Origin: Eledone cirrhosa
Lineage: Eukaryota
Assembly: GCA_964016885.1 (NCBI GenBank)
Contig: OZ024765.1
Coordinates: forward strand, 1,178,001-1,242,000
DNA: 64,000 nucleotides
Direction of reading: 5' to 3'
Shown: in pieces, positions 1-64,000 of the stretch
Numbering within the stretch: the stretch's first letter is position 1
Layout of the letters: each line of letters opens with the position of its first letter
Program-made: the position numbers and the translations under genes
Notes under the pieces: model-generated
What the model was told of the DNA's origin: nothing
What the model saw: the letters and a program-made list of their open reading frames with translations, nothing else
The model's database searches: none

Positions 1-12676: not shown

Positions 12677-12759
12677 AGCTAATACGAGGAATTGAACTTT
12701 TGTCTGTCAGATACTGGCTAAGGACTTTGAACCTTATTTCTAAAATAATGACCCTTATT

Positions 12760-14019
12760 TTACCAACACATTACAAAGCTGAGTAACAAATAAATCTGTA
12801 AAATAAAAACTGGCCAAAAATTAGGATTAATATTTTCGTTGAAGTTCTGGAAAACTCCTAAAAGGACCGACAGAAATATTACAAGGCGCAAGAAAATTGT
12901 AACAAGTCCGGCTTTTTTCCTTTGTTTTTCTAATTTTGGAAATATTTCTAGTTCTTCAATTTCATAATAAGGATAACCAAAGAATGCACCAAAAAACGGC
13001 TGGAATTTAAAGCGCCATGTTTGGTGAAATTTGATTTTTTTCTTTTTAAACGACCGACGGTGTAAATTTTCCTGTTCGGATTCAATTCTGTTGAAGAAAT
13101 TTGAGAATTCCTTCATCGTCGGAAAATTGGTTTCTTCGTCTTTCATTTGTTCAAATACTTGACTTCCACGTTCGATACTTTTATTACAGTTCTGCAATTT
13201 GGAATAATGTCTATCAAGTTCATTAATAAGTTGGTTCTGCCAAAGATTAACTTTTTTCACTTGTTCATTGACGGAGGCTTGCACTTCATAAAGAAACTGG
13301 TCACGGGTAGCATAAATCTCCCCTAAAACTTCATCACGAGAGATCAAAATCTCATTTTTCACCAAATCAAGTTTCAAAAGTTGAACTTCAATTTGATTTT
13401 TTATAACTTCAAGATATTCAAACTCTTTTTCGGTCATTTCTTTAAACGTATTCAACATTTCTTTGAGCGGTTTAGTTTTATGTCGATAATGGTATTTGTA
13501 GTAACACTGAACACAAATATCTTTTGTACAGGTAACACAAAACACCTGTAAATTTTCACCGCTGTGTATCTGGCACTCTGCTTCCAAATATTCTTTATCT
13601 TCAGGGTTGTTCATTCGGAGAGGGACTAAAATGATATCGTTGGATTCCATGTGTAAAGTAAGATTATGTTTAGTTGCACATCTACTGCATAAATCCATGT
13701 CACATTTGCTGCAATTATATTTGGCGTAATGACTGTTTTGGGGACAAGAGTCACAGAGTTTCACAGTAATTGACGTCGTAATTTCTTCTTTAAGAGAATT
13801 AATAAGAAAATTACTTGGAAAATCTTGAGAGGCTGAAATGGTTGTACGACACTGTGGACAATGTATCAAACGCATGGAAGATGAATTTATTAACTGCTGC
13901 AGGCATTCGAAACAGATTGAATGCAGACAGGGTAATAATCTCGGATCTTCATATTCGTCAAGACACACAGGACAATTTAATAAACGTTCCCGGACACGGC
14001 GCAGCTTTGAGTTTTCCAT
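12760..14019 (-). CDS. TRIM/RBCC E3 ubiquitin ligase with C-terminal transmembrane segments (TRIM13/59-like architecture), 419 aa
   Basis: C3HC4 RING (CPVC..CLHSICFEC..CPQC), B-box1 (CDSC..CSKCDMDLCSRC..H), B-box2 (CQIH..CVTCTKDICVQC..H..H), coiled coil, two hydrophobic stretches at the C-terminus. Splice acceptor TTTTTTTACAG lies 1 nt before the ATG. Confidence 0.93.
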   Translation of the reverse strand: MENSKLRRVRERLLNCPVCLDEYEDPRLLPCLHSICFECLQQLINSSSMRLIHCPQCRTTISASQDFPSNFLINSLKEEITTSITVKLCDSCPQNSHYAKYNCSKCDMDLCSRCATKHNLTLHMESNDIILVPLRMNNPEDKEYLEAECQIHSGENLQVFCVTCTKDICVQCYYKYHYRHKTKPLKEMLNTFKEMTEKEFEYLEVIKNQIEVQLLKLDLVKNEILISRDEVLGEIYATRDQFLYEVQASVNEQVKKVNLWQNQLINELDRHYSKLQNCNKSIERGSQVFEQMKDEETNFPTMKEFSNFFNRIESEQENLHRRSFKKKKIKFHQTWRFKFQPFFGAFFGYPYYEIEELEIFPKLEKQRKKAGLVTIFLRLVIFLSVLLGVFQNFNENINPNFWPVFILQIYLLLSFVMCW

Positions 14020-14379
14020 GCTGTAAAAAAAATATATAATTGTAAAAACTATATTAGTATCGCTAAATTACAGGTAATTACAGGTAATTACAGAGAGGGG
14101 CAGAATTAGGAGAGAAAAAGTGTATATAAACCCACAAACGAAATTGGGTGAAAGCAGTAATTCTTTGCTTAAACTTTAATCTGTACTAATAATAAATATG
14201 CATACAGAAGATCCCGTTAAGGGTGAAAGCAGCGATTCTTTGCTTAAACTTTAATCTGTTATTTTAATAAATATTTGCTCTATGGTTTTTATATATTTGA
14301 TATATATTTATCCTTATCGAGCCCTCTTCGGATTTTAGTCTTCACATTTATTATTATTACTATATATATATATATAGTG

Positions 14380-14628
14380 CTCCAGCATGGTCATAGTAAA
14401 AGAAGGCAGTGCCCCCAGCATGGCCACAGTTTTATGACAGAAACTGGTAAAAGAATACAAGACTAAATCCCTTCAAGGCAGTGCCCCAGCATGGCCCCTG
14501 TCTAATGACTGAAACCAGTAAAAAAAAGGCAGTGCCCCAGCATGGCCACAGTCTAATTACTGAAACCAGTTTAAGAAAAAAAAAAAAGCCACTGCCCCAG
14601 CATGGCCACAGTCTAATGACTGAAAAAA
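14380..14628 (+). repeat. About 5 tandem copies of a ~50-bp SINE-tail-like unit
   Basis: AAGGCAGTGCCCCAGCATGGCCACAGTCTAATGACTGAAACCAGT followed by an A-run, repeated. Confidence 0.75.
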
Positions 14629-14691
14629 CATAAAAGTACTTTTAAAATTTTTAAATAAAACTATATAAATAAAAGCTGGGTTTTTTTTTAC

Positions 14692-14880
14692 CTAGAGGAT
14701 CTGTAGTCCGACAAACCCAGATAAATCCTTTAGTATCCCTTGTAAGGGGTTTCTCGGCTTCTATCCCTATTTTTGTACGCTTCCAGAGGGTTTTTTTAAG
14801 AGGGGAGGGTCTTACTATATTCCTTTACATGGGAGCAACTACATTTCAAACTTCACCAAACTTTCAGCTCGAATAAATTA
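14692..14880 (-). other. Putative 5'UTR exon of the TRIM gene
   Basis: Minus-strand donor-like CTCTAG|GTAAAA at 14691 next to a unique, more GC-rich stretch. The acceptor before the ATG implies an upstream exon. The 5' boundary is uncertain. Confidence 0.4.
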
Positions 14881-14938
14881 GATCTCAACGGCTTTATATG
14901 TGTATGTATATATTTATATATATATATTTACAGACACA

Positions 14939-15264
14939 CAGTGTTGCCCTAAAATGTATACACACTTCAACAGTATTCTAATAAATATTGCCTGTACAAG
15001 TAATCAAAGTGTGTATGCATTTTTGGGACACCCTTTATGCATATATACATATATAATAACTAGAGATTGATTAACCTATAAATAAACATGAATAATTTTT
15101 ACATATATGTGTGTGTGTGTGTATGTGTTAAGTATTTCTATATATATATATATATAAGAATTAAAATACTAGAGTGTGTTGGAGTTAAACACCCTCTTCA
15201 TATTATAGAAATGACAGTATAAGATATAGCTCAATGTAATTAAACAGAGCCGAAGAATTTAAAT

Positions 15265-15301
<37 letters not shown>

Positions 15302-15655
15302 TTCGTTTTTGAATTTGTTTTAAATTTATTGCCAGCATGACCCCCCCCCCCCCAAGTATGTGTATATATGTATATATATATATACATATATATATATAAG
15401 CTCGGCACTGACTCCTAATAAAGAGAGAATCCCAACTGTTTCAATATATTTCAGCCGTTACTATCAGCTATTGGCGTCGTTCTAGATAATGACCACCCAC
15501 ACAAATATTTCTTTCTACTACAACAGAAAATAAATAACGAACAATTTCAAATTGTATATATACATGCAGGGTGTCCTAAAAAATGTATACATACTTCAAA
15601 AACCTTGGTAATCAAAATGTGTATACATTTTTCGGGGACACCCTATGTATGTGTT

Positions 15656-15697
<42 letters not shown>

Positions 15698-15936
15698 CAT
15701 ACAGGGTGTCCCCTAGAAATATAAACACACTTCTGGAGCATTATAATAAGTATTGACTGTACAGCTAATTAAATTGTGTATATATTTTTGTGGGACACCC
15801 TGTATATACTTGTATATATATATATGTATATACAGGGTGTCCCCAAAAATGTATACACACTTCAACAGAATTCTAATAAATATAGATAGCCTGTACAGGT
15901 AATTAAAGTGTGTATATATTTTTGTGGGACACCCTG
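14939..15936. mobile_element. Cluster of four ~80-105-bp Tc1/mariner-type MITEs
   Basis: TA|CAGGGTGTCCC..AAAATGTATACACACTT ... GGGACACCCTG|TA at 14939-15035, 15567-15645, 15702-15802 and 15833-15936. Confidence 0.8.
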
Positions 15937-17696
15937 TATAAAAATTAGTGTTTATATTTTCATTCTAAAACCATTATTATTATTGTATCCATAATAATAA
16001 TAATGGTTTCTGATTTAGGCCCGAGGCCAGCAATTTGGGGGATGGGCAAAGTTAATTAAATCTACCCCAGTGCGTGACAGGTGCTTTATTTTATCGAACA
16101 CTTGCTGTCGTACCGCTAGTTTACGGGACATAAACACACAACATATACTAGTAATGTGGGTGGGTGTGTCTATGTATGTATATATATATGTGGTAAGGAA
16201 CCAGGTGGAACCAGAGTACTCGATACTTAGGGTAGTAGAGTGGGTAATGGATTGGATCTCGCTGTCGAAACGGCCAGAGCTCAGCCGTCGGGGTCCTGAC
16301 TCTTTTCCTATATATATATATATATAAAGTATAGCTATATGTAAAATATATATATTGTGGCTAATAATAAACAATCTTTGTTTGTCATTTACATTATATA
16401 TACACACATATATACACTCACACACATACATGTCTCTCTCTCTCTCGATATATATACACACGTGTATGTCTCTCTCTCTCGCTGTATATATATATATATA
16501 TGTGTGTGTGTGTATGTATATATATATATATGTGTGTGTGTGTATGTATATATATATATATATGTGTGTGTGTATGTATGTATATATATATATATATATG
16601 TGTGTGTGTATATATATATATGTGTGTGCGTGTATAATTATATTTACCTGTCTGCGAGAACTGTGGGGGTTGGTTGTTATTATTTCAGAAACTGTTTCCG
16701 TTTATCAATCCCTCAATATATCGATATTATCATCATGGTTTATAAAACATGTTGAAACGATCGTAAAGTAAAAAAAAATAATGAACTATTTTAAACTATC
16801 TAAGCACTAAACCTCACTGTTGTTTTCGTTGTATAAACTATATTAAGTTAGGCATGGCCTGGGCCAATACTCGCCGAAACCTATCAAAGTTTTATACAAA
16901 GGAAGTTAAGAAGAAGCAAAGCCACAAAGTTATCCCAGGCAAAACAGGGATAAATACTAGATGGTAGTATGGTAGTATTATTTAAAAATAAACATGCACA
17001 CACACAAAATAAATTCTTGCTTGAAATTTTAATATCTATATAAGAAGTTCTCAGTGTGGGCGTCACCGTCCCACGGACGGGCATCGAGAAGGCCCAGTGG
17101 TCGTCGGGACCTATGGGGTGTTAGGCATGATATAATAGTACAGGGTGGTCCGAAAATCTTGTCACCCCCTACCAAAAAGAAAATTATATTATTATTATTA
17201 TTATATATTATAAGAAAATTATATTGTTATTATTAACCACAAGGGTTGACACAAAGTATAACATTAAGGATAACACAGGACGGTACAAATGGGCATTTCT
17301 GCGTGTAAACAAAAACAAAAGCAGAGGATGTAACAACAAAAAAAGAAACAATTAAAAATTCCCCGATATGGGGGGGGGGGAGACTTCCGAGGGTCACTCG
17401 TGGAGAAAGCCCACAAAAAAGCCACGGTTACCTTGACCGCTAGGGCAAGTGCCCTCTTCCAGTTTTCCTCCTACGATGCTACAGGCACACGCTCAGTGTA
17501 GGCCGCTTCACATGGGCCATGCTTGCCTCTCTCACCCACCTTTCAACAAACTGGCTGGAGGTCAGCACTTCCCTCTCCACCCTCATTTTCCTTTTCAGGT
17601 GAAACCTGAAAAAGTTAATGAAAGCGTCAACGAATAGGAAAGTACCCGTCTTCATAATAATTAATGATATATATTATATTATTAAAATTAAAAAAA

Positions 17697-18110
17697 TAAT
17701 TGTTTCTACTTTTGACACAAGGCCAGCAATTACCTCAGTGTATTACTGGTACTTTATTTTATCGACCCCGTAATAATTGTTTCTACTTTTGGCACAAGGC
17801 CAGCAATTACCCCAGTGTATTACTGGTACTTTATTTTATCGACCCCGTAATAATTGTTTCTACTTTTGGCACAAGGCCAGCAATTACCCCAGTGTATTAC
17901 TGGTACTTTATTTTATCGACCCCGTAATAATTGTTTCTACTTTTGGCACAAGGCCAGCAATTACCCCAGTGTATTACTGGTACTTTATTTTATCGACTAC
18001 AAAAGGATGAAAGGCAAAGTTAACCTCGGCGAGATTTGAACTCAGACCGTAACTCTCTGCTGCAAAGCACGGCGTCCGACACTACCAATACTGCCAATCC
18101 ACTGCCCTTT
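17697..18110 (-). mobile_element. Meta-domain-like SINE with its 3' 77 bp repeated four times
   Basis: 77-bp period at 17697-17997, then the SINE body (AAGGATGAAAGGCAAAGTTAACCTCGGCGAGATTTGAACTCAG). Confidence 0.8.
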
Positions 18111-18907
18111 GCTCTAAATAGATATGACAACAAAACACACATAAGATATTCTTGCTTGAAATTACCCCATTGACCTTCCATATAATATATACCTGGCCTT
18201 ACCCCATTGGTCTTCCGTTTAATATACTCCTGACCTTATCTTTGTTGTTGCTTTTGTTAATATTTTCCATATTAAATCTGTATTAAATATTTAAGTATTA
18301 TATATCTATAGTATTGTAAAAAATATGTTTGATCTTCGTCTTTTTATTTTATATGTTTAATGAAATAAAGAAGGAAAACAAGATATTTTACGAAACTAAC
18401 AATGTTGCTTTAATATATTAAACTCTTCGTTTTCCATCTATTGACTCCTTCCATTCCAGTTTTTGTTATTCCCCACATTCTGACTTCATCAGAAAGACAA
18501 GGTTTGTATTATTTAATTCCACTTTAATGTCAGATTTAAGTCATAATTATTTTTATTTCTACCATGTAAGCATGTGATAGGTTTTCATGTTGTTAATCAG
18601 ACATCGATATTAAGTCTCTATTCAACTATATAGTCTTAAATTATCGATTAAACAGAATATAATCAGCTTGTGTGTGTGTGCATAAATTATATATGCAAGG
18701 TGTCCTCCCCAAAATGTATACACGGTTTGATTACCTGTACAGGCAATATTTATTTCACAAAAATAAAATGATCTACAGACATAATTTAATTGTATGTAAA
18801 CACCCCAGAATGTTTACTTAATTTAAATAATGCATATTAAACAATCTATTTTAATGTATTTTAATTTTTTTTGCTGTCGTAGTGTGTATTTTGGGGGACA
18901 CCCTGTG

Positions 18908-18939
<32 letters not shown>

Positions 18940-19165
18940 CCTTACAGAGTGAACTGCGTGTTTTTTTATTGTTGTGGCACCAATACGATCACATTTACAG
19001 AGTGGACTGGGTGTATTTTATCATGATACCAGCAAGAGTACTTCACAGAGTGTACTGGGTGTTTTTATGTCACCAGCACTACCGCCTTACAGAGTGGACT
19101 GGGTGTATTTTATTATGCTACCAACATTACCACCTTACAGAGTGTACTGGATGTATTTTATCATG
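18940..19165 (-). repeat. Degenerate ~48-bp tandem repeat (about 5 copies)
   Basis: TTACAGAGTG(G/T)ACTGGGTGT.TTTT recurs. It is a reverse-complement relative of the 4322-5265 unit. Confidence 0.7.
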
Positions 19166-19232
19166 TCATGTGAGAATTCTGGCCGGATACAGCCAGTTTA
19201 AATGCTAAAGGGTTAAATAAATAACACTTTAA

Positions 19233-20051
19233 CCCTTTAGCATTTAAACTGGCCAGAATTCTCTCACCTCTTTCTGTTCAAACCAACTGTAACTAGCCAC
19301 GCCTACTAATGTTTAGGTATTGTTCTCAAAATAAATAACATCAAATTTTCATAGATCCAGTATTATGTGAGATAAATTGTTTACCATGAAAATACAATAG
19401 TATATATAGAGTAATGTAAATGTTATGTGAGATATTATGTGATGTAAAGCCTTTACTGTGAAAATACAATAGTATATATAGAGTAATGTAAATGTTATGT
19501 GAGATATTGTGAGGTAAAAGCCTTTACTGTGAAAATACAATAGTATATATAGAGTAATGTAAATGTTATGTGAGATATTGTGAGGTAAAAGCCTTTACTG
19601 TGAAAATACAATAGTATATATAGAGTAATGTAAATGTTATGTGAGGTAAAGCCTTTACTGTGAAAATACAATAGTATATATAGAGTAATGTAAATGTTAT
19701 GTGAGATATTATGTGAGGTAAAGCCTTTACTGTGAAAATACAATAGTATATATAGAGTAATGTAAATGTTATGTGAGATATTGTGAGGTAAAAGCCTTTA
19801 CTGTGAAAATACAATAGTATATATAGAGTAATGTAAATGTTATGTGAGGTAAAGCCTTTACTGTGAAAATACAATAGTATATATAGAGTAATGTAAATGT
19901 TATGTGAGATATTATGTGAGGTAAAGCCTTTACTGTGAAAATACAATAGTATATGTAGAGTAATGTAAATGTTATGTGAGATATTATGTGAGGTAAAGCC
20001 TTTACTGTGAAAATACAATAGTATATATAGAGTAATGTAAATGTTAAAGGG
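19233..20051. mobile_element. piggyBac-type MITE expanded by about 10 internal 60/72-bp repeats
   Basis: TTAA|CCCTTTAGCATTTA ... TAAATGTTAAAGGG|TTAA with an internal tandem array. Confidence 0.88.
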
Positions 20052-20505
20052 TTAAACCAGCTTTAAATATACTTATTATCTTATACTGTTTCTCTATTAT
20101 TTCAGAATACCAGATGAGACCAACATTAAAGTGTTTTCAACACCAGAAACATCAATATTTATTTTTCATCTTTTAAAGACAGAACACATATAACCCTGTC
20201 TATTAAATCTATAATTTACTGTGAAATATTTCATTTGAACTGAGATTATTTCCAACATTTCTCTACTGTCTGGAATGTGTTGAAGTTGATTTTATATTCT
20301 GACTAAACTTGGATAAATTTACAAAGGAGTTTGCAACATCTTCTGACATCAAGATCAAAGTTGATTGAAATAGAGAAGACAGAAGAATTCTTAAGAATAA
20401 ACTATCGAAACCAAAATAAGAAAATTTACATATTTTTGAGAAAGGAGAAATTTTTGGTACAGAAGAACTTGTTAAGACTGAACAGATTATATTTTTCCTG
20501 AAGAG

Positions 20506-22149
20506 ATGGCAAATGAGCAAGAGAAATCACCAGACCACTGCAATGACTCTAAAACATCACTCTTTCATAAACTTAACTTAACTGAGCACAAGATTATTCA
20601 TACTGGAGAGAAACCGTATCACTGTAATATCTGTGATAAATCATTCTCTAGTAGTGAATTGGCTAGCCACACATGTGCGCATACAGAAGAGAAACCATGT
20701 CTCAGTGATATCTCTGGTAAACCATTCTCTCAAAGTAGTGAATTGACTGTGGACACCCTTGCGCATGCAGATGAGAAACCAAATCTCAGTGATATCTCTG
20801 GTAAACCATTCTCTCAAAGTAGTGAATTGACTGTTGACACACTAACACATACAGGAGAGAAACTACAGCACAGTGATATCAGTGGTAAATCATTCTCTCA
20901 AAGTAGTAAATTGACTAACACACTTACACGTACAGGAGAGAAAGCGCATCACTGCGATATCTGTGGTAAATCATTTTCTACAAGAAGTATATTGACTCGT
21001 CACAAACATACGCACACAGGAGAGAAACCATATCATTGTAATATCTGTGGTAAATCATACACTAGAAGTAGTGACTTAACTATTCACATGCGTACACATA
21101 CAGGAGAGAAACCATATCACTGTAATATCTGTGGTAGATCATTTTCTAAAAGTAGTCTCTTAGCTGATCACAAGCGTGTTCATACAGGAGAGAAACCATA
21201 TCTCTGTGATATCTGCGATAAATCATTCGCTCAAAGTAGTGAATTGATTATTCACACACGTATACATACAGGAGAGAAACCATATCAGTGTGATATCTGT
21301 GATAAATCATTCTCTAAAAGTTATTTCTTGACTGTTCACACTCGTACACATACAGGAGAAAAACCATATCACTGCGATATCTGTGATAAATCATTTTCTA
21401 CAACAAGTATATTGACTCGTCACAAACATACGCATACAGGAGAGAAACCATATCACTGTAATATCTGCGATAAATCATTTTCTACAAGTGGTAACTTGAC
21501 TGTTCACATGCGTACACATACAGGAGAGAAACCATATCACTGCGATATCTGTGATAAATCATTCTCTGCAAAAAGTAACTTGTCTGATCACACACGTATT
21601 CATACAGGTGAGAGACCATATCACTGTGATATCTGTGGTAAATCATTCTCTACTAAATGTAACTTGGCTGATCACACACGTATTCATACAGGAGAGAAAC
21701 CATATCACTGTAATATCTGTGAAAAATCATTCTTTCAAAGTAGTTCCTTAACTTCTCACATACGTACACATACAGGAGAGAAACCATATCACTGCGATAT
21801 CTGTGATAAATCATTCTCTGGAAGTAATCAGCTAACTTCTCACACACGTATACATACAGGAGAGAGGCCATATCACTGTGATATCTGTGGTAAATCATTC
21901 TTTCAAAGTAGTTCCTTAACTACTCACACACGAATTCATACAGGAGTGAAACCATATCGCTGTGATCTCTGTGGTAAATCATTTGCTCAAAGTATAAGTT
22001 TAACTACTCACACACGCAGTCATACAGGGGAGAAGCCATATCACTGTGATATCTGTGGTAAATCATTTACTCAAAGTAATAAATTGACTGTTCACAAACG
22101 TTCTCATACAGGCGAGAAACCATATCATTCTGTCATGTTCAAGCCTTAA
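20506..22149 (+). CDS. Tandem C2H2 zinc-finger protein, 547 aa
   Basis: 14 canonical CxxC-x12-HxxxH fingers with TGEKPY linkers, preceded by about 5 degenerate fingers. Likely acceptor TTTCAG at 20105. Confidence 0.95.
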
Positions 22150-22385
22150 CTAATCACAAAAGTATTCATACAGGTGAGAAATAATATCACTGTGATATCT
22201 GGTAAATCATTTTCTGAAAATGGTCACTTAACAACAATAAAACTATTCACCTATAGGTCTACAACTGATGAAGTCATGTTGGTAGTGCTGGTAGCATTGC
22301 ACCACAGAAATACATATTACAGTGGATTATGAAATAAAATGAATTAAGAATATCTGCATTTAGCCTTCACATTTGTATCATTATT

Positions 22386-22922
22386 GCGGTGAATTGGCAG
22401 TATCGGGAGAGGGTTGGACGCCATGCTTTCTAGCATAGTTACGTCCCTTTACAGTCTGAGTTCAAATCCCGCCGAGGTTAACTTTGCCTTTCATCCTTAC
22501 GGGGTCGATAAAATAAAGTACCAGTAATCATCATCATCATCATCATTTTACGTCCACTTTTCCCTGCTTGCAAGGGTGGGACGGGAACTGATTCTGGCTT
22601 GATTTCTACAGCTGGATGCCCTTCCTAACACCAACCTCATTTACAGTGAGTGCTGGGTGCTTTTTTTTTTGCCGTGGCACCTGCACGACCATTTTGCAGT
22701 GGAATGATAGGGACCCCAATCCCTATCATCTCATTTCTACAGCTGAGTAAACTGGAGCAATGTGAAATAAAGTGTCTTGCTCAAGGAAACAACACATCAC
22801 CTGGTCTGAGAATTGAACTCACAACCTTCGATTGCAAGGCCAATGCTCTAACCACTAAGCCATGCGCCTCCTAATGTACTGGGTAATTGCTGGCCTTGTG
22901 CCTAAAGTAGAAACAATTATTG
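22386..22922 (+). mobile_element. Meta-domain-like tRNA SINE interrupted by a CORE-type SINE
   Basis: B-box GAGTTCAAATCC, then GCCTTTCATCCTTACGGGGTCGATAAAATAAAGTACC. The element resumes at 22872. Uninterrupted copies at 24340-24475 and 28100-28262. Confidence 0.8.
22529..22871 (-). mobile_element. Full-length CORE-type SINE (nested)
   Basis: Near-identical to 107-447, with an (ATG)n tail, flanked by TAAT on both sides. Confidence 0.88.
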
Positions 22923-23038
22923 TATATATGTATACACATTCTATCGTTCCTCGAGCTGATCGTCAATGAAACATATATAATATGTGATTAAATATGTATA
23001 TGATGCAACACTGATTCTTTGTTCCCTATTTATTATTT

Positions 23039-23081
<43 letters not shown>

Positions 23082-23141
23082 GTATGTATATATATATATA
23101 TATACACACATATGTATGTATGTGTGTAGCATCATCATCAT

Positions 23142-23920
23142 ACGAGGCTTGGCTGTAAAGTTCATTGGCTGACTATGATGGGGTGATACCAAAGCTGTGA
23201 AATCTTGCATGCATTAATTTCAACTCTTCTTAACCCTTTAGCATTTACATTACTCTATATATATTATTGTATTTTTACAGTAAAGGCTTTACCTCACATA
23301 ATATTTACATTACTCTATATATACTATTGTATTTTCACAGTAAAAGCTTTATCTCACATAACATTTACATTACTCTATATATACTATTGTATTTTCATGG
23401 TAAAGGCTTTATCTTACTCAATTATTTCACATAATATTGAATCTACGAGATTTTGAGATTATTTATTTTGAGAACAATACCTTAACATAAGTATGAGCAG
23501 CCAGTTTTGAAAACAAAGAGGTGAGAGAATTTTGGCCGGATATGGCCAGTTTAAATGCTAAAGGGTTTATAACTTCAAATGTGTGTATATATATATATGA
23601 ATGTGTGCGTATATATATATATGAATGTGTGCGTATATATATATATATATATGAATGTGTGCGTATATATATATATGAATCTCTTGAAAATGGACAAAAT
23701 TTGACATCGGGGTATTATCAAATACCTGTAGAAAAAAGGTTTAACCCCAAAGGACATTCATGCTGACATGGTTGCTACATTACGGGGTCATGCTCCAGCT
23801 TTATCAACAGTGCAAAAGTGGACAGCTGAATTAAGGAGAGAGTCTTGAAGATAGCCCAAGGTCTGGATGTCCTGCAACTTCCACCATCGAGGACAGCAAT
23901 GATTATGTTTACCAAGATGG
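23142..23920 (+). pseudogene. Mariner transposon relic (N-terminal transposase)
   Basis: From 23690: MDKI*HRGIIKYL*KKGLTPKDIHADMVATLRGHAPALSTVQKW, then after a frameshift ESLEDSPRSGCP (mariner HTH and the EDxPRSGRP motif). TA|CGAGG TIR-like start at 23142. Confidence 0.75.
23234..23565. mobile_element. piggyBac-type MITE (reverse orientation, 3 internal repeats)
   Basis: TTAA|CCCTTTAGCATTTA ... TAAATGCTAAAGGG|TTTA. Confidence 0.82.
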
Positions 23921-23973
23921 AATCAAAAGATATATACACAATATACTGTGTCTTCTCTGGATATATGGTTCTT

Positions 23974-24006
<33 letters not shown>

Positions 24007-24215
24007 GGAAGGGATATATTAGGTTAACGCTTGATATTGCAGGAAGAGGGTCTTAACGTTTCGGACGCTAGTCTTTTATCAGAAGAAAGAATGAAAAACA
24101 AGATAGATTGAGGGGACGGGTGGGATGGAATTGGAAAATCTAAGCTACTCAGCCGATGTGTACTTTAGAAAATACTATATATTTCCAACTGTTCAACAGA
24201 TTGGCAGAGGTATAA

Positions 24216-24254
24216 AGTCCTGATGAAGGGAAATGACCCAGAAACATGTTGATT
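24216..24254 (+). ncRNA. Minimal type I hammerhead motif
   Basis: AGTC-CTGATGA-aGGGaaatgaCCCa-GAAA-CATG-TT-GATT, with palindromic ACATGT in place of stem III. Confidence 0.55.
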
Positions 24255-25172
24255 GTTGAACAAACAGGTGACGATCGGGCACTGGCAAGGCACAGCTGCA
24301 AATCAGGCCGTTTGTTTACAAATGAATCAAGCATTATTATTGTCCCTTTACAGTCCGAGTTCAAATCCCGCTGAGGTTAACTTTGCCTTTCATCCTTACG
24401 GGGTCGATAAAATAAAGTACCAGTAATGTATTGAGTAATTGCTGGCCTTGTGCCTAAAGTAGAAACAATTATTATTAATATTCGAATTAACCCATACTTA
24501 CATATGTATATATATATGTGTGTGCGTACTTATATATATACATATATAGATATATGTATGTATATATATATTATTTTAAATGTTTTTAACCCAAATATTT
24601 CTAGAGAAGGGCCTCACATTACATATAGCTTAGAGTTTCAGCAGGAGAAAGTCAGACCCTACCTTGATAGGGTTGTAGAATCTGTCTCACACTCCAAATA
24701 TTTCAACTATTAACATTTTTGGTAAATCTATAGATAGGAAATTATTTCTTTTTTAAAGATTCTTTGTGCGTTTTCAACGAATCTGATCTCCAATTCAGTC
24801 GGAAACAAAAGACGGAAAAAGAGGTTGGGGGTAAAATTTGGGAGTTTCAGTACCACACTAGTCTAACCTTCAATGGGAAATGTTTATTCTTCTTACGTCG
24901 ATTTTTATTTATCGATTTATTCATTTATTGTGTGCGTTTTCAATGATTTTGATCTCCAAATACATCGGAAAGGAATCCTTCTACCTTTCGTTTTCTAAAG
25001 AACGAATCTTTGCCGATGATTTTAGGGGTCAGATTTGTGGAAAACAAGTAAAAAAAACCCTAGGAATAAAAATGATTTCCTATCAAACTAATATACACCC
25101 ATATATACATGCGCTAATACATGTATATGCGTGTATATATATATATATGTATATATATATACGTGTATATAT

Positions 25173-25216
<44 letters not shown>

Positions 25217-25522
25217 TCTATACCGATTTATGAAGATCGGTATATATATATATATATATATTCATATGTTAAAGGTAAAGGAAAGAAGAGTGCTCTATGT
25301 ATAGTACAGAGCTATTTAATTATATATATGTTGTTTTTTCTTCTTAATTTATTTTAAAATATCCAAATGCAGACGAATTATTAATTTCTTGTATTTTTCA
25401 ATAAATTAAGCGAAAGAGGTAAAAAAAGGATGAAATAATAAAGAGTTCCACAAAATTAATTCAGAAACGAAAATTAATATTGTTTTTCTCATTGAGTTGT
25501 TTCCCCTATCATAGTCCTTACT

Positions 25523-25531
25523 TCCTTTTCC
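25523..25531 (+). promoter_or_regulatory. TCT initiator / 5'TOP pyrimidine tract of RPL13
   Basis: CTTCCTTTTCC matches the YYC(+1)TTTYY motif typical of ribosomal protein genes and is followed by a GTAAGT donor at 25549. Confidence 0.75.
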
Positions 25532-25548
25532 GGTTTACGTACGATCGT
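25525..25548 (+). other. RPL13: RPL13 non-coding exon 1
   Basis: TOP start plus a consensus donor. Exon 2 begins at an acceptor 8 nt before the ATG, which requires an upstream exon. Confidence 0.72.
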
Positions 25549-25990
25549 GTAAGTATAGTCTTTCATTCCTCTCTCTAATATTTTCACAAAATCTTCATCC
25601 ATCTCCTTTCTAAAATATATTTTTAATTTACATTTTAATCACATTTGTTAAACATTCATTAACGCTTCATATTATCATATTTTTAAATATTTAAACCTTT
25701 ATAAATAAGATATTTTCCACCATATCTATCCACGCTACACTTTCTATCCATCTCTCTCTCGCTTCAAAACATGGCTTCATAGACATTTTTTCCGTATTTT
25801 TGTTTTTTTTCAAATATTTTAAATAATTAAATATCGAAAATAATTATAAATAAAGATTAATTTATGTATAAATTATATGATTTCTTGCTTGTCACATCCC
25901 AGTATTGAGAAATGTTGCTGTTTTAGTCAGGTTAATTCGCACATGTGGATATATAAACCTGATTAGTTCTCCCTTAAGATAGATCTTGTG

Positions 25991-26041
<51 letters not shown>

Positions 26042-26640
26042 ATAAATGTATATATATAGTTAGATGTTTCTTATATATACACGTACACATATTTACATGT
26101 ATACGTGCGTATATATAACTAAACATCCGTATATATATATAGTGTGTAGATGTTGACTGGGTATATATATATATGTATGTATACATATATACACTGCAGA
26201 TGTTGACTATATATATATATATATGCGTATATATTAGTTGAGTGCTCCTAAAATAGATTTGGCGGATATATATATATTGTATATTAAGACCATTAAAATG
26301 TATAGATCGATGTTATATATATATATACATACACACGTATTAGCGGAAAATCTGTATTTTAGGAGTACTAAACTATGTACACATGTATAAGTGTAGACGT
26401 GTGTGTGTGTGTGTAGCTTTAATAAGTTGCTATTGTATGTGTATATGCATATGTGTGTGTACGCGTGTATATATATATATATATATATATACACACGTGT
26501 ACATTTATTTAAAATTATACACAGATTTTGCGCTAATACGTATGTGTGTGTGTGTGTATATATATATATAATTTTTAAATACTATACACATCGTTTTATG
26601 AATATCGCTATATATGTGTGCGTATATATATATACATGAA

Positions 26641-26671
<31 letters not shown>

Positions 26672-27493
26672 GAATGTGTGTATATATATATATGAATGTG
26701 TATAAATATATATATGAATGTGTGCGTATATATATATATGAATGTGTGCGTATATATATATATATGAATGTGTCCGTATATATATATATATGAATGTGTT
26801 CGTATATATATATATATGAATGTGTGTATATATATATATATGAATGTGTGTGTGTGTATATATATATTTAATGAGCTATATCTCTATATAATATAGAGAT
26901 ATAGCTCATTAAATATATATATACACACACATTCATTTCATATATATACACACACATTCATATATATGTGTGTATATATATATATGAATGTGTGTGTATA
27001 TATATATATGAATGTGTGCGTATATATATATATATGAATGTGTGCGTATATATATATATATGAATGTGTTCGTATATATATATATATGAATGTGTTCGTA
27101 TATATATATATATGAATGTGTGTATATATATATATATGAATGTGTGTATATATATATATGAAATGAATGTGTGTGTATATATATATATGAATGTGTGTGT
27201 AATATATATATATGAATGTGTGTGTATATATATATATGAATGTGTGTGTGTGTATATATATGAAATGAATGTGTGTGTGTGTATATATATATTTAATGAG
27301 CTATATCTCTATATTATAATAAACAGTAAAATATTTTATAAACTAACGAGTAGTTGGTAGGTTTGTATGTCGAGTTGGAATTGTGAAGATGATGTGTATG
27401 TATATATATATATATATATACGGGAGCTTCCAAAATAATGGTTGCGTTCTCTAAGGGAATGTCAATATTTATTTATAAAACTGCTCTATATTA

Positions 27494-27558
27494 TATTTTA
27501 TCTGATGAAAGCACACCATAATTTAACTTGGTGTCCTTGAAATATGTATAATGAAATA
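27494..27558 (+). ncRNA. Type I hammerhead ribozyme motif (family B) in RPL13 intron 1
   Basis: TATTTTAT-CTGATGA-AAGcACACCA..TGGTGTcCTT-GAAA-TATGTA-TA-ATGAAATA. Confidence 0.75.
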
Positions 27559-28784
27559 AATATAGTTTCCATTTATTAATATCGTATTTTTACTCCAATT
27601 AATTGTTGAGTGCTTTATATCAGTTATAAAAATATTTGCTTGTTGTATCCCAACAATTTAAATAGAACTTTTACATATATATATATATTGATGTGATTTG
27701 AAACCCCGTATATTACTGTAAATGTGGCCACATGGTCCAGTGGTTAGCGTGTTGGACTTCTGATCATAGTGTGTGGTGTGTTCCTGAACAAAACCTTTCA
27801 TTTCATGTTGCTCCTGTATAGCATACTCGGCTGTAGCTGGGGAGCTATACCTGCGATGGACTAGCATCTTGTCCCTTTTATAAGGACTGAACACCATTAA
27901 CATCGATCTATTCATTAGCAAATCATCATCATCATCGTTTAGAAGGGAATTGTCCCACTTGAGGCAAGATTGGTCGGGTGACCGTGTCTCGCTCGTATAG
28001 GGCTGGCTATCTGGCAGGTTTTCTAGGGTGGGATGCCCTTCCTAACACGAACCATATTACAGTGTGGACTGGGTTCTTTTGCCGTGACACCTACACGATA
28101 TCGGCAGACGCCGTGCTTTGACGCATAGAGTTACGGCCCTTGCCATTCTGAGTTCAAATCCCGCCGAGGTTAACTTTGCCTTTCATCCTTACGGGGTCGA
28201 TAAAATAAAGTACTAGTAATGTACTGGATAATTGCTGGCCTTGTGCCAAAAGTAGAAACTATTTGATTTATTTGGACTGGATGTTGTGGTACCGATTTTA
28301 TAGAGGAAGGAGGTGGCGTTGGTGGGAGGATGGAGTAGAGGCAGTGGGATGTGGGTGGGAGGGTGGAGTAGAGGCAGTGGGATGTGGGTGTATATTTGGT
28401 TAAGTCAGCCTACTGACTAGGTTTAACTTTGTACATAGGCAAGGTGGGTCTTCTGTATTGCTGCGTGACGCCAAAGATCTCGGTCCAGTGACATTGTCTT
28501 GGAGAGGTGTAAGGTCGGACTTTATCAGATCGCCCCAGGTTTTTCTGGGTCTACCTACTCCGTAACTTCCATCCATTTTGATCGCCCTGCACTTTTTTAT
28601 ACAGCATCACGTGACCATACCAACGTAGTCTTTCAAGTATACAGCATCTGATCCCTCTTAGTCCTAATTTATATTCTGTTTAATAGTAAAGGTGATGTTA
28701 AAACAAATTTAAATATTTTTTTCTGCTAAATAATTATGTTAAGATTTAATTAATTAAATAAATTCTTTTATTTCAGTTCTTACA

Positions 28785-29030
28785 ATGGCACGTCTTGGAA
28801 ATCAAACAGTGCCCAATGGTCACTTCCATAAGGACTGGCAGCGCTATGTCCGAACCTGGTTTGACCAGCCGATGCGCAAGAAGCGCCGGGCGAGAAGGAG
28901 GATGCAGAAAGCTAGGAGGGTTGCCCCCAGACCAGCAGCTGGTCCTCTCCGACCCATCGTCACATGCCCTTCCATCAAATACAACATGCGTGTTCGTGCT
29001 GGACGTGGTTTCACCATTGAAGAGTTGAGG
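28785..29030 (+). CDS. RPL13: 60S ribosomal protein L13 (eL13), coding exon 1 of 3
   Basis: [32 protein letters not shown]...[12 protein letters not shown]. Acceptor TTTCAG ends at 28776; donor GTAAGG at 29031; phase 0. Confidence 0.97.
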
Positions 29031-29087
29031 GTAAGGACTGTGTTGGTTGAGAGAAGGTTGTAGACTGTGTGGTGACACACCTGTATA

Positions 29088-29280
29088 TATTTAATATAGA
29101 AAAGGCTTCTACAGGACTAGAACTGTTTCATTCGGAAGAAATCATCAGGAAAGCCCTGATGATTTCTCCCAAATGAAACAGTTCTAGTCCTGTAGAAGCC
29201 TTTTCTATACTAAATATTTATACTCTGCTTTGTATTGAGTACCTTACTTACTGTGGTTATCCCCGATTGGGCCAGGGATA
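29088..29280. mobile_element. Inverted pair of Penelope-like hammerhead-bearing fragments (family A)
   Basis: Arms of about 60 bp around 29150-29154. Hammerhead core on - (29104-29155) and on + (29156-29200). Flank homologous to 7470-7586. Confidence 0.72.
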
Positions 29281-29517
29281 AGCATATATATATATATATA
29301 CACATATACAGTGAAATCCCGTTATAACGAAAAAATGTTCATCATAATAGTGTAATTTTACCTGTTTATATGTGTGTGTGTGTGTATATGTATATATATA
29401 GACGTGTATATGGTCTTCAATGTGTTTGTCTCACTAATATCTGTGTGTATACTCTTTTTGCAACTATTTTGTCATTGAGGGGCTACCACAGAACCCATGC
29501 CAGTTAAACGATATACA

Positions 29518-30309
29518 TCTATATATATAAAACTGTGGTTGTCTGTCTGTCTATCGATTTTTGGCACACATCTCCTCTTAGAATCTCTCACGGAATTGCA
29601 CCGAAATTGCTATACTTGTACATTGAGCCCTAGCGAAGACATCGGAAAAAAAATATTTCAAATTGACCCACCCTATGTGACGAAATCGAATATAATGTAT
29701 CGATTTTTGAGCGTAAGTTATCAGTTATTTCCCTTTGTTCTGTTTACATTGAGCGTCTTACGTAAAAAATTACGCTGGCTTTCTCAGCAAAATATTGACC
29801 TGCAAAATTCATCAGTTCGAACACTAAGCTTCCGCTTTGCTTCATTTCCATTTAAAAGCATTTTAAAACAATATTTTTACTTGAAAACAAGTCTATTTAA
29901 AGACTACGTAAAACAAGCAAATATTTCGTCGTTAGGCGTGCAGAGAGGTGATATACGCGTGCAGACAGTCGTGCAGAGAGGTGATATAGGCGTGCAGACA
30001 GACATAACTGATAATTTGGTTACGCTAATGTTTTTCTCTGCGTTGCAGTGTTTACATTTTCGATCTTTGTTAATAAATAACCAGTGCAGTTTCTATCCCC
30101 AGCATCCTCTTTTGTTATAACATTCGGGTTATCGTTATGTTTTCTTAACTTCATAAGGCATATTGTTGGTTGAGGGAATATTAATCAAAAACACCACATG
30201 CAAGTCTGCACAGTAGACACTACAGTTTTTAAGCCAAGAAAGAAACTTAACATTGTAACTTTAACACAGCTACTGAGCGACCCCGAGCAACGCCGGGCTT
30301 TACTGCTAG
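29518..30309 (+). mobile_element. Non-autonomous Helitron-like element in RPL13 intron 2
   Basis: A|TCTATATATATAAAA start, (GTCT)n nearby, subterminal hairpin CCCGAGC-AAC-GCCGGG and a CTAG|T end. Confidence 0.75.
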
Positions 30310-30745
30310 TACATGATATACATATATATATATATTGATCAAAATATAATTATTTCAATCATAATACCATAAATGTATATATACACAACACATACAATAT
30401 ATATATATAAATAGATCTAAATATAATTATTTTAATCATATACCAGAAATGTATATATACATTCATACATTATAATATATATACATACATTACAATATAT
30501 ATATTTATTAAAGTTTAAGCAAAGAATCGCTGCTTTCATCCTTAGCGGATCAGAGTGAAAGCAGCGATTCTTTGCTTAAACTTTAATCTGTTATTTTAAT
30601 AAATATTTGCTCTACGGTTCTTATATATTTATCCTTATCGAGCCCTCTTTGGATTTTAGTCTCCACATTTATTATTATTACTATGTATATATATATATAC
30701 ACACACATACAATACAATACAATTCTTTCCGTATTTCTTGTATAG

Positions 30746-30919
30746 AAAGCTGGCATCAGCAAGAGGGAAGCCCCCACAATTGGCATTGCCGTAGATTACA
30801 GAAGACGGAGTATGTCTGCAGAGGCTCTCCAGTGTAATGCTCAGAGACTGAAGGAATACAAATCCAGGTTGATTCTCTTCCCCAGAAAGATGAGCAAACC
30901 TGGCAAGAAGGACTCTTCG
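30746..30919 (+). CDS. RPL13: RPL13 coding exon 2 of 3
   Basis: [58 protein letters not shown] between AG (30745) and GT (30920); phase 0/0. Confidence 0.96.
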
Positions 30920-30985
30920 GTAACTATGCCTTGTTTTTATTTATTTTGGCCCTTCACAAATACAACTGGGGTTTCCTATCATTAA

Positions 30986-31194
30986 CTCTTTAGCATTTAC
31001 TTTACTCTATATTTACTGTTGTATTATTTTCATGGTAAACCCTGCATTTTACATAATGTAGAATCAACAGGCTTTTGATATTTATTATGGGAACTATACC
31101 TTAACATAAGTATGAGCAGCTGATTGTAGTCGGTTTGAACAGAAAAGAGGTGAAAGAATTCTGGCCGGATATGGCTGGTTTAAATGCTAAAGGG
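30986..31194. mobile_element. piggyBac-type MITE (diverged)
   Basis: TTAA|CTCTTTAGCATTTA ... TAAATGCTAAAGGG. A further truncated copy lies at 35154-35340. Confidence 0.75.
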
Positions 31195-31503
31195 TAAAAA
31201 CACTCTAGAAACCTCCAATGAGATATAATCTTTTGTGGGGCCAGCTAATCTTATATATGTGAGCTGTAACATGACAGGACTGGGGTCCCTATCATTAAAA
31301 CACCCTAAAAACCTATTAGATACTACCTTACCTTGTATGGGGCTAGCTAAACCTACATAGGTGTGAGTTGTAATATGACTGGACTGACATCTCCAGTTGT
31401 GAAAATAGCCCCCCATAAAATTGTGTTGGAAGAGGGGTAGGTTGTTATAGAAAACCACAGCTAACTTTAGTTAGGGTTGGTGTGAGAAGATTTGGTATGT
31501 TAT

Positions 31504-31591
31504 TTGACCAGTCCAGTGATGATAAATCATGTACCACTCTGACCGTAGTGATGGACACACAAACACCCATATATCTGAGGATATTGGTCAA
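31504..31591 (+). ncRNA. Box C/D snoRNA, copy 1 (U32/snR40-like guide)
   Basis: Stem TTGACCA/TGGTCAA; C box GTGATGA at 31516; D' CTGA at 31539; C' GTGATGG at 31548; D CTGA at 31575. Sense strand in a ribosomal-protein intron. Confidence 0.88.
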
Positions 31592-31639
31592 CAGCTTTAT
31601 ATATTTGGTGGTGGTGGGGTGGGGTAATTTGAGCCGGGC

Positions 31640-32530
31640 TTGACCAGGCACTATATATATATTGGTGAGTACAGTTATTTTACTGTGGTGTAAGGTAATG
31701 TCTTGTTTAGCCCTGGGTATATCTTGACCAGGCACTATATATATATTGGTGAGTACAGTTATTTTACTGTGGTGTAAGGTAATGTCTTGTTTAGCCCTGG
31801 GTATATCTTGACCAGGCACTATATATATATTGGTTAGTACAGTTATTTTACTGTGGTGTAAGGTAATGTCTTGTTTAGCCCTGGGTATATCTTGACCAGG
31901 CACTATATATATATTGGTTAGTACAGTTATTTTACTGTGGTGTAAGGTAATGTCTTGTTTAGCCCTGGGTATATCTTGACCAGGCACTATATATATATTG
32001 GTTAGTACAGTTATTTTACTGTGGTGTGGGGTAATGTCTTGTTTAGCCCTAGGTATATCTTGACCAGGCACTATATATATATTGGTTAGTACAGTTATTT
32101 TACTGTGGTGTGGGGTAATGTCTTGTTTAGCCCTGGGTATATCTTGACCAGGCACTATATATATATTGGTTAGTACAGTTATTTTACTGTGGTGTAAGGT
32201 AATGTCTTGTTTAGCCCTGGGTATATCTTGACCAGGCACTATATATATATTGGTTAGTACAGTTATTTTACTGTGGTGTAAGGTAGTGTCTTGTTTAGCC
32301 CTGGGTATATCTTGACCAGGCACTATATATATATTGGTTAGTACAGTTATTTTACTGGGGTGTAAGGTAATGTCTTGTTTAGCCCTGGGTATATCTTGAC
32401 CAGGCACTATATATATATTGGTTAGTACAGTTATTTTACTGTGGTGTAAGGTAATGTCTTGTTTAGCCCTGGGTATATCTTGACCAGGCACTATATATAT
32501 ATATTGGTTAGTACAGTTATTTTACTGGGG
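31640..32530 (+). repeat. 84-bp minisatellite, 10 full copies plus 1 partial
   Basis: TTGACCAGGCACTATATATATATTGGTTAGTACAGTTATTTTACTGTGGTGTAAGGTAATGTCTTGTTTAGCCCTGGGTATATC at an exact 84-bp period. Confidence 0.95.
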
Positions 32531-33158
32531 TGTGGGGTTATGTCTTTAGCTCCTGGTGTGACTTGACCAAACTCTGCAGGATATTTTACTGTGGGGTGGG
32601 GTAGTGTCTTGTTTAGCTCTGGGGATATCTTGACCAAAGACCTACACATATATGTTGGTCAGTACAATTATTTTACTGTGGTGAGGTGTGTAGGGTAATG
32701 TCCTGTTTAGCCCTAGGTATGGGGTAAGGAAGCCACTGGTTGACTTTAGAATAAAACCCACTGACTACATCACATGAAAAACTACTCTAATACTACATAT
32801 TTTCACAATTTGTCCACCAGTAGAGGTACTATAAGCATTGGAAATAACAGACTCTTAGGTTATTGTTTGTTTTCTTTTTTTGCTAAATTAATATAGGGTG
32901 TTAAGTATTCAAAAAGGTTTTTATTTTTCACCTATATGTATATATATATTCGTGGGAAGCAGGTCCTGTCAAAAGCAACCATCTTCCATTGATCTGGCTG
33001 GGTCCCCAAGTGTGACCAGCTGATCTCATAGATGTTATTCAACCATTTTGAGGGGGTTTACCAGCCCTGGGTCCCCTGCTGGTTGGTTTTGTCCAGAAAG
33101 GTTTACCAATGAATATGTAGATTTTTATGAAGTAAAATCAGGTGTGGTGTGTTGTTAT

Positions 33159-33246
33159 TTGACCAGTCCAATGATGATAAATCATGTACCACTCTGACCG
33201 TGGTGATGGACACACAAACACCCATATATCTGAGGATATTGGTCAA
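33159..33246 (+). ncRNA. Box C/D snoRNA, copy 2
   Basis: As copy 1, with C box ATGATGA and one A>G change between D' and C'. Confidence 0.88.
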
Positions 33247-33906
33247 CAGCTTTATATATTTGGGGGGGGGGGGTAATTTGAGCCGGGCTTGGCCAGACTA
33301 TATATATATTGGTCGGTACAGTTATTTTACTGCGGTGTGAGGTAATGTCATTACCTCCTGGTGTGACTTGACCAAACCGTGCAGGATATTTTAAAAGTAG
33401 GGTAGTGTCTTGTTTAGCTCTGGGGACATCTTGACCAAACACTACACATATATGTTGGTCAGTACGATTATTTTGTGGTGGGGTGTGTAAGGTAATGTCA
33501 TGTTATGTCCTGGGTGTGGGGTAAAGAAGCGACCATGACTACATCACACGAAAGACCCTACTCTAATACTACATATTTTCACAACTATCTGTCCACTAGA
33601 AGAAATACTATAAACATTGGAATTAATAAGATATTTTTGCTAAATTATTACAGGGTGTTAAGTCTTCAAAAAAATTTTTTGTTCACCTATATGTATATTC
33701 GTGGGAGCAGAGACCTCAAACCACTCCTCCTAGCAGGTCCTGTCAAAAGCAACCATCTCTGATTGATCTGACTGATCTCATAGATGTTATCCAACCATTT
33801 TGAGGGGGTTTACCAGCCCTGGGTCCCCTGCTGGTTGGTTTTGTCCAGGTTTACCGATGAATATGTAGATTTTTATGAAGTAAAATCAGGTGTGGTGTGT
33901 TGTTAT

Positions 33907-33994
33907 TTGACCAGTCCAATGATGATAAATCATGTACCACTCTGACCGTAGTGATGGACACACAAACACCCATATATCTGAGGATATTGGTCAA
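33907..33994 (+). ncRNA. Box C/D snoRNA, copy 3
   Basis: As copy 1, with C box ATGATGA. Confidence 0.88.
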
Positions 33995-34146
33995 CAGCTT
34001 TATATATTTGGTGGGGGGGGGGGGTAACCTGAGCCAGGCTTGACCAGACACTATATATTGGTCAGTACAGTTATTTTACTGAGGTGTGAGGTAATGTCTT
34101 GTTTAGCTCTGGAGGTGTCTTGACCAGGCACTATATATATATATAT

Positions 34147-34450
34147 TGGCCTTGCAATCAAAAGGTTGTGAGTTCAATTCTCAGACCGGGTGATGTGTTG
34201 TTTCCTTGAGCAAGACACTTTATTTCACATTGCTCCAGTTTACTCAGCTGTAGAAATGAGATGATAGGGACTGGGGTCCCTATCATTCCACTGTAAAGTG
34301 GTCGTGGAGGTGCCACGGCAAAAAAGCACCCAGCACTCACTGTAAATGAGGTTGGTGTTAGGAAGGGCATCCAGCTGTAGAAATCAAGCCAGAATCAATT
34401 CCCGTCCCACCCTTGCAAGCAGGGAAAAGTGGACGTAAAATGAAATGATG
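34147..34450 (+). mobile_element. 5'-truncated CORE-type SINE
   Basis: Reverse complement of 107-447 lacking the A-box end. Inserted within an 84-bp-type unit. Confidence 0.85.
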
Positions 34451-34692
34451 GTCAGTACAGTTATTTTACTGCGGTGTGTCTTATTTAGTTCTGGGAGTGG
34501 GGTACTGTTTTAGTTAGCCCTGGTATTTAGTTAATGTCTTGTTTGGCCATGGGTATATATTGGTTAGTACGGTTATTTTTGTGTGGTGAGATGTGTGGGG
34601 TAAGGAATCAAACCCATGACATTAGTCCAACAACATTACCACTATACTACTCACCTCTTTAGGACAGGAGGTTATTTATAATATTTTACTGT

Positions 34693-34780
34693 TTGACCAG
34701 TCCAGTGATGATAAATCATGTACCACTCTGACCGTAGTGATGGACACACAAACACCCATATATCTGAGGATATTGGTCAA
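34693..34780 (+). ncRNA. Box C/D snoRNA, copy 4
   Basis: Core identical to copy 1. Confidence 0.88.
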
Positions 34781-35424
34781 CAGCTAAATATATTTGATAG
34801 GAGGGGTGGTGGCTTGTTGAGCTTGGCTTGACCAGACACTACATATACAACTTTATATGAGGCCCGCTAAACCTACATAAGTGAGCTGGAACAACATATG
34901 ACTGGGGTCTTATTAAATACCTGTGAAGCCTCCTATGAGATACAACCTTGTAGGACTGAGGTCCCCTATCATTAAAACACCCAACAACCCTATGTGGTAA
35001 AAACCGTGCTAAGCCTACGCCTGTGAACTAACAAAATGACAGGTTCTCTATCATTAAAACACTCTAAAAACCTATGAGATACAACCTCGTAGGAGGCCAG
35101 CTAAACCTACATAGGTTTGAGCTGTAACAACATAAGACTGAGGGTCTTATTAACCCTTTAGCTTTTACATTACCCTATATATACTGTTGTATTTTTGTGG
35201 TAGAAGCTTTACCTCAAATGATATTGAAGCTATGGGATTTTGATGTTATTTATTTCGAGAACAATGCCTTAACATAAGTATGAGTGGCCAGTTACAGCTG
35301 GTTTGAAGAGAAAGAGGTGAGATAATTATGGCCAGTTAAAATACCTGATAAACCTGCTATGAGATGCAACCTTTTGTGAGGCTAGCTAGACCTACTACAT
35401 AGGTGTGAGGTGGTGTGTTGTTAT

Positions 35425-35512
35425 TTGACCAGTCCAATGATGATAAATCATGTACCACTCTGACCGTAGTGATGGACACACAAACACCCATATATCTGAG
35501 GATATTGGTCAA
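35425..35512 (+). ncRNA. Box C/D snoRNA, copy 5
   Basis: Core identical to copy 3. Confidence 0.88.
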
Positions 35513-35789
35513 CAGCTTTATATATTTGGTGGGGGTGTCTTGACCAGGTCAGTACAGTTATTTTACTGCGGTGTGTCTTATTTAGTTCTGGGAGTGGGGT
35601 ACTGTTTTAGTTAGCCCTGGTATTTAGTTAATGTCTTGTTTGGCCATGGGTATATATTGGTTAGTACGGTTATTTTTGTGTGGTGAGATGTGTGGAGTAA
35701 GGAATCAAACCCACGACATTTGTCCAACAACATTACCACAATACCACTCACCTCCTTAGGACAGGAGGTTATTTATAATATTTTACTGT

Positions 35790-35877
35790 TTGACCAGTCC
35801 AGTGATGATAAATCATGTACCACTCTGACCGTAGTGATGGACACACAAACACCCATATATCTGAGGATATTGGTCAA
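35790..35877 (+). ncRNA. Box C/D snoRNA, copy 6
   Basis: Core identical to copy 1. Confidence 0.88.
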
Positions 35878-36134
35878 CAGCTAAATATATTTGATGGTGT
35901 GAGGTAACTTCAGCCAGGCTTGACCAGACACTATATATTGGTTAGTACAGTTATTTTACTGCGGTGTGGGGGTATTGTCTTGTTTAGCTCTGGGTGTGGG
36001 AAAATTGTGATAGGATGTAAGGACTACGCTGGGGTTGATATAGAATTTCCCCTCCCTGCAGGTTGTTGACCTTGGGGCTGAATTAGAAATTAAGGACCAC
36101 TTCTCATTTGTCTCTCTTGTTATTCTCATTGCAG

Positions 36135-36350
36135 GCTGAAGAGATCAAGTTGGCTACCCAGTTGAAGGGTACGTTGATGCCTATTGTAAACAGGGTGAAG
36201 AAAGACAGACCTCAAGTGCTGACCAAGGACATGAAGAGATTCCGTGCTGTTCACACAATCAAGACTGCACGCAATGACAAACGTATGTTTGGTCGAAGAC
36301 AGAAGATAGCCGAGAGGTTGGCTGCAGAAGAGGAGTCTAAGAAAAAATAG
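36135..36350 (+). CDS. RPL13: RPL13 coding exon 3 of 3
   Basis: AEEIKLATQLKGTLMPIVN...ARNDKRMFGRRQKIAERLAAEEESKKK*. Acceptor TTGCAG ends at 36134. The spliced total is 82+58+71 = 211 aa. Confidence 0.96.
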   Translation, partial: AEEIKLATQLKGTLMPIVNRVKKDRPQVLTKDMKRFRAVHTIKTARNDKRMFGRRQKIAERLAAEEESKKK

Positions 36351-36363
36351 GAAGCTTAGGATT

Positions 36364-36369
36364 AATAAA
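36364..36369 (+). terminator. RPL13 polyadenylation signal
   Basis: AATAAA 13 nt after the stop, followed by a GT/T-rich downstream element (GGTTTGTTGTTTT). Confidence 0.8.
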
Positions 36370-36400
36370 TGTTAACTACTTTAAATGCACTGGTTTGTTG

Positions 36401-36442
<42 letters not shown>

Positions 36443-37748
36443 AATGATCGTGTAGGTGTCATGACAAAAAGTACCCGGTCCACACTAAATATGGTTTGCA
36501 TTAGCAAGGACAGCCGGTTGTGTGGCCAAGATATGATCACTTGACCTGACATTACACACGACAGGACAACTCGTCTAACCTATGTCAGTCTGGGGGATAT
36601 GGACGTTAAATGGTGATGTATGGAGTTGGCTGGACATGCTCACCGAAATTCAGAGTTGACACTGCACTCAATGCTCCTGTGGGAGATCTAGGATAACATT
36701 GATGCCCTAAGGACATGTAGGGCATGGTGGCAATGAGGATCAGAGAACACATCCATGTATATATACTTTCATTTATATATATATATATGGAATAGAATGA
36801 AAGGAAATTTCATTCTCACTCTTAGTACGGCAGTTACTTAAATGTAAGTATGCATGTATGTATACGTACATACATATATGTATACAGACGTACAGTAGTA
36901 TGTATATATATATATATATATATATGCACGTATCGCTTTACCGAACATTTATTATAATGCTTGGTTTGTTTGTAAACAAACAAACAGCCCGAGTTACGCC
37001 GTACAGTGTTTAGGCAACAACGTCAACTTTTTCAACACTGACACAGGAAAGATGATCTAGTTTCAAGCTTATTAGCTATCGTCAGCATCGTATACCTTCC
37101 TGCCAGATGGTTGAACGTCTGAAAGTATATACTTTCCTTTTGCATATTAACGGCTGAGCAGCCTAATTTATATGGCTAAAATAGCATCATAATTGACTAA
37201 TATGGCTAAAACGGCATCATAAATAAAGAAAATGACACTAAAGTTTATATATATGTAAATGTACTTAGTATCAGCACTGGATACTATATGGAATATTATA
37301 TGTAAACTAAACGACTAACACTGATTTCAGAAAAAAATCAGTGTTAGTCGATTAGAAAAATCAACTGGGACCTTAAAGTATCCCTAAAAAATCTCAATTA
37401 ATAATCTGTATAATTGTGAAAGTTATCAAGAAAGCAACTTAGGAAAGTGAAAGGTAAGATTTTATAAAATAGTAAGTTGAATGAGTTGTTTCCCTTACAT
37501 GAAAGACACTAAAACGAAGAGTCTACTGAATGCTAGAAATGGCAGCCACTGAAATATTATTAATAATGATAGTTTTAGTGGTCAAACTACGCTCAAAAAT
37601 GGCCATATTCAACAGTTTAACCTATAATATCTCACTAAACTGATGGAAACCCTCTTCAGCGGTTACTAATACTAGAAATGGCGACTAAATATACCTCAGA
37701 TCACAGAAGCGACAATGGAAGTATTTAGAACAAATTCAATGATATATA

Positions 37749-37966
37749 TATGAGGGTAGGCTGACCAAGAAACTCTCATGGAATGACCAAATGAGGTTTA
37801 TTTTTCAACGTGGAAGATTTCACAGCGCTAGCATCACTCCTTCATAGGCTGACCAAGATACTCTCATGGAATGACCAAATGAGGTTTATATTTCAACATG
37901 CAAGATTTCACAGCCCTAGCATCACTCCTTCATAGTGAGCCTATGAACTTTTAAGCCTACCTTCGT
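37749..37966. mobile_element. Mariner-type MITE with an internal ~90-bp direct duplication
   Basis: TATGAGGGTAGGCT ... AGCCTACCTTCGTA ends; two copies of TAGGCTGACCAAGA.ACTCTCATGGAATGACC.... Confidence 0.65.
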
Positions 37967-38232
37967 ATATGTAAACAATGTATTTATTTAATATACAAAT
38001 AATTACTATGGCTACAGTTTAAAAATACTTTAAATTCAGTTTTTAATTCATGCAACAATTGTGTAAATAAACTGTTAAAGAAATTCAAAATAATTTTTGA
38101 ACCCATTTTCGCGATTAAGTAAAGACGGAGTTATCGTTGAGGAACTGATGTCGCTAAATCGCCAAATCATTTACCTGCCCATGGGAGGGTAATAGCTGCC
38201 TTTTATTTTTTTTTAATCCACAGCAGACTTTA

Positions 38233-39541
38233 GAGTTTTAGTCCTTTAGAAGCCATTTCTATGTTAAATATAGCATATACCCTACTAATACCTTCACAAT
38301 TAATCAATTTCAGTCCTATAGAAGCCATTTCTGTATGATATATTGCATATACACTATTTCCATCAAATTAATGAGTTTTAGTGCGGTAGAAGCCATTTCT
38401 GTATTAAATATTGCATATACACTACTATTTCCATCAAATTAATTAGTTTTAGTGCGGTAGAAGCCATTTCTGTATTAAATATTGTATATATACTACTATT
38501 TCCTTCGAATTAAATAATTCTAGTTCTTTATAAGCCATTTATGTATTGAATATTGCATATACACTATTATTTCCATCAAATTAATGAGTTTTAGTGCGGT
38601 AGAAGCCATTTCGGTATTAGATATTGCATATAAGCGACTATTTCCATCGAATTAAAGAGTTATCTTCATTTAGAGGCCATTTCCGTATTAAATATGGCAT
38701 TTATACCACTAATACCCCTCATATAAATGAATTTTAATCTTGTAGAAGTAATTTCTGTATTAAATATTGCATATACACTACTATTTGATTTGAGTTAAAG
38801 CATTCAACTCCTTTAGAAGCCATTTCTGTATTAAATATTGCATATACACTATTATTTCCATCAGATTAATGAGTTTTAGTGCTGTAGAAGCCATTTCTGT
38901 ATTAAATATTGCATATACACTACTATTTCCATCAAATTAATTAGTTTTAGTGCAATAGAAGCCATTTCGGTAGTAAATATTGCATATAAACGACTATTCC
39001 CATCGAATTAAAGAGTTCTCTTCATTTAGAAGCCATTTCCGTATTAAATATGGCATTTATACCACTAATACCGCTCATATTAATGAGTTTTAGTCTTGTA
39101 GAAGTCATTTCTGTATTAAATATTCCATATATACTAATATTCGATTAAAGTTAAAGCATTCTACTCCTTTAGAAGCCATTTCTGTATTAAATATTGCATA
39201 TACACTACTATTTCCATCATATTAATGAGTTTTAGTGCTGTATAAGCCATTTCTGTATTAAATATTGCATATACACTACTGTTTCCATCAAATTAATGAG
39301 TTTTAGTTCGGTAGGAGCCATTTCTGTATTAAATATGGCATATATACTACTAATACCCCTCATATTAATGAGTTTCCGTCTTGTAGAAGCCATTTCTGTA
39401 TTAAATATTGCATATAATCTTCTAATACCCTCACAATTAATCAATTTCAGTCCTGTAAAAGCCATTACTGTAATAAATATTGCATATACACTACTATTTC
39501 CTTCAAATTAAAGCATTCTAGTTCTTTATAAGCGATTTATG
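38233..39541 (-). repeat. 71-bp satellite (satB), diverged block in reverse orientation
   Basis: AGAAGCCATTTCTGTATTAAATATTGCATATACACTACTATTTCCATC recurs every ~71 bp. It is the reverse complement of the 58413-64000 monomer. Confidence 0.93.
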
Positions 39542-42500
39542 TCATAGTCATTTATGATGCCGTTTTAGCCATTTTGGAGTCATTCTAGTCATTTATGATG
39601 CCGTTTTAGTCATTTATAATGACGTTTTAGCTATTTTAGTCAACTATGATGTCGTTTGAGCCATTTTGGAGTAATTTTAGTCATTTATGATGTCGTGTTA
39701 GCCATTTTAGAGTCGTTTTAGACATTGATGATGCCGTTTTAGTCATTCTAGTCATTTATGATGCCGTTTAGCCAATTTAGTCATTCCTAATGACGTTTTA
39801 GCTATTTTAGAGTCATTTAAGATGCCGTTTAATCCATTTTGGAGTCATTTTAGTCATTTATGATGCCGTTTTAGTAATTTATAAAGACGTTTTAGCTATT
39901 TGAGAGTTATTTTAGTCATTTATGATGCCGTTTTAACCATTTTAGTCATTTATAATGACGTTTTAGTCATATATGATGCTATTTTAGCCATTTTAGACTC
40001 ATTTAATCATTCATAATGCCGTTTTTCCCCATTTTAGTCATTTATGATGCCGGTTTAGCCATTTTGGAGTCATTCTAGTCATTGATGATGCCGTTTTAGC
40101 CATTTTAGTCATTCCTAGTGACGTTTTAGCTATTTTAGAGTCATTTTAGTCATTTATGATGCCGTTTTAGCCATTTTGGAGTCATTCTAGTCATTTATGA
40201 TGCCATTTTAGTCATTTATAATGACGTTTTAGCTATTTAAGAGTCATTTTAGTCATTTATGATGCCGTTTTACCCATTTTAGTCATTTATAATGACGTTT
40301 TAGATATTTAAGAGTCATTTTACTCATTTATGATGCTATTTTAGCCATTCTAGACACATTTGAGTCATTCATAATGCCGTTTTTCCCCCATTTTAGTAAT
40401 TTATAATGACGTTTTTGCCATTTTAGTCATTCCTAGTGACGTTTTAGCTATTTTAGAGACATTTGAGTCATTTAAGATGCCGTTTTAACCATTTTGGAGT
40501 CATCTTAGTCATTTATGATGCCATTTTAGTCATTTATAGTGATGTTTTAGCCATTTTAGTCATTTATGATGTTATTTTAGCCATTTCAGACTCACTTAAT
40601 CCTTCAGATTGCCATTTTTACCCATTTTAGTCATTTATAATGACGTTTTAGCCACTTTAGAGTCATTTTAGCCATTTTGGAGTCATTCTAGTCATTGATG
40701 ATGCCGTTTTAGCCATTTTAGTCATTTATAATGACGTTTTAGCTATTTAAGAGTCATTTTAGTCATTTATGATGACGTGTTAGCCATTTTGGAGTCATTC
40801 TAGTCATTTATGATGTCGTTTTAGCCATTTTAGTCATTCCTAATGATGTTTTAGCTATTTTAGAATCATTTGAGTCATTTAAGATGCCGTTTTAACCATT
40901 TCGGAGTCATTTTAGTCATTGATGATGCGGTTTTAGCCATTTTGGAGTCATTCTAGTTATTTATGATGCCGTTTTAGCCATTTTAGTCATTTATAATGAC
41001 GTTTTAGCCATTTTAGAGTCATTTTAGTCATATATGATGCTATTTTAGCCATTTTAGACTCATTTAATCATTCATAATGCGGTTTTTCCTCATTTTAGTC
41101 TTTTATAATGATGTTTTAGCCACTTTAGAGTCATTTTAGTCATTTATGATGCCGTTTTAGCCATTTTGGAGTCATTTGAGTCATTTATGATGTCGTTTTA
41201 GCCATTTTAGTCATTCCTAATGACGTTTTAGCTATTTAAGATTCATTTTAGTCATTTATGATGCCGTTTTAGCCATTTTGGAGTCATTCTAGTCATTTAT
41301 CATGCCGTTTTAGCCATTTTAGTTATTCCCAATGACGTGTTAGCTATTTTAGAGTCATTTGAGTCATTTAAGATGCCGTTTTAACCATTTTGGAGTCATT
41401 TTAGTCATTTATGATGACGTTTTAGCCATTTTAGTCATTTATAATGACGTTTTAGCTATTTAAGAGTCATTTTAGTCATTTGTGATGCCGTTTTAGCCAT
41501 TTTAGTCATTTATAATGACGTTTTAGCCATTTTAGAGTCATTTTAGTCATATATGATGCTATTTTAGCCATTTTAGACTCATTTAATCATTCATAATGCT
41601 GTTTTTCCCCATTTTAGTCATTTATAATGACGTTTTAGCCACTTTAGAGTCATTTTAGTCATTTATGATGCCATTTTGCAGTCATTCTAGTCATTTATGA
41701 TGCCGTTTTAGTCATTTTTAATGACGTTTTAGCTATTTAAGAGTCATTTTAGTCAATTATGATGCCATTTTAGTCATTTATAATGAGGTTTTAGCCACTT
41801 TAGAGTCATTTTACTCATTTATGATGCTATTTTAACCATTCTAGTCACATTTTAGTCATTTATAATGCCGTTTTAGCCATTTTGGAGTCATTCTAGTCAT
41901 TTATGACGTCGTTTTAGCCATTTTAGTCATTCCTAATGACATTTAACTATTTTAGACTCATTTGAGTCATTTAAGATGCCGTTTTAACCATTTTGGAGTC
42001 ATGTTAGTCATTTATAATGACGTTTTAGCTATTTCAGAGTCACTTTAGTCATTTATGATGCCGTTTTAGTCATTTATAATGACGTTTTAGTTATTTTGGA
42101 GTCTTTTGAGTCATTTATGATGCCGTTTTAGCCATTTTGGTGTCATTCTAGTCATTTATTATGCCGTTTTAGTCATTCCCAATGACGTTTTAGCTATTTT
42201 AGAGTCATTTGAGTAATTTAAGATGCCGTTTTAACCATTTTGTAGTCATTTATGATGCCATTTTAGTTATTAATAATGACGTTTTAGCTATTTTAGAGTC
42301 ATTTGAGTCATTTATGATGCCGTTTTAACCATTTTGGAGTCATGTTAGTCATTTATGATGCCGTTTTAGGCATTTTAGTCATTTATAATGACGTTTTAGC
42401 TATTTCAGAGTCACTTTAGTCATTTATGATGCCGTTTTAGTCATTCCCAATGACGTTTTAGCTATTTTAGAGTCATTTGAGTAATTTAAGATGCCGTTTT

Positions 42501-45500
42501 AACCATTTTGGAGTCATTTTAGTCATTTATGATGCCATTTTAGTTATTAATAATGACGTTTTAGCTATTTTAGAGTCATTTGAGTCATTTAGATGCCGTT
42601 TTAACCATTTTGGAGTCAGTTTAGTCATCTATGATGCCGTTTTAGCCATTTTAATCATTTATAATGACGTTTTAGCCATTTTAGAGTCATTTTAGTCATA
42701 TATGATGCTATTTTAGCCATTTTAGACTCATTTAATCATTCATAATGCCGTTTTCCTTCTATTTTAGTCATTTATAATGACGTTTTAGCCACTTTAGAAT
42801 CATTTTAGTCATTTATGATGCCGTTTTAGCCATTTTGGGGTCATTCTAGTCATTTATGATGCCGTTTTAGCCATTTTAGTCATTAATAATGACGTTTTAG
42901 CTATTTAAGAGTCATTTTATTCAATTATAATGACGTTTTAACCACTTTAGAGTCATTTTACTCATTTATGATGCTATTTTAGCCATTTTGGAGTCATTCT
43001 AGTCATTTATGATGCCGTTTTAGCCATTTCAGTTATTTCTAATGACGTTTTAGCTATTTGAGAGTCATTTTAGTCATTTATGATGCCGTTTTAGCCATTT
43101 TAGTCATTTATAATGACGTTTTAGCTGTTTTAGAGTCATTTGAGTCATTAATGATGCCGTTTGAGCCATTTTGGAGTCATTCTAGTCATTTATGTTGCCG
43201 TTTTAGCCTTTTTAGTCATTTATAATGACGTTTTAGCTGTTTAAGAGTCATTTTAGTTATTTATGATGCAGTTTTAGCCATTTTGGAGTCATTCTAGTCA
43301 TTTATGATGCCGTTTTAGTCATTTATAATGACGTTTTAGCTATTTAAGAGTCATTTTATTCAATTATAATGACGTTTTAACCACTTTAGAGTCATTTTAC
43401 TCATTTATGATGCTATTTTAGCCATTTTGGAGTCATTCTAGTCATTTATGATGCCGTTTTAGCCATTTTAGTTGTTCCTAATGACGTTTTAGCTATTTGA
43501 GAGTCATTTTAGTCATTTATGATGCCGTTTTAGCCATTTTAGTCATTTATAATGACGTTTTAGCTATTTTAGAGTCATTTGAGTCATTTATGATGCCGTT
43601 TGAGCCATTTTGGAGTCATTCTAGTCATTTATGATGCCGTTTTAGCCTTTTTAGTCATTTATAATGACGTTTTAGCTATTTAAGAGTCATTTTATTCAAT
43701 TATAATGTCGTTTTAGCCACTTTAGAGTCATTTTACTCATTTATGATGCTATTTTAGCCATTTTGGAGTCATTCTAGTCATTTATGATGCCTTTTTAGCC
43801 ATTTTAGTTATCCCTAATGACGTTTTAGCTACTTGAGAGTTATTTTAGTCATTTATGATGCGGTTTTAGCCATTTTAGTAATTTATAATGACGTTTTAGC
43901 TATTTTAGAGTCATTTGAGTAATTTAAGATGCCGTTTTAACCATTTTAGTTGTTCCTAATGACGTTTTAGCTATTTGAGAGTCATTTTAGTCATTTATGA
44001 TGCCGTTTTAGCCATTTTAGTCAGTTATAATGACGTTTTATCTATTTTAGAGTCATTTGAGTCATTTATGATGACGTTTGAGCCATTTTGGAGTCATTCT
44101 AGTCATTTATGATGCCGTTTTAGCCTTTTTAGTCATTTATAATGACGTTTTAGCTATTTAAGAGTCATTTTAGTTATTTATGATGCCGTTTTAGCCAGTT
44201 TGGAGTCATTCTAGTCATTTATGATGCCGTTTTAGCCATTTTGGAGTCATTCTAGTCATTTATGATGCCGTTTTAGCCATTTTAGTTGTTCCTAATGACG
44301 TTTTAGCTATTTGAGAGTCATTTTATTCAATTATAATGACGTTTTAGCCACTTTAGAGTCATTTTACTCATTTATGATGCTATTTTAGCCATTTTGGAGT
44401 CATTCTAGTCATTTATGATGCCGTTTTAGCCATTTTAGTTATTTATAATGACGTTTTAGCTATTTAAGAGTCATTTTAGTCATTTATTATGCCGTTTTAG
44501 CCATTTTGGTCATTTATAATGACGTTTTAGCCATTTTAGAATCATTTTAGTCATATATGATGCTATTTTAGCCATTTTAGACTCATTTAATCATTCATAA
44601 TGCTGTTTTTCCCCATTTTAGTCATTTATAATGACGTTTTAGCCACTTTAGAGTCATTTTAGTCATTTATGATGCCATTTTGCAGTCATTCTAGTCATTT
44701 ATGATGCCGTTTTAGCCATTTTAGTCATTTTTAATGACGTTTTAGCTATTTAAGAGTCATTTTAGTCAATTATGATGCCATTTTAGTCATTTATAATGAG
44801 GTTTTAGCCACTTTAGAGTCATTTTACTCATTTATGATGCTATTTTAGCCATTCTAGTCACATTTTAGTCATTTATAATGCCGTTTTAGCCATTTTGGAG
44901 TCATTCTAGTCATTTATGATGTCGTTTTAGTCATTCCTAATGACGTTTTACCTATTTTAGACTCATTTGAGTCATTTAAGATGCCGTTGTAACCATTTTG
45001 GAGTCATGTTAGTCATTTATAATGCCGTTTGAGCCATTTTAGTTATTTATAATGACGTTTTAGCCATTTTGGAGTCATTCTAGTCATTGATGATGCCGTT
45101 TTAGACATTTTAGTCATTCCTAATAACGTTTTAGCTATTTTAGAGTCATTTGAGTCATTTATGATGCCGTTTTAACCATTTTGGAGTCATGTTAGTCATT
45201 TATGATGCCGTTTTAGCCTTTTTAGTCATTTATAATGATGTTTTAGCTATTTTAGAGTCATTTGAGTCATTTATGATGCCGTTTTAGCCATTTTGTAGTC
45301 ATTTTAGTCATTTATGATGCCATTTTAGTTATTAATAATGACGTTTTACCTATCTTAGAGTCATTTGAGTCATTTAGATGCCGTTTTAACCATTTTGGAG
45401 TCAGTTTAGTCATTTATGATGCCGTTTTAGCCATTTTAATCATTTATAATGACGTTTTAGCCATTTTAGAGTCATTTTAGTCATATATGATGCTATTTTA

Positions 45501-48500
45501 GCCATTTTAGACTCATTTAATCATTCATAATGCCGTTTTCCCTCTATTTTAGTCATTTATAATGACGTTTTAGCCACTTTAGAATCATTTTAGTCATTTA
45601 TGATGCCGTTTTAGCCATTTTGGAGTCATTCTAGTCATTTATGATGCCGTTTTAGCCATTTTAGTCATTAATAATGACGTTTTAGCTATTTAAGAGTCAT
45701 TTTATTCAATTATAATGGCGTTTTAACCACTTTAGGGTCATTTTACTCATTTATGATGCTATTTTAGCCATTTTGGAGTCATTCTAGTCATTTATGATGC
45801 CGTTTTAGCCACTTTAGTTATTTCTAATGACGTTTTAGCTATTTGAGAGTCATTTTAGTCATTTATGATGCCGTTTTAACCATTTTAGTCATTTATAATG
45901 ATGTTTTAGCTATTTTAGAGTCATTTGAGTCATTTAAGATGCCGTTTAGACCATTTTGGAGTCATTCTAGTCATTTATGATGCCGTTTTAGCCTTTTTAG
46001 TCATTTATAATGACGTTTTAGCTATTTAAGAGTCATTTTAGTTATTTATGATGCCGTTTGAGCCATTTTGGAGTCATTCTAGTCATTTATGATGCCGTTT
46101 TAGCCATTTTAGTCATTAATAATGACGTTTTAACTATTTAAGAGTCATTTTATTAAATTATAATGACGTTTTAGCCACTTTAGAGTCATTTTACTCATTT
46201 ATGATGCTATTTTAGCCATTTTGGGGTCATTCTAGTCATTTATGATGCCGTTTTAGCCATTTTAGTTATTTCTAATGACGTTTTAGCTATTTGAGAGTCA
46301 TTTTAGTCATTTATGATGCCGTTTTAGCCATTTTACTCATTTATAATGACGTTTTAGCTATTTAAGAGTCATTTGAGTCATTTATGATGCCGTTTGAGCC
46401 ATTTTGGAGTCATTCTAGTCATTTATGATGCCGTTTTAGCCATTTTAGTCATTTATAATGACGTTTTAGCTATTTAAGAGTCATTTTATTCAATTATAAT
46501 GACGTTTTAACCACTTTAGAGTCATTTTACTCATTTATGATGCTATTTTAGCCATTTTGGAGTCATTCTAGTCATTTATGATGCCGTTTTAGCCATTTTA
46601 GTTGTTCCTAATGACGTTTTAGCTATTTGAGAGTCATTTTAGTCATTTATGATGCCGTTTTAGTCATTTATAATGACGTTTAAGCTATTTTAGAGTCATT
46701 TGAGTCATTCATGATGCCGTTTGAGCCATTTTGGAGTCATTCTAGTCATTTATGATGCCGTTTTAGCCATTTTGGAGTCATTCTAGTCATTTATGATGCC
46801 GTTTTAGCCATTTTAGTCATTTATAATGACGTTTTAGCTATTTAAGAGTCATTTTATTCAATTATAATGACGTTTTAGCCACTTTAGAGTCATTTTACTC
46901 ACTTATGATGCTATTTTAGCCATTTTGGAGTCATTCTAGTCATTTATGATGCCGTTTTAGCCATTTTAGTTATTTCTAATGTCATCTTAGCTATTTGAGA
47001 GTCATTTTAGTCATTTATGATGCCGTTTTAGCCATTTTAGTCATTTATAATGACGTGTTAGCTATTTTAGAGTCATTTGAGTCATTTATGATGCCGTTTG
47101 AGCCATTTTGGAGTCATTCTAGTCATTTATGATGCCGTTTTAGCCTTTATAGTCATTTATAATGACGTTTTAGCTATTTAAGAGTCATTTTAGTTATTTA
47201 TGATGCCGTTTTAGCCATTTTGGAGTTATACTAGTCATTTATGATGCCGTTTTAGCCATTTTGGAGTCATTCTAGTCATTTATGATGCCGTTTTAGCCAT
47301 TTTAGTCATTTATAATGACGTTTTAGCTATTTAAGAGTCATTTTATTCAATTATAATGACGTTTTAGCCACTTTAGAGTCATTTTACTCATTTATGATGC
47401 TATTTTAGCCATTTTGGAGTCATTCTAATCATTTATGATGCCGTTTTAGCCATTTTAGTTATTTCTAATGACGTTTTAGCTATTTGAGAGTCAATTTAGT
47501 CATTCATGATGCCGTTTTAGCCATTTTAGTCATTTATAATGACGTTTTAACTATTTTAGAGTCATTTGAGTCATTTATGATGCCGTTTGAGCCATTTTGG
47601 AGTCATTCTAGTCATTTATGATGCCATTTTAGCCTTTTTAGTCATTTATAATGACGTTTTAGCTATTTAAGAGTCATTTTAGTTATTGATGATGGCGTTT
47701 TAGCCATTTTGGAGTCATTCTAGTCATTTATCTTGCCGTTTTAGCCATTTTAGTTATTCCCAATGACGTTTTAGCTATTTTAGAGTCATTTCAGTCATTT
47801 ATGATGCCGTTTGAGCCATTTTGGAGTCATTCTTGTCATTTATGATGCTGTTTTAGCCATTTTTATCATTTATAATGACGTTTTAGCTATTTTAGAGTCA
47901 TTTGAGTCATTTATGATGCCGTTTTAGTCATTTTAGTTATTTCTAATGACGTTTTAGCTATTTGAGAGTCATTTTAGTCATTTATGATGCCGTTTTAGCC
48001 ATTTTAGTCATTTATAATGACGTTTTAGCTATTTAAGAGTCATGTTATTCAATTATAATGTCGTTTTAGCCACTTTAGAGTCATTTTACTCATTTATGAT
48101 GCTATTTTAGCCATTTTGGAGTCATTTTAGTTGTTCCTAATGACGTTTTAGCTATTTGAGAGTCATTTTAGTCATTTATGATGCCATTTTAGCCATTTTA
48201 GTCATTTATAATAACGTTTAAGCTATTTTAGAGTCATTTGAGTCATTTATGATGCCGTTTGAGCCATTTTAGAGTCATTCTAGTCATTTATGATGCGGTT
48301 TTAGCCATTTTGCAGTCATTCTAGTCATTTACGATGCCGTTTTAGCCATTTTAGTCATTTATAATGACGTTTTAGCTATTTAAGAGACATTTTATTTAAT
48401 TATAATGACGTTTTAGCCACTTTAGAGTCATTTTACTCATTTATGATGCTATTTTAGCCATTTTGGAGTCATTCTTGTCATTTATGATGCCGTTTTTAGC

Positions 48501-51500
48501 CATTTTAGTTATTTCTAATGACGTTTTAGCTGTTTGAGAGTCATTTTAGTCATTTATGATGCCGTTTTAGCCATTTTAGTCATTATAATGATGTTTTAGC
48601 TATTTTAGAGTCATTTGAGTCATTTATGATGCCGTTTGAGCCATTGTGGAGTCATTCTAGTCATTTATGATGCGTTTTAGCCTTTTTAGTCATTTATAAT
48701 GACGTTTTAGGTATTTAAGAGTCATTTTAGTTATTTATGATGCCGTTGTAGCCATTTTGGAGTCATTCTAGTCATTTATGATGCCGTTTTTAGTCATTTA
48801 TAATGACGTTTTAGCTATTTAAGAGTCATTTTATTCAATTATAATGACGTTTTAGCCACTTTAGAGTCATTTTACTCATTTATGATGCTATTTTAGCCAT
48901 TTTGGAGTCATTCTAGTCATTTATGATGCGTTTTAGCCATTTTAGTTATTTCTAATGACGTTTTAGCTATTTGAGAGTCATTTTAGTCATTTATGATGCT
49001 GTTTTAGCCATTTTAGTCGTTTATAATAACGTTTTAGCTATTTTAGAGTCATTTGAGTCATTTATGATGCCGTTTGAGCCATTTTGAAGTCATACTAGTC
49101 ATTTATGATGCCGTTTTAGCGTTTTTAGTCATTTATAATGACGTTTTAGCTATTTAAGAGTCATTTTAGTTATTATGATGCCGTTTTAGCCATTTTGGAG
49201 TCATTCTAGTCATTTATGATGCCGTTTTAGCCTTTTTAGTCATTCATAATGACGTTTTAGCTATTTAAGAGTCATTTTAGTTATTTATGATGCCGTTTTA
49301 GCCATTTTGGAGTCATTCTAGTCATTTATGATGCCGTTTTAGCGATTTTAGTCATTCATAATAACGTTTTAGCTATTTAAGAGTCATTTTATTCAATTAT
49401 AATGACGTTTTAGCCACTTTAGAGTCATTTTACTCATTTATGATGCTATTTTAGCCTTTTTGGAGTCATTCTAGTCATTATGATGCCGTTTTAGCCATTT
49501 TAGTTTGTTCCTAATGACGTTTTAGCTATTTGAGAGTCATTTTAGTCATTTATGATGCTGTTTTAGCCATTTTAGTCGTTTATAATGACGTTTTAGCTAT
49601 TTTAGAGTCATTTGAGTCATTTATGATGCCGTTTGAGCCATTTTGAAGTCATACTAGTCATTTATGATGCCGTTTTAGCCTTTTTAGTCATTTATAATGA
49701 CGTTTTAGCTATTAAGAGTCATTTAGTTATTTATGATGCCGTTTTAGCATTTTGGAGTCATTCTAGTCATTTATGATGCCGTTTTAGCCATTTTAGTCAT
49801 TTATAATGACGTTTTAGCTATTTAAGAGTCATTTTATTCAATTATAATGACGTTTTAGCCACTTTAGAGTCATTTTACTCATTTATGATGCTATTTTAGC
49901 CATTTTGGAGTCATTCTAGTCATTTATGATGCCGTTTTAGCCATTTTAGTTATTTCTAATGACATTTTAGCTATTTGAGAGTCATTTTAGTCATTTATGA
50001 TGCCGTTTTAGCCATTTTAGTCATTTATAATGACGTTTTAGCTATTTTAGAGTCATTTGAGTCATTTATGATGCCGTTTGAGCCATTTTGGAGTCATTCT
50101 AGTCATTTATGATGCCGTTTTAGCCTTTTTAGTCATTTATAATGACGTTTTAGCTATTTAAGAGTCATTTTAGTTATTTATGATGCCGTTTGAGCCATTT
50201 TGGAGTCATTCTAGTCATTTATGATGCTATTTTAGCCATTTTGGTGTCATTCTAGTCATTTATGATGCCGTTTTAGCCATTTTAGTTATTTCTAATGACA
50301 TTTTAGCTATTTGAGAGTCATTTTAGTCATTTATGATGCCGTTTTAGCCATTTTAGTCATTTATAATTACGTTTTAGCTATTTAGAGTCATTTGAGTCAT
50401 TTATGATGCCGTTTGAGCCATTTGGAGTCATTCTAGTCATTTATGATGCCGTTTTAGCCTTTTTAGTAATTTATAATGACGTTTTAGCTATTTAAGAGTC
50501 ATTTTAGTTATTTATGATGCCGTTTGAGCCATTTTGGAGTCATTCTAGTCATTCATGATGCCGTTTTAGCCATTTTGGAGTCATTCTAGTCATTTATGAT
50601 GCCGTTTTAGCCATTGTAGTCATTTATAATGACGTTTTTGCTATTTAAGAGTCATTTTATTCAATTATAATGACGTTTTAGTCACTTTAGAGTCATTTTA
50701 CTCATTTATGATGCTATTTTAGCCATTTTGGAGTCATTCTAGTCATTTATGATGCCGTTTTAGCCATTTTAGTTATTTCTAATGACGTTTTAGGCTATTT
50801 GAGAGTCATTTTAGTCATTTATGATGCCGTTTTAGCCATTTTAGTCATTTATAATGACGTTTAAGCTATTTTAGAGTCATTTGAGTCATTTATGATGCCG
50901 TTTGAGCCATTTTGGAGTCATTCTAGTCATTTTTGATGCCGTTTTAGCCATTTTGGAGTCATTCTAGTCATTTATGATGCCGTTTTAGCCATTTTAGTCA
51001 TTTATAATGACGTTTTAGCTATTTAAGAGTCATTTTATTCAAATATAATGACGTTTTAGCCACTTAGAGTCATTTTACTCATTTATGATGCCTTTTTAGC
51101 CATTTTGGAGTCATTCTAGTCATTTATGATGCCGTTTTAGCCATTTTAGTTATTTCTAATGACATTTTAGCTATTTGAGAGTCATTTTAGTCATTTATGA
51201 TGACGTTTTAGCCATTTTAGTCATTTATAATGACGTTTTAGCTATTTTAGAGTCATTTGAGTCATTTATGATGCGTTTGAGCCATTTTAGAGTCATTCTA
51301 GTCATTTATGATGCCGTTTTAGCCCATTTTAGTTATTCCTAATGACATTTTAGCTATTTGAGAGTCATTTTAGTCATTTATGATGCCGTTTTAGCCATTT
51401 TAGTCATTTATAATTACGTTTTAGCTATTTTAGAGTCATTTGAGTCATTTATGATGCCGTTTGGAGCCATTTGGGAGTCATTCTAGTCATTTATGATGCC

Positions 51501-54500
51501 GTTTTAGCCTTTTTAGTAATTTATAATGACGTTTTAGCTATTTAAGAGTCATTTTAGTTATTTATGATGCCGTTTGAGCCATTTTGGAGTCATCTAGTCA
51601 TTCATGATGCCGTTTTAGCCATTTTGGAGTCATTCTAGTCATTTATGATGCCGTTTTAGCCATTTTAGTCATTTATAATGACGTTTTAGCTATTTAAGAG
51701 TCATTTTATTCAATTATAATGACGTTTTAGTCACTTTAGAGTCATTTTACTCATTTATGATGCTATTTTAGCCATTTTGGAGTCATTCTAGTCATTTATG
51801 ATGCCGTTTTAGCCATTTTAGTTATTCTAATGACGTTTTAGCTATTTGAGAGTCATTTTAGTCATTTATGATGCCGTTTTAGCCATTTTAGTCATTTATA
51901 ATGACGTTTAAGCTATTTTAGAGTCATTTGAGTCATTTATGATGCCGTTTGAGCCATTTTGGAGTCATTCTAGTCATTTTTGATGCCGTTTTAGCCATTT
52001 TGGAGTCATTCTAGTCATTTATGATGCCGTTTTAGCCATTTTAGTCATTTATAATGACGTTTTAGCTATTTAAGAGTCATTTTATTCAATTATAATGACG
52101 TTTTAGCCACTTTAGAGTCATTTTACTCATTTATGATGCCTTTTTAGCCATTTTGGAGTCATTCTAGTCATTTATGATGCCGTTTTAGCCATTTTAGTTA
52201 TTTCTAATGACATTTTAGCTATTTGAGAGTCATTTTAGTCATTTATGATGCCGTTTTAGCCATTTTAGTCATTTATAATGACGTTTTAGCTATTTTAGAG
52301 TCATTTGAGTCATTTATGATGCCGTTTGAGCCATTTTAGAGTCATTCTAGTCATTTATGATGCCGTTTTAGCCTTTTTAGTCATTTATAATGACGTTTTA
52401 GCTATTTAATAGTCATTTTATTCAATTATAATGACGTTTTAACCACTTTAGAGTCATTTTAATCACTTGTGATGCTATTTTAGCCATTTTGGTGTCATTC
52501 TAGTCATTTATGATGCCGTTTTAGCCATTTTAATTATTCCTAATGACGTTTTAGCTATTTGAGAGTCATTTTAGTCATTTATGATGCCGTTTTAGCCATT
52601 TTAGTCATTTATAATTACGTTTTAGCTATTTTAGAGTCATTTGAGTCATTTATGATGCCGTTTGAGCCATTTTGGGGTCATTCTAGTCATTTATGATGCC
52701 GTTTTAGCTTTTTAGTCATTTATAATGACGTTTTAGCTATTTAAGAGTCATTTTAGTTATTTATGATGCCGTTTGAGCCATTTTGGAGTCATTCTAGTCA
52801 TTCATGATGCGTTTTAGCCATTTTGGAGTCATTCTTGTCATTTATGATGCCATTTTAGTCATTTATAATGACGTTTTAGCTATTTAAGACTCATTTTATT
52901 CAATTATAATGACGTTTTAGTCACTTTAGAGTCATTTTACTCATTTATGATGCTATTTTAGCCATTTTGAGTCATTCTAGTCATTTATGATGCCGGTTTT
53001 AGCCATTTTAGTTATTTCTAATGACGTTTTAGCTATTTGAGAGTCATTTTAGTCATTTATGATGCTGTTTTAGCCATTTTAGTCATTTATAATGACGTTT
53101 AAGCTATTATAGAGTCATTTGAGTCATTGATCATGCCGTTTGAGCCATTTTGGAGTCATTCTAGTCATTTATGATGCCGTTTTAGCCATTTTGGAGTCAT
53201 TCTAGTCATTTATGATGCCGTTTTAGCCATTTTAGTCATTTATAATGACGTTTTAGCTATTTAAGAGTCATTTTATTCAATTATAATGACGTTTTAGCCA
53301 CTTTAGAGTCATTTTACTCATTTATGATGCTATTTTAGCCATTTTGGAGTCATTCTAGTCATTTATGATGCCGTTTTAGCCATTTTAGTTATTTCTAATG
53401 ACATTTTAGCTATTTGAGAGTCATTTTAGTCATTAATGATGCCGTTTTAGCCATTTTAGTCATTTATAATGACGTTTTAGCTATTTTAGAGTCATTGAGT
53501 CATTTATGATGCCGTTTGAGCCATTTTAGAGTCATTCTAGTCATTTATGATGCCGTTTTAGCGTTTTTAGTCATTTATAATGACGTTTTAGCTATTTAAG
53601 AGTCATTTTAGTTATTTATGATGCCGTTTTAGCCATTTTGGAGTCATTCTAGTCATTTATGATGCCGTTTTAGCCATTTTAGTCATTTATAATGACGTTT
53701 TAGCTATTTAAGAGTCATTTTATTCAATTATAATGACGTTTTAGTCACTTTAGAGTCATTTTACTCATTTATGATGCTATTTTAGCCATTTTGAGTCATT
53801 CTAGTCATTTATGATGCCGTTTTAGCCATTTTAGTTATTTCTAATGACGTTTTAGCTATTTGAGAGTCATTTTAGTCATTTATGATGCCGTTTTAGCCAT
53901 TTTCGTCATTTATAATGACGTTTAAGCTATTTTAGAGTCATTTGAGTCATTTATGATGCCGTTTGAGCCATTTTGGAGTCATTCTAGTCATTTTTGATGC
54001 CGTTTTAGACATTTTGCAGTCATTCTAGTCATTTATGATGCCGTTTTAGCCATTTTAGTCATTTATAATGAAGTTTAGCTATTTAAGAGTCATTTTATTC
54101 AATTATAATGACGTTTTAGCAACTTTAGAGTCATTTTACTCCTTTATGATGCCGTTTAGCCATTTTAGTCATTTATAATTACGTTTTAGCTATTTTAGAG
54201 TCATTTGAGTCATTTATGATGCCGTTTGAGCCATTTTGGGTCATTCTAGTCATTTATGATGCCGTTTTAGCCTTTTTAGTCATTTATAATGACGTTTTAG
54301 CTATTTAAGAGTCATTTTAGTCATTTATGATGCCGTTTTGGCCATTTTAGTCATTTATGATGCGTTTGAGCCATTTTGGAGTCATTCTAGTTATTTTTGA
54401 TGCCGTTTTAGCCATTTTGGAGTCATTCTAGTCATTTATGATGCCGTTTTAGCCATTTTAGTCATTTATAATGACGTTTTAGCTATTTAAGAGTCATTTT

Positions 54501-57500
54501 ATTCAATTATAATGACGTTTTAGCCACTTTAGAGTCATTTACTCATTTATGATGCTATTTTAGCCATTTTGGAGTCATTCTAGTCATTTATGATGCCGTT
54601 TTAGCCATTTTAGTTATTTCTAATGACATTTTAGCTATTTGAGAGTCATTTTAGTCATTTATGATGCCGTTTTAGCCATTTTAGTCATTTATAATGACGT
54701 TTTAGCTATTTTAGAGTCATTTGAGTCATTTATGATGCGTTTGAGCTATTTTAGAGTCATTCTAGTCATTTATGATGCCGTTTTAGCCTTTTAGTCATTT
54801 ATAATGACGTTTTAGCTATTTAATAGTCATTTTATTCAATTATAATGACGTTTTAACCACTTTAGAGTCATTTTAATCACTTGTGATGCTATTTTAGCCA
54901 TTTTGGTGTCATTCTAGTCATTTATGATGCCGTTTTAGCCATTTTAATTATTCCTAATGACGTTTTAGCTATTTGAGAGTCATTTTAGTCATTTATGATG
55001 CCGTTTTAGCCATTTTAGTCATTTATAATTACGTTTTAGCTATTTTAGACTCATTTGAGTCATTTATGATGCCGTTTGAGCCATTTTGGGGTCATTCTAG
55101 TCATTTATGATGCCGTTTTAGCCATTTTAGTCATTTATAATGACGTTTTAGCTATTTTAGAGTCATTTGAGTCATTTATGATGCCGTTGAGCCATTTTAG
55201 AGTCATTCTAGTCATTTATGATGCCGTTTTAGCCTTTTTTATTCATTTATAATGACGTTTTAGCTATTTTAGAGTCATTTGAGTCATTATGATGCCGTTT
55301 GAGCCATTTTGGTGTCATTGTAGTCATTTTTTAGTTTCCGTTTTAGCCATTTTGGAGTCATTCTAGTCATTTTATGATGCCGTTTTAGCCATTTTAGTCA
55401 TTTATAATGACGTTTTAGCTATTTAAGAGTCATTTTATTCAAATATAATGACGTTTTAGCCACTTTAGAGTCATTTTACTCATTTATGATGCTATTTTAG
55501 CCATTTTGGAGTCATTCTAGTCATTTATGATGCCGTTTTAGCCATTTTAGTTATTTCTAATGACATTTTAGCTATTTGAGAGTCATTTTAGTCATTTATG
55601 ATGCCGTTTTAGCCATTTTAGTCATTTATAATGACGTTTTAGCTATTTTAGAGTCATTTGAGTCATTTATGATGCCGTTTGAGCCATTTAGAGTCATTCT
55701 AGTCATTCATGATGCCGTTTTAGCCTTTTTAGTCATTTATAATGACGTTTAGCTATTTAAGAGTCCATTTTAGTTATTTATGATGCCGTTTTAGCCATTT
55801 TGGAGTCATTCTAGTCATTTATGATGCCGTTTAGCCATTTTAGTCATTTATAATGACGTTTTTGCTATTTAAGAGTCATTTTATTCAATTATAATGACGT
55901 TTTAGTCACTTTAGAGTCATTTTACTCATTTATGATGCTATTTTAGCCATTTTGGAGTCATTCTAGTCATTTATGATGCCGTTTTAGCCATTTTAGTTAT
56001 TTCTAATGACGTTTTAGCTATTTGAGAGTCATTTTAGTCATTTATGATGCCGTTTTAGCCATTTTAGTCATTTATAATGACGTTTAAGCTATTTTAGAGT
56101 CATTTGAGTCATTTATGATGCCGTTTGAGCCATTTTGGAGTCATTCTAGTCATTTTATGATGCCGTTTTAGCCATTTTGGAGTCATTCTAGTCATTTATA
56201 ATGCCGTTTTAGCCATTTTAGTCATTTATAATGACGTTTTAGCTATTTAAGAGTCATTTTATTCAATTATAATGACGTTTTAGCCACTTTAGAGTCATTT
56301 TACTCATTTATGATGCTATTTTAGCCATTTTGGAGTCATTCTAGTCATTTATGATGCCGTTTTAGCCATTTTAGTTATTTCTAATGACATTTTAGCTATT
56401 TGAGAGTCATTTTAGTCATTTATGATGCCGTTATAGCCATTTTAGTCATTTTTAATGACGTTTTAGCTATTTTAGAGTCATTTGAGTCATTTATGATGCC
56501 GTTTGAGCCATTTTAGAGTCATTCTAGTCATTTATGATGCCGTTTTAGCCTTTTTAGTCATTTATAATGACGTTTTAGCTATTTAAGAGTCATTTTAGTT
56601 ATTTATGATGTCGTTTTAGCCATTTTGGAGTCATTCTAGTCATTTATGATGCCGTTTTAGCCATTTTAGTCATTTATAATGACGTTTTAGCTATTTAATA
56701 GTCATTTTATTCAATTATAATGACGTTTTAACCACTTTAGAGTCATTTTATCACTTATGATGCTATTTTAGCCATTTTGGTGTCATTCTAGTCATTTATG
56801 ATGCCGTTTTAGCCATTTTAGTTATTTCTAATGACATTTTAGCTATTTGAGAGTCATTTTAGTCATTTATGATGCCGTTTTAGCCATTTTAGTCATTTAT
56901 AATTACGTTTTAGCTATTTTAGAGTCATTTGAGTCATTTATGATGCCGTTTGAGCCATTTGGGAGTCATTCTAGTCATTTATGATGCCGTTTTAGCCTTT
57001 TTAGTAATTTATAATGACGTTTTAGCTATTTAAGAGTCATTTTAGTTATTTATGATGCCGTTTGAGCCATTTTGGAGTCATTCTAGTCATTCATGATGCC
57101 GTTTTAGCCATTTTGGAGTCATTCTAGTCATTTATGATGCCGTTTTAGCCATTGTAGTCATTTATAATGACGTTTTTGCTATTTAAGAGTCATTTTATTC
57201 AATTATAATGACGTTTTAGTCACTTTAGAGTCATTTTACTCATTTATGATGCTATTTTAGCCATTTTGGAGTCATTCTAGTCATTTATGATGCCGTTTTA
57301 GCCATTTTAGTTATTTCTAATGACGTTTTAGCTATTTGAGAGTCATTAGTCATTTATGATGCCGTTTTAGCCATTTTTAGTCATTTATAATGACGTTTAA
57401 GCTATTTTAGAGTCATTTGAGTCATTTATGATGCCGTTTGAGCCATTTTGGAGTCATTCTAGTCATTTTTGATGCCGTTTTAGCCATTTTGGAGTCATTC

Positions 57501-58212
57501 TAGTCATTTATGATGCCGTTTTAGGCATTTTAGTCATTTATAATGACGTTTTAGCTATTTAAGAGTCATTTTATTCAAATATAATGACGTTTTAGCCACT
57601 TTAGAGTCATTTTACTCATTTATGATGCCCTTTTTAGCCATTTTGGAGTCATTCTAGTCATTTATGATGCCGTTTTAGCCATTTTAGTTATTTCTAATGA
57701 CATTTTAGCTATTTGAGAGTCATTTTAGTCATTTATGATGTCGTTTAGCCATTTTAGTCATTTATAATGACGTTTTAGCTATTTTAGAGTCATTTGAGTC
57801 ATTTATGATGCCGTTTGAGCCATTTTAGAGTCATTCTAGTCATTTATGATGCCGTTTTAGCCATTTTAGTTATTCCTAATGACATTTTAGCTATTTGAGA
57901 GTCATTTTAGTCATTTATGATGCCGTTTTAGCCATTTTAGTCATTTATAATTACGTTTTAGCTATTTTAGAGTCATTTCAGTCATTTATGATGCCGTTTG
58001 AGCATTTGAGAGTCATTCTAGTCATTTATGATGCCGTTTTAGCCTTTTTAGTCATTTTATAATGACGTTTTAGCTATTTAATAGTCCATTTTATTCAATT
58101 ATAATGACGTTTTAACCACTTTAGAGTCATTTTAATCACTTGTGATGCTATTTTAGCCATTTTGGTGTCATTCTAGTCATTTATGATGCCGTTTTAGCCA
58201 TTTTAATTATTC
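39542..58212 (+). repeat. 18.7-kb satellite (satA) of 30- and 41-bp monomers
   Basis: GTCATTTATGATGCCGTTTTAGCCATTTT(GGAGTCATTCT)A and variants, continuous up to the gap. Confidence 0.97.
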
Positions 58213-58412
58213 NNNNNNNNNNNNNNNNNNNNNNNNNNNNNNNNNNNNNNNNNNNNNNNNNNNNNNNNNNNNNNNNNNNNNNNNNNNNNNNNNNNNNNNN
58301 NNNNNNNNNNNNNNNNNNNNNNNNNNNNNNNNNNNNNNNNNNNNNNNNNNNNNNNNNNNNNNNNNNNNNNNNNNNNNNNNNNNNNNNNNNNNNNNNNNNN
58401 NNNNNNNNNNNN
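58213..58412. other. Assembly gap (200 N)
   Basis: Run of N. Confidence 1.
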
Positions 58413-61400
58413 GCTTTTAAAGGACTGAAATTGATTAATTCTGAGGGTATTAGAAGATTATAATGCCATATTTAATACGGAAATGGCTCCTAAAGGACTA
58501 AAACTATTTAATTTGAATCGAATAGTAGTGTATACTGCAATATTTAATACAGAAATGGCTTCTACAAGACTGAAAACTCATTAATATGAGGGGTATTAGT
58601 AGTATATATGCCTTATTTAATACGGAAATTGCTTCTAAATGAAGAGAACTCTTTATTTCGATGGAAATAGTCGTGTATATGCAATATTTAATAGAGAAAT
58701 GGCTTCTACTGCACTAAAACTCCTTAATTTGATGGAAATAGTAGTGTATATGCAATATTTAATACAGAAATGGCTTCTACAGCACTAAAACTCATTAATA
58801 TGAGGGGTATTTATAGATTATATGCCATATTAATACATAAGTGGCTTATAAAGAACTAGAATTATTTAATTCGATGGAAATAGTCCTGTATATGCTATAT
58901 TTAATGGAGAAATGCCTTCTACAGGACTAAAACTCATTAATTTGAGGGGTATTAGTAGTGTATATGCAAAATGTAATACAGAAATGGCTTCTACAGGAGT
59001 GAAACTCATAAATATGATGGGTATTATTAGATTATATGCCATATTTAATACAGAAATGTCTTCTGAAGGACTAGAACTCATTAATTTGAATCAAATAGTA
59101 GTATATATGCAATATTTATTACAGTAATGCTTCTACAGGACTGAAACTGATTAATTCTGAGGGTATTAGAAGATTATATGCCATATTTAATACGGAAATG
59201 GCTCCTAAAGGACTAAAACTATTTAATTTGAATCGAATAGTAGTGTATATGCAATATTTAATACAGAAAATGGCTTCTACAAGACTGAAACTCATTAATA
59301 TGAGGGGTATTAGTAGTATATATGCCATATTAATACGGAAATGGCTTCTAAATGAAGAGAACTCTTTAATTCGATGGAAATCGTCGTTTATATGCAATAT
59401 TTTAATAGAGAAATGCTTCTACTACTGCACTAAAACTCATTAATTGATGGAAATAGTAGTGTATATGCAATATTTAATACAGAAATGGCTTCTACAGCAC
59501 TAAAACTCATTAATATGAGGGGTATTTATAGATTATATGCCATATATTAATACATAAATGGCTTATAAAGAACTAGAGTTATTTAATTTCATGAAAATAG
59601 TCCTGTATATGCTATATTTAATGGAGAAATGCCTTCTACAGGACTAAAACTCATTAATTTGAGGGGGTATTAGTAGTGTATATGCAAAATGTAATACAGA
59701 AATGGCTTCTACAGGAGTGAAACTCATAAATATGATGGGTATTATTAGATTATATGCCATATTTAATACAGAAATGTCTTCTGAAGGACTAGAACTCATT
59801 AATTTGAATCAAATATTAGTATATATGCAATATTTATTACAGTAATGGCTTTTAAAGGACTGAAATTGATTAATTCTGAGGGTATTAGAAGATTATATGC
59901 CCATATTTAATACGGAAATGGCTCCTAAAGGACTAAAACTATTTAATTTGAATCGAATAGTAGTGTATATGCAATATTTAATACAGAAATGGCTTCTACA
60001 AGACTGAAACTCATTAATATGAGGGGTATTAGTAGTATATATGCCATATTTAATACGGAAATTGCTTCTAAATGAAGAGAACTCTTTAATTCGATGGAAA
60101 TAGTCGTGTATATGCAATATTTAATAGAGAAATGGCTTCTACTGCACTAAAAACTCATTAATTTGATGGAAATAGTAGTGTATATGCAATATTTAATACA
60201 GAAATGGCTTCTACATGCACTAAAACTCATTAATATGAGGGGTATTTATAGATTATATGCCATATTTAATACATAAATGCTTATAAAGAACTAGAATATT
60301 TAATTCGATGGAAATAGTCCTGTATAAGCTATATTTAATGGAGAAATGCCTTCTACAGGACTAAAACTCATTAATTTGAGGGGTATTAGTAGTGTATATG
60401 CAAAAATGTAATACAGAAATGGCTTCTACAGGAGTGAAACTCATAATATGATGGGTATTATTAGATTATATGCCATATTTAATACAGAAATGTCTTCTGA
60501 AGGACTAGAACTCATTAATTTGAATCAAATAGTAGTATATATGCAATATTTATTACAGTAATGGCTTTTAAAGGACTGAAATTGATTAATTCTGAGGGTA
60601 TTAGAAGATTATATGCCATATTTAATACGGAAATGGCTCCTAAAGGACTAAAACTATTTAATTTGAATCGAATAGTAGTGTATATGCAATATTTAATACA
60701 GAAATGGCTTCTACAAGACTGAAACTCATTCATATGAGGGGTATTAGTAGTATATATGCCATATTTAATACGGAAATTGCTTCTAAATGAAGAGAACTCT
60801 TTAATTCGATGGAAATCGTCGTGTATATGCAATATTTAATAGAGAAATGGCTTCTACTGCACTAAAACACCTTAATTTGATGGAAATAGTAGTGTATATG
60901 CAATATTTAATACAGAAATGCTTCTACAGCACTAAAACTCATTAATATGAGGGGTATTTATAGATTATATGCCATATTTAATACATAAATGGCTTATAAA
61001 GAACTAGAATTATTTAATTCGATGGAAATAGTCCTGTATATGCTATATATTAATGGAGAAATGCCTTCTACAGGACTAAAACTCATTAATTTGAGGGGTA
61101 TTAGTAGTGTATATGCAAAATGTAATACAGAAATGGCTTCTACAGGAGTGAAACTCATTAATATGATGGGTATTATTCGATTATATGCCATATTTAAATA
61201 CAGAAATGTCTTCTGAAGGACTAGAACTCATTAATTTGAATCAAATAGTAGTATATATGCAATATTTATTACAGTAATGGCTTTTAAAGGACTGAAATTG
61301 ATTAATTCTGAGGGTATTAGAAGATTATATGCCATATTTAATACGGAAATGGCTCCTAAAGGACTAAAACTATTTAATTTGAATCGAATAGTAGTGTATA

Positions 61401-64000
61401 TGCAATATTTAATACAGAAATGGCTTCTACAAGACTGTAAACTCATTAATATGAGGGATATTAGTAGTATATATGCCATATTTAATACGGAAATTGCTTC
61501 TAAATGAAGAGAACTCTTTATTCGATGAAATAGTCGTGTATATGCAATATTTAATAGAGAAATGGCTTCTACTGCCACTAAAACTCATTAATTTGATGGA
61601 AATAGTAGTGTATATGCAATATTAATACAGAAATGGCTTCTACAGCACTAAAACTCATTAATATGAGGGGTATTTATAGATTATATGCCATATTAAATAC
61701 ATAAGTGGCTTATAAAGAACTAGAATTATTTAATTCGATGGAAATAGTCCTGTATATGCTATATTTAATGGAGAAATGCCTTTTACAGGACTAAAACTCA
61801 TTAATTTGAGGGGTATTAGTAGTGTATATGCAAAATGTAATACAGAAATGGCTTCTACAGGAGTGAAACTCATAAATATGATGGGTATTATTAGATTATA
61901 TGCCATATTTAATACAGAAATGTCTTCTGAAGGACTAGAACTCATTAATTTGAATCAAATAGTAGTATATATGCAATATTTATTACAGTAATGGCTTCTA
62001 CAGGACTGAAACTGATTAATTCTGAGGGTATTAGAAGATTATATGCCATATTTAATACGGAAATGGCTCCTAAAGGACTAAAACTATTTAATTTGAATCG
62101 AATAGTAGTGTATATGCAATATTTAATACAGAAATGGCTTCTACAAGACTGAAACTCATTAATATGAGGGGTATTAGTAGTATATATGCCATATTTAATA
62201 CGGAAATGCTTCTAAATGAAGAGAACTCTTTATTCGATGGAAATCGTCGTTTATATGCAATATTTAATAGAGAAATGGCTTCTACTGCACTAAAACTCAT
62301 TAATTTGATGGAAATAGTAGTGTATATGCAATATTTAATACAGAAATGGCTTCTACAGCACTAAAACTCATTAATATGAGGGGTATTTATAGATTATATG
62401 CCATATTTAATACATAAATGGCTTATAAAGAACTAGAATTATTTAATTTGATGGAAATAGTCCTGTATATGCTATATTTAATGGAGAAATGCCTTCTACA
62501 GGACTAAAACTCATTAATTTGAGGGGTATTAGTAGTGTATATGCAAAAATGTAATACAGAAATGGCTTCTACAGGAGTGAAACTCATAAATATGATGGGT
62601 ATTATTAGATTATATGCCATATTTAATACAGAAATGTCTTCTGAAGGACTAGAACTCATTAATTTGAATCAAATAGTAGTATATATGCAATATTTATTAC
62701 AGTAATGGCTTTTACAGGACTGAAATTGATTAATTCTGAGGGTATTAGAAGATTATATGCCATATTTAATACGGAAATGGCTCCTAAAGGACTAAAACTA
62801 TTTAATTTGAATCGAATAGTAGTGTATATGCAATATTTAATACAGAAATGGCTTCTACAAGACTGAAACTCATTAATATGAGGGGGTATTAGTAGTATAT
62901 ATGCCATATTTAATACGGAAATTGCTTCTAAATGAAGAGAACTCTTTAATTCGATGGAAATAGTCGTGTATATGCAATATTTAATAGAGAAATGGCTTCT
63001 ACTGCACTAAAACTCCTTAATTTGATGGAAATAGTAGTGTATATGCAATATTTAATACAGAAATGGCTTCTACACAGCACTAAAACTCATTAATATGAGG
63101 GGTATTTATAGATTATATGCCATATTTAATACATAAATGGCTTATAAAGAACTAGAATTATTTAATTCGATGGAAATAGTCCTGTATATGCTATATTTAA
63201 TGGAGAAATGCCTTCTACAGGACTAAAACTCATTAATTTGAGGGGTATTAGTAGTGTATATGCAAAATGTAATACAGAAATGGCTTCTACAGGAGTGAAA
63301 CTCATAAATATGATGGGTATTATTAGATTATATGCCATATTTAATACAGAAATGTCTTCTGAAGGACTAGAACTCATTAATTGAATCAAATAGTAGTATA
63401 TATGCAATATTTATTACAGTAATGGCTTTTAAAGGACTGAAATTGATTAATTCAGAGGGTATTAGAAGATTATATGGCATATTTAATACGGAAATGCTCC
63501 TAAAGGACTAAAACTATTAATTTGAATCGAATAGTAGTGTATATGCAATATTTAATACAGAAATGGCTTCTTCAAGACTGAAACTCATTCATATGAGGGG
63601 TATTAGTAGTATATATGCCATATTTAATACGGAAATTGCTTCTAAATGAAGAGAACTCTTTAATTCGATGGAAATCGTCGTTTATATGCAATATTTAATA
63701 GAGAAATGGCTTCTACTGCACTAAAAACTCCTTAATTTGATGGAAATAGTAGTGTATATGCAATATTTAATACAGAAATGGCTTCTACAGCACTAAAACT
63801 CATTAATATGAGGGGTATTTATAGATTATATGCCATATTTAATACATAAATGGCTTATAAAGAACTAGAATTATTTAATTCGATGGAAATAGTCCTGTAT
63901 ATGCTATATTTAATGGAGAAATGCCTTCTACAGGACTAAAACTCATTAATTTGAGGGGTATTAGTAGTGTATATGCAAAATGTAATACAGAAATGGCTTC
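58413..64000 (+). repeat. 71-bp satellite (satB) with a ~715-bp 10-monomer higher-order repeat
   Basis: Marker GAAGAGAACT at 58641, 59354, 60074, 60789, 61506, 62218, 62934 and 63648. Confidence 0.96.

Follow-up and report, generated by a model that had tools for sequence, protein, structure and literature searches.

Six near-identical 88-nt box C/D snoRNA cassettes lie within a single intron of RPL13 in Eledone cirrhosa. Introns holding several C/D snoRNAs recur beyond RPL13, outside the window (the whole 64,000-nt stretch of contig OZ024765.1 that was analysed), and this recurrence is the main new result. The RPL13 array is an intronic snoRNA cluster as defined by Fafard-Couture et al., namely a minimum of two snoRNAs located within the same intron of a host transcript. 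On balance, we lean towards an explanation in which tandem snoRNAs are assembled through their stems, cut apart and used to guide 18S methylation. The mapped parts of the host gene were as follows:

28785..29030, + strand: RPL13 (eL13) coding exon 1, matching PF01294 positions 2-74
30746..30919, + strand: RPL13 coding exon 2, matching PF01294 positions 75-131, with spliced joints in run X4
30920..36134, + strand: host intron of 5,215 nt (GT..AG) with all six copies inside, from the X4 joint; the joined exons give an open reading
36135..36351, + strand: RPL13 last coding exon, from a spliced joint in X4, without a Pfam match when scanned alone

The exon at 28785..29030 is 96% identical to RPL13 of Octopus bimaculoides and 95% identical to that of O. 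sinensis. This identity, together with the single genomic match, ruled out a paralog of RPL13, whether divergent or duplicated. In run X4, which was identified as RNA solely via its spliced joints, position 30919 is joined to 36135 across GT..AG at a depth of 2708, with 5215 nt skipped. The six copies are therefore common to one intron, as had been proposed from the letters of the DNA in an earlier reading (hereafter the sequence-only reading). The X4 data are contigs, which cannot show RNA ends, and their depth of 4-10 in the intron is uninformative on snoRNA or sno-lncRNA.

It is very improbable that the intron is instead removed piecewise, by recursive splicing or minor non-coding exons, with each copy in its own lariat. 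A weak AG/GTAATG site that recurs after each of copies 1, 2 and 3, at a distance of about 110 nt, would suit such a route, but these weak sites terminate in AAG or GAG, have G-rich tracts and do not follow copies 4-6. Strict YAG/GT candidates were found in 0/5 RPL13 spacers and 1/15 spacers over five introns, under a strict filter whose pyrimidine cut-off would be missed by 4/12 reference acceptors. Moreover, no ratchet joint was present among the 15 best-supported X4 joints (1298 others lie beyond these).

The six cassettes, whose starts agree exactly with those of the sequence-only reading, were characterised as follows:

31504..31591, + strand: copy 1, with a two-tier stem and a predicted mature snoRNA at about 31511-31582 (box search, Rfam, stem test)
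33159..33246, + strand: copy 2, box C with A and an additional variant before C' (sequence comparison, RF00300 match)
33907..33994, + strand: copy 3, box C with A (sequence comparison, RF00300 match)
34693..34780, + strand: copy 4, box C with G and a longer external stem (sequence comparison, stem test)
35425..35512, + strand: copy 5, box C with A and a deletion in the 3' flank (sequence comparison)
35790..35877, + strand: copy 6, box C with G (sequence comparison)

All six copies have box C (RUGAUGA) and box D (CUGA) at their ends, with a terminal stem closing them. In copy 1, the boxes start at 31516 (C), 31539 (D', perfect), 31548 (C', one consensus mismatch) and 31575 (D), in line with the boxes and terminal stem described earlier. 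Over 90 nt, copies 1, 4 and 6 are identical, copies 3 and 5 are one base off and copy 2 is two bases off. Two sites vary: the R of box C, which is G in copies 1, 4 and 6 and A in copies 2, 3 and 5, and, in copy 2, the base directly 5' of C'; the sequence-only reading had named the same R and one base between D' and C'. A genome-wide DNA search for the cassette returned no match besides these six. A guide-pattern search of the genome gave three further places besides the six copies, and at guide-pattern place L016 the sequence beyond the guide does not match the RPL13 cassette.

The RPL13 cassette is predicted to be of the snR40/U32A/snoR21 type and to guide modification at a conserved G in 18S. 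Its best Rfam match in a 201-nt scan was snoZ221_snoR21b (E 4.8e-5), followed by snR40 (E 0.0095). All six copies matched RF00300 at 29-31 bits, where the gathering score is 44. The Rfam check proposed in the sequence-only reading thus gave snoZ221_snoR21b as the best family, with the cassette below gathering scores (31.1 versus 44 for RF00300; 24.6 versus 50 bits). The RPL13 copies were absent from the matches of the RF00133 profile, the whole 64-kb window had zero matches at the Rfam gathering threshold, and elsewhere in RPL13 no snoRNA family matched at E 0.5 or better. We regard the RPL13 snoRNA as a putative functional counterpart of snR40/U32A/snoR21 and as no formal Rfam member. The earlier call of a box C/D snoRNA stands, whereas it missed that the snoRNA was identifiable as of the snR40/U32A/snoR21 type. 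Two elements of copy 1 bear on the target:

31527..31538, + strand: D' antisense element, identical in 6/6 copies, pairing over 12 bp with the species' own 18S
31564..31570, + strand: element in the D guide region, likely extra-base-pairing, pairing over 7 bp with 18S immediately 5' of the D' duplex

The predicted target of the D' guide is the 18S G at the site equivalent to snR40 Gm1271 (yeast numbering), on which yeast snR40/snR55 act together with 1269 (PMC3116282). This equivalence was drawn from the Rfam snR40 and snoR21 alignments and from the position of the G, which lies 2 nt 3' of the U that the U33 copies of the same genome target. The D' guide also aligns with the guides of RF00300 and RF01201. 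Its best site in the own 18S and 28S has 12 bp, including three G-U pairs, with position 5 in Watson-Crick pairing; shuffled guides equalled its score in 10/300 cases, a p of only about 0.03. An orphan or novel guide was dropped because the D' site in 18S was found. The second (D) guide looks like an extra-pairing element, and the same element is part of the Rfam consensus of both snoR21 and snR40. It had no anchored target of at least 8 bp in the own 18S, 28S or spacer tail. In the 28S region used by snR40 for Um898 it paired over only 6 bp with position 5 unpaired, and at the yeast helix-18 second site, located in the own 18S, about 6 nt of the guide paired by eye.

The C-guide-D' layout and the same 18S G are shared with yeast snR40, plant snoR21-Z221 (RF00300), human U32A (SNORD32A) and fly Me18S-G1358, and U32A is described as snR40's human homolog (PMC4344503). 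The cassette and snR40/snoR21/U32A also have in common a short ACCCA motif lying upstream of box D. In contrast to snR40, whose second guide serves Um898, the cassette is without an anchored second target. A metagenome guide-pattern scan returned 51 loci, with RPL13 encoded at 0/51; the RF00300 gathering score was reached by 10 of the 13 loci scanned, the search pattern itself having demanded ACCCA. The snoRNA and its target are themselves ordinary.

The RNA core is markedly more conserved than the flanks that were duplicated along with it. Across copies 1, 2, 3 and 6, the four that align cleanly, variable ungapped columns numbered 2/88 in the core versus 23/106 in the 3' flank (Fisher p 2.6e-5), and the core is thus less variable than the flank, as the sequence-only reading had expected. 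The flanks were co-duplicated with the cassette, and recent pairs retain them: 237/243 upstream positions are identical between copies 4 and 6, and 496/539 aligned upstream positions between copies 2 and 3. The divergent flanks described earlier hold in that the core is more conserved, but the flanks are not unrelated, since copies 4/6 and 2/3 share them. Selection or homogenisation had also been suggested; the same test supports constraint on the RNA, whereas homogenisation is probably unnecessary because a simple tree of duplications accounts for the box C alleles. Two repeats interrupt the intron:

31639..32546, + strand: 84-nt tandem repeat, 10.8 copies, derived from the 3' flank unit (repeat scan, flank alignment)
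34145..34443, + strand: high-copy repeat element between copies 3 and 4 (very high DNA depth, loose ends at both edges)

The 84-nt repeat holds both stem-arm motifs without the snoRNA body. The window is rich in tandem arrays and the duplication units take in long flanks, and both observations agree with the array as a mostly neutral by-product of recent duplication and gene conversion, in which one or two copies matter and dosage gains nothing; decayed copies in RPL13A and RPL4 point the same way. We consider this improbable, as conservation drops at the stem ends in 6/6 copies, the adjacent homologous flank carries many substitutions and indels, both variable sites are functionally silent, and copies 4 and 6 have flank changes that lengthen the stem.

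The notion that the array is an assembly artefact is scarcely credible. No contig piece spans the full array, and runs X1 and X2 may derive from the assembly's own sample. Nevertheless, the flanks of the copies differ by substitutions, indels, a repeat insertion and the 84-nt array. The X1/X2 depth was 10.7-25.3 over duplicated segments and 4.3-9.4 in the other listed genomic pieces of at least 185 nt. Some pieces connect unique flank with copy 1, and others, in X4 from a different sample, run out of copy 4. Similar stacking was also observed at five other loci.

In the same genome, single introns carry three U33 and three U34 copies in RPL13A, five U24-like copies plus U36 in RPL7A and two U18 copies in RPL4, whereas animal introns usually hold one such gene. 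The uL13 of the octopus ribosome map PDB 9eho agrees with the exon of this genome over 40 residues. Clusters of C/D snoRNAs are stacked in 4/4 hosts with flanking coding exons (RPL13, RPL13A, RPL7A and RPL4). The array singled out in RPL13 by the sequence-only reading is present but not special to that gene. The count of single-intron cases covers recognised coding hosts and introns between mapped coding exons; the U14 (C5), C18 and C10 clusters are without a recognised coding host, and U58 x6 (RPS27A) and U38 x3 (RPL39) lie upstream of the first mapped coding exon. A genome search for U43 gave two weak matches. The sole copies found of the RPL13 guide, U33 and U34 lie in multi-copy introns, and such introns sit in highly expressed hosts; for these conserved guides no copy was found elsewhere. 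Maintenance does not extend to every copy, because some guides have decayed at other loci (one U33 and one U24-like).

Human C/D snoRNAs lie about 70-80 nt from the acceptor (PMC3845636), and long external stems lead to splicing-independent assembly (PMC5519232). The distance from the last copy to the acceptor was 135-726 nt in the seven coding-flanked introns measured, and 270 nt separate the end of box D of copy 6 from the 3' splice site. Flank duplexes beat 95% of shuffles in 30/36 copies of eight families, in a stem test that includes the short terminal stem and copies that are not independent. Long flanking stems in most copies and the absence of any copy near the 3' splice site fit splicing-independent assembly that tolerates tandem duplication. 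We infer small-RNA expression, stem-driven assembly, a cutting step and methylation. Six tandem-duplicated snR40/U32A/snoR21-type genes would be carried inside one spliced RPL13 intron, and each copy likely builds its own snoRNP via the flanking stem, independent of the branch point. An endonuclease would then cut within the spacers to separate the copies, trimming would follow, and the freed RNA would guide the predicted 2'-O-methylation of one conserved 18S guanosine. The likely evolutionary cause is that assembly is no longer tied to the distance from the 3' splice site; rampant local tandem duplication could then give working copies anywhere in the intron, with birth-and-death turnover.

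Release appears to be needed because the only copies found of three guides sit in multi-copy introns, and the copies likely either have to be separated by cutting or remain as long RNAs. The release logic of the sequence-only reading (internal cuts or sno-lncRNA-like products) holds as reasoning; the higher guide dosage that it proposed would follow only from separated copies. EndoU is one option as a candidate nuclease. A gene of the EndoU family is present in the genome, which says little because EndoU is widespread in animals. A coarse z-score scan of the RPL13 spacers revealed no conserved cleavage hairpin; z fell below -2 in six spacer windows, whose positions with respect to the copies varied.

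This lack of a conserved cleavage signal also agrees with a route without internal cutting, which we judge rather unlikely. Assembly would be sub-stoichiometric: one snoRNP on an intron would yield a free snoRNA, and two or more would yield a sno-lncRNA of 0.44-4.4 kb. Extra copies would raise the odds that at least one is loaded, and the long forms would accumulate and perhaps be functional. This route requires no new enzyme, suits the position of every copy far from the acceptor, and is what has been documented for mammalian introns with two snoRNAs (PMC4234469; PMC11028025). However, strong external stems suggest efficient loading, which would trap most guides in long RNAs, even though three guides had no copies found outside these introns. 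Furthermore, fly hosts retain as many as five H/ACA isoforms each, flagged as intronic clusters among the rows listed, which suggests that invertebrates can resolve such arrays. We therefore favour internal cutting and trimming over sno-lncRNA accumulation.

Mammalian sno-lncRNA loci (PWS SNORD116 pairs, mouse RPL13A SNORD33-SNORD34) share with the octopus case at least two C/D snoRNAs per excised intron, and two snoRNAs per intron there give sno-lncRNAs, not free snoRNAs (PMC4234469). They hold two per intron, often via alternative splicing, whereas the octopus main intron holds up to six, the only copies found. Plant and yeast polycistrons cut by RNase III (Rnt1, Pac1) likewise hold several snoRNAs per precursor and need internal cleavage (PMC12508059; PMC7038934); the octopus arrays differ in being animal and intronic, with kilobase spacers containing repeats and no recognised RNase III signal. 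The animal endonuclease for co-hosted snoRNAs has been described as largely unknown (PMC12508059).

For flies and worms, annotation already includes snoRNA clusters within one intron among the rows listed in the PMC11028025 supplement, and the octopus arrangement is a variant of a known one. The listed rows include Psi28S-3316a-e in dom, Or-CD11a-c in RpL28 and Me28S-U2134a/b in RpL13A for the fly, K12D12.6-8 in top-2 for the worm and two SNORD33 rows in RPL13A for the platypus. The contrast with one snoRNA per intron, drawn earlier with vertebrates only, does not extend to these same-intron clusters, which include 2-3 C/D copies. Among the rows listed, most fly clusters consist of H/ACA snoRNAs, those of C/D type contain 2-3 members and most C/D rows are mono-intronic, whereas octopus C/D clusters have up to six members; larger animal C/D clusters may exist beyond those rows. 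Human SNORD32A, in RPL13A, and each of the three fly copies of Me18S-G1358 are mono-intronic, whereas the octopus host is RPL13 (eL13), with six copies in one intron. The octopus case is notable for its scale and its prevalence among C/D guides.

No title among the literature matches listed for snoRNA with octopus or mollusc concerned cephalopod snoRNA organisation, and the words "snoRNA" and "methylation" are absent from the octopus ribosome preprint PMC13321053. We offer tentatively the broader idea that octopuses dropped the rule of one C/D snoRNA per intron across ribosomal-protein genes, and that their guides come from polycistrons that need an animal endonuclease or yield abundant sno-lncRNAs. 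The octopus lineage is known for RNA-level innovation. The RPL13 copies carry natural allele tags, namely the A or G of box C and the copy-2 base.

Sequence comparison agreed with the sequence-only reading on the positions of the six 88-nt box C/D cassettes (31504, 33159, 33907, 34693, 35425 and 35790; copies 1 to 6) and on their two variable sites, namely a box C base (G in copies 1, 4 and 6; A in copies 2, 3 and 5) and a copy 2 variant 5' of box C'; the interpretation built on them was supported in part. The start-to-start spacings are 1655, 748, 786, 732 and 365 nt. Compared at the DNA level with the whole 3.0-Gb genome, the cassette matched at these six places only, and the host, RPL13, is a single gene in this genome, with a first coding exon 96% and 95% identical to RPL13 of Octopus bimaculoides and O. 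sinensis, respectively. Contigs of X4, a run from another sample with no RNA label on its record but recognised as RNA by its spliced joints, have 30920-36134 removed as one 5,215-nt intron; both GT..AG joints were present at a depth of 2708. By eye, 25521-25554 reads as a 5'TOP-like, pyrimidine-rich start with a GTAAGT donor after it, probably a non-coding first RPL13 exon that splices to an acceptor at 28776.

An array produced by misassembly would be compatible with the finding that no contig piece covers it whole, and the DNA runs X1 and X2 may come from the assembly's own sample. However, contig pieces link the unique flank to copy 1, depth over the duplicated segments is approximately two- to threefold that of single-copy sequence, X4, which comes from another sample, contains the unique flank of copy 4, and the flanks show substitutions and indels relative to one another as well as an 84-nt array and an inserted repeat. 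An artefact is thus unlikely, and the array is regarded as real, with six as the copy number as assembled.

The flanks were co-duplicated with the cassette core. Among the four copies that align cleanly, the core had 2 variable columns out of 88 and the 3' flank 23 out of 106 (p = 2.6e-5; p = 2e-9 with copy 4 included); a deletion in copy 5 disrupts the six-way flank alignment. Constraint on the RNA, as proposed in the sequence-only reading, is thereby supported. The box C allele can be placed on a tree with a single origin of A, in the common ancestor of copies 2, 3 and 5, so gene conversion may have occurred but need not be invoked. A spacer unit (31639-32546, and in spacers to 35990) carries both cassette stem-arm motifs around a TA run; it resembles a cassette without its body, and its arms could pair with neighbouring cassette arms.

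The cassette reached the Rfam gathering score of no family. The top matches were snoZ221_snoR21b (E = 4.8e-5) and then snR40 (E = 0.0095), both alignments being carried by the D' guide together with a short ACCCA element upstream of box D. Targets were searched in the genome's own rDNA, where Rfam spans are very long (18S about 2,870 nt, 28S 5,100-6,300 nt; loci L007-L014) and units occur on at least four contigs. The D' guide has one site in the 18S, a 12-bp duplex including three G-U pairs with G at position 5, its score being equalled by 10 of 300 shuffled guides. The predicted target G, numbered G1328 in human, lies 2 nt on the 3' side of the U that the genome's U33 copies target. In yeast, sites 1269 and 1271, the targets of snR55 and snR40, are spaced alike (PMC3116282, in excerpt); Gm1271 is guided by the D' guide of snR40, whose human homolog is U32A (PMC4344503, in excerpt). 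No anchored target of the D guide was found in the genome's own rRNA. A 7-nt element in the D-guide region pairs with 18S immediately 5' of the D' duplex, and probably corresponds to the 'extra base-pairing' reported for most yeast snR40 genes, which raises methylation in other snoRNAs (excerpts of PMC3116282). The 18S site, the U33 spacing and the 7-nt element make the cassette RNA a predicted functional counterpart of snR40/U32A/snoR21, not a formal Rfam member.

Nine further C/D families were searched in the genome and their hosts mapped; family names are Rfam matches, below gathering score for U33, U24, U38, U58 and U14. Three more hosts hold snoRNAs between coding exons (G000:C, contigs of this genome; L, loci fetched from it).

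C/D snoRNA copies between coding exons
G000:C4:185289950-185301383 (L082, L083), minus strand: RPL13A, three U33 and a decayed copy, then three U34, in adjacent introns
G000:C21:20587110-20591465 (L104, L105), plus strand: RPL7A, a 4.35-kb intron with five U24-like copies and one U36
G000:C4:327461841-327469700 (L101, L102), plus strand: RPL4, three introns with U18 copies

The U33 and U34 introns of RPL13A measure 7.6 and 3.7 kb, and their flanking exons are contiguous when aligned to solved uL13 chains; no U32-type copy was found at this locus, whereas human RPL13A has one. The bounding exons of the mixed RPL7A cluster cover Pfam positions 11-46 and 47-86; additional SNORA50-, SNORD103- and SNORD53-like Rfam matches lie upstream. 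In RPL4, one 4.3-kb intron holds two intact-box and two degenerate U18 copies and two other introns a single U18 each; the copies at 327464915 and 327469006 belong to a near-identical duplication spanning an exon, with two degenerate copies after. Most copies retain an own-rRNA match of the expected site kind (9-15 bp), which is lost in one U33 and one U24-like copy. Including RPL13, stacking was found in 4/4 such hosts and in 5/7 such introns listed. Stacked C/D copies are general in this genome and not confined to RPL13, within a host sample that is small and biased toward multi-copy families, since these are easier to detect. Further arrays have no mapped coding exons on both sides.

Arrays without mapped coding exons on both sides
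G000:C1:288908929-288913012 (L127, L128), minus strand: RPS27A, six U58 5' of the first coding exon
G000:C11:27558836-27560973 (L115, L116), minus strand: RPL39, three U38 5' of the first mapped coding exon
G000:C5:33003688-33006232 (L099, L100), minus strand: 2.5-kb cluster of six U14, beside an snR56-like RNA
G000:C18:42089696-42091770 (L117, L118): U15, then a short C/D RNA three times (28S matches) and another twice
G000:C10:3790560-3791992 (L106, L107): tight run of SNORD79-, 24-, Z196/100- and 81-like RNAs

Five of the six U58 cores are identical, and a later intron contains a seventh, diverged copy. No coding host was recognised for the U14 cluster, and two solitary U14 matches occur on C3 and C4. 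The U58, U38, U14 and two U15-adjacent arrays look the same as single-intron stacks, and stand outside the 4/4 count; the C10 run resembles a GAS5-type non-coding host.

The one-per-intron baseline, given for vertebrates in the earlier reading, holds as the prevailing animal pattern (PMC7038934, PMC11028025), which flies often break (PMC6619189), in the excerpted text of each. Among the rows examined of Table S1 of PMC11028025 are same-intron clusters of fly H/ACA isoforms; rows examined in that source also place together the fly C/D RNAs Or-CD11a-c and Me28S-U2134a/b, a group of three C/D RNAs in worm top-2, and two platypus SNORD33 rows. Four fly DmSnR60 C/D copies each occupy their own intron (excerpt of PMC1821038), and the excerpts of PMC7668251 and PMC13321053 make no mention of single-intron stacking. 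The octopus shares its arrangement with the annotated fly, worm and platypus clusters but differs in copy number and apparent prevalence, of which no description for C/D guides in an octopus was found in the open-access literature searched. The arrangement is already known; what appears new is its copy number and apparent prevalence among octopus C/D guides. The snoRNA itself is ordinary, and the significance rests on genome-wide stacking and a testable question of release.

Mammalian C/D snoRNAs lie mostly 70-80 nt upstream of the acceptor (PMC3845636), and long external stems confer splicing-independent assembly (PMC5519232), in the excerpts of both. Across the seven introns measured, 135-726 nt separate the end of the last snoRNA from the acceptor (270 nt in RPL13), and flank duplexes exceeded 95% of shuffles in 30/36 copies, these being non-independent and the terminal stem counted. 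Distant acceptors and strong flank duplexes suggest that snoRNP assembly is stem-dependent and position-independent, so that any in-intron tandem duplicate could function. Exonucleases alone would halt at the outermost snoRNPs and leave sno-lncRNAs, as in mammals (PMC4234469, PMC11028025, in excerpt). A loading lottery, in which the introns yield sno-lncRNAs with no internal cutting, seems less likely than internal endonucleolytic cuts followed by trimming, which would free each snoRNA. The cutting route is modestly favoured because no copy of three conserved guides was found outside stacked introns. The spacers yielded no conserved cleavage hairpin. Strict ratchet sites occurred in 0/5 RPL13 spacers and 1/15 overall, with a filter that also misses 4/12 reference acceptors. 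EndoU releases intronic snoRNAs in frog, and an EndoU gene is present in this genome. For frog oocytes, the excerpted PMC11028025 notes no more than a splicing-independent route.

Elsewhere in the window, a C2H2 zinc-finger array (18 units, 84-nt period) lies upstream of RPL13 at 20599-22127, and large satellite blocks fill 38233-64000. The outer blocks, 38233-39511 and 58413-64000, consist of a 71-72-nt unit, which by eye has the reverse orientation in the second, and a 41-nt-based repeat occupies about 18.6 kb between them. In the first coding intron of RPL13, a sequence related to these satellites forms a long hairpin at about 29085-29220.

Follow-up and report, generated by a model that had tools for sequence, protein, structure and literature searches.

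Six predicted box C/D snoRNA cassettes and their coreless neighbours in the last intron of an octopus RPL13 gene

The host gene was identified as octopus RPL13 (eL13), whose three coding exons add up to 211 aa, matching the Octopus proteins in length. The exon encoding residues 1-82 is 96% identical to Octopus bimaculoides RPL13 and 95% identical to that of O. sinensis. The end of the following exon coincides with the loose end of a spliced contig from run X4, and X4 contigs also span parts of the last intron. A Pfam search with the last exon alone (36135..36350) gave no match. The contig comparison covered runs X1, X4, X5 and X7 (4 of 11 runs; 31 contigs in total) over the stretch 35380-36400 only, leaving aside the small-share rows X6 and X8 and the RAD runs X9-X11. 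Coordinates refer to the window, i.e., the whole 64-kb stretch of DNA analysed:

28785..29030, + strand: RPL13 coding exon, residues 1-82 (Pfam PF01294, E=7.9e-35)
30746..30919, + strand: RPL13 coding exon preceding the host intron (Pfam PF01294, E=1.1e-21)
30920..36134, + strand: host intron, the last RPL13 intron, GT..AG, 5215 nt (boundaries read; exon-to-exon X4 contig)
36135..36350, + strand: last RPL13 coding exon (from translation)

Six predicted box C/D snoRNA cassettes of 88 nt each were found in this intron, all with the layout TTGACCAG-core-ATATTGGTCAACAG and with pairwise differences of 0-2/88 nt:

31504..31591, + strand: loaded cassette L1 (Rfam snoZ221_snoR21b, 30.8 bits, E=2.5e-5, below the gathering threshold of 44)
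33159..33246, + strand: loaded cassette L2
33907..33994, + strand: loaded cassette L3
34693..34780, + strand: loaded cassette L4
35425..35512, + strand: loaded cassette L5
35790..35877, + strand: loaded cassette L6 (3' splice site 270 nt beyond the end of box D)

All six carry boxes C (RUGAUGA) and D (CUGA) at their ends, C' and D' inside and a terminal stem. The order in L1 is outer arm, box C, guide with D', C', second element with D, and outer arm. In the predicted fold, an outer 7-bp stem is accompanied by an inner GUCC/GGAU stem adjoining boxes C and D, and the stem probability at 37 C ranges from 0.89 to 0.98 if the core is kept open (0.00-0.92 unconstrained). Gene conversion may be a partial cause of the near-identity of the cassettes; about 50 nt upstream of L2 and L3 are also identical.

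The cassettes are most like the snR40/snoR21/Me18S-Gm1358 guides, with scores under the gathering thresholds of all three Rfam models (30.8 of 44, 23.6 of 50 and 16.8 of 50 bits); at the gathering threshold, Rfam gave no match across the window. In an alignment to the Rfam consensus, the D' guide and the second element occur in the same order as in the family models, and both elements align to the plant, yeast and fly models. Judged by its sequence, the core belongs to an old guide type and the outer arms are lineage-specific. The first guide can form an 11-bp duplex with an 18S rRNA segment in locus L004, from a non-octopus eukaryote. The guide-pattern search for an rRNA target gave ten matches, two of them 18S rRNA and eight unrelated, among sequences that did not include octopus rRNA. 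The second element is predicted to pair adjoining the first site in 18S. A passage in PMC4344503 assigns Gm1271 to the D' box guide of snR40 and names U32A as the human homologue. The guide pattern also retrieved 53 metagenome loci. In the flanks printed for them, box C is accompanied by other stems; none of the loci had a BLAST match to the module or the unit described below, and none matched RPL13. From their resemblance to the Rfam plant model, these loci appear to be plant homologues. Being plant-like and without an RPL13 match, they are not a close outgroup.

Besides the cassettes, the intron contains 23 further TTG[AG]CCA 5'-arm sites between 31640 and 35920, 11 in an 84-bp array and 12 outside it. 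At 18 of the 23, both arms enclose an insert of 9-17 nt; the 3' arm is missing at 32563, 33368 and 34828. The distinction between filled and empty units, drawn in a preliminary description made from the letters alone, is thus confirmed. The empty units are distributed as follows:

31639..32546, + strand: 84-bp minisatellite, 11 empty units after L1 (TRF 10.8 copies, 97% matches)
32563..32720, + strand: two older empty units closing the array (32563, without 3' arm; 32630)
33289..33520, + strand: three empty units after L2 (33289; 33368, without 3' arm; 33431)
34040..34144, + strand: empty units after L3 (34040; 5' half of 34120)
34145..34450, + strand: 5'-truncated SINE-like dispersed repeat between the arms of unit 34120 (junctions read)
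34449..34600, + strand: 3' half of unit 34120 and degenerate empty unit 34543
34828..34846, + strand: truncated empty unit after L4, without 3' arm (junction also in an X4 contig)
35540..35700, + strand: fused-arm unit 35540 and degenerate unit 35640
35920..36000, + strand: empty unit after L6

Within the window, only the last RPL13 intron contains matches to a 21-nt empty-unit pattern (16, versus none in 100 shuffles); the two-arm frame occurs 22 times inside the intron and not once outside it in the 64-kb window. Units in the 84-bp array differ from their consensus at 0-3 positions each (10 units compared), and the first two copies have the 3' arm TTGGTGAG, which breaks a pair. Matches of a bacterial sRNA family (Ref55) to this array were weak (E 0.02-0.53) and were rejected as chance. 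The empty units retain the arms of the outer 7-bp stem only, so that the earlier statement that they keep the snoRNA stem arms does not extend to the inner GUCC/GGAU stem, which is missing. The fused arms at 35540 are as first described, and the unit placed at 32620 actually lies at 32630. The insert given as GCAC(TA)n is present in the array and in 34120; elsewhere it starts with ACAC, AC, AGAC or GGG. The frames are real, but the intron is not simply an array of them: by a rough coordinate sum they occupy only about half of it, and the remainder includes the SINE and other dispersed repeats. Copies at 22535-22844 and 123-420 share 95% identity with the insert at 34145-34450, which we take to be a SINE. 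Two other minisatellites in the window, a 48-bp and a 72-bp array, are built from dispersed-repeat pieces. A splice-donor-like AGGTAA in the units corresponds to no joint in X4 (35380-36400) and is missing from the unit of organism D (see below).

Each of the six cassettes is directly followed, 115-136 nt on, by an empty unit, a regularity unnoticed in the preliminary description, and there is no empty unit upstream of L1. Because an empty unit follows every cassette, the duplicated module is "loaded + empty". Alignment showed this module to be copied in a block of about 0.8 kb (L2/L3) and in another of >0.5 kb (L3-L4 versus L5-L6). In the 0.8-kb duplication, the substitution identity is 99% for the cassette, 93% for the adjacent tail and 88% for the empty units. 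The empty units have decayed by the SINE insertion, a 19-nt deletion and arm losses, while the cassettes have remained 98-100% identical. Unit 35540 equals 34120 minus 19 nt, i.e., its fused arms result from a later deletion, which ruled it out as an empty donor site. The X1 joint 35535-35903 was considered as a deletion and rejected, being read as a paralogous spacer.

Similarity past the 7-8-nt arms, on which the preliminary description had made the relationship depend, is borderline: it is significant in anchored tests but not in an unanchored profile search. When whole loaded and whole empty units were aligned, arms included, the scores of 13 of 16 pairs were reached by 0/500 shuffles and those of the rest by 1, 3 and 21. 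With arm-free spacers in global alignment, 10 of 24 pairs, which are not independent, were reached by at most 11/1000 shuffles and another 10 by >50/1000. Arm-free spacer profiles gave no significant cross-match in the window (best E=4.2, this top one being the L6 spacer), and in the reverse search the best intron match had E=8.6-8.7. The inserts of the empty units showed no significant similarity to the snoRNA core (best 63/2000 shuffles, 9 of 10 at at least 293/2000). As candidate snoRNA pseudogenes, the empty units thus show homology to a snoRNA locus in their arms and in whole-unit alignment, borderline beyond the arms, and no recognisable decayed boxes or guide in the comparison of insert with core. 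A possible D-box remnant, AGGATATT, is present in 32563 and 33368; a mutated ACAGTTATT fits equally well.

A BLAST search with the unit found no match outside the last RPL13 intron in the 64-kb window. In X1, a DNA-type run of the same species, the depth was 46-86 for the unit and 8.6 for the exon, and the empty unit does not look like a high-copy repeat in that run. Within the window and the X1 depth, the unit is therefore not the common dispersed repeat unrelated to snoRNAs that the preliminary description had considered, nor a MITE-like carrier, although a few distant genome copies are possible. In the more distant organism B (run X5), the snoRNA body and the 3' arm are present; no X5 contig covers the empty unit, a gap that is uninformative at this divergence. 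Organism D (run X7, a related species), for which no contig lies on the exon, has a similar unit with an intact 5' arm and a diverged spacer in a high-depth contig. The pattern in organism D is also what conserved arms would give, and in that respect would count against a neutral reading. A literature search listed no account of the locus, nor of any minisatellite derived from a snoRNA flank, although the annotation tables of genome papers could include these snoRNAs.

The best reading is that the empty units are neutral by-products that arose either when a copy lost its core or when the 3' arm was doubled along with its flank, followed by minisatellite amplification. In its more specific form, to which we give slightly less than an even chance, they would be functionless leftovers of local snoRNA duplication: a core-deleted neighbour was co-duplicated with the cassette, and the 84-bp minisatellite grew out of one such copy. 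A cassette with its 3' flank would have been duplicated head to tail, and a core of about 60 nt would have been lost between the arms, leaving an initial empty unit some 45 nt downstream. The loaded and empty module would then have spread by the block duplications seen in the alignment, slippage or unequal crossing-over may have produced the 11 near-identical copies after L1, and the empty units would have decayed, as observed, while the cassettes stayed near-identical. In RNA, the empty units would be mere filler, either broken down along with the intron or retained between snoRNAs bound by protein. The earlier suggestion that deleted cassettes were re-amplified agrees with the whole-unit alignments, which beat the shuffles; however, there are no demonstrable core remnants and a doubled 3' arm fits about equally well.

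Possibly, though with decidedly less than an even chance, the units were never filled. The 3' arm and its TA-rich flank would have been doubled, and the near-palindromic TTGGTCAA would have flipped its two central bases to TTGACCAA, mimicking the 5' arm; a template-switch micro-inversion would be the mechanism of such a flip. When the loaded 3' arm and flank were aligned with the 5' arm, loop and 3' arm of the empty units, all 16 pairs were reached by only 0-8/500 shuffles. In 13 of the 16 pairs this register gave the higher score, although the lengths differ and the scores are not strictly comparable, and the first register is significant as well (0-10/500 shuffles). Units 32563, 32630, 33368 and 33431 start with TTGACCAA, which is exactly the loaded 3' arm in reverse complement, but most empty units match the loaded 5' arm 8/8, final G included. 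By eye, the loaded 3' arm of organism D is followed by ACAC, like the empty 5' arm here, and the lack of a detectable core remnant in the inserts points the same way. However, unit 34040 and the cassette end have ATATTGGTCA in common, and TGAC precedes the 5' arm in 32563 and 33368, as it does at the loose ends in organisms B and D (by eye, weak).

The other origin proposed in the preliminary description, in which a repeat captured the snoRNA and carried it, appears very unlikely; the repeat would have been a pre-existing hairpin that supplied the core with its stem. Lineage-specific arms must have come from somewhere, and in one frame other DNA is indeed present, namely the SINE; this, however, is an ordinary insertion, found elsewhere without arms. 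Because the unit is confined to sites downstream of cassettes, is missing from the rest of the window and lacks high depth in X1, the idea of a carrier repeat is unsupported. Furthermore, the first cassette is not preceded by an empty unit, the loaded 5' flanks are unlike those of the unit, and the fused site is derived.

It also seems unlikely that the empty units act in RNA, whether by forming hairpins or through cross-pairing of their arms, to mark cleavage between the snoRNAs or to tune snoRNP assembly. According to a section of PMC11028025, animals mostly have one snoRNA per intron, and two per intron can yield sno-lncRNAs; a six-copy intron would therefore need some release route. An empty unit directly after every cassette, a similar unit in organism D and the retention of G-U pairing by most arm changes are in line with such a role. 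However, an empty hairpin folded in isolation is weak (-2.2 to -7.9 kcal/mol), pairing between a unit's own arms in context reaches at most 0.40 across all 18 two-arm units (unit z=-0.83), and the empty units are not conserved above the neighbouring intron. The processing hairpins envisaged earlier are thus not borne out, and no stable, conserved stem-loop of RNase III type was found between the snoRNAs. Cross-pairing with empty units was predicted for two of the six cassettes, L5 and L6 (0.86-0.89, naked RNA), but drops to at most 0.07 once the core is kept open (37 C). L4 and L5 are intact though the unit of L4 lacks the 3' arm and that of L5 the loop, and 11 copies after L1 against one after L6 would be an unexpected dosage for a cleavage signal. 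It is similarly improbable that the six snoRNAs are freed from the intron via the coreless stems, or that a 4.4-kb L1-to-L6 sno-lncRNA uses the array as a scaffold, with the unit kept and independently amplified across species.

If the neutral reading is true, the locus would let the birth and decay of a snoRNA be read from its sequence: a guide and its coreless neighbour were copied together, the guide was held at 99%, and the neighbour decayed and seeded a minisatellite, apparently in two species. This is a modest addition, and the empty units would gain importance only if RNA ends were located at them. Of greater interest is the six-snoRNA intron, which raises the question of how six C/D snoRNAs are processed from one animal intron, where one is usual.

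Compared with known systems, the cassettes share box C, CAUG(C/U)ACCACU with D', C', and the ACCCA element with D with snR40 (yeast), snoR21-Z221 (plants), Me18S-Gm1358 (fly) and U32A (human). snR40 also targets 25S Um898. Unlike such guides, the octopus cassettes score under the gathering thresholds and lie six in one intron, with a methylation that is predicted only. With SNORD115/116, SNORD113/114 and rat Bsr, as outlined in part of PMC11028025, the locus has cis-duplication, homogenisation and degenerate copies in common. However, those arrays consist of orphan snoRNAs and lie in the repeated introns of non-coding hosts, whereas the octopus snoRNAs are of the rRNA-guide type, six in one ribosomal-protein intron, and their degenerate copies lack any boxes and form a minisatellite. 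Introns of sno-lncRNAs, as defined in PMC11028025, likewise contain more than one C/D snoRNA; here there are six copies of one snoRNA, and a long RNA with snoRNA ends would be hypothetical. The hairpin-like sequence between the snoRNAs resembles the Rnt1-cleaved polycistronic spacers of yeast, but Rnt1 sites are characterised in a passage of PMC10557570 as AGNN tetraloop stems, whereas the empty units have 7-8-bp stems and 9-17-nt loops, mostly unformed in context. Finally, the short unit in 97% identical head-to-tail copies is like minisatellites derived from pieces of transposable elements, except that in the octopus the source is the flank of a snoRNA cassette.

Two coding exons upstream of the loaded and empty units matched Pfam PF01294 (RPL13). 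For the first RPL13 exon, identity to the RPL13 proteins from two Octopus species is 95-96%. Summed, the gene's three coding exons encode 211 aa, the same length as both Octopus proteins. In run X4, taken as RNA from its spliced contig although the run carries no RNA label, a contig joins exon end 30919 to exon start 36135. Therefore, the main transcript removes the entire stretch as one intron:

30920-36134, last intron of the RPL13 gene, containing the whole cassette and empty-unit region

Splice-donor-like AGGTAA or GGGTAA stands about 20 nt past a CAG in many units and loaded spacers (31640-35995); no splice joint was found at such sites in the X4 contigs (35380-36400). The 5'-arm word TTGACCAG also occurs, likely by chance, at 28861 inside an RPL13 coding exon (W-F-D-Q).

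Beyond the six cassettes, 23 sites carry the 5' arm, 11 inside the 84-bp array and 12 outside. Both arms and a short insert are present in 18. Of the rest, one has its arms fused, a SINE interrupts another, and the remaining three have no 3' arm. The empty-unit pattern had 16 matches in the window, all intronic, and none in 100 shuffles. The coreless frames that the preliminary description placed in numbers beside six loaded ones are thus a real feature. An empty unit lies 115-136 nt downstream of the cassette start in all six cases, and none was found upstream of the first cassette.

The six 88-nt cassettes differ by 0-2 nt, and each has boxes C, D', C' and D. They had no Rfam match at the gathering threshold; the top sub-threshold matches were snoZ221/snoR21b (E=2.5e-5), snR40 and Me18S-Gm1358. 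The consensus of these families aligns with each of the two guide-like elements. A target pattern built from both elements matched 10 contigs, with eukaryotic 18S rRNA in two of them (L004 and L008, from a viral collection; probably host contamination), and the D' guide forms an 11-bp duplex with the non-octopus 18S rRNA of L004. Gm1271 is guided by the D' box of snR40, whose human homologue is U32A (PMC4344503). The both-element pattern also found 53 metagenome loci, whose terminal stems differ from the octopus one and which had no BLAST match with the octopus module. Because of these Rfam alignments and the loci with other stems, the core is, on sequence grounds, old and the arms are lineage-specific. 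It is the outer stem that the arms make up, and stems of this kind often reach beyond the mature snoRNA ends (PMC4150776).

Whole-unit alignments including the arms were matched by 0 of 500 shuffles in 13 of 16 pairs. Among 24 arm-free loaded-versus-empty spacer pairs, which are mutually dependent and G/T-rich, 10 were reached by at most 11 of 1000 shuffles and four by 40-49; over 50 shuffles reached each of the remaining 10 (global mode). However, cross-hits in an arm-free profile search of the window were not significant. The kinship proposed earlier thus holds against shuffled controls for whole units and some spacers but finds no backing in arm-free profiles, and similarity past the arms is borderline. 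Being so short and simple, the inserts cannot be assigned to the snoRNA core. Two alignment registers fit the empties, a cassette minus its core and a doubled 3' arm with TA-rich flank, and either makes them derivatives of the cassette region. Our best reading of them is as neutral remains of snoRNA duplication. Core loss is our leading, still tentative, account of their origin; arm doubling, whose register also fits the alignment, is possible but more doubtful.

BLAST and global alignment revealed two block duplications, 32494-33374 versus 33299-34126 (79% overall) and 34450-34846 versus 35547-35938 (95%). Substitution identity in the first is 88% for empty units, 93% for the tail and 99% for the cassette. 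In the second, the unit at 35540 equals that at 34120 less 19 nt. The fused arms noted earlier at 35540 are indeed present, but they reflect a late 19-nt deletion from a 34120-type unit. The arms of unit 34120 are themselves separated by an insert at 34145-34450, which we take to be a SINE. This ordinary insertion is the sole other cargo seen between arms.

Two further arrays in the window are made of dispersed-repeat pieces, so this genome readily converts fragments into minisatellites. A 48-bp tandem array (4321-5270, 19.8 copies) matches an internal piece of the SINE. A dispersed repeat of about 200 bp occurs twice in the intron (30981-31199, 35145-35342) and at 751-1310, 19173-20055 and 23225-23566, and its end forms 60-72-bp tandem arrays outside the intron. 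Another intronic short-repeat family (31197-31373, 34843-35146, 35336-35412) is unrelated to the arm frame. The array at 20599-22127 (18.3 copies, 81%) is unrelated to the intron unit though its period is also 84 bp; its consensus presumably resembles C2H2 zinc-finger coding repeats. An 18.7-kb satellite (39545-58205; nested periods of about 21, 41, 71 and 112 bp) ends at a 200-N gap (58213-58412).

The run comparison covered 4 of 11 listed runs over 35380-36400. The same-species run X1 gave 31 contigs, with a depth of 46-86 on the empty unit versus 8.6 on the exon, which by the tool's own caveat is no copy number. This pattern fits local copies rather than a large dispersed family. Together with the late origin of the fused arms and the ordinary SINE cargo, it makes a repeat that carried the snoRNA the least probable reading. 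At least two cassettes occur in run X7 (organism D); their 5' flanks differ, and the differences listed fall in the D'-C' linker. A 108-nt contig of this run over the empty unit (35935-35971) has a depth of 406 (neighbours 17-69), and the same sequence recurs at both of its loose ends. This contig likely represents a tandem empty-unit version of about 78 bp that keeps the 5' arm but has a diverged spacer. The more distant organism B (X5) has both the body of the snoRNA and its 3' arm (35446-35511). Box C is absent from the 30 letters displayed upstream of the body; this snoRNA is possibly a decayed copy. On this comparison, the loaded and empty arrangement is likely older than the A-D split, with the empty unit amplified or homogenised in both lineages.

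This occurrence in two species is the main point that keeps alive a function of the empty units in RNA, which we consider improbable. Isolated hairpins are predicted to be weak, own-arm pairing reaches at most 0.40 when the intron is folded locally, and the stability of the 84-nt unit does not exceed that of shuffled versions (z=-0.83), all of which argue against the processing hairpins envisaged earlier. The suggested cross-pairing, in which an empty 5' arm binds the 3' arm of the upstream snoRNA, is predicted at 0.86-0.89 for L5 and L6, the last two cassettes, as naked RNA, but falls to at most 0.07 at 37 °C with the core held open, when the snoRNA stem reaches 0.89-0.98.

C/D snoRNAs are known to duplicate locally, homogenise and decay. 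In animals an intron that hosts snoRNAs mostly holds a single one, and two together can give rise to sno-lncRNAs (PMC11028025 for both points). Here, six intact copies lie within a single intron (31504-35877), and exonuclease trimming alone would leave an RNA of about 4.4 kb with snoRNA ends. Our literature searches found no account of this RPL13-intron locus, and the main text of the giant squid genome paper offers only snoRNA counts (PMC6962438). In yeast, snoRNA polycistrons are cleaved by Rnt1 at AGNN tetraloops (PMC10557570), sites unlike the octopus empty units.
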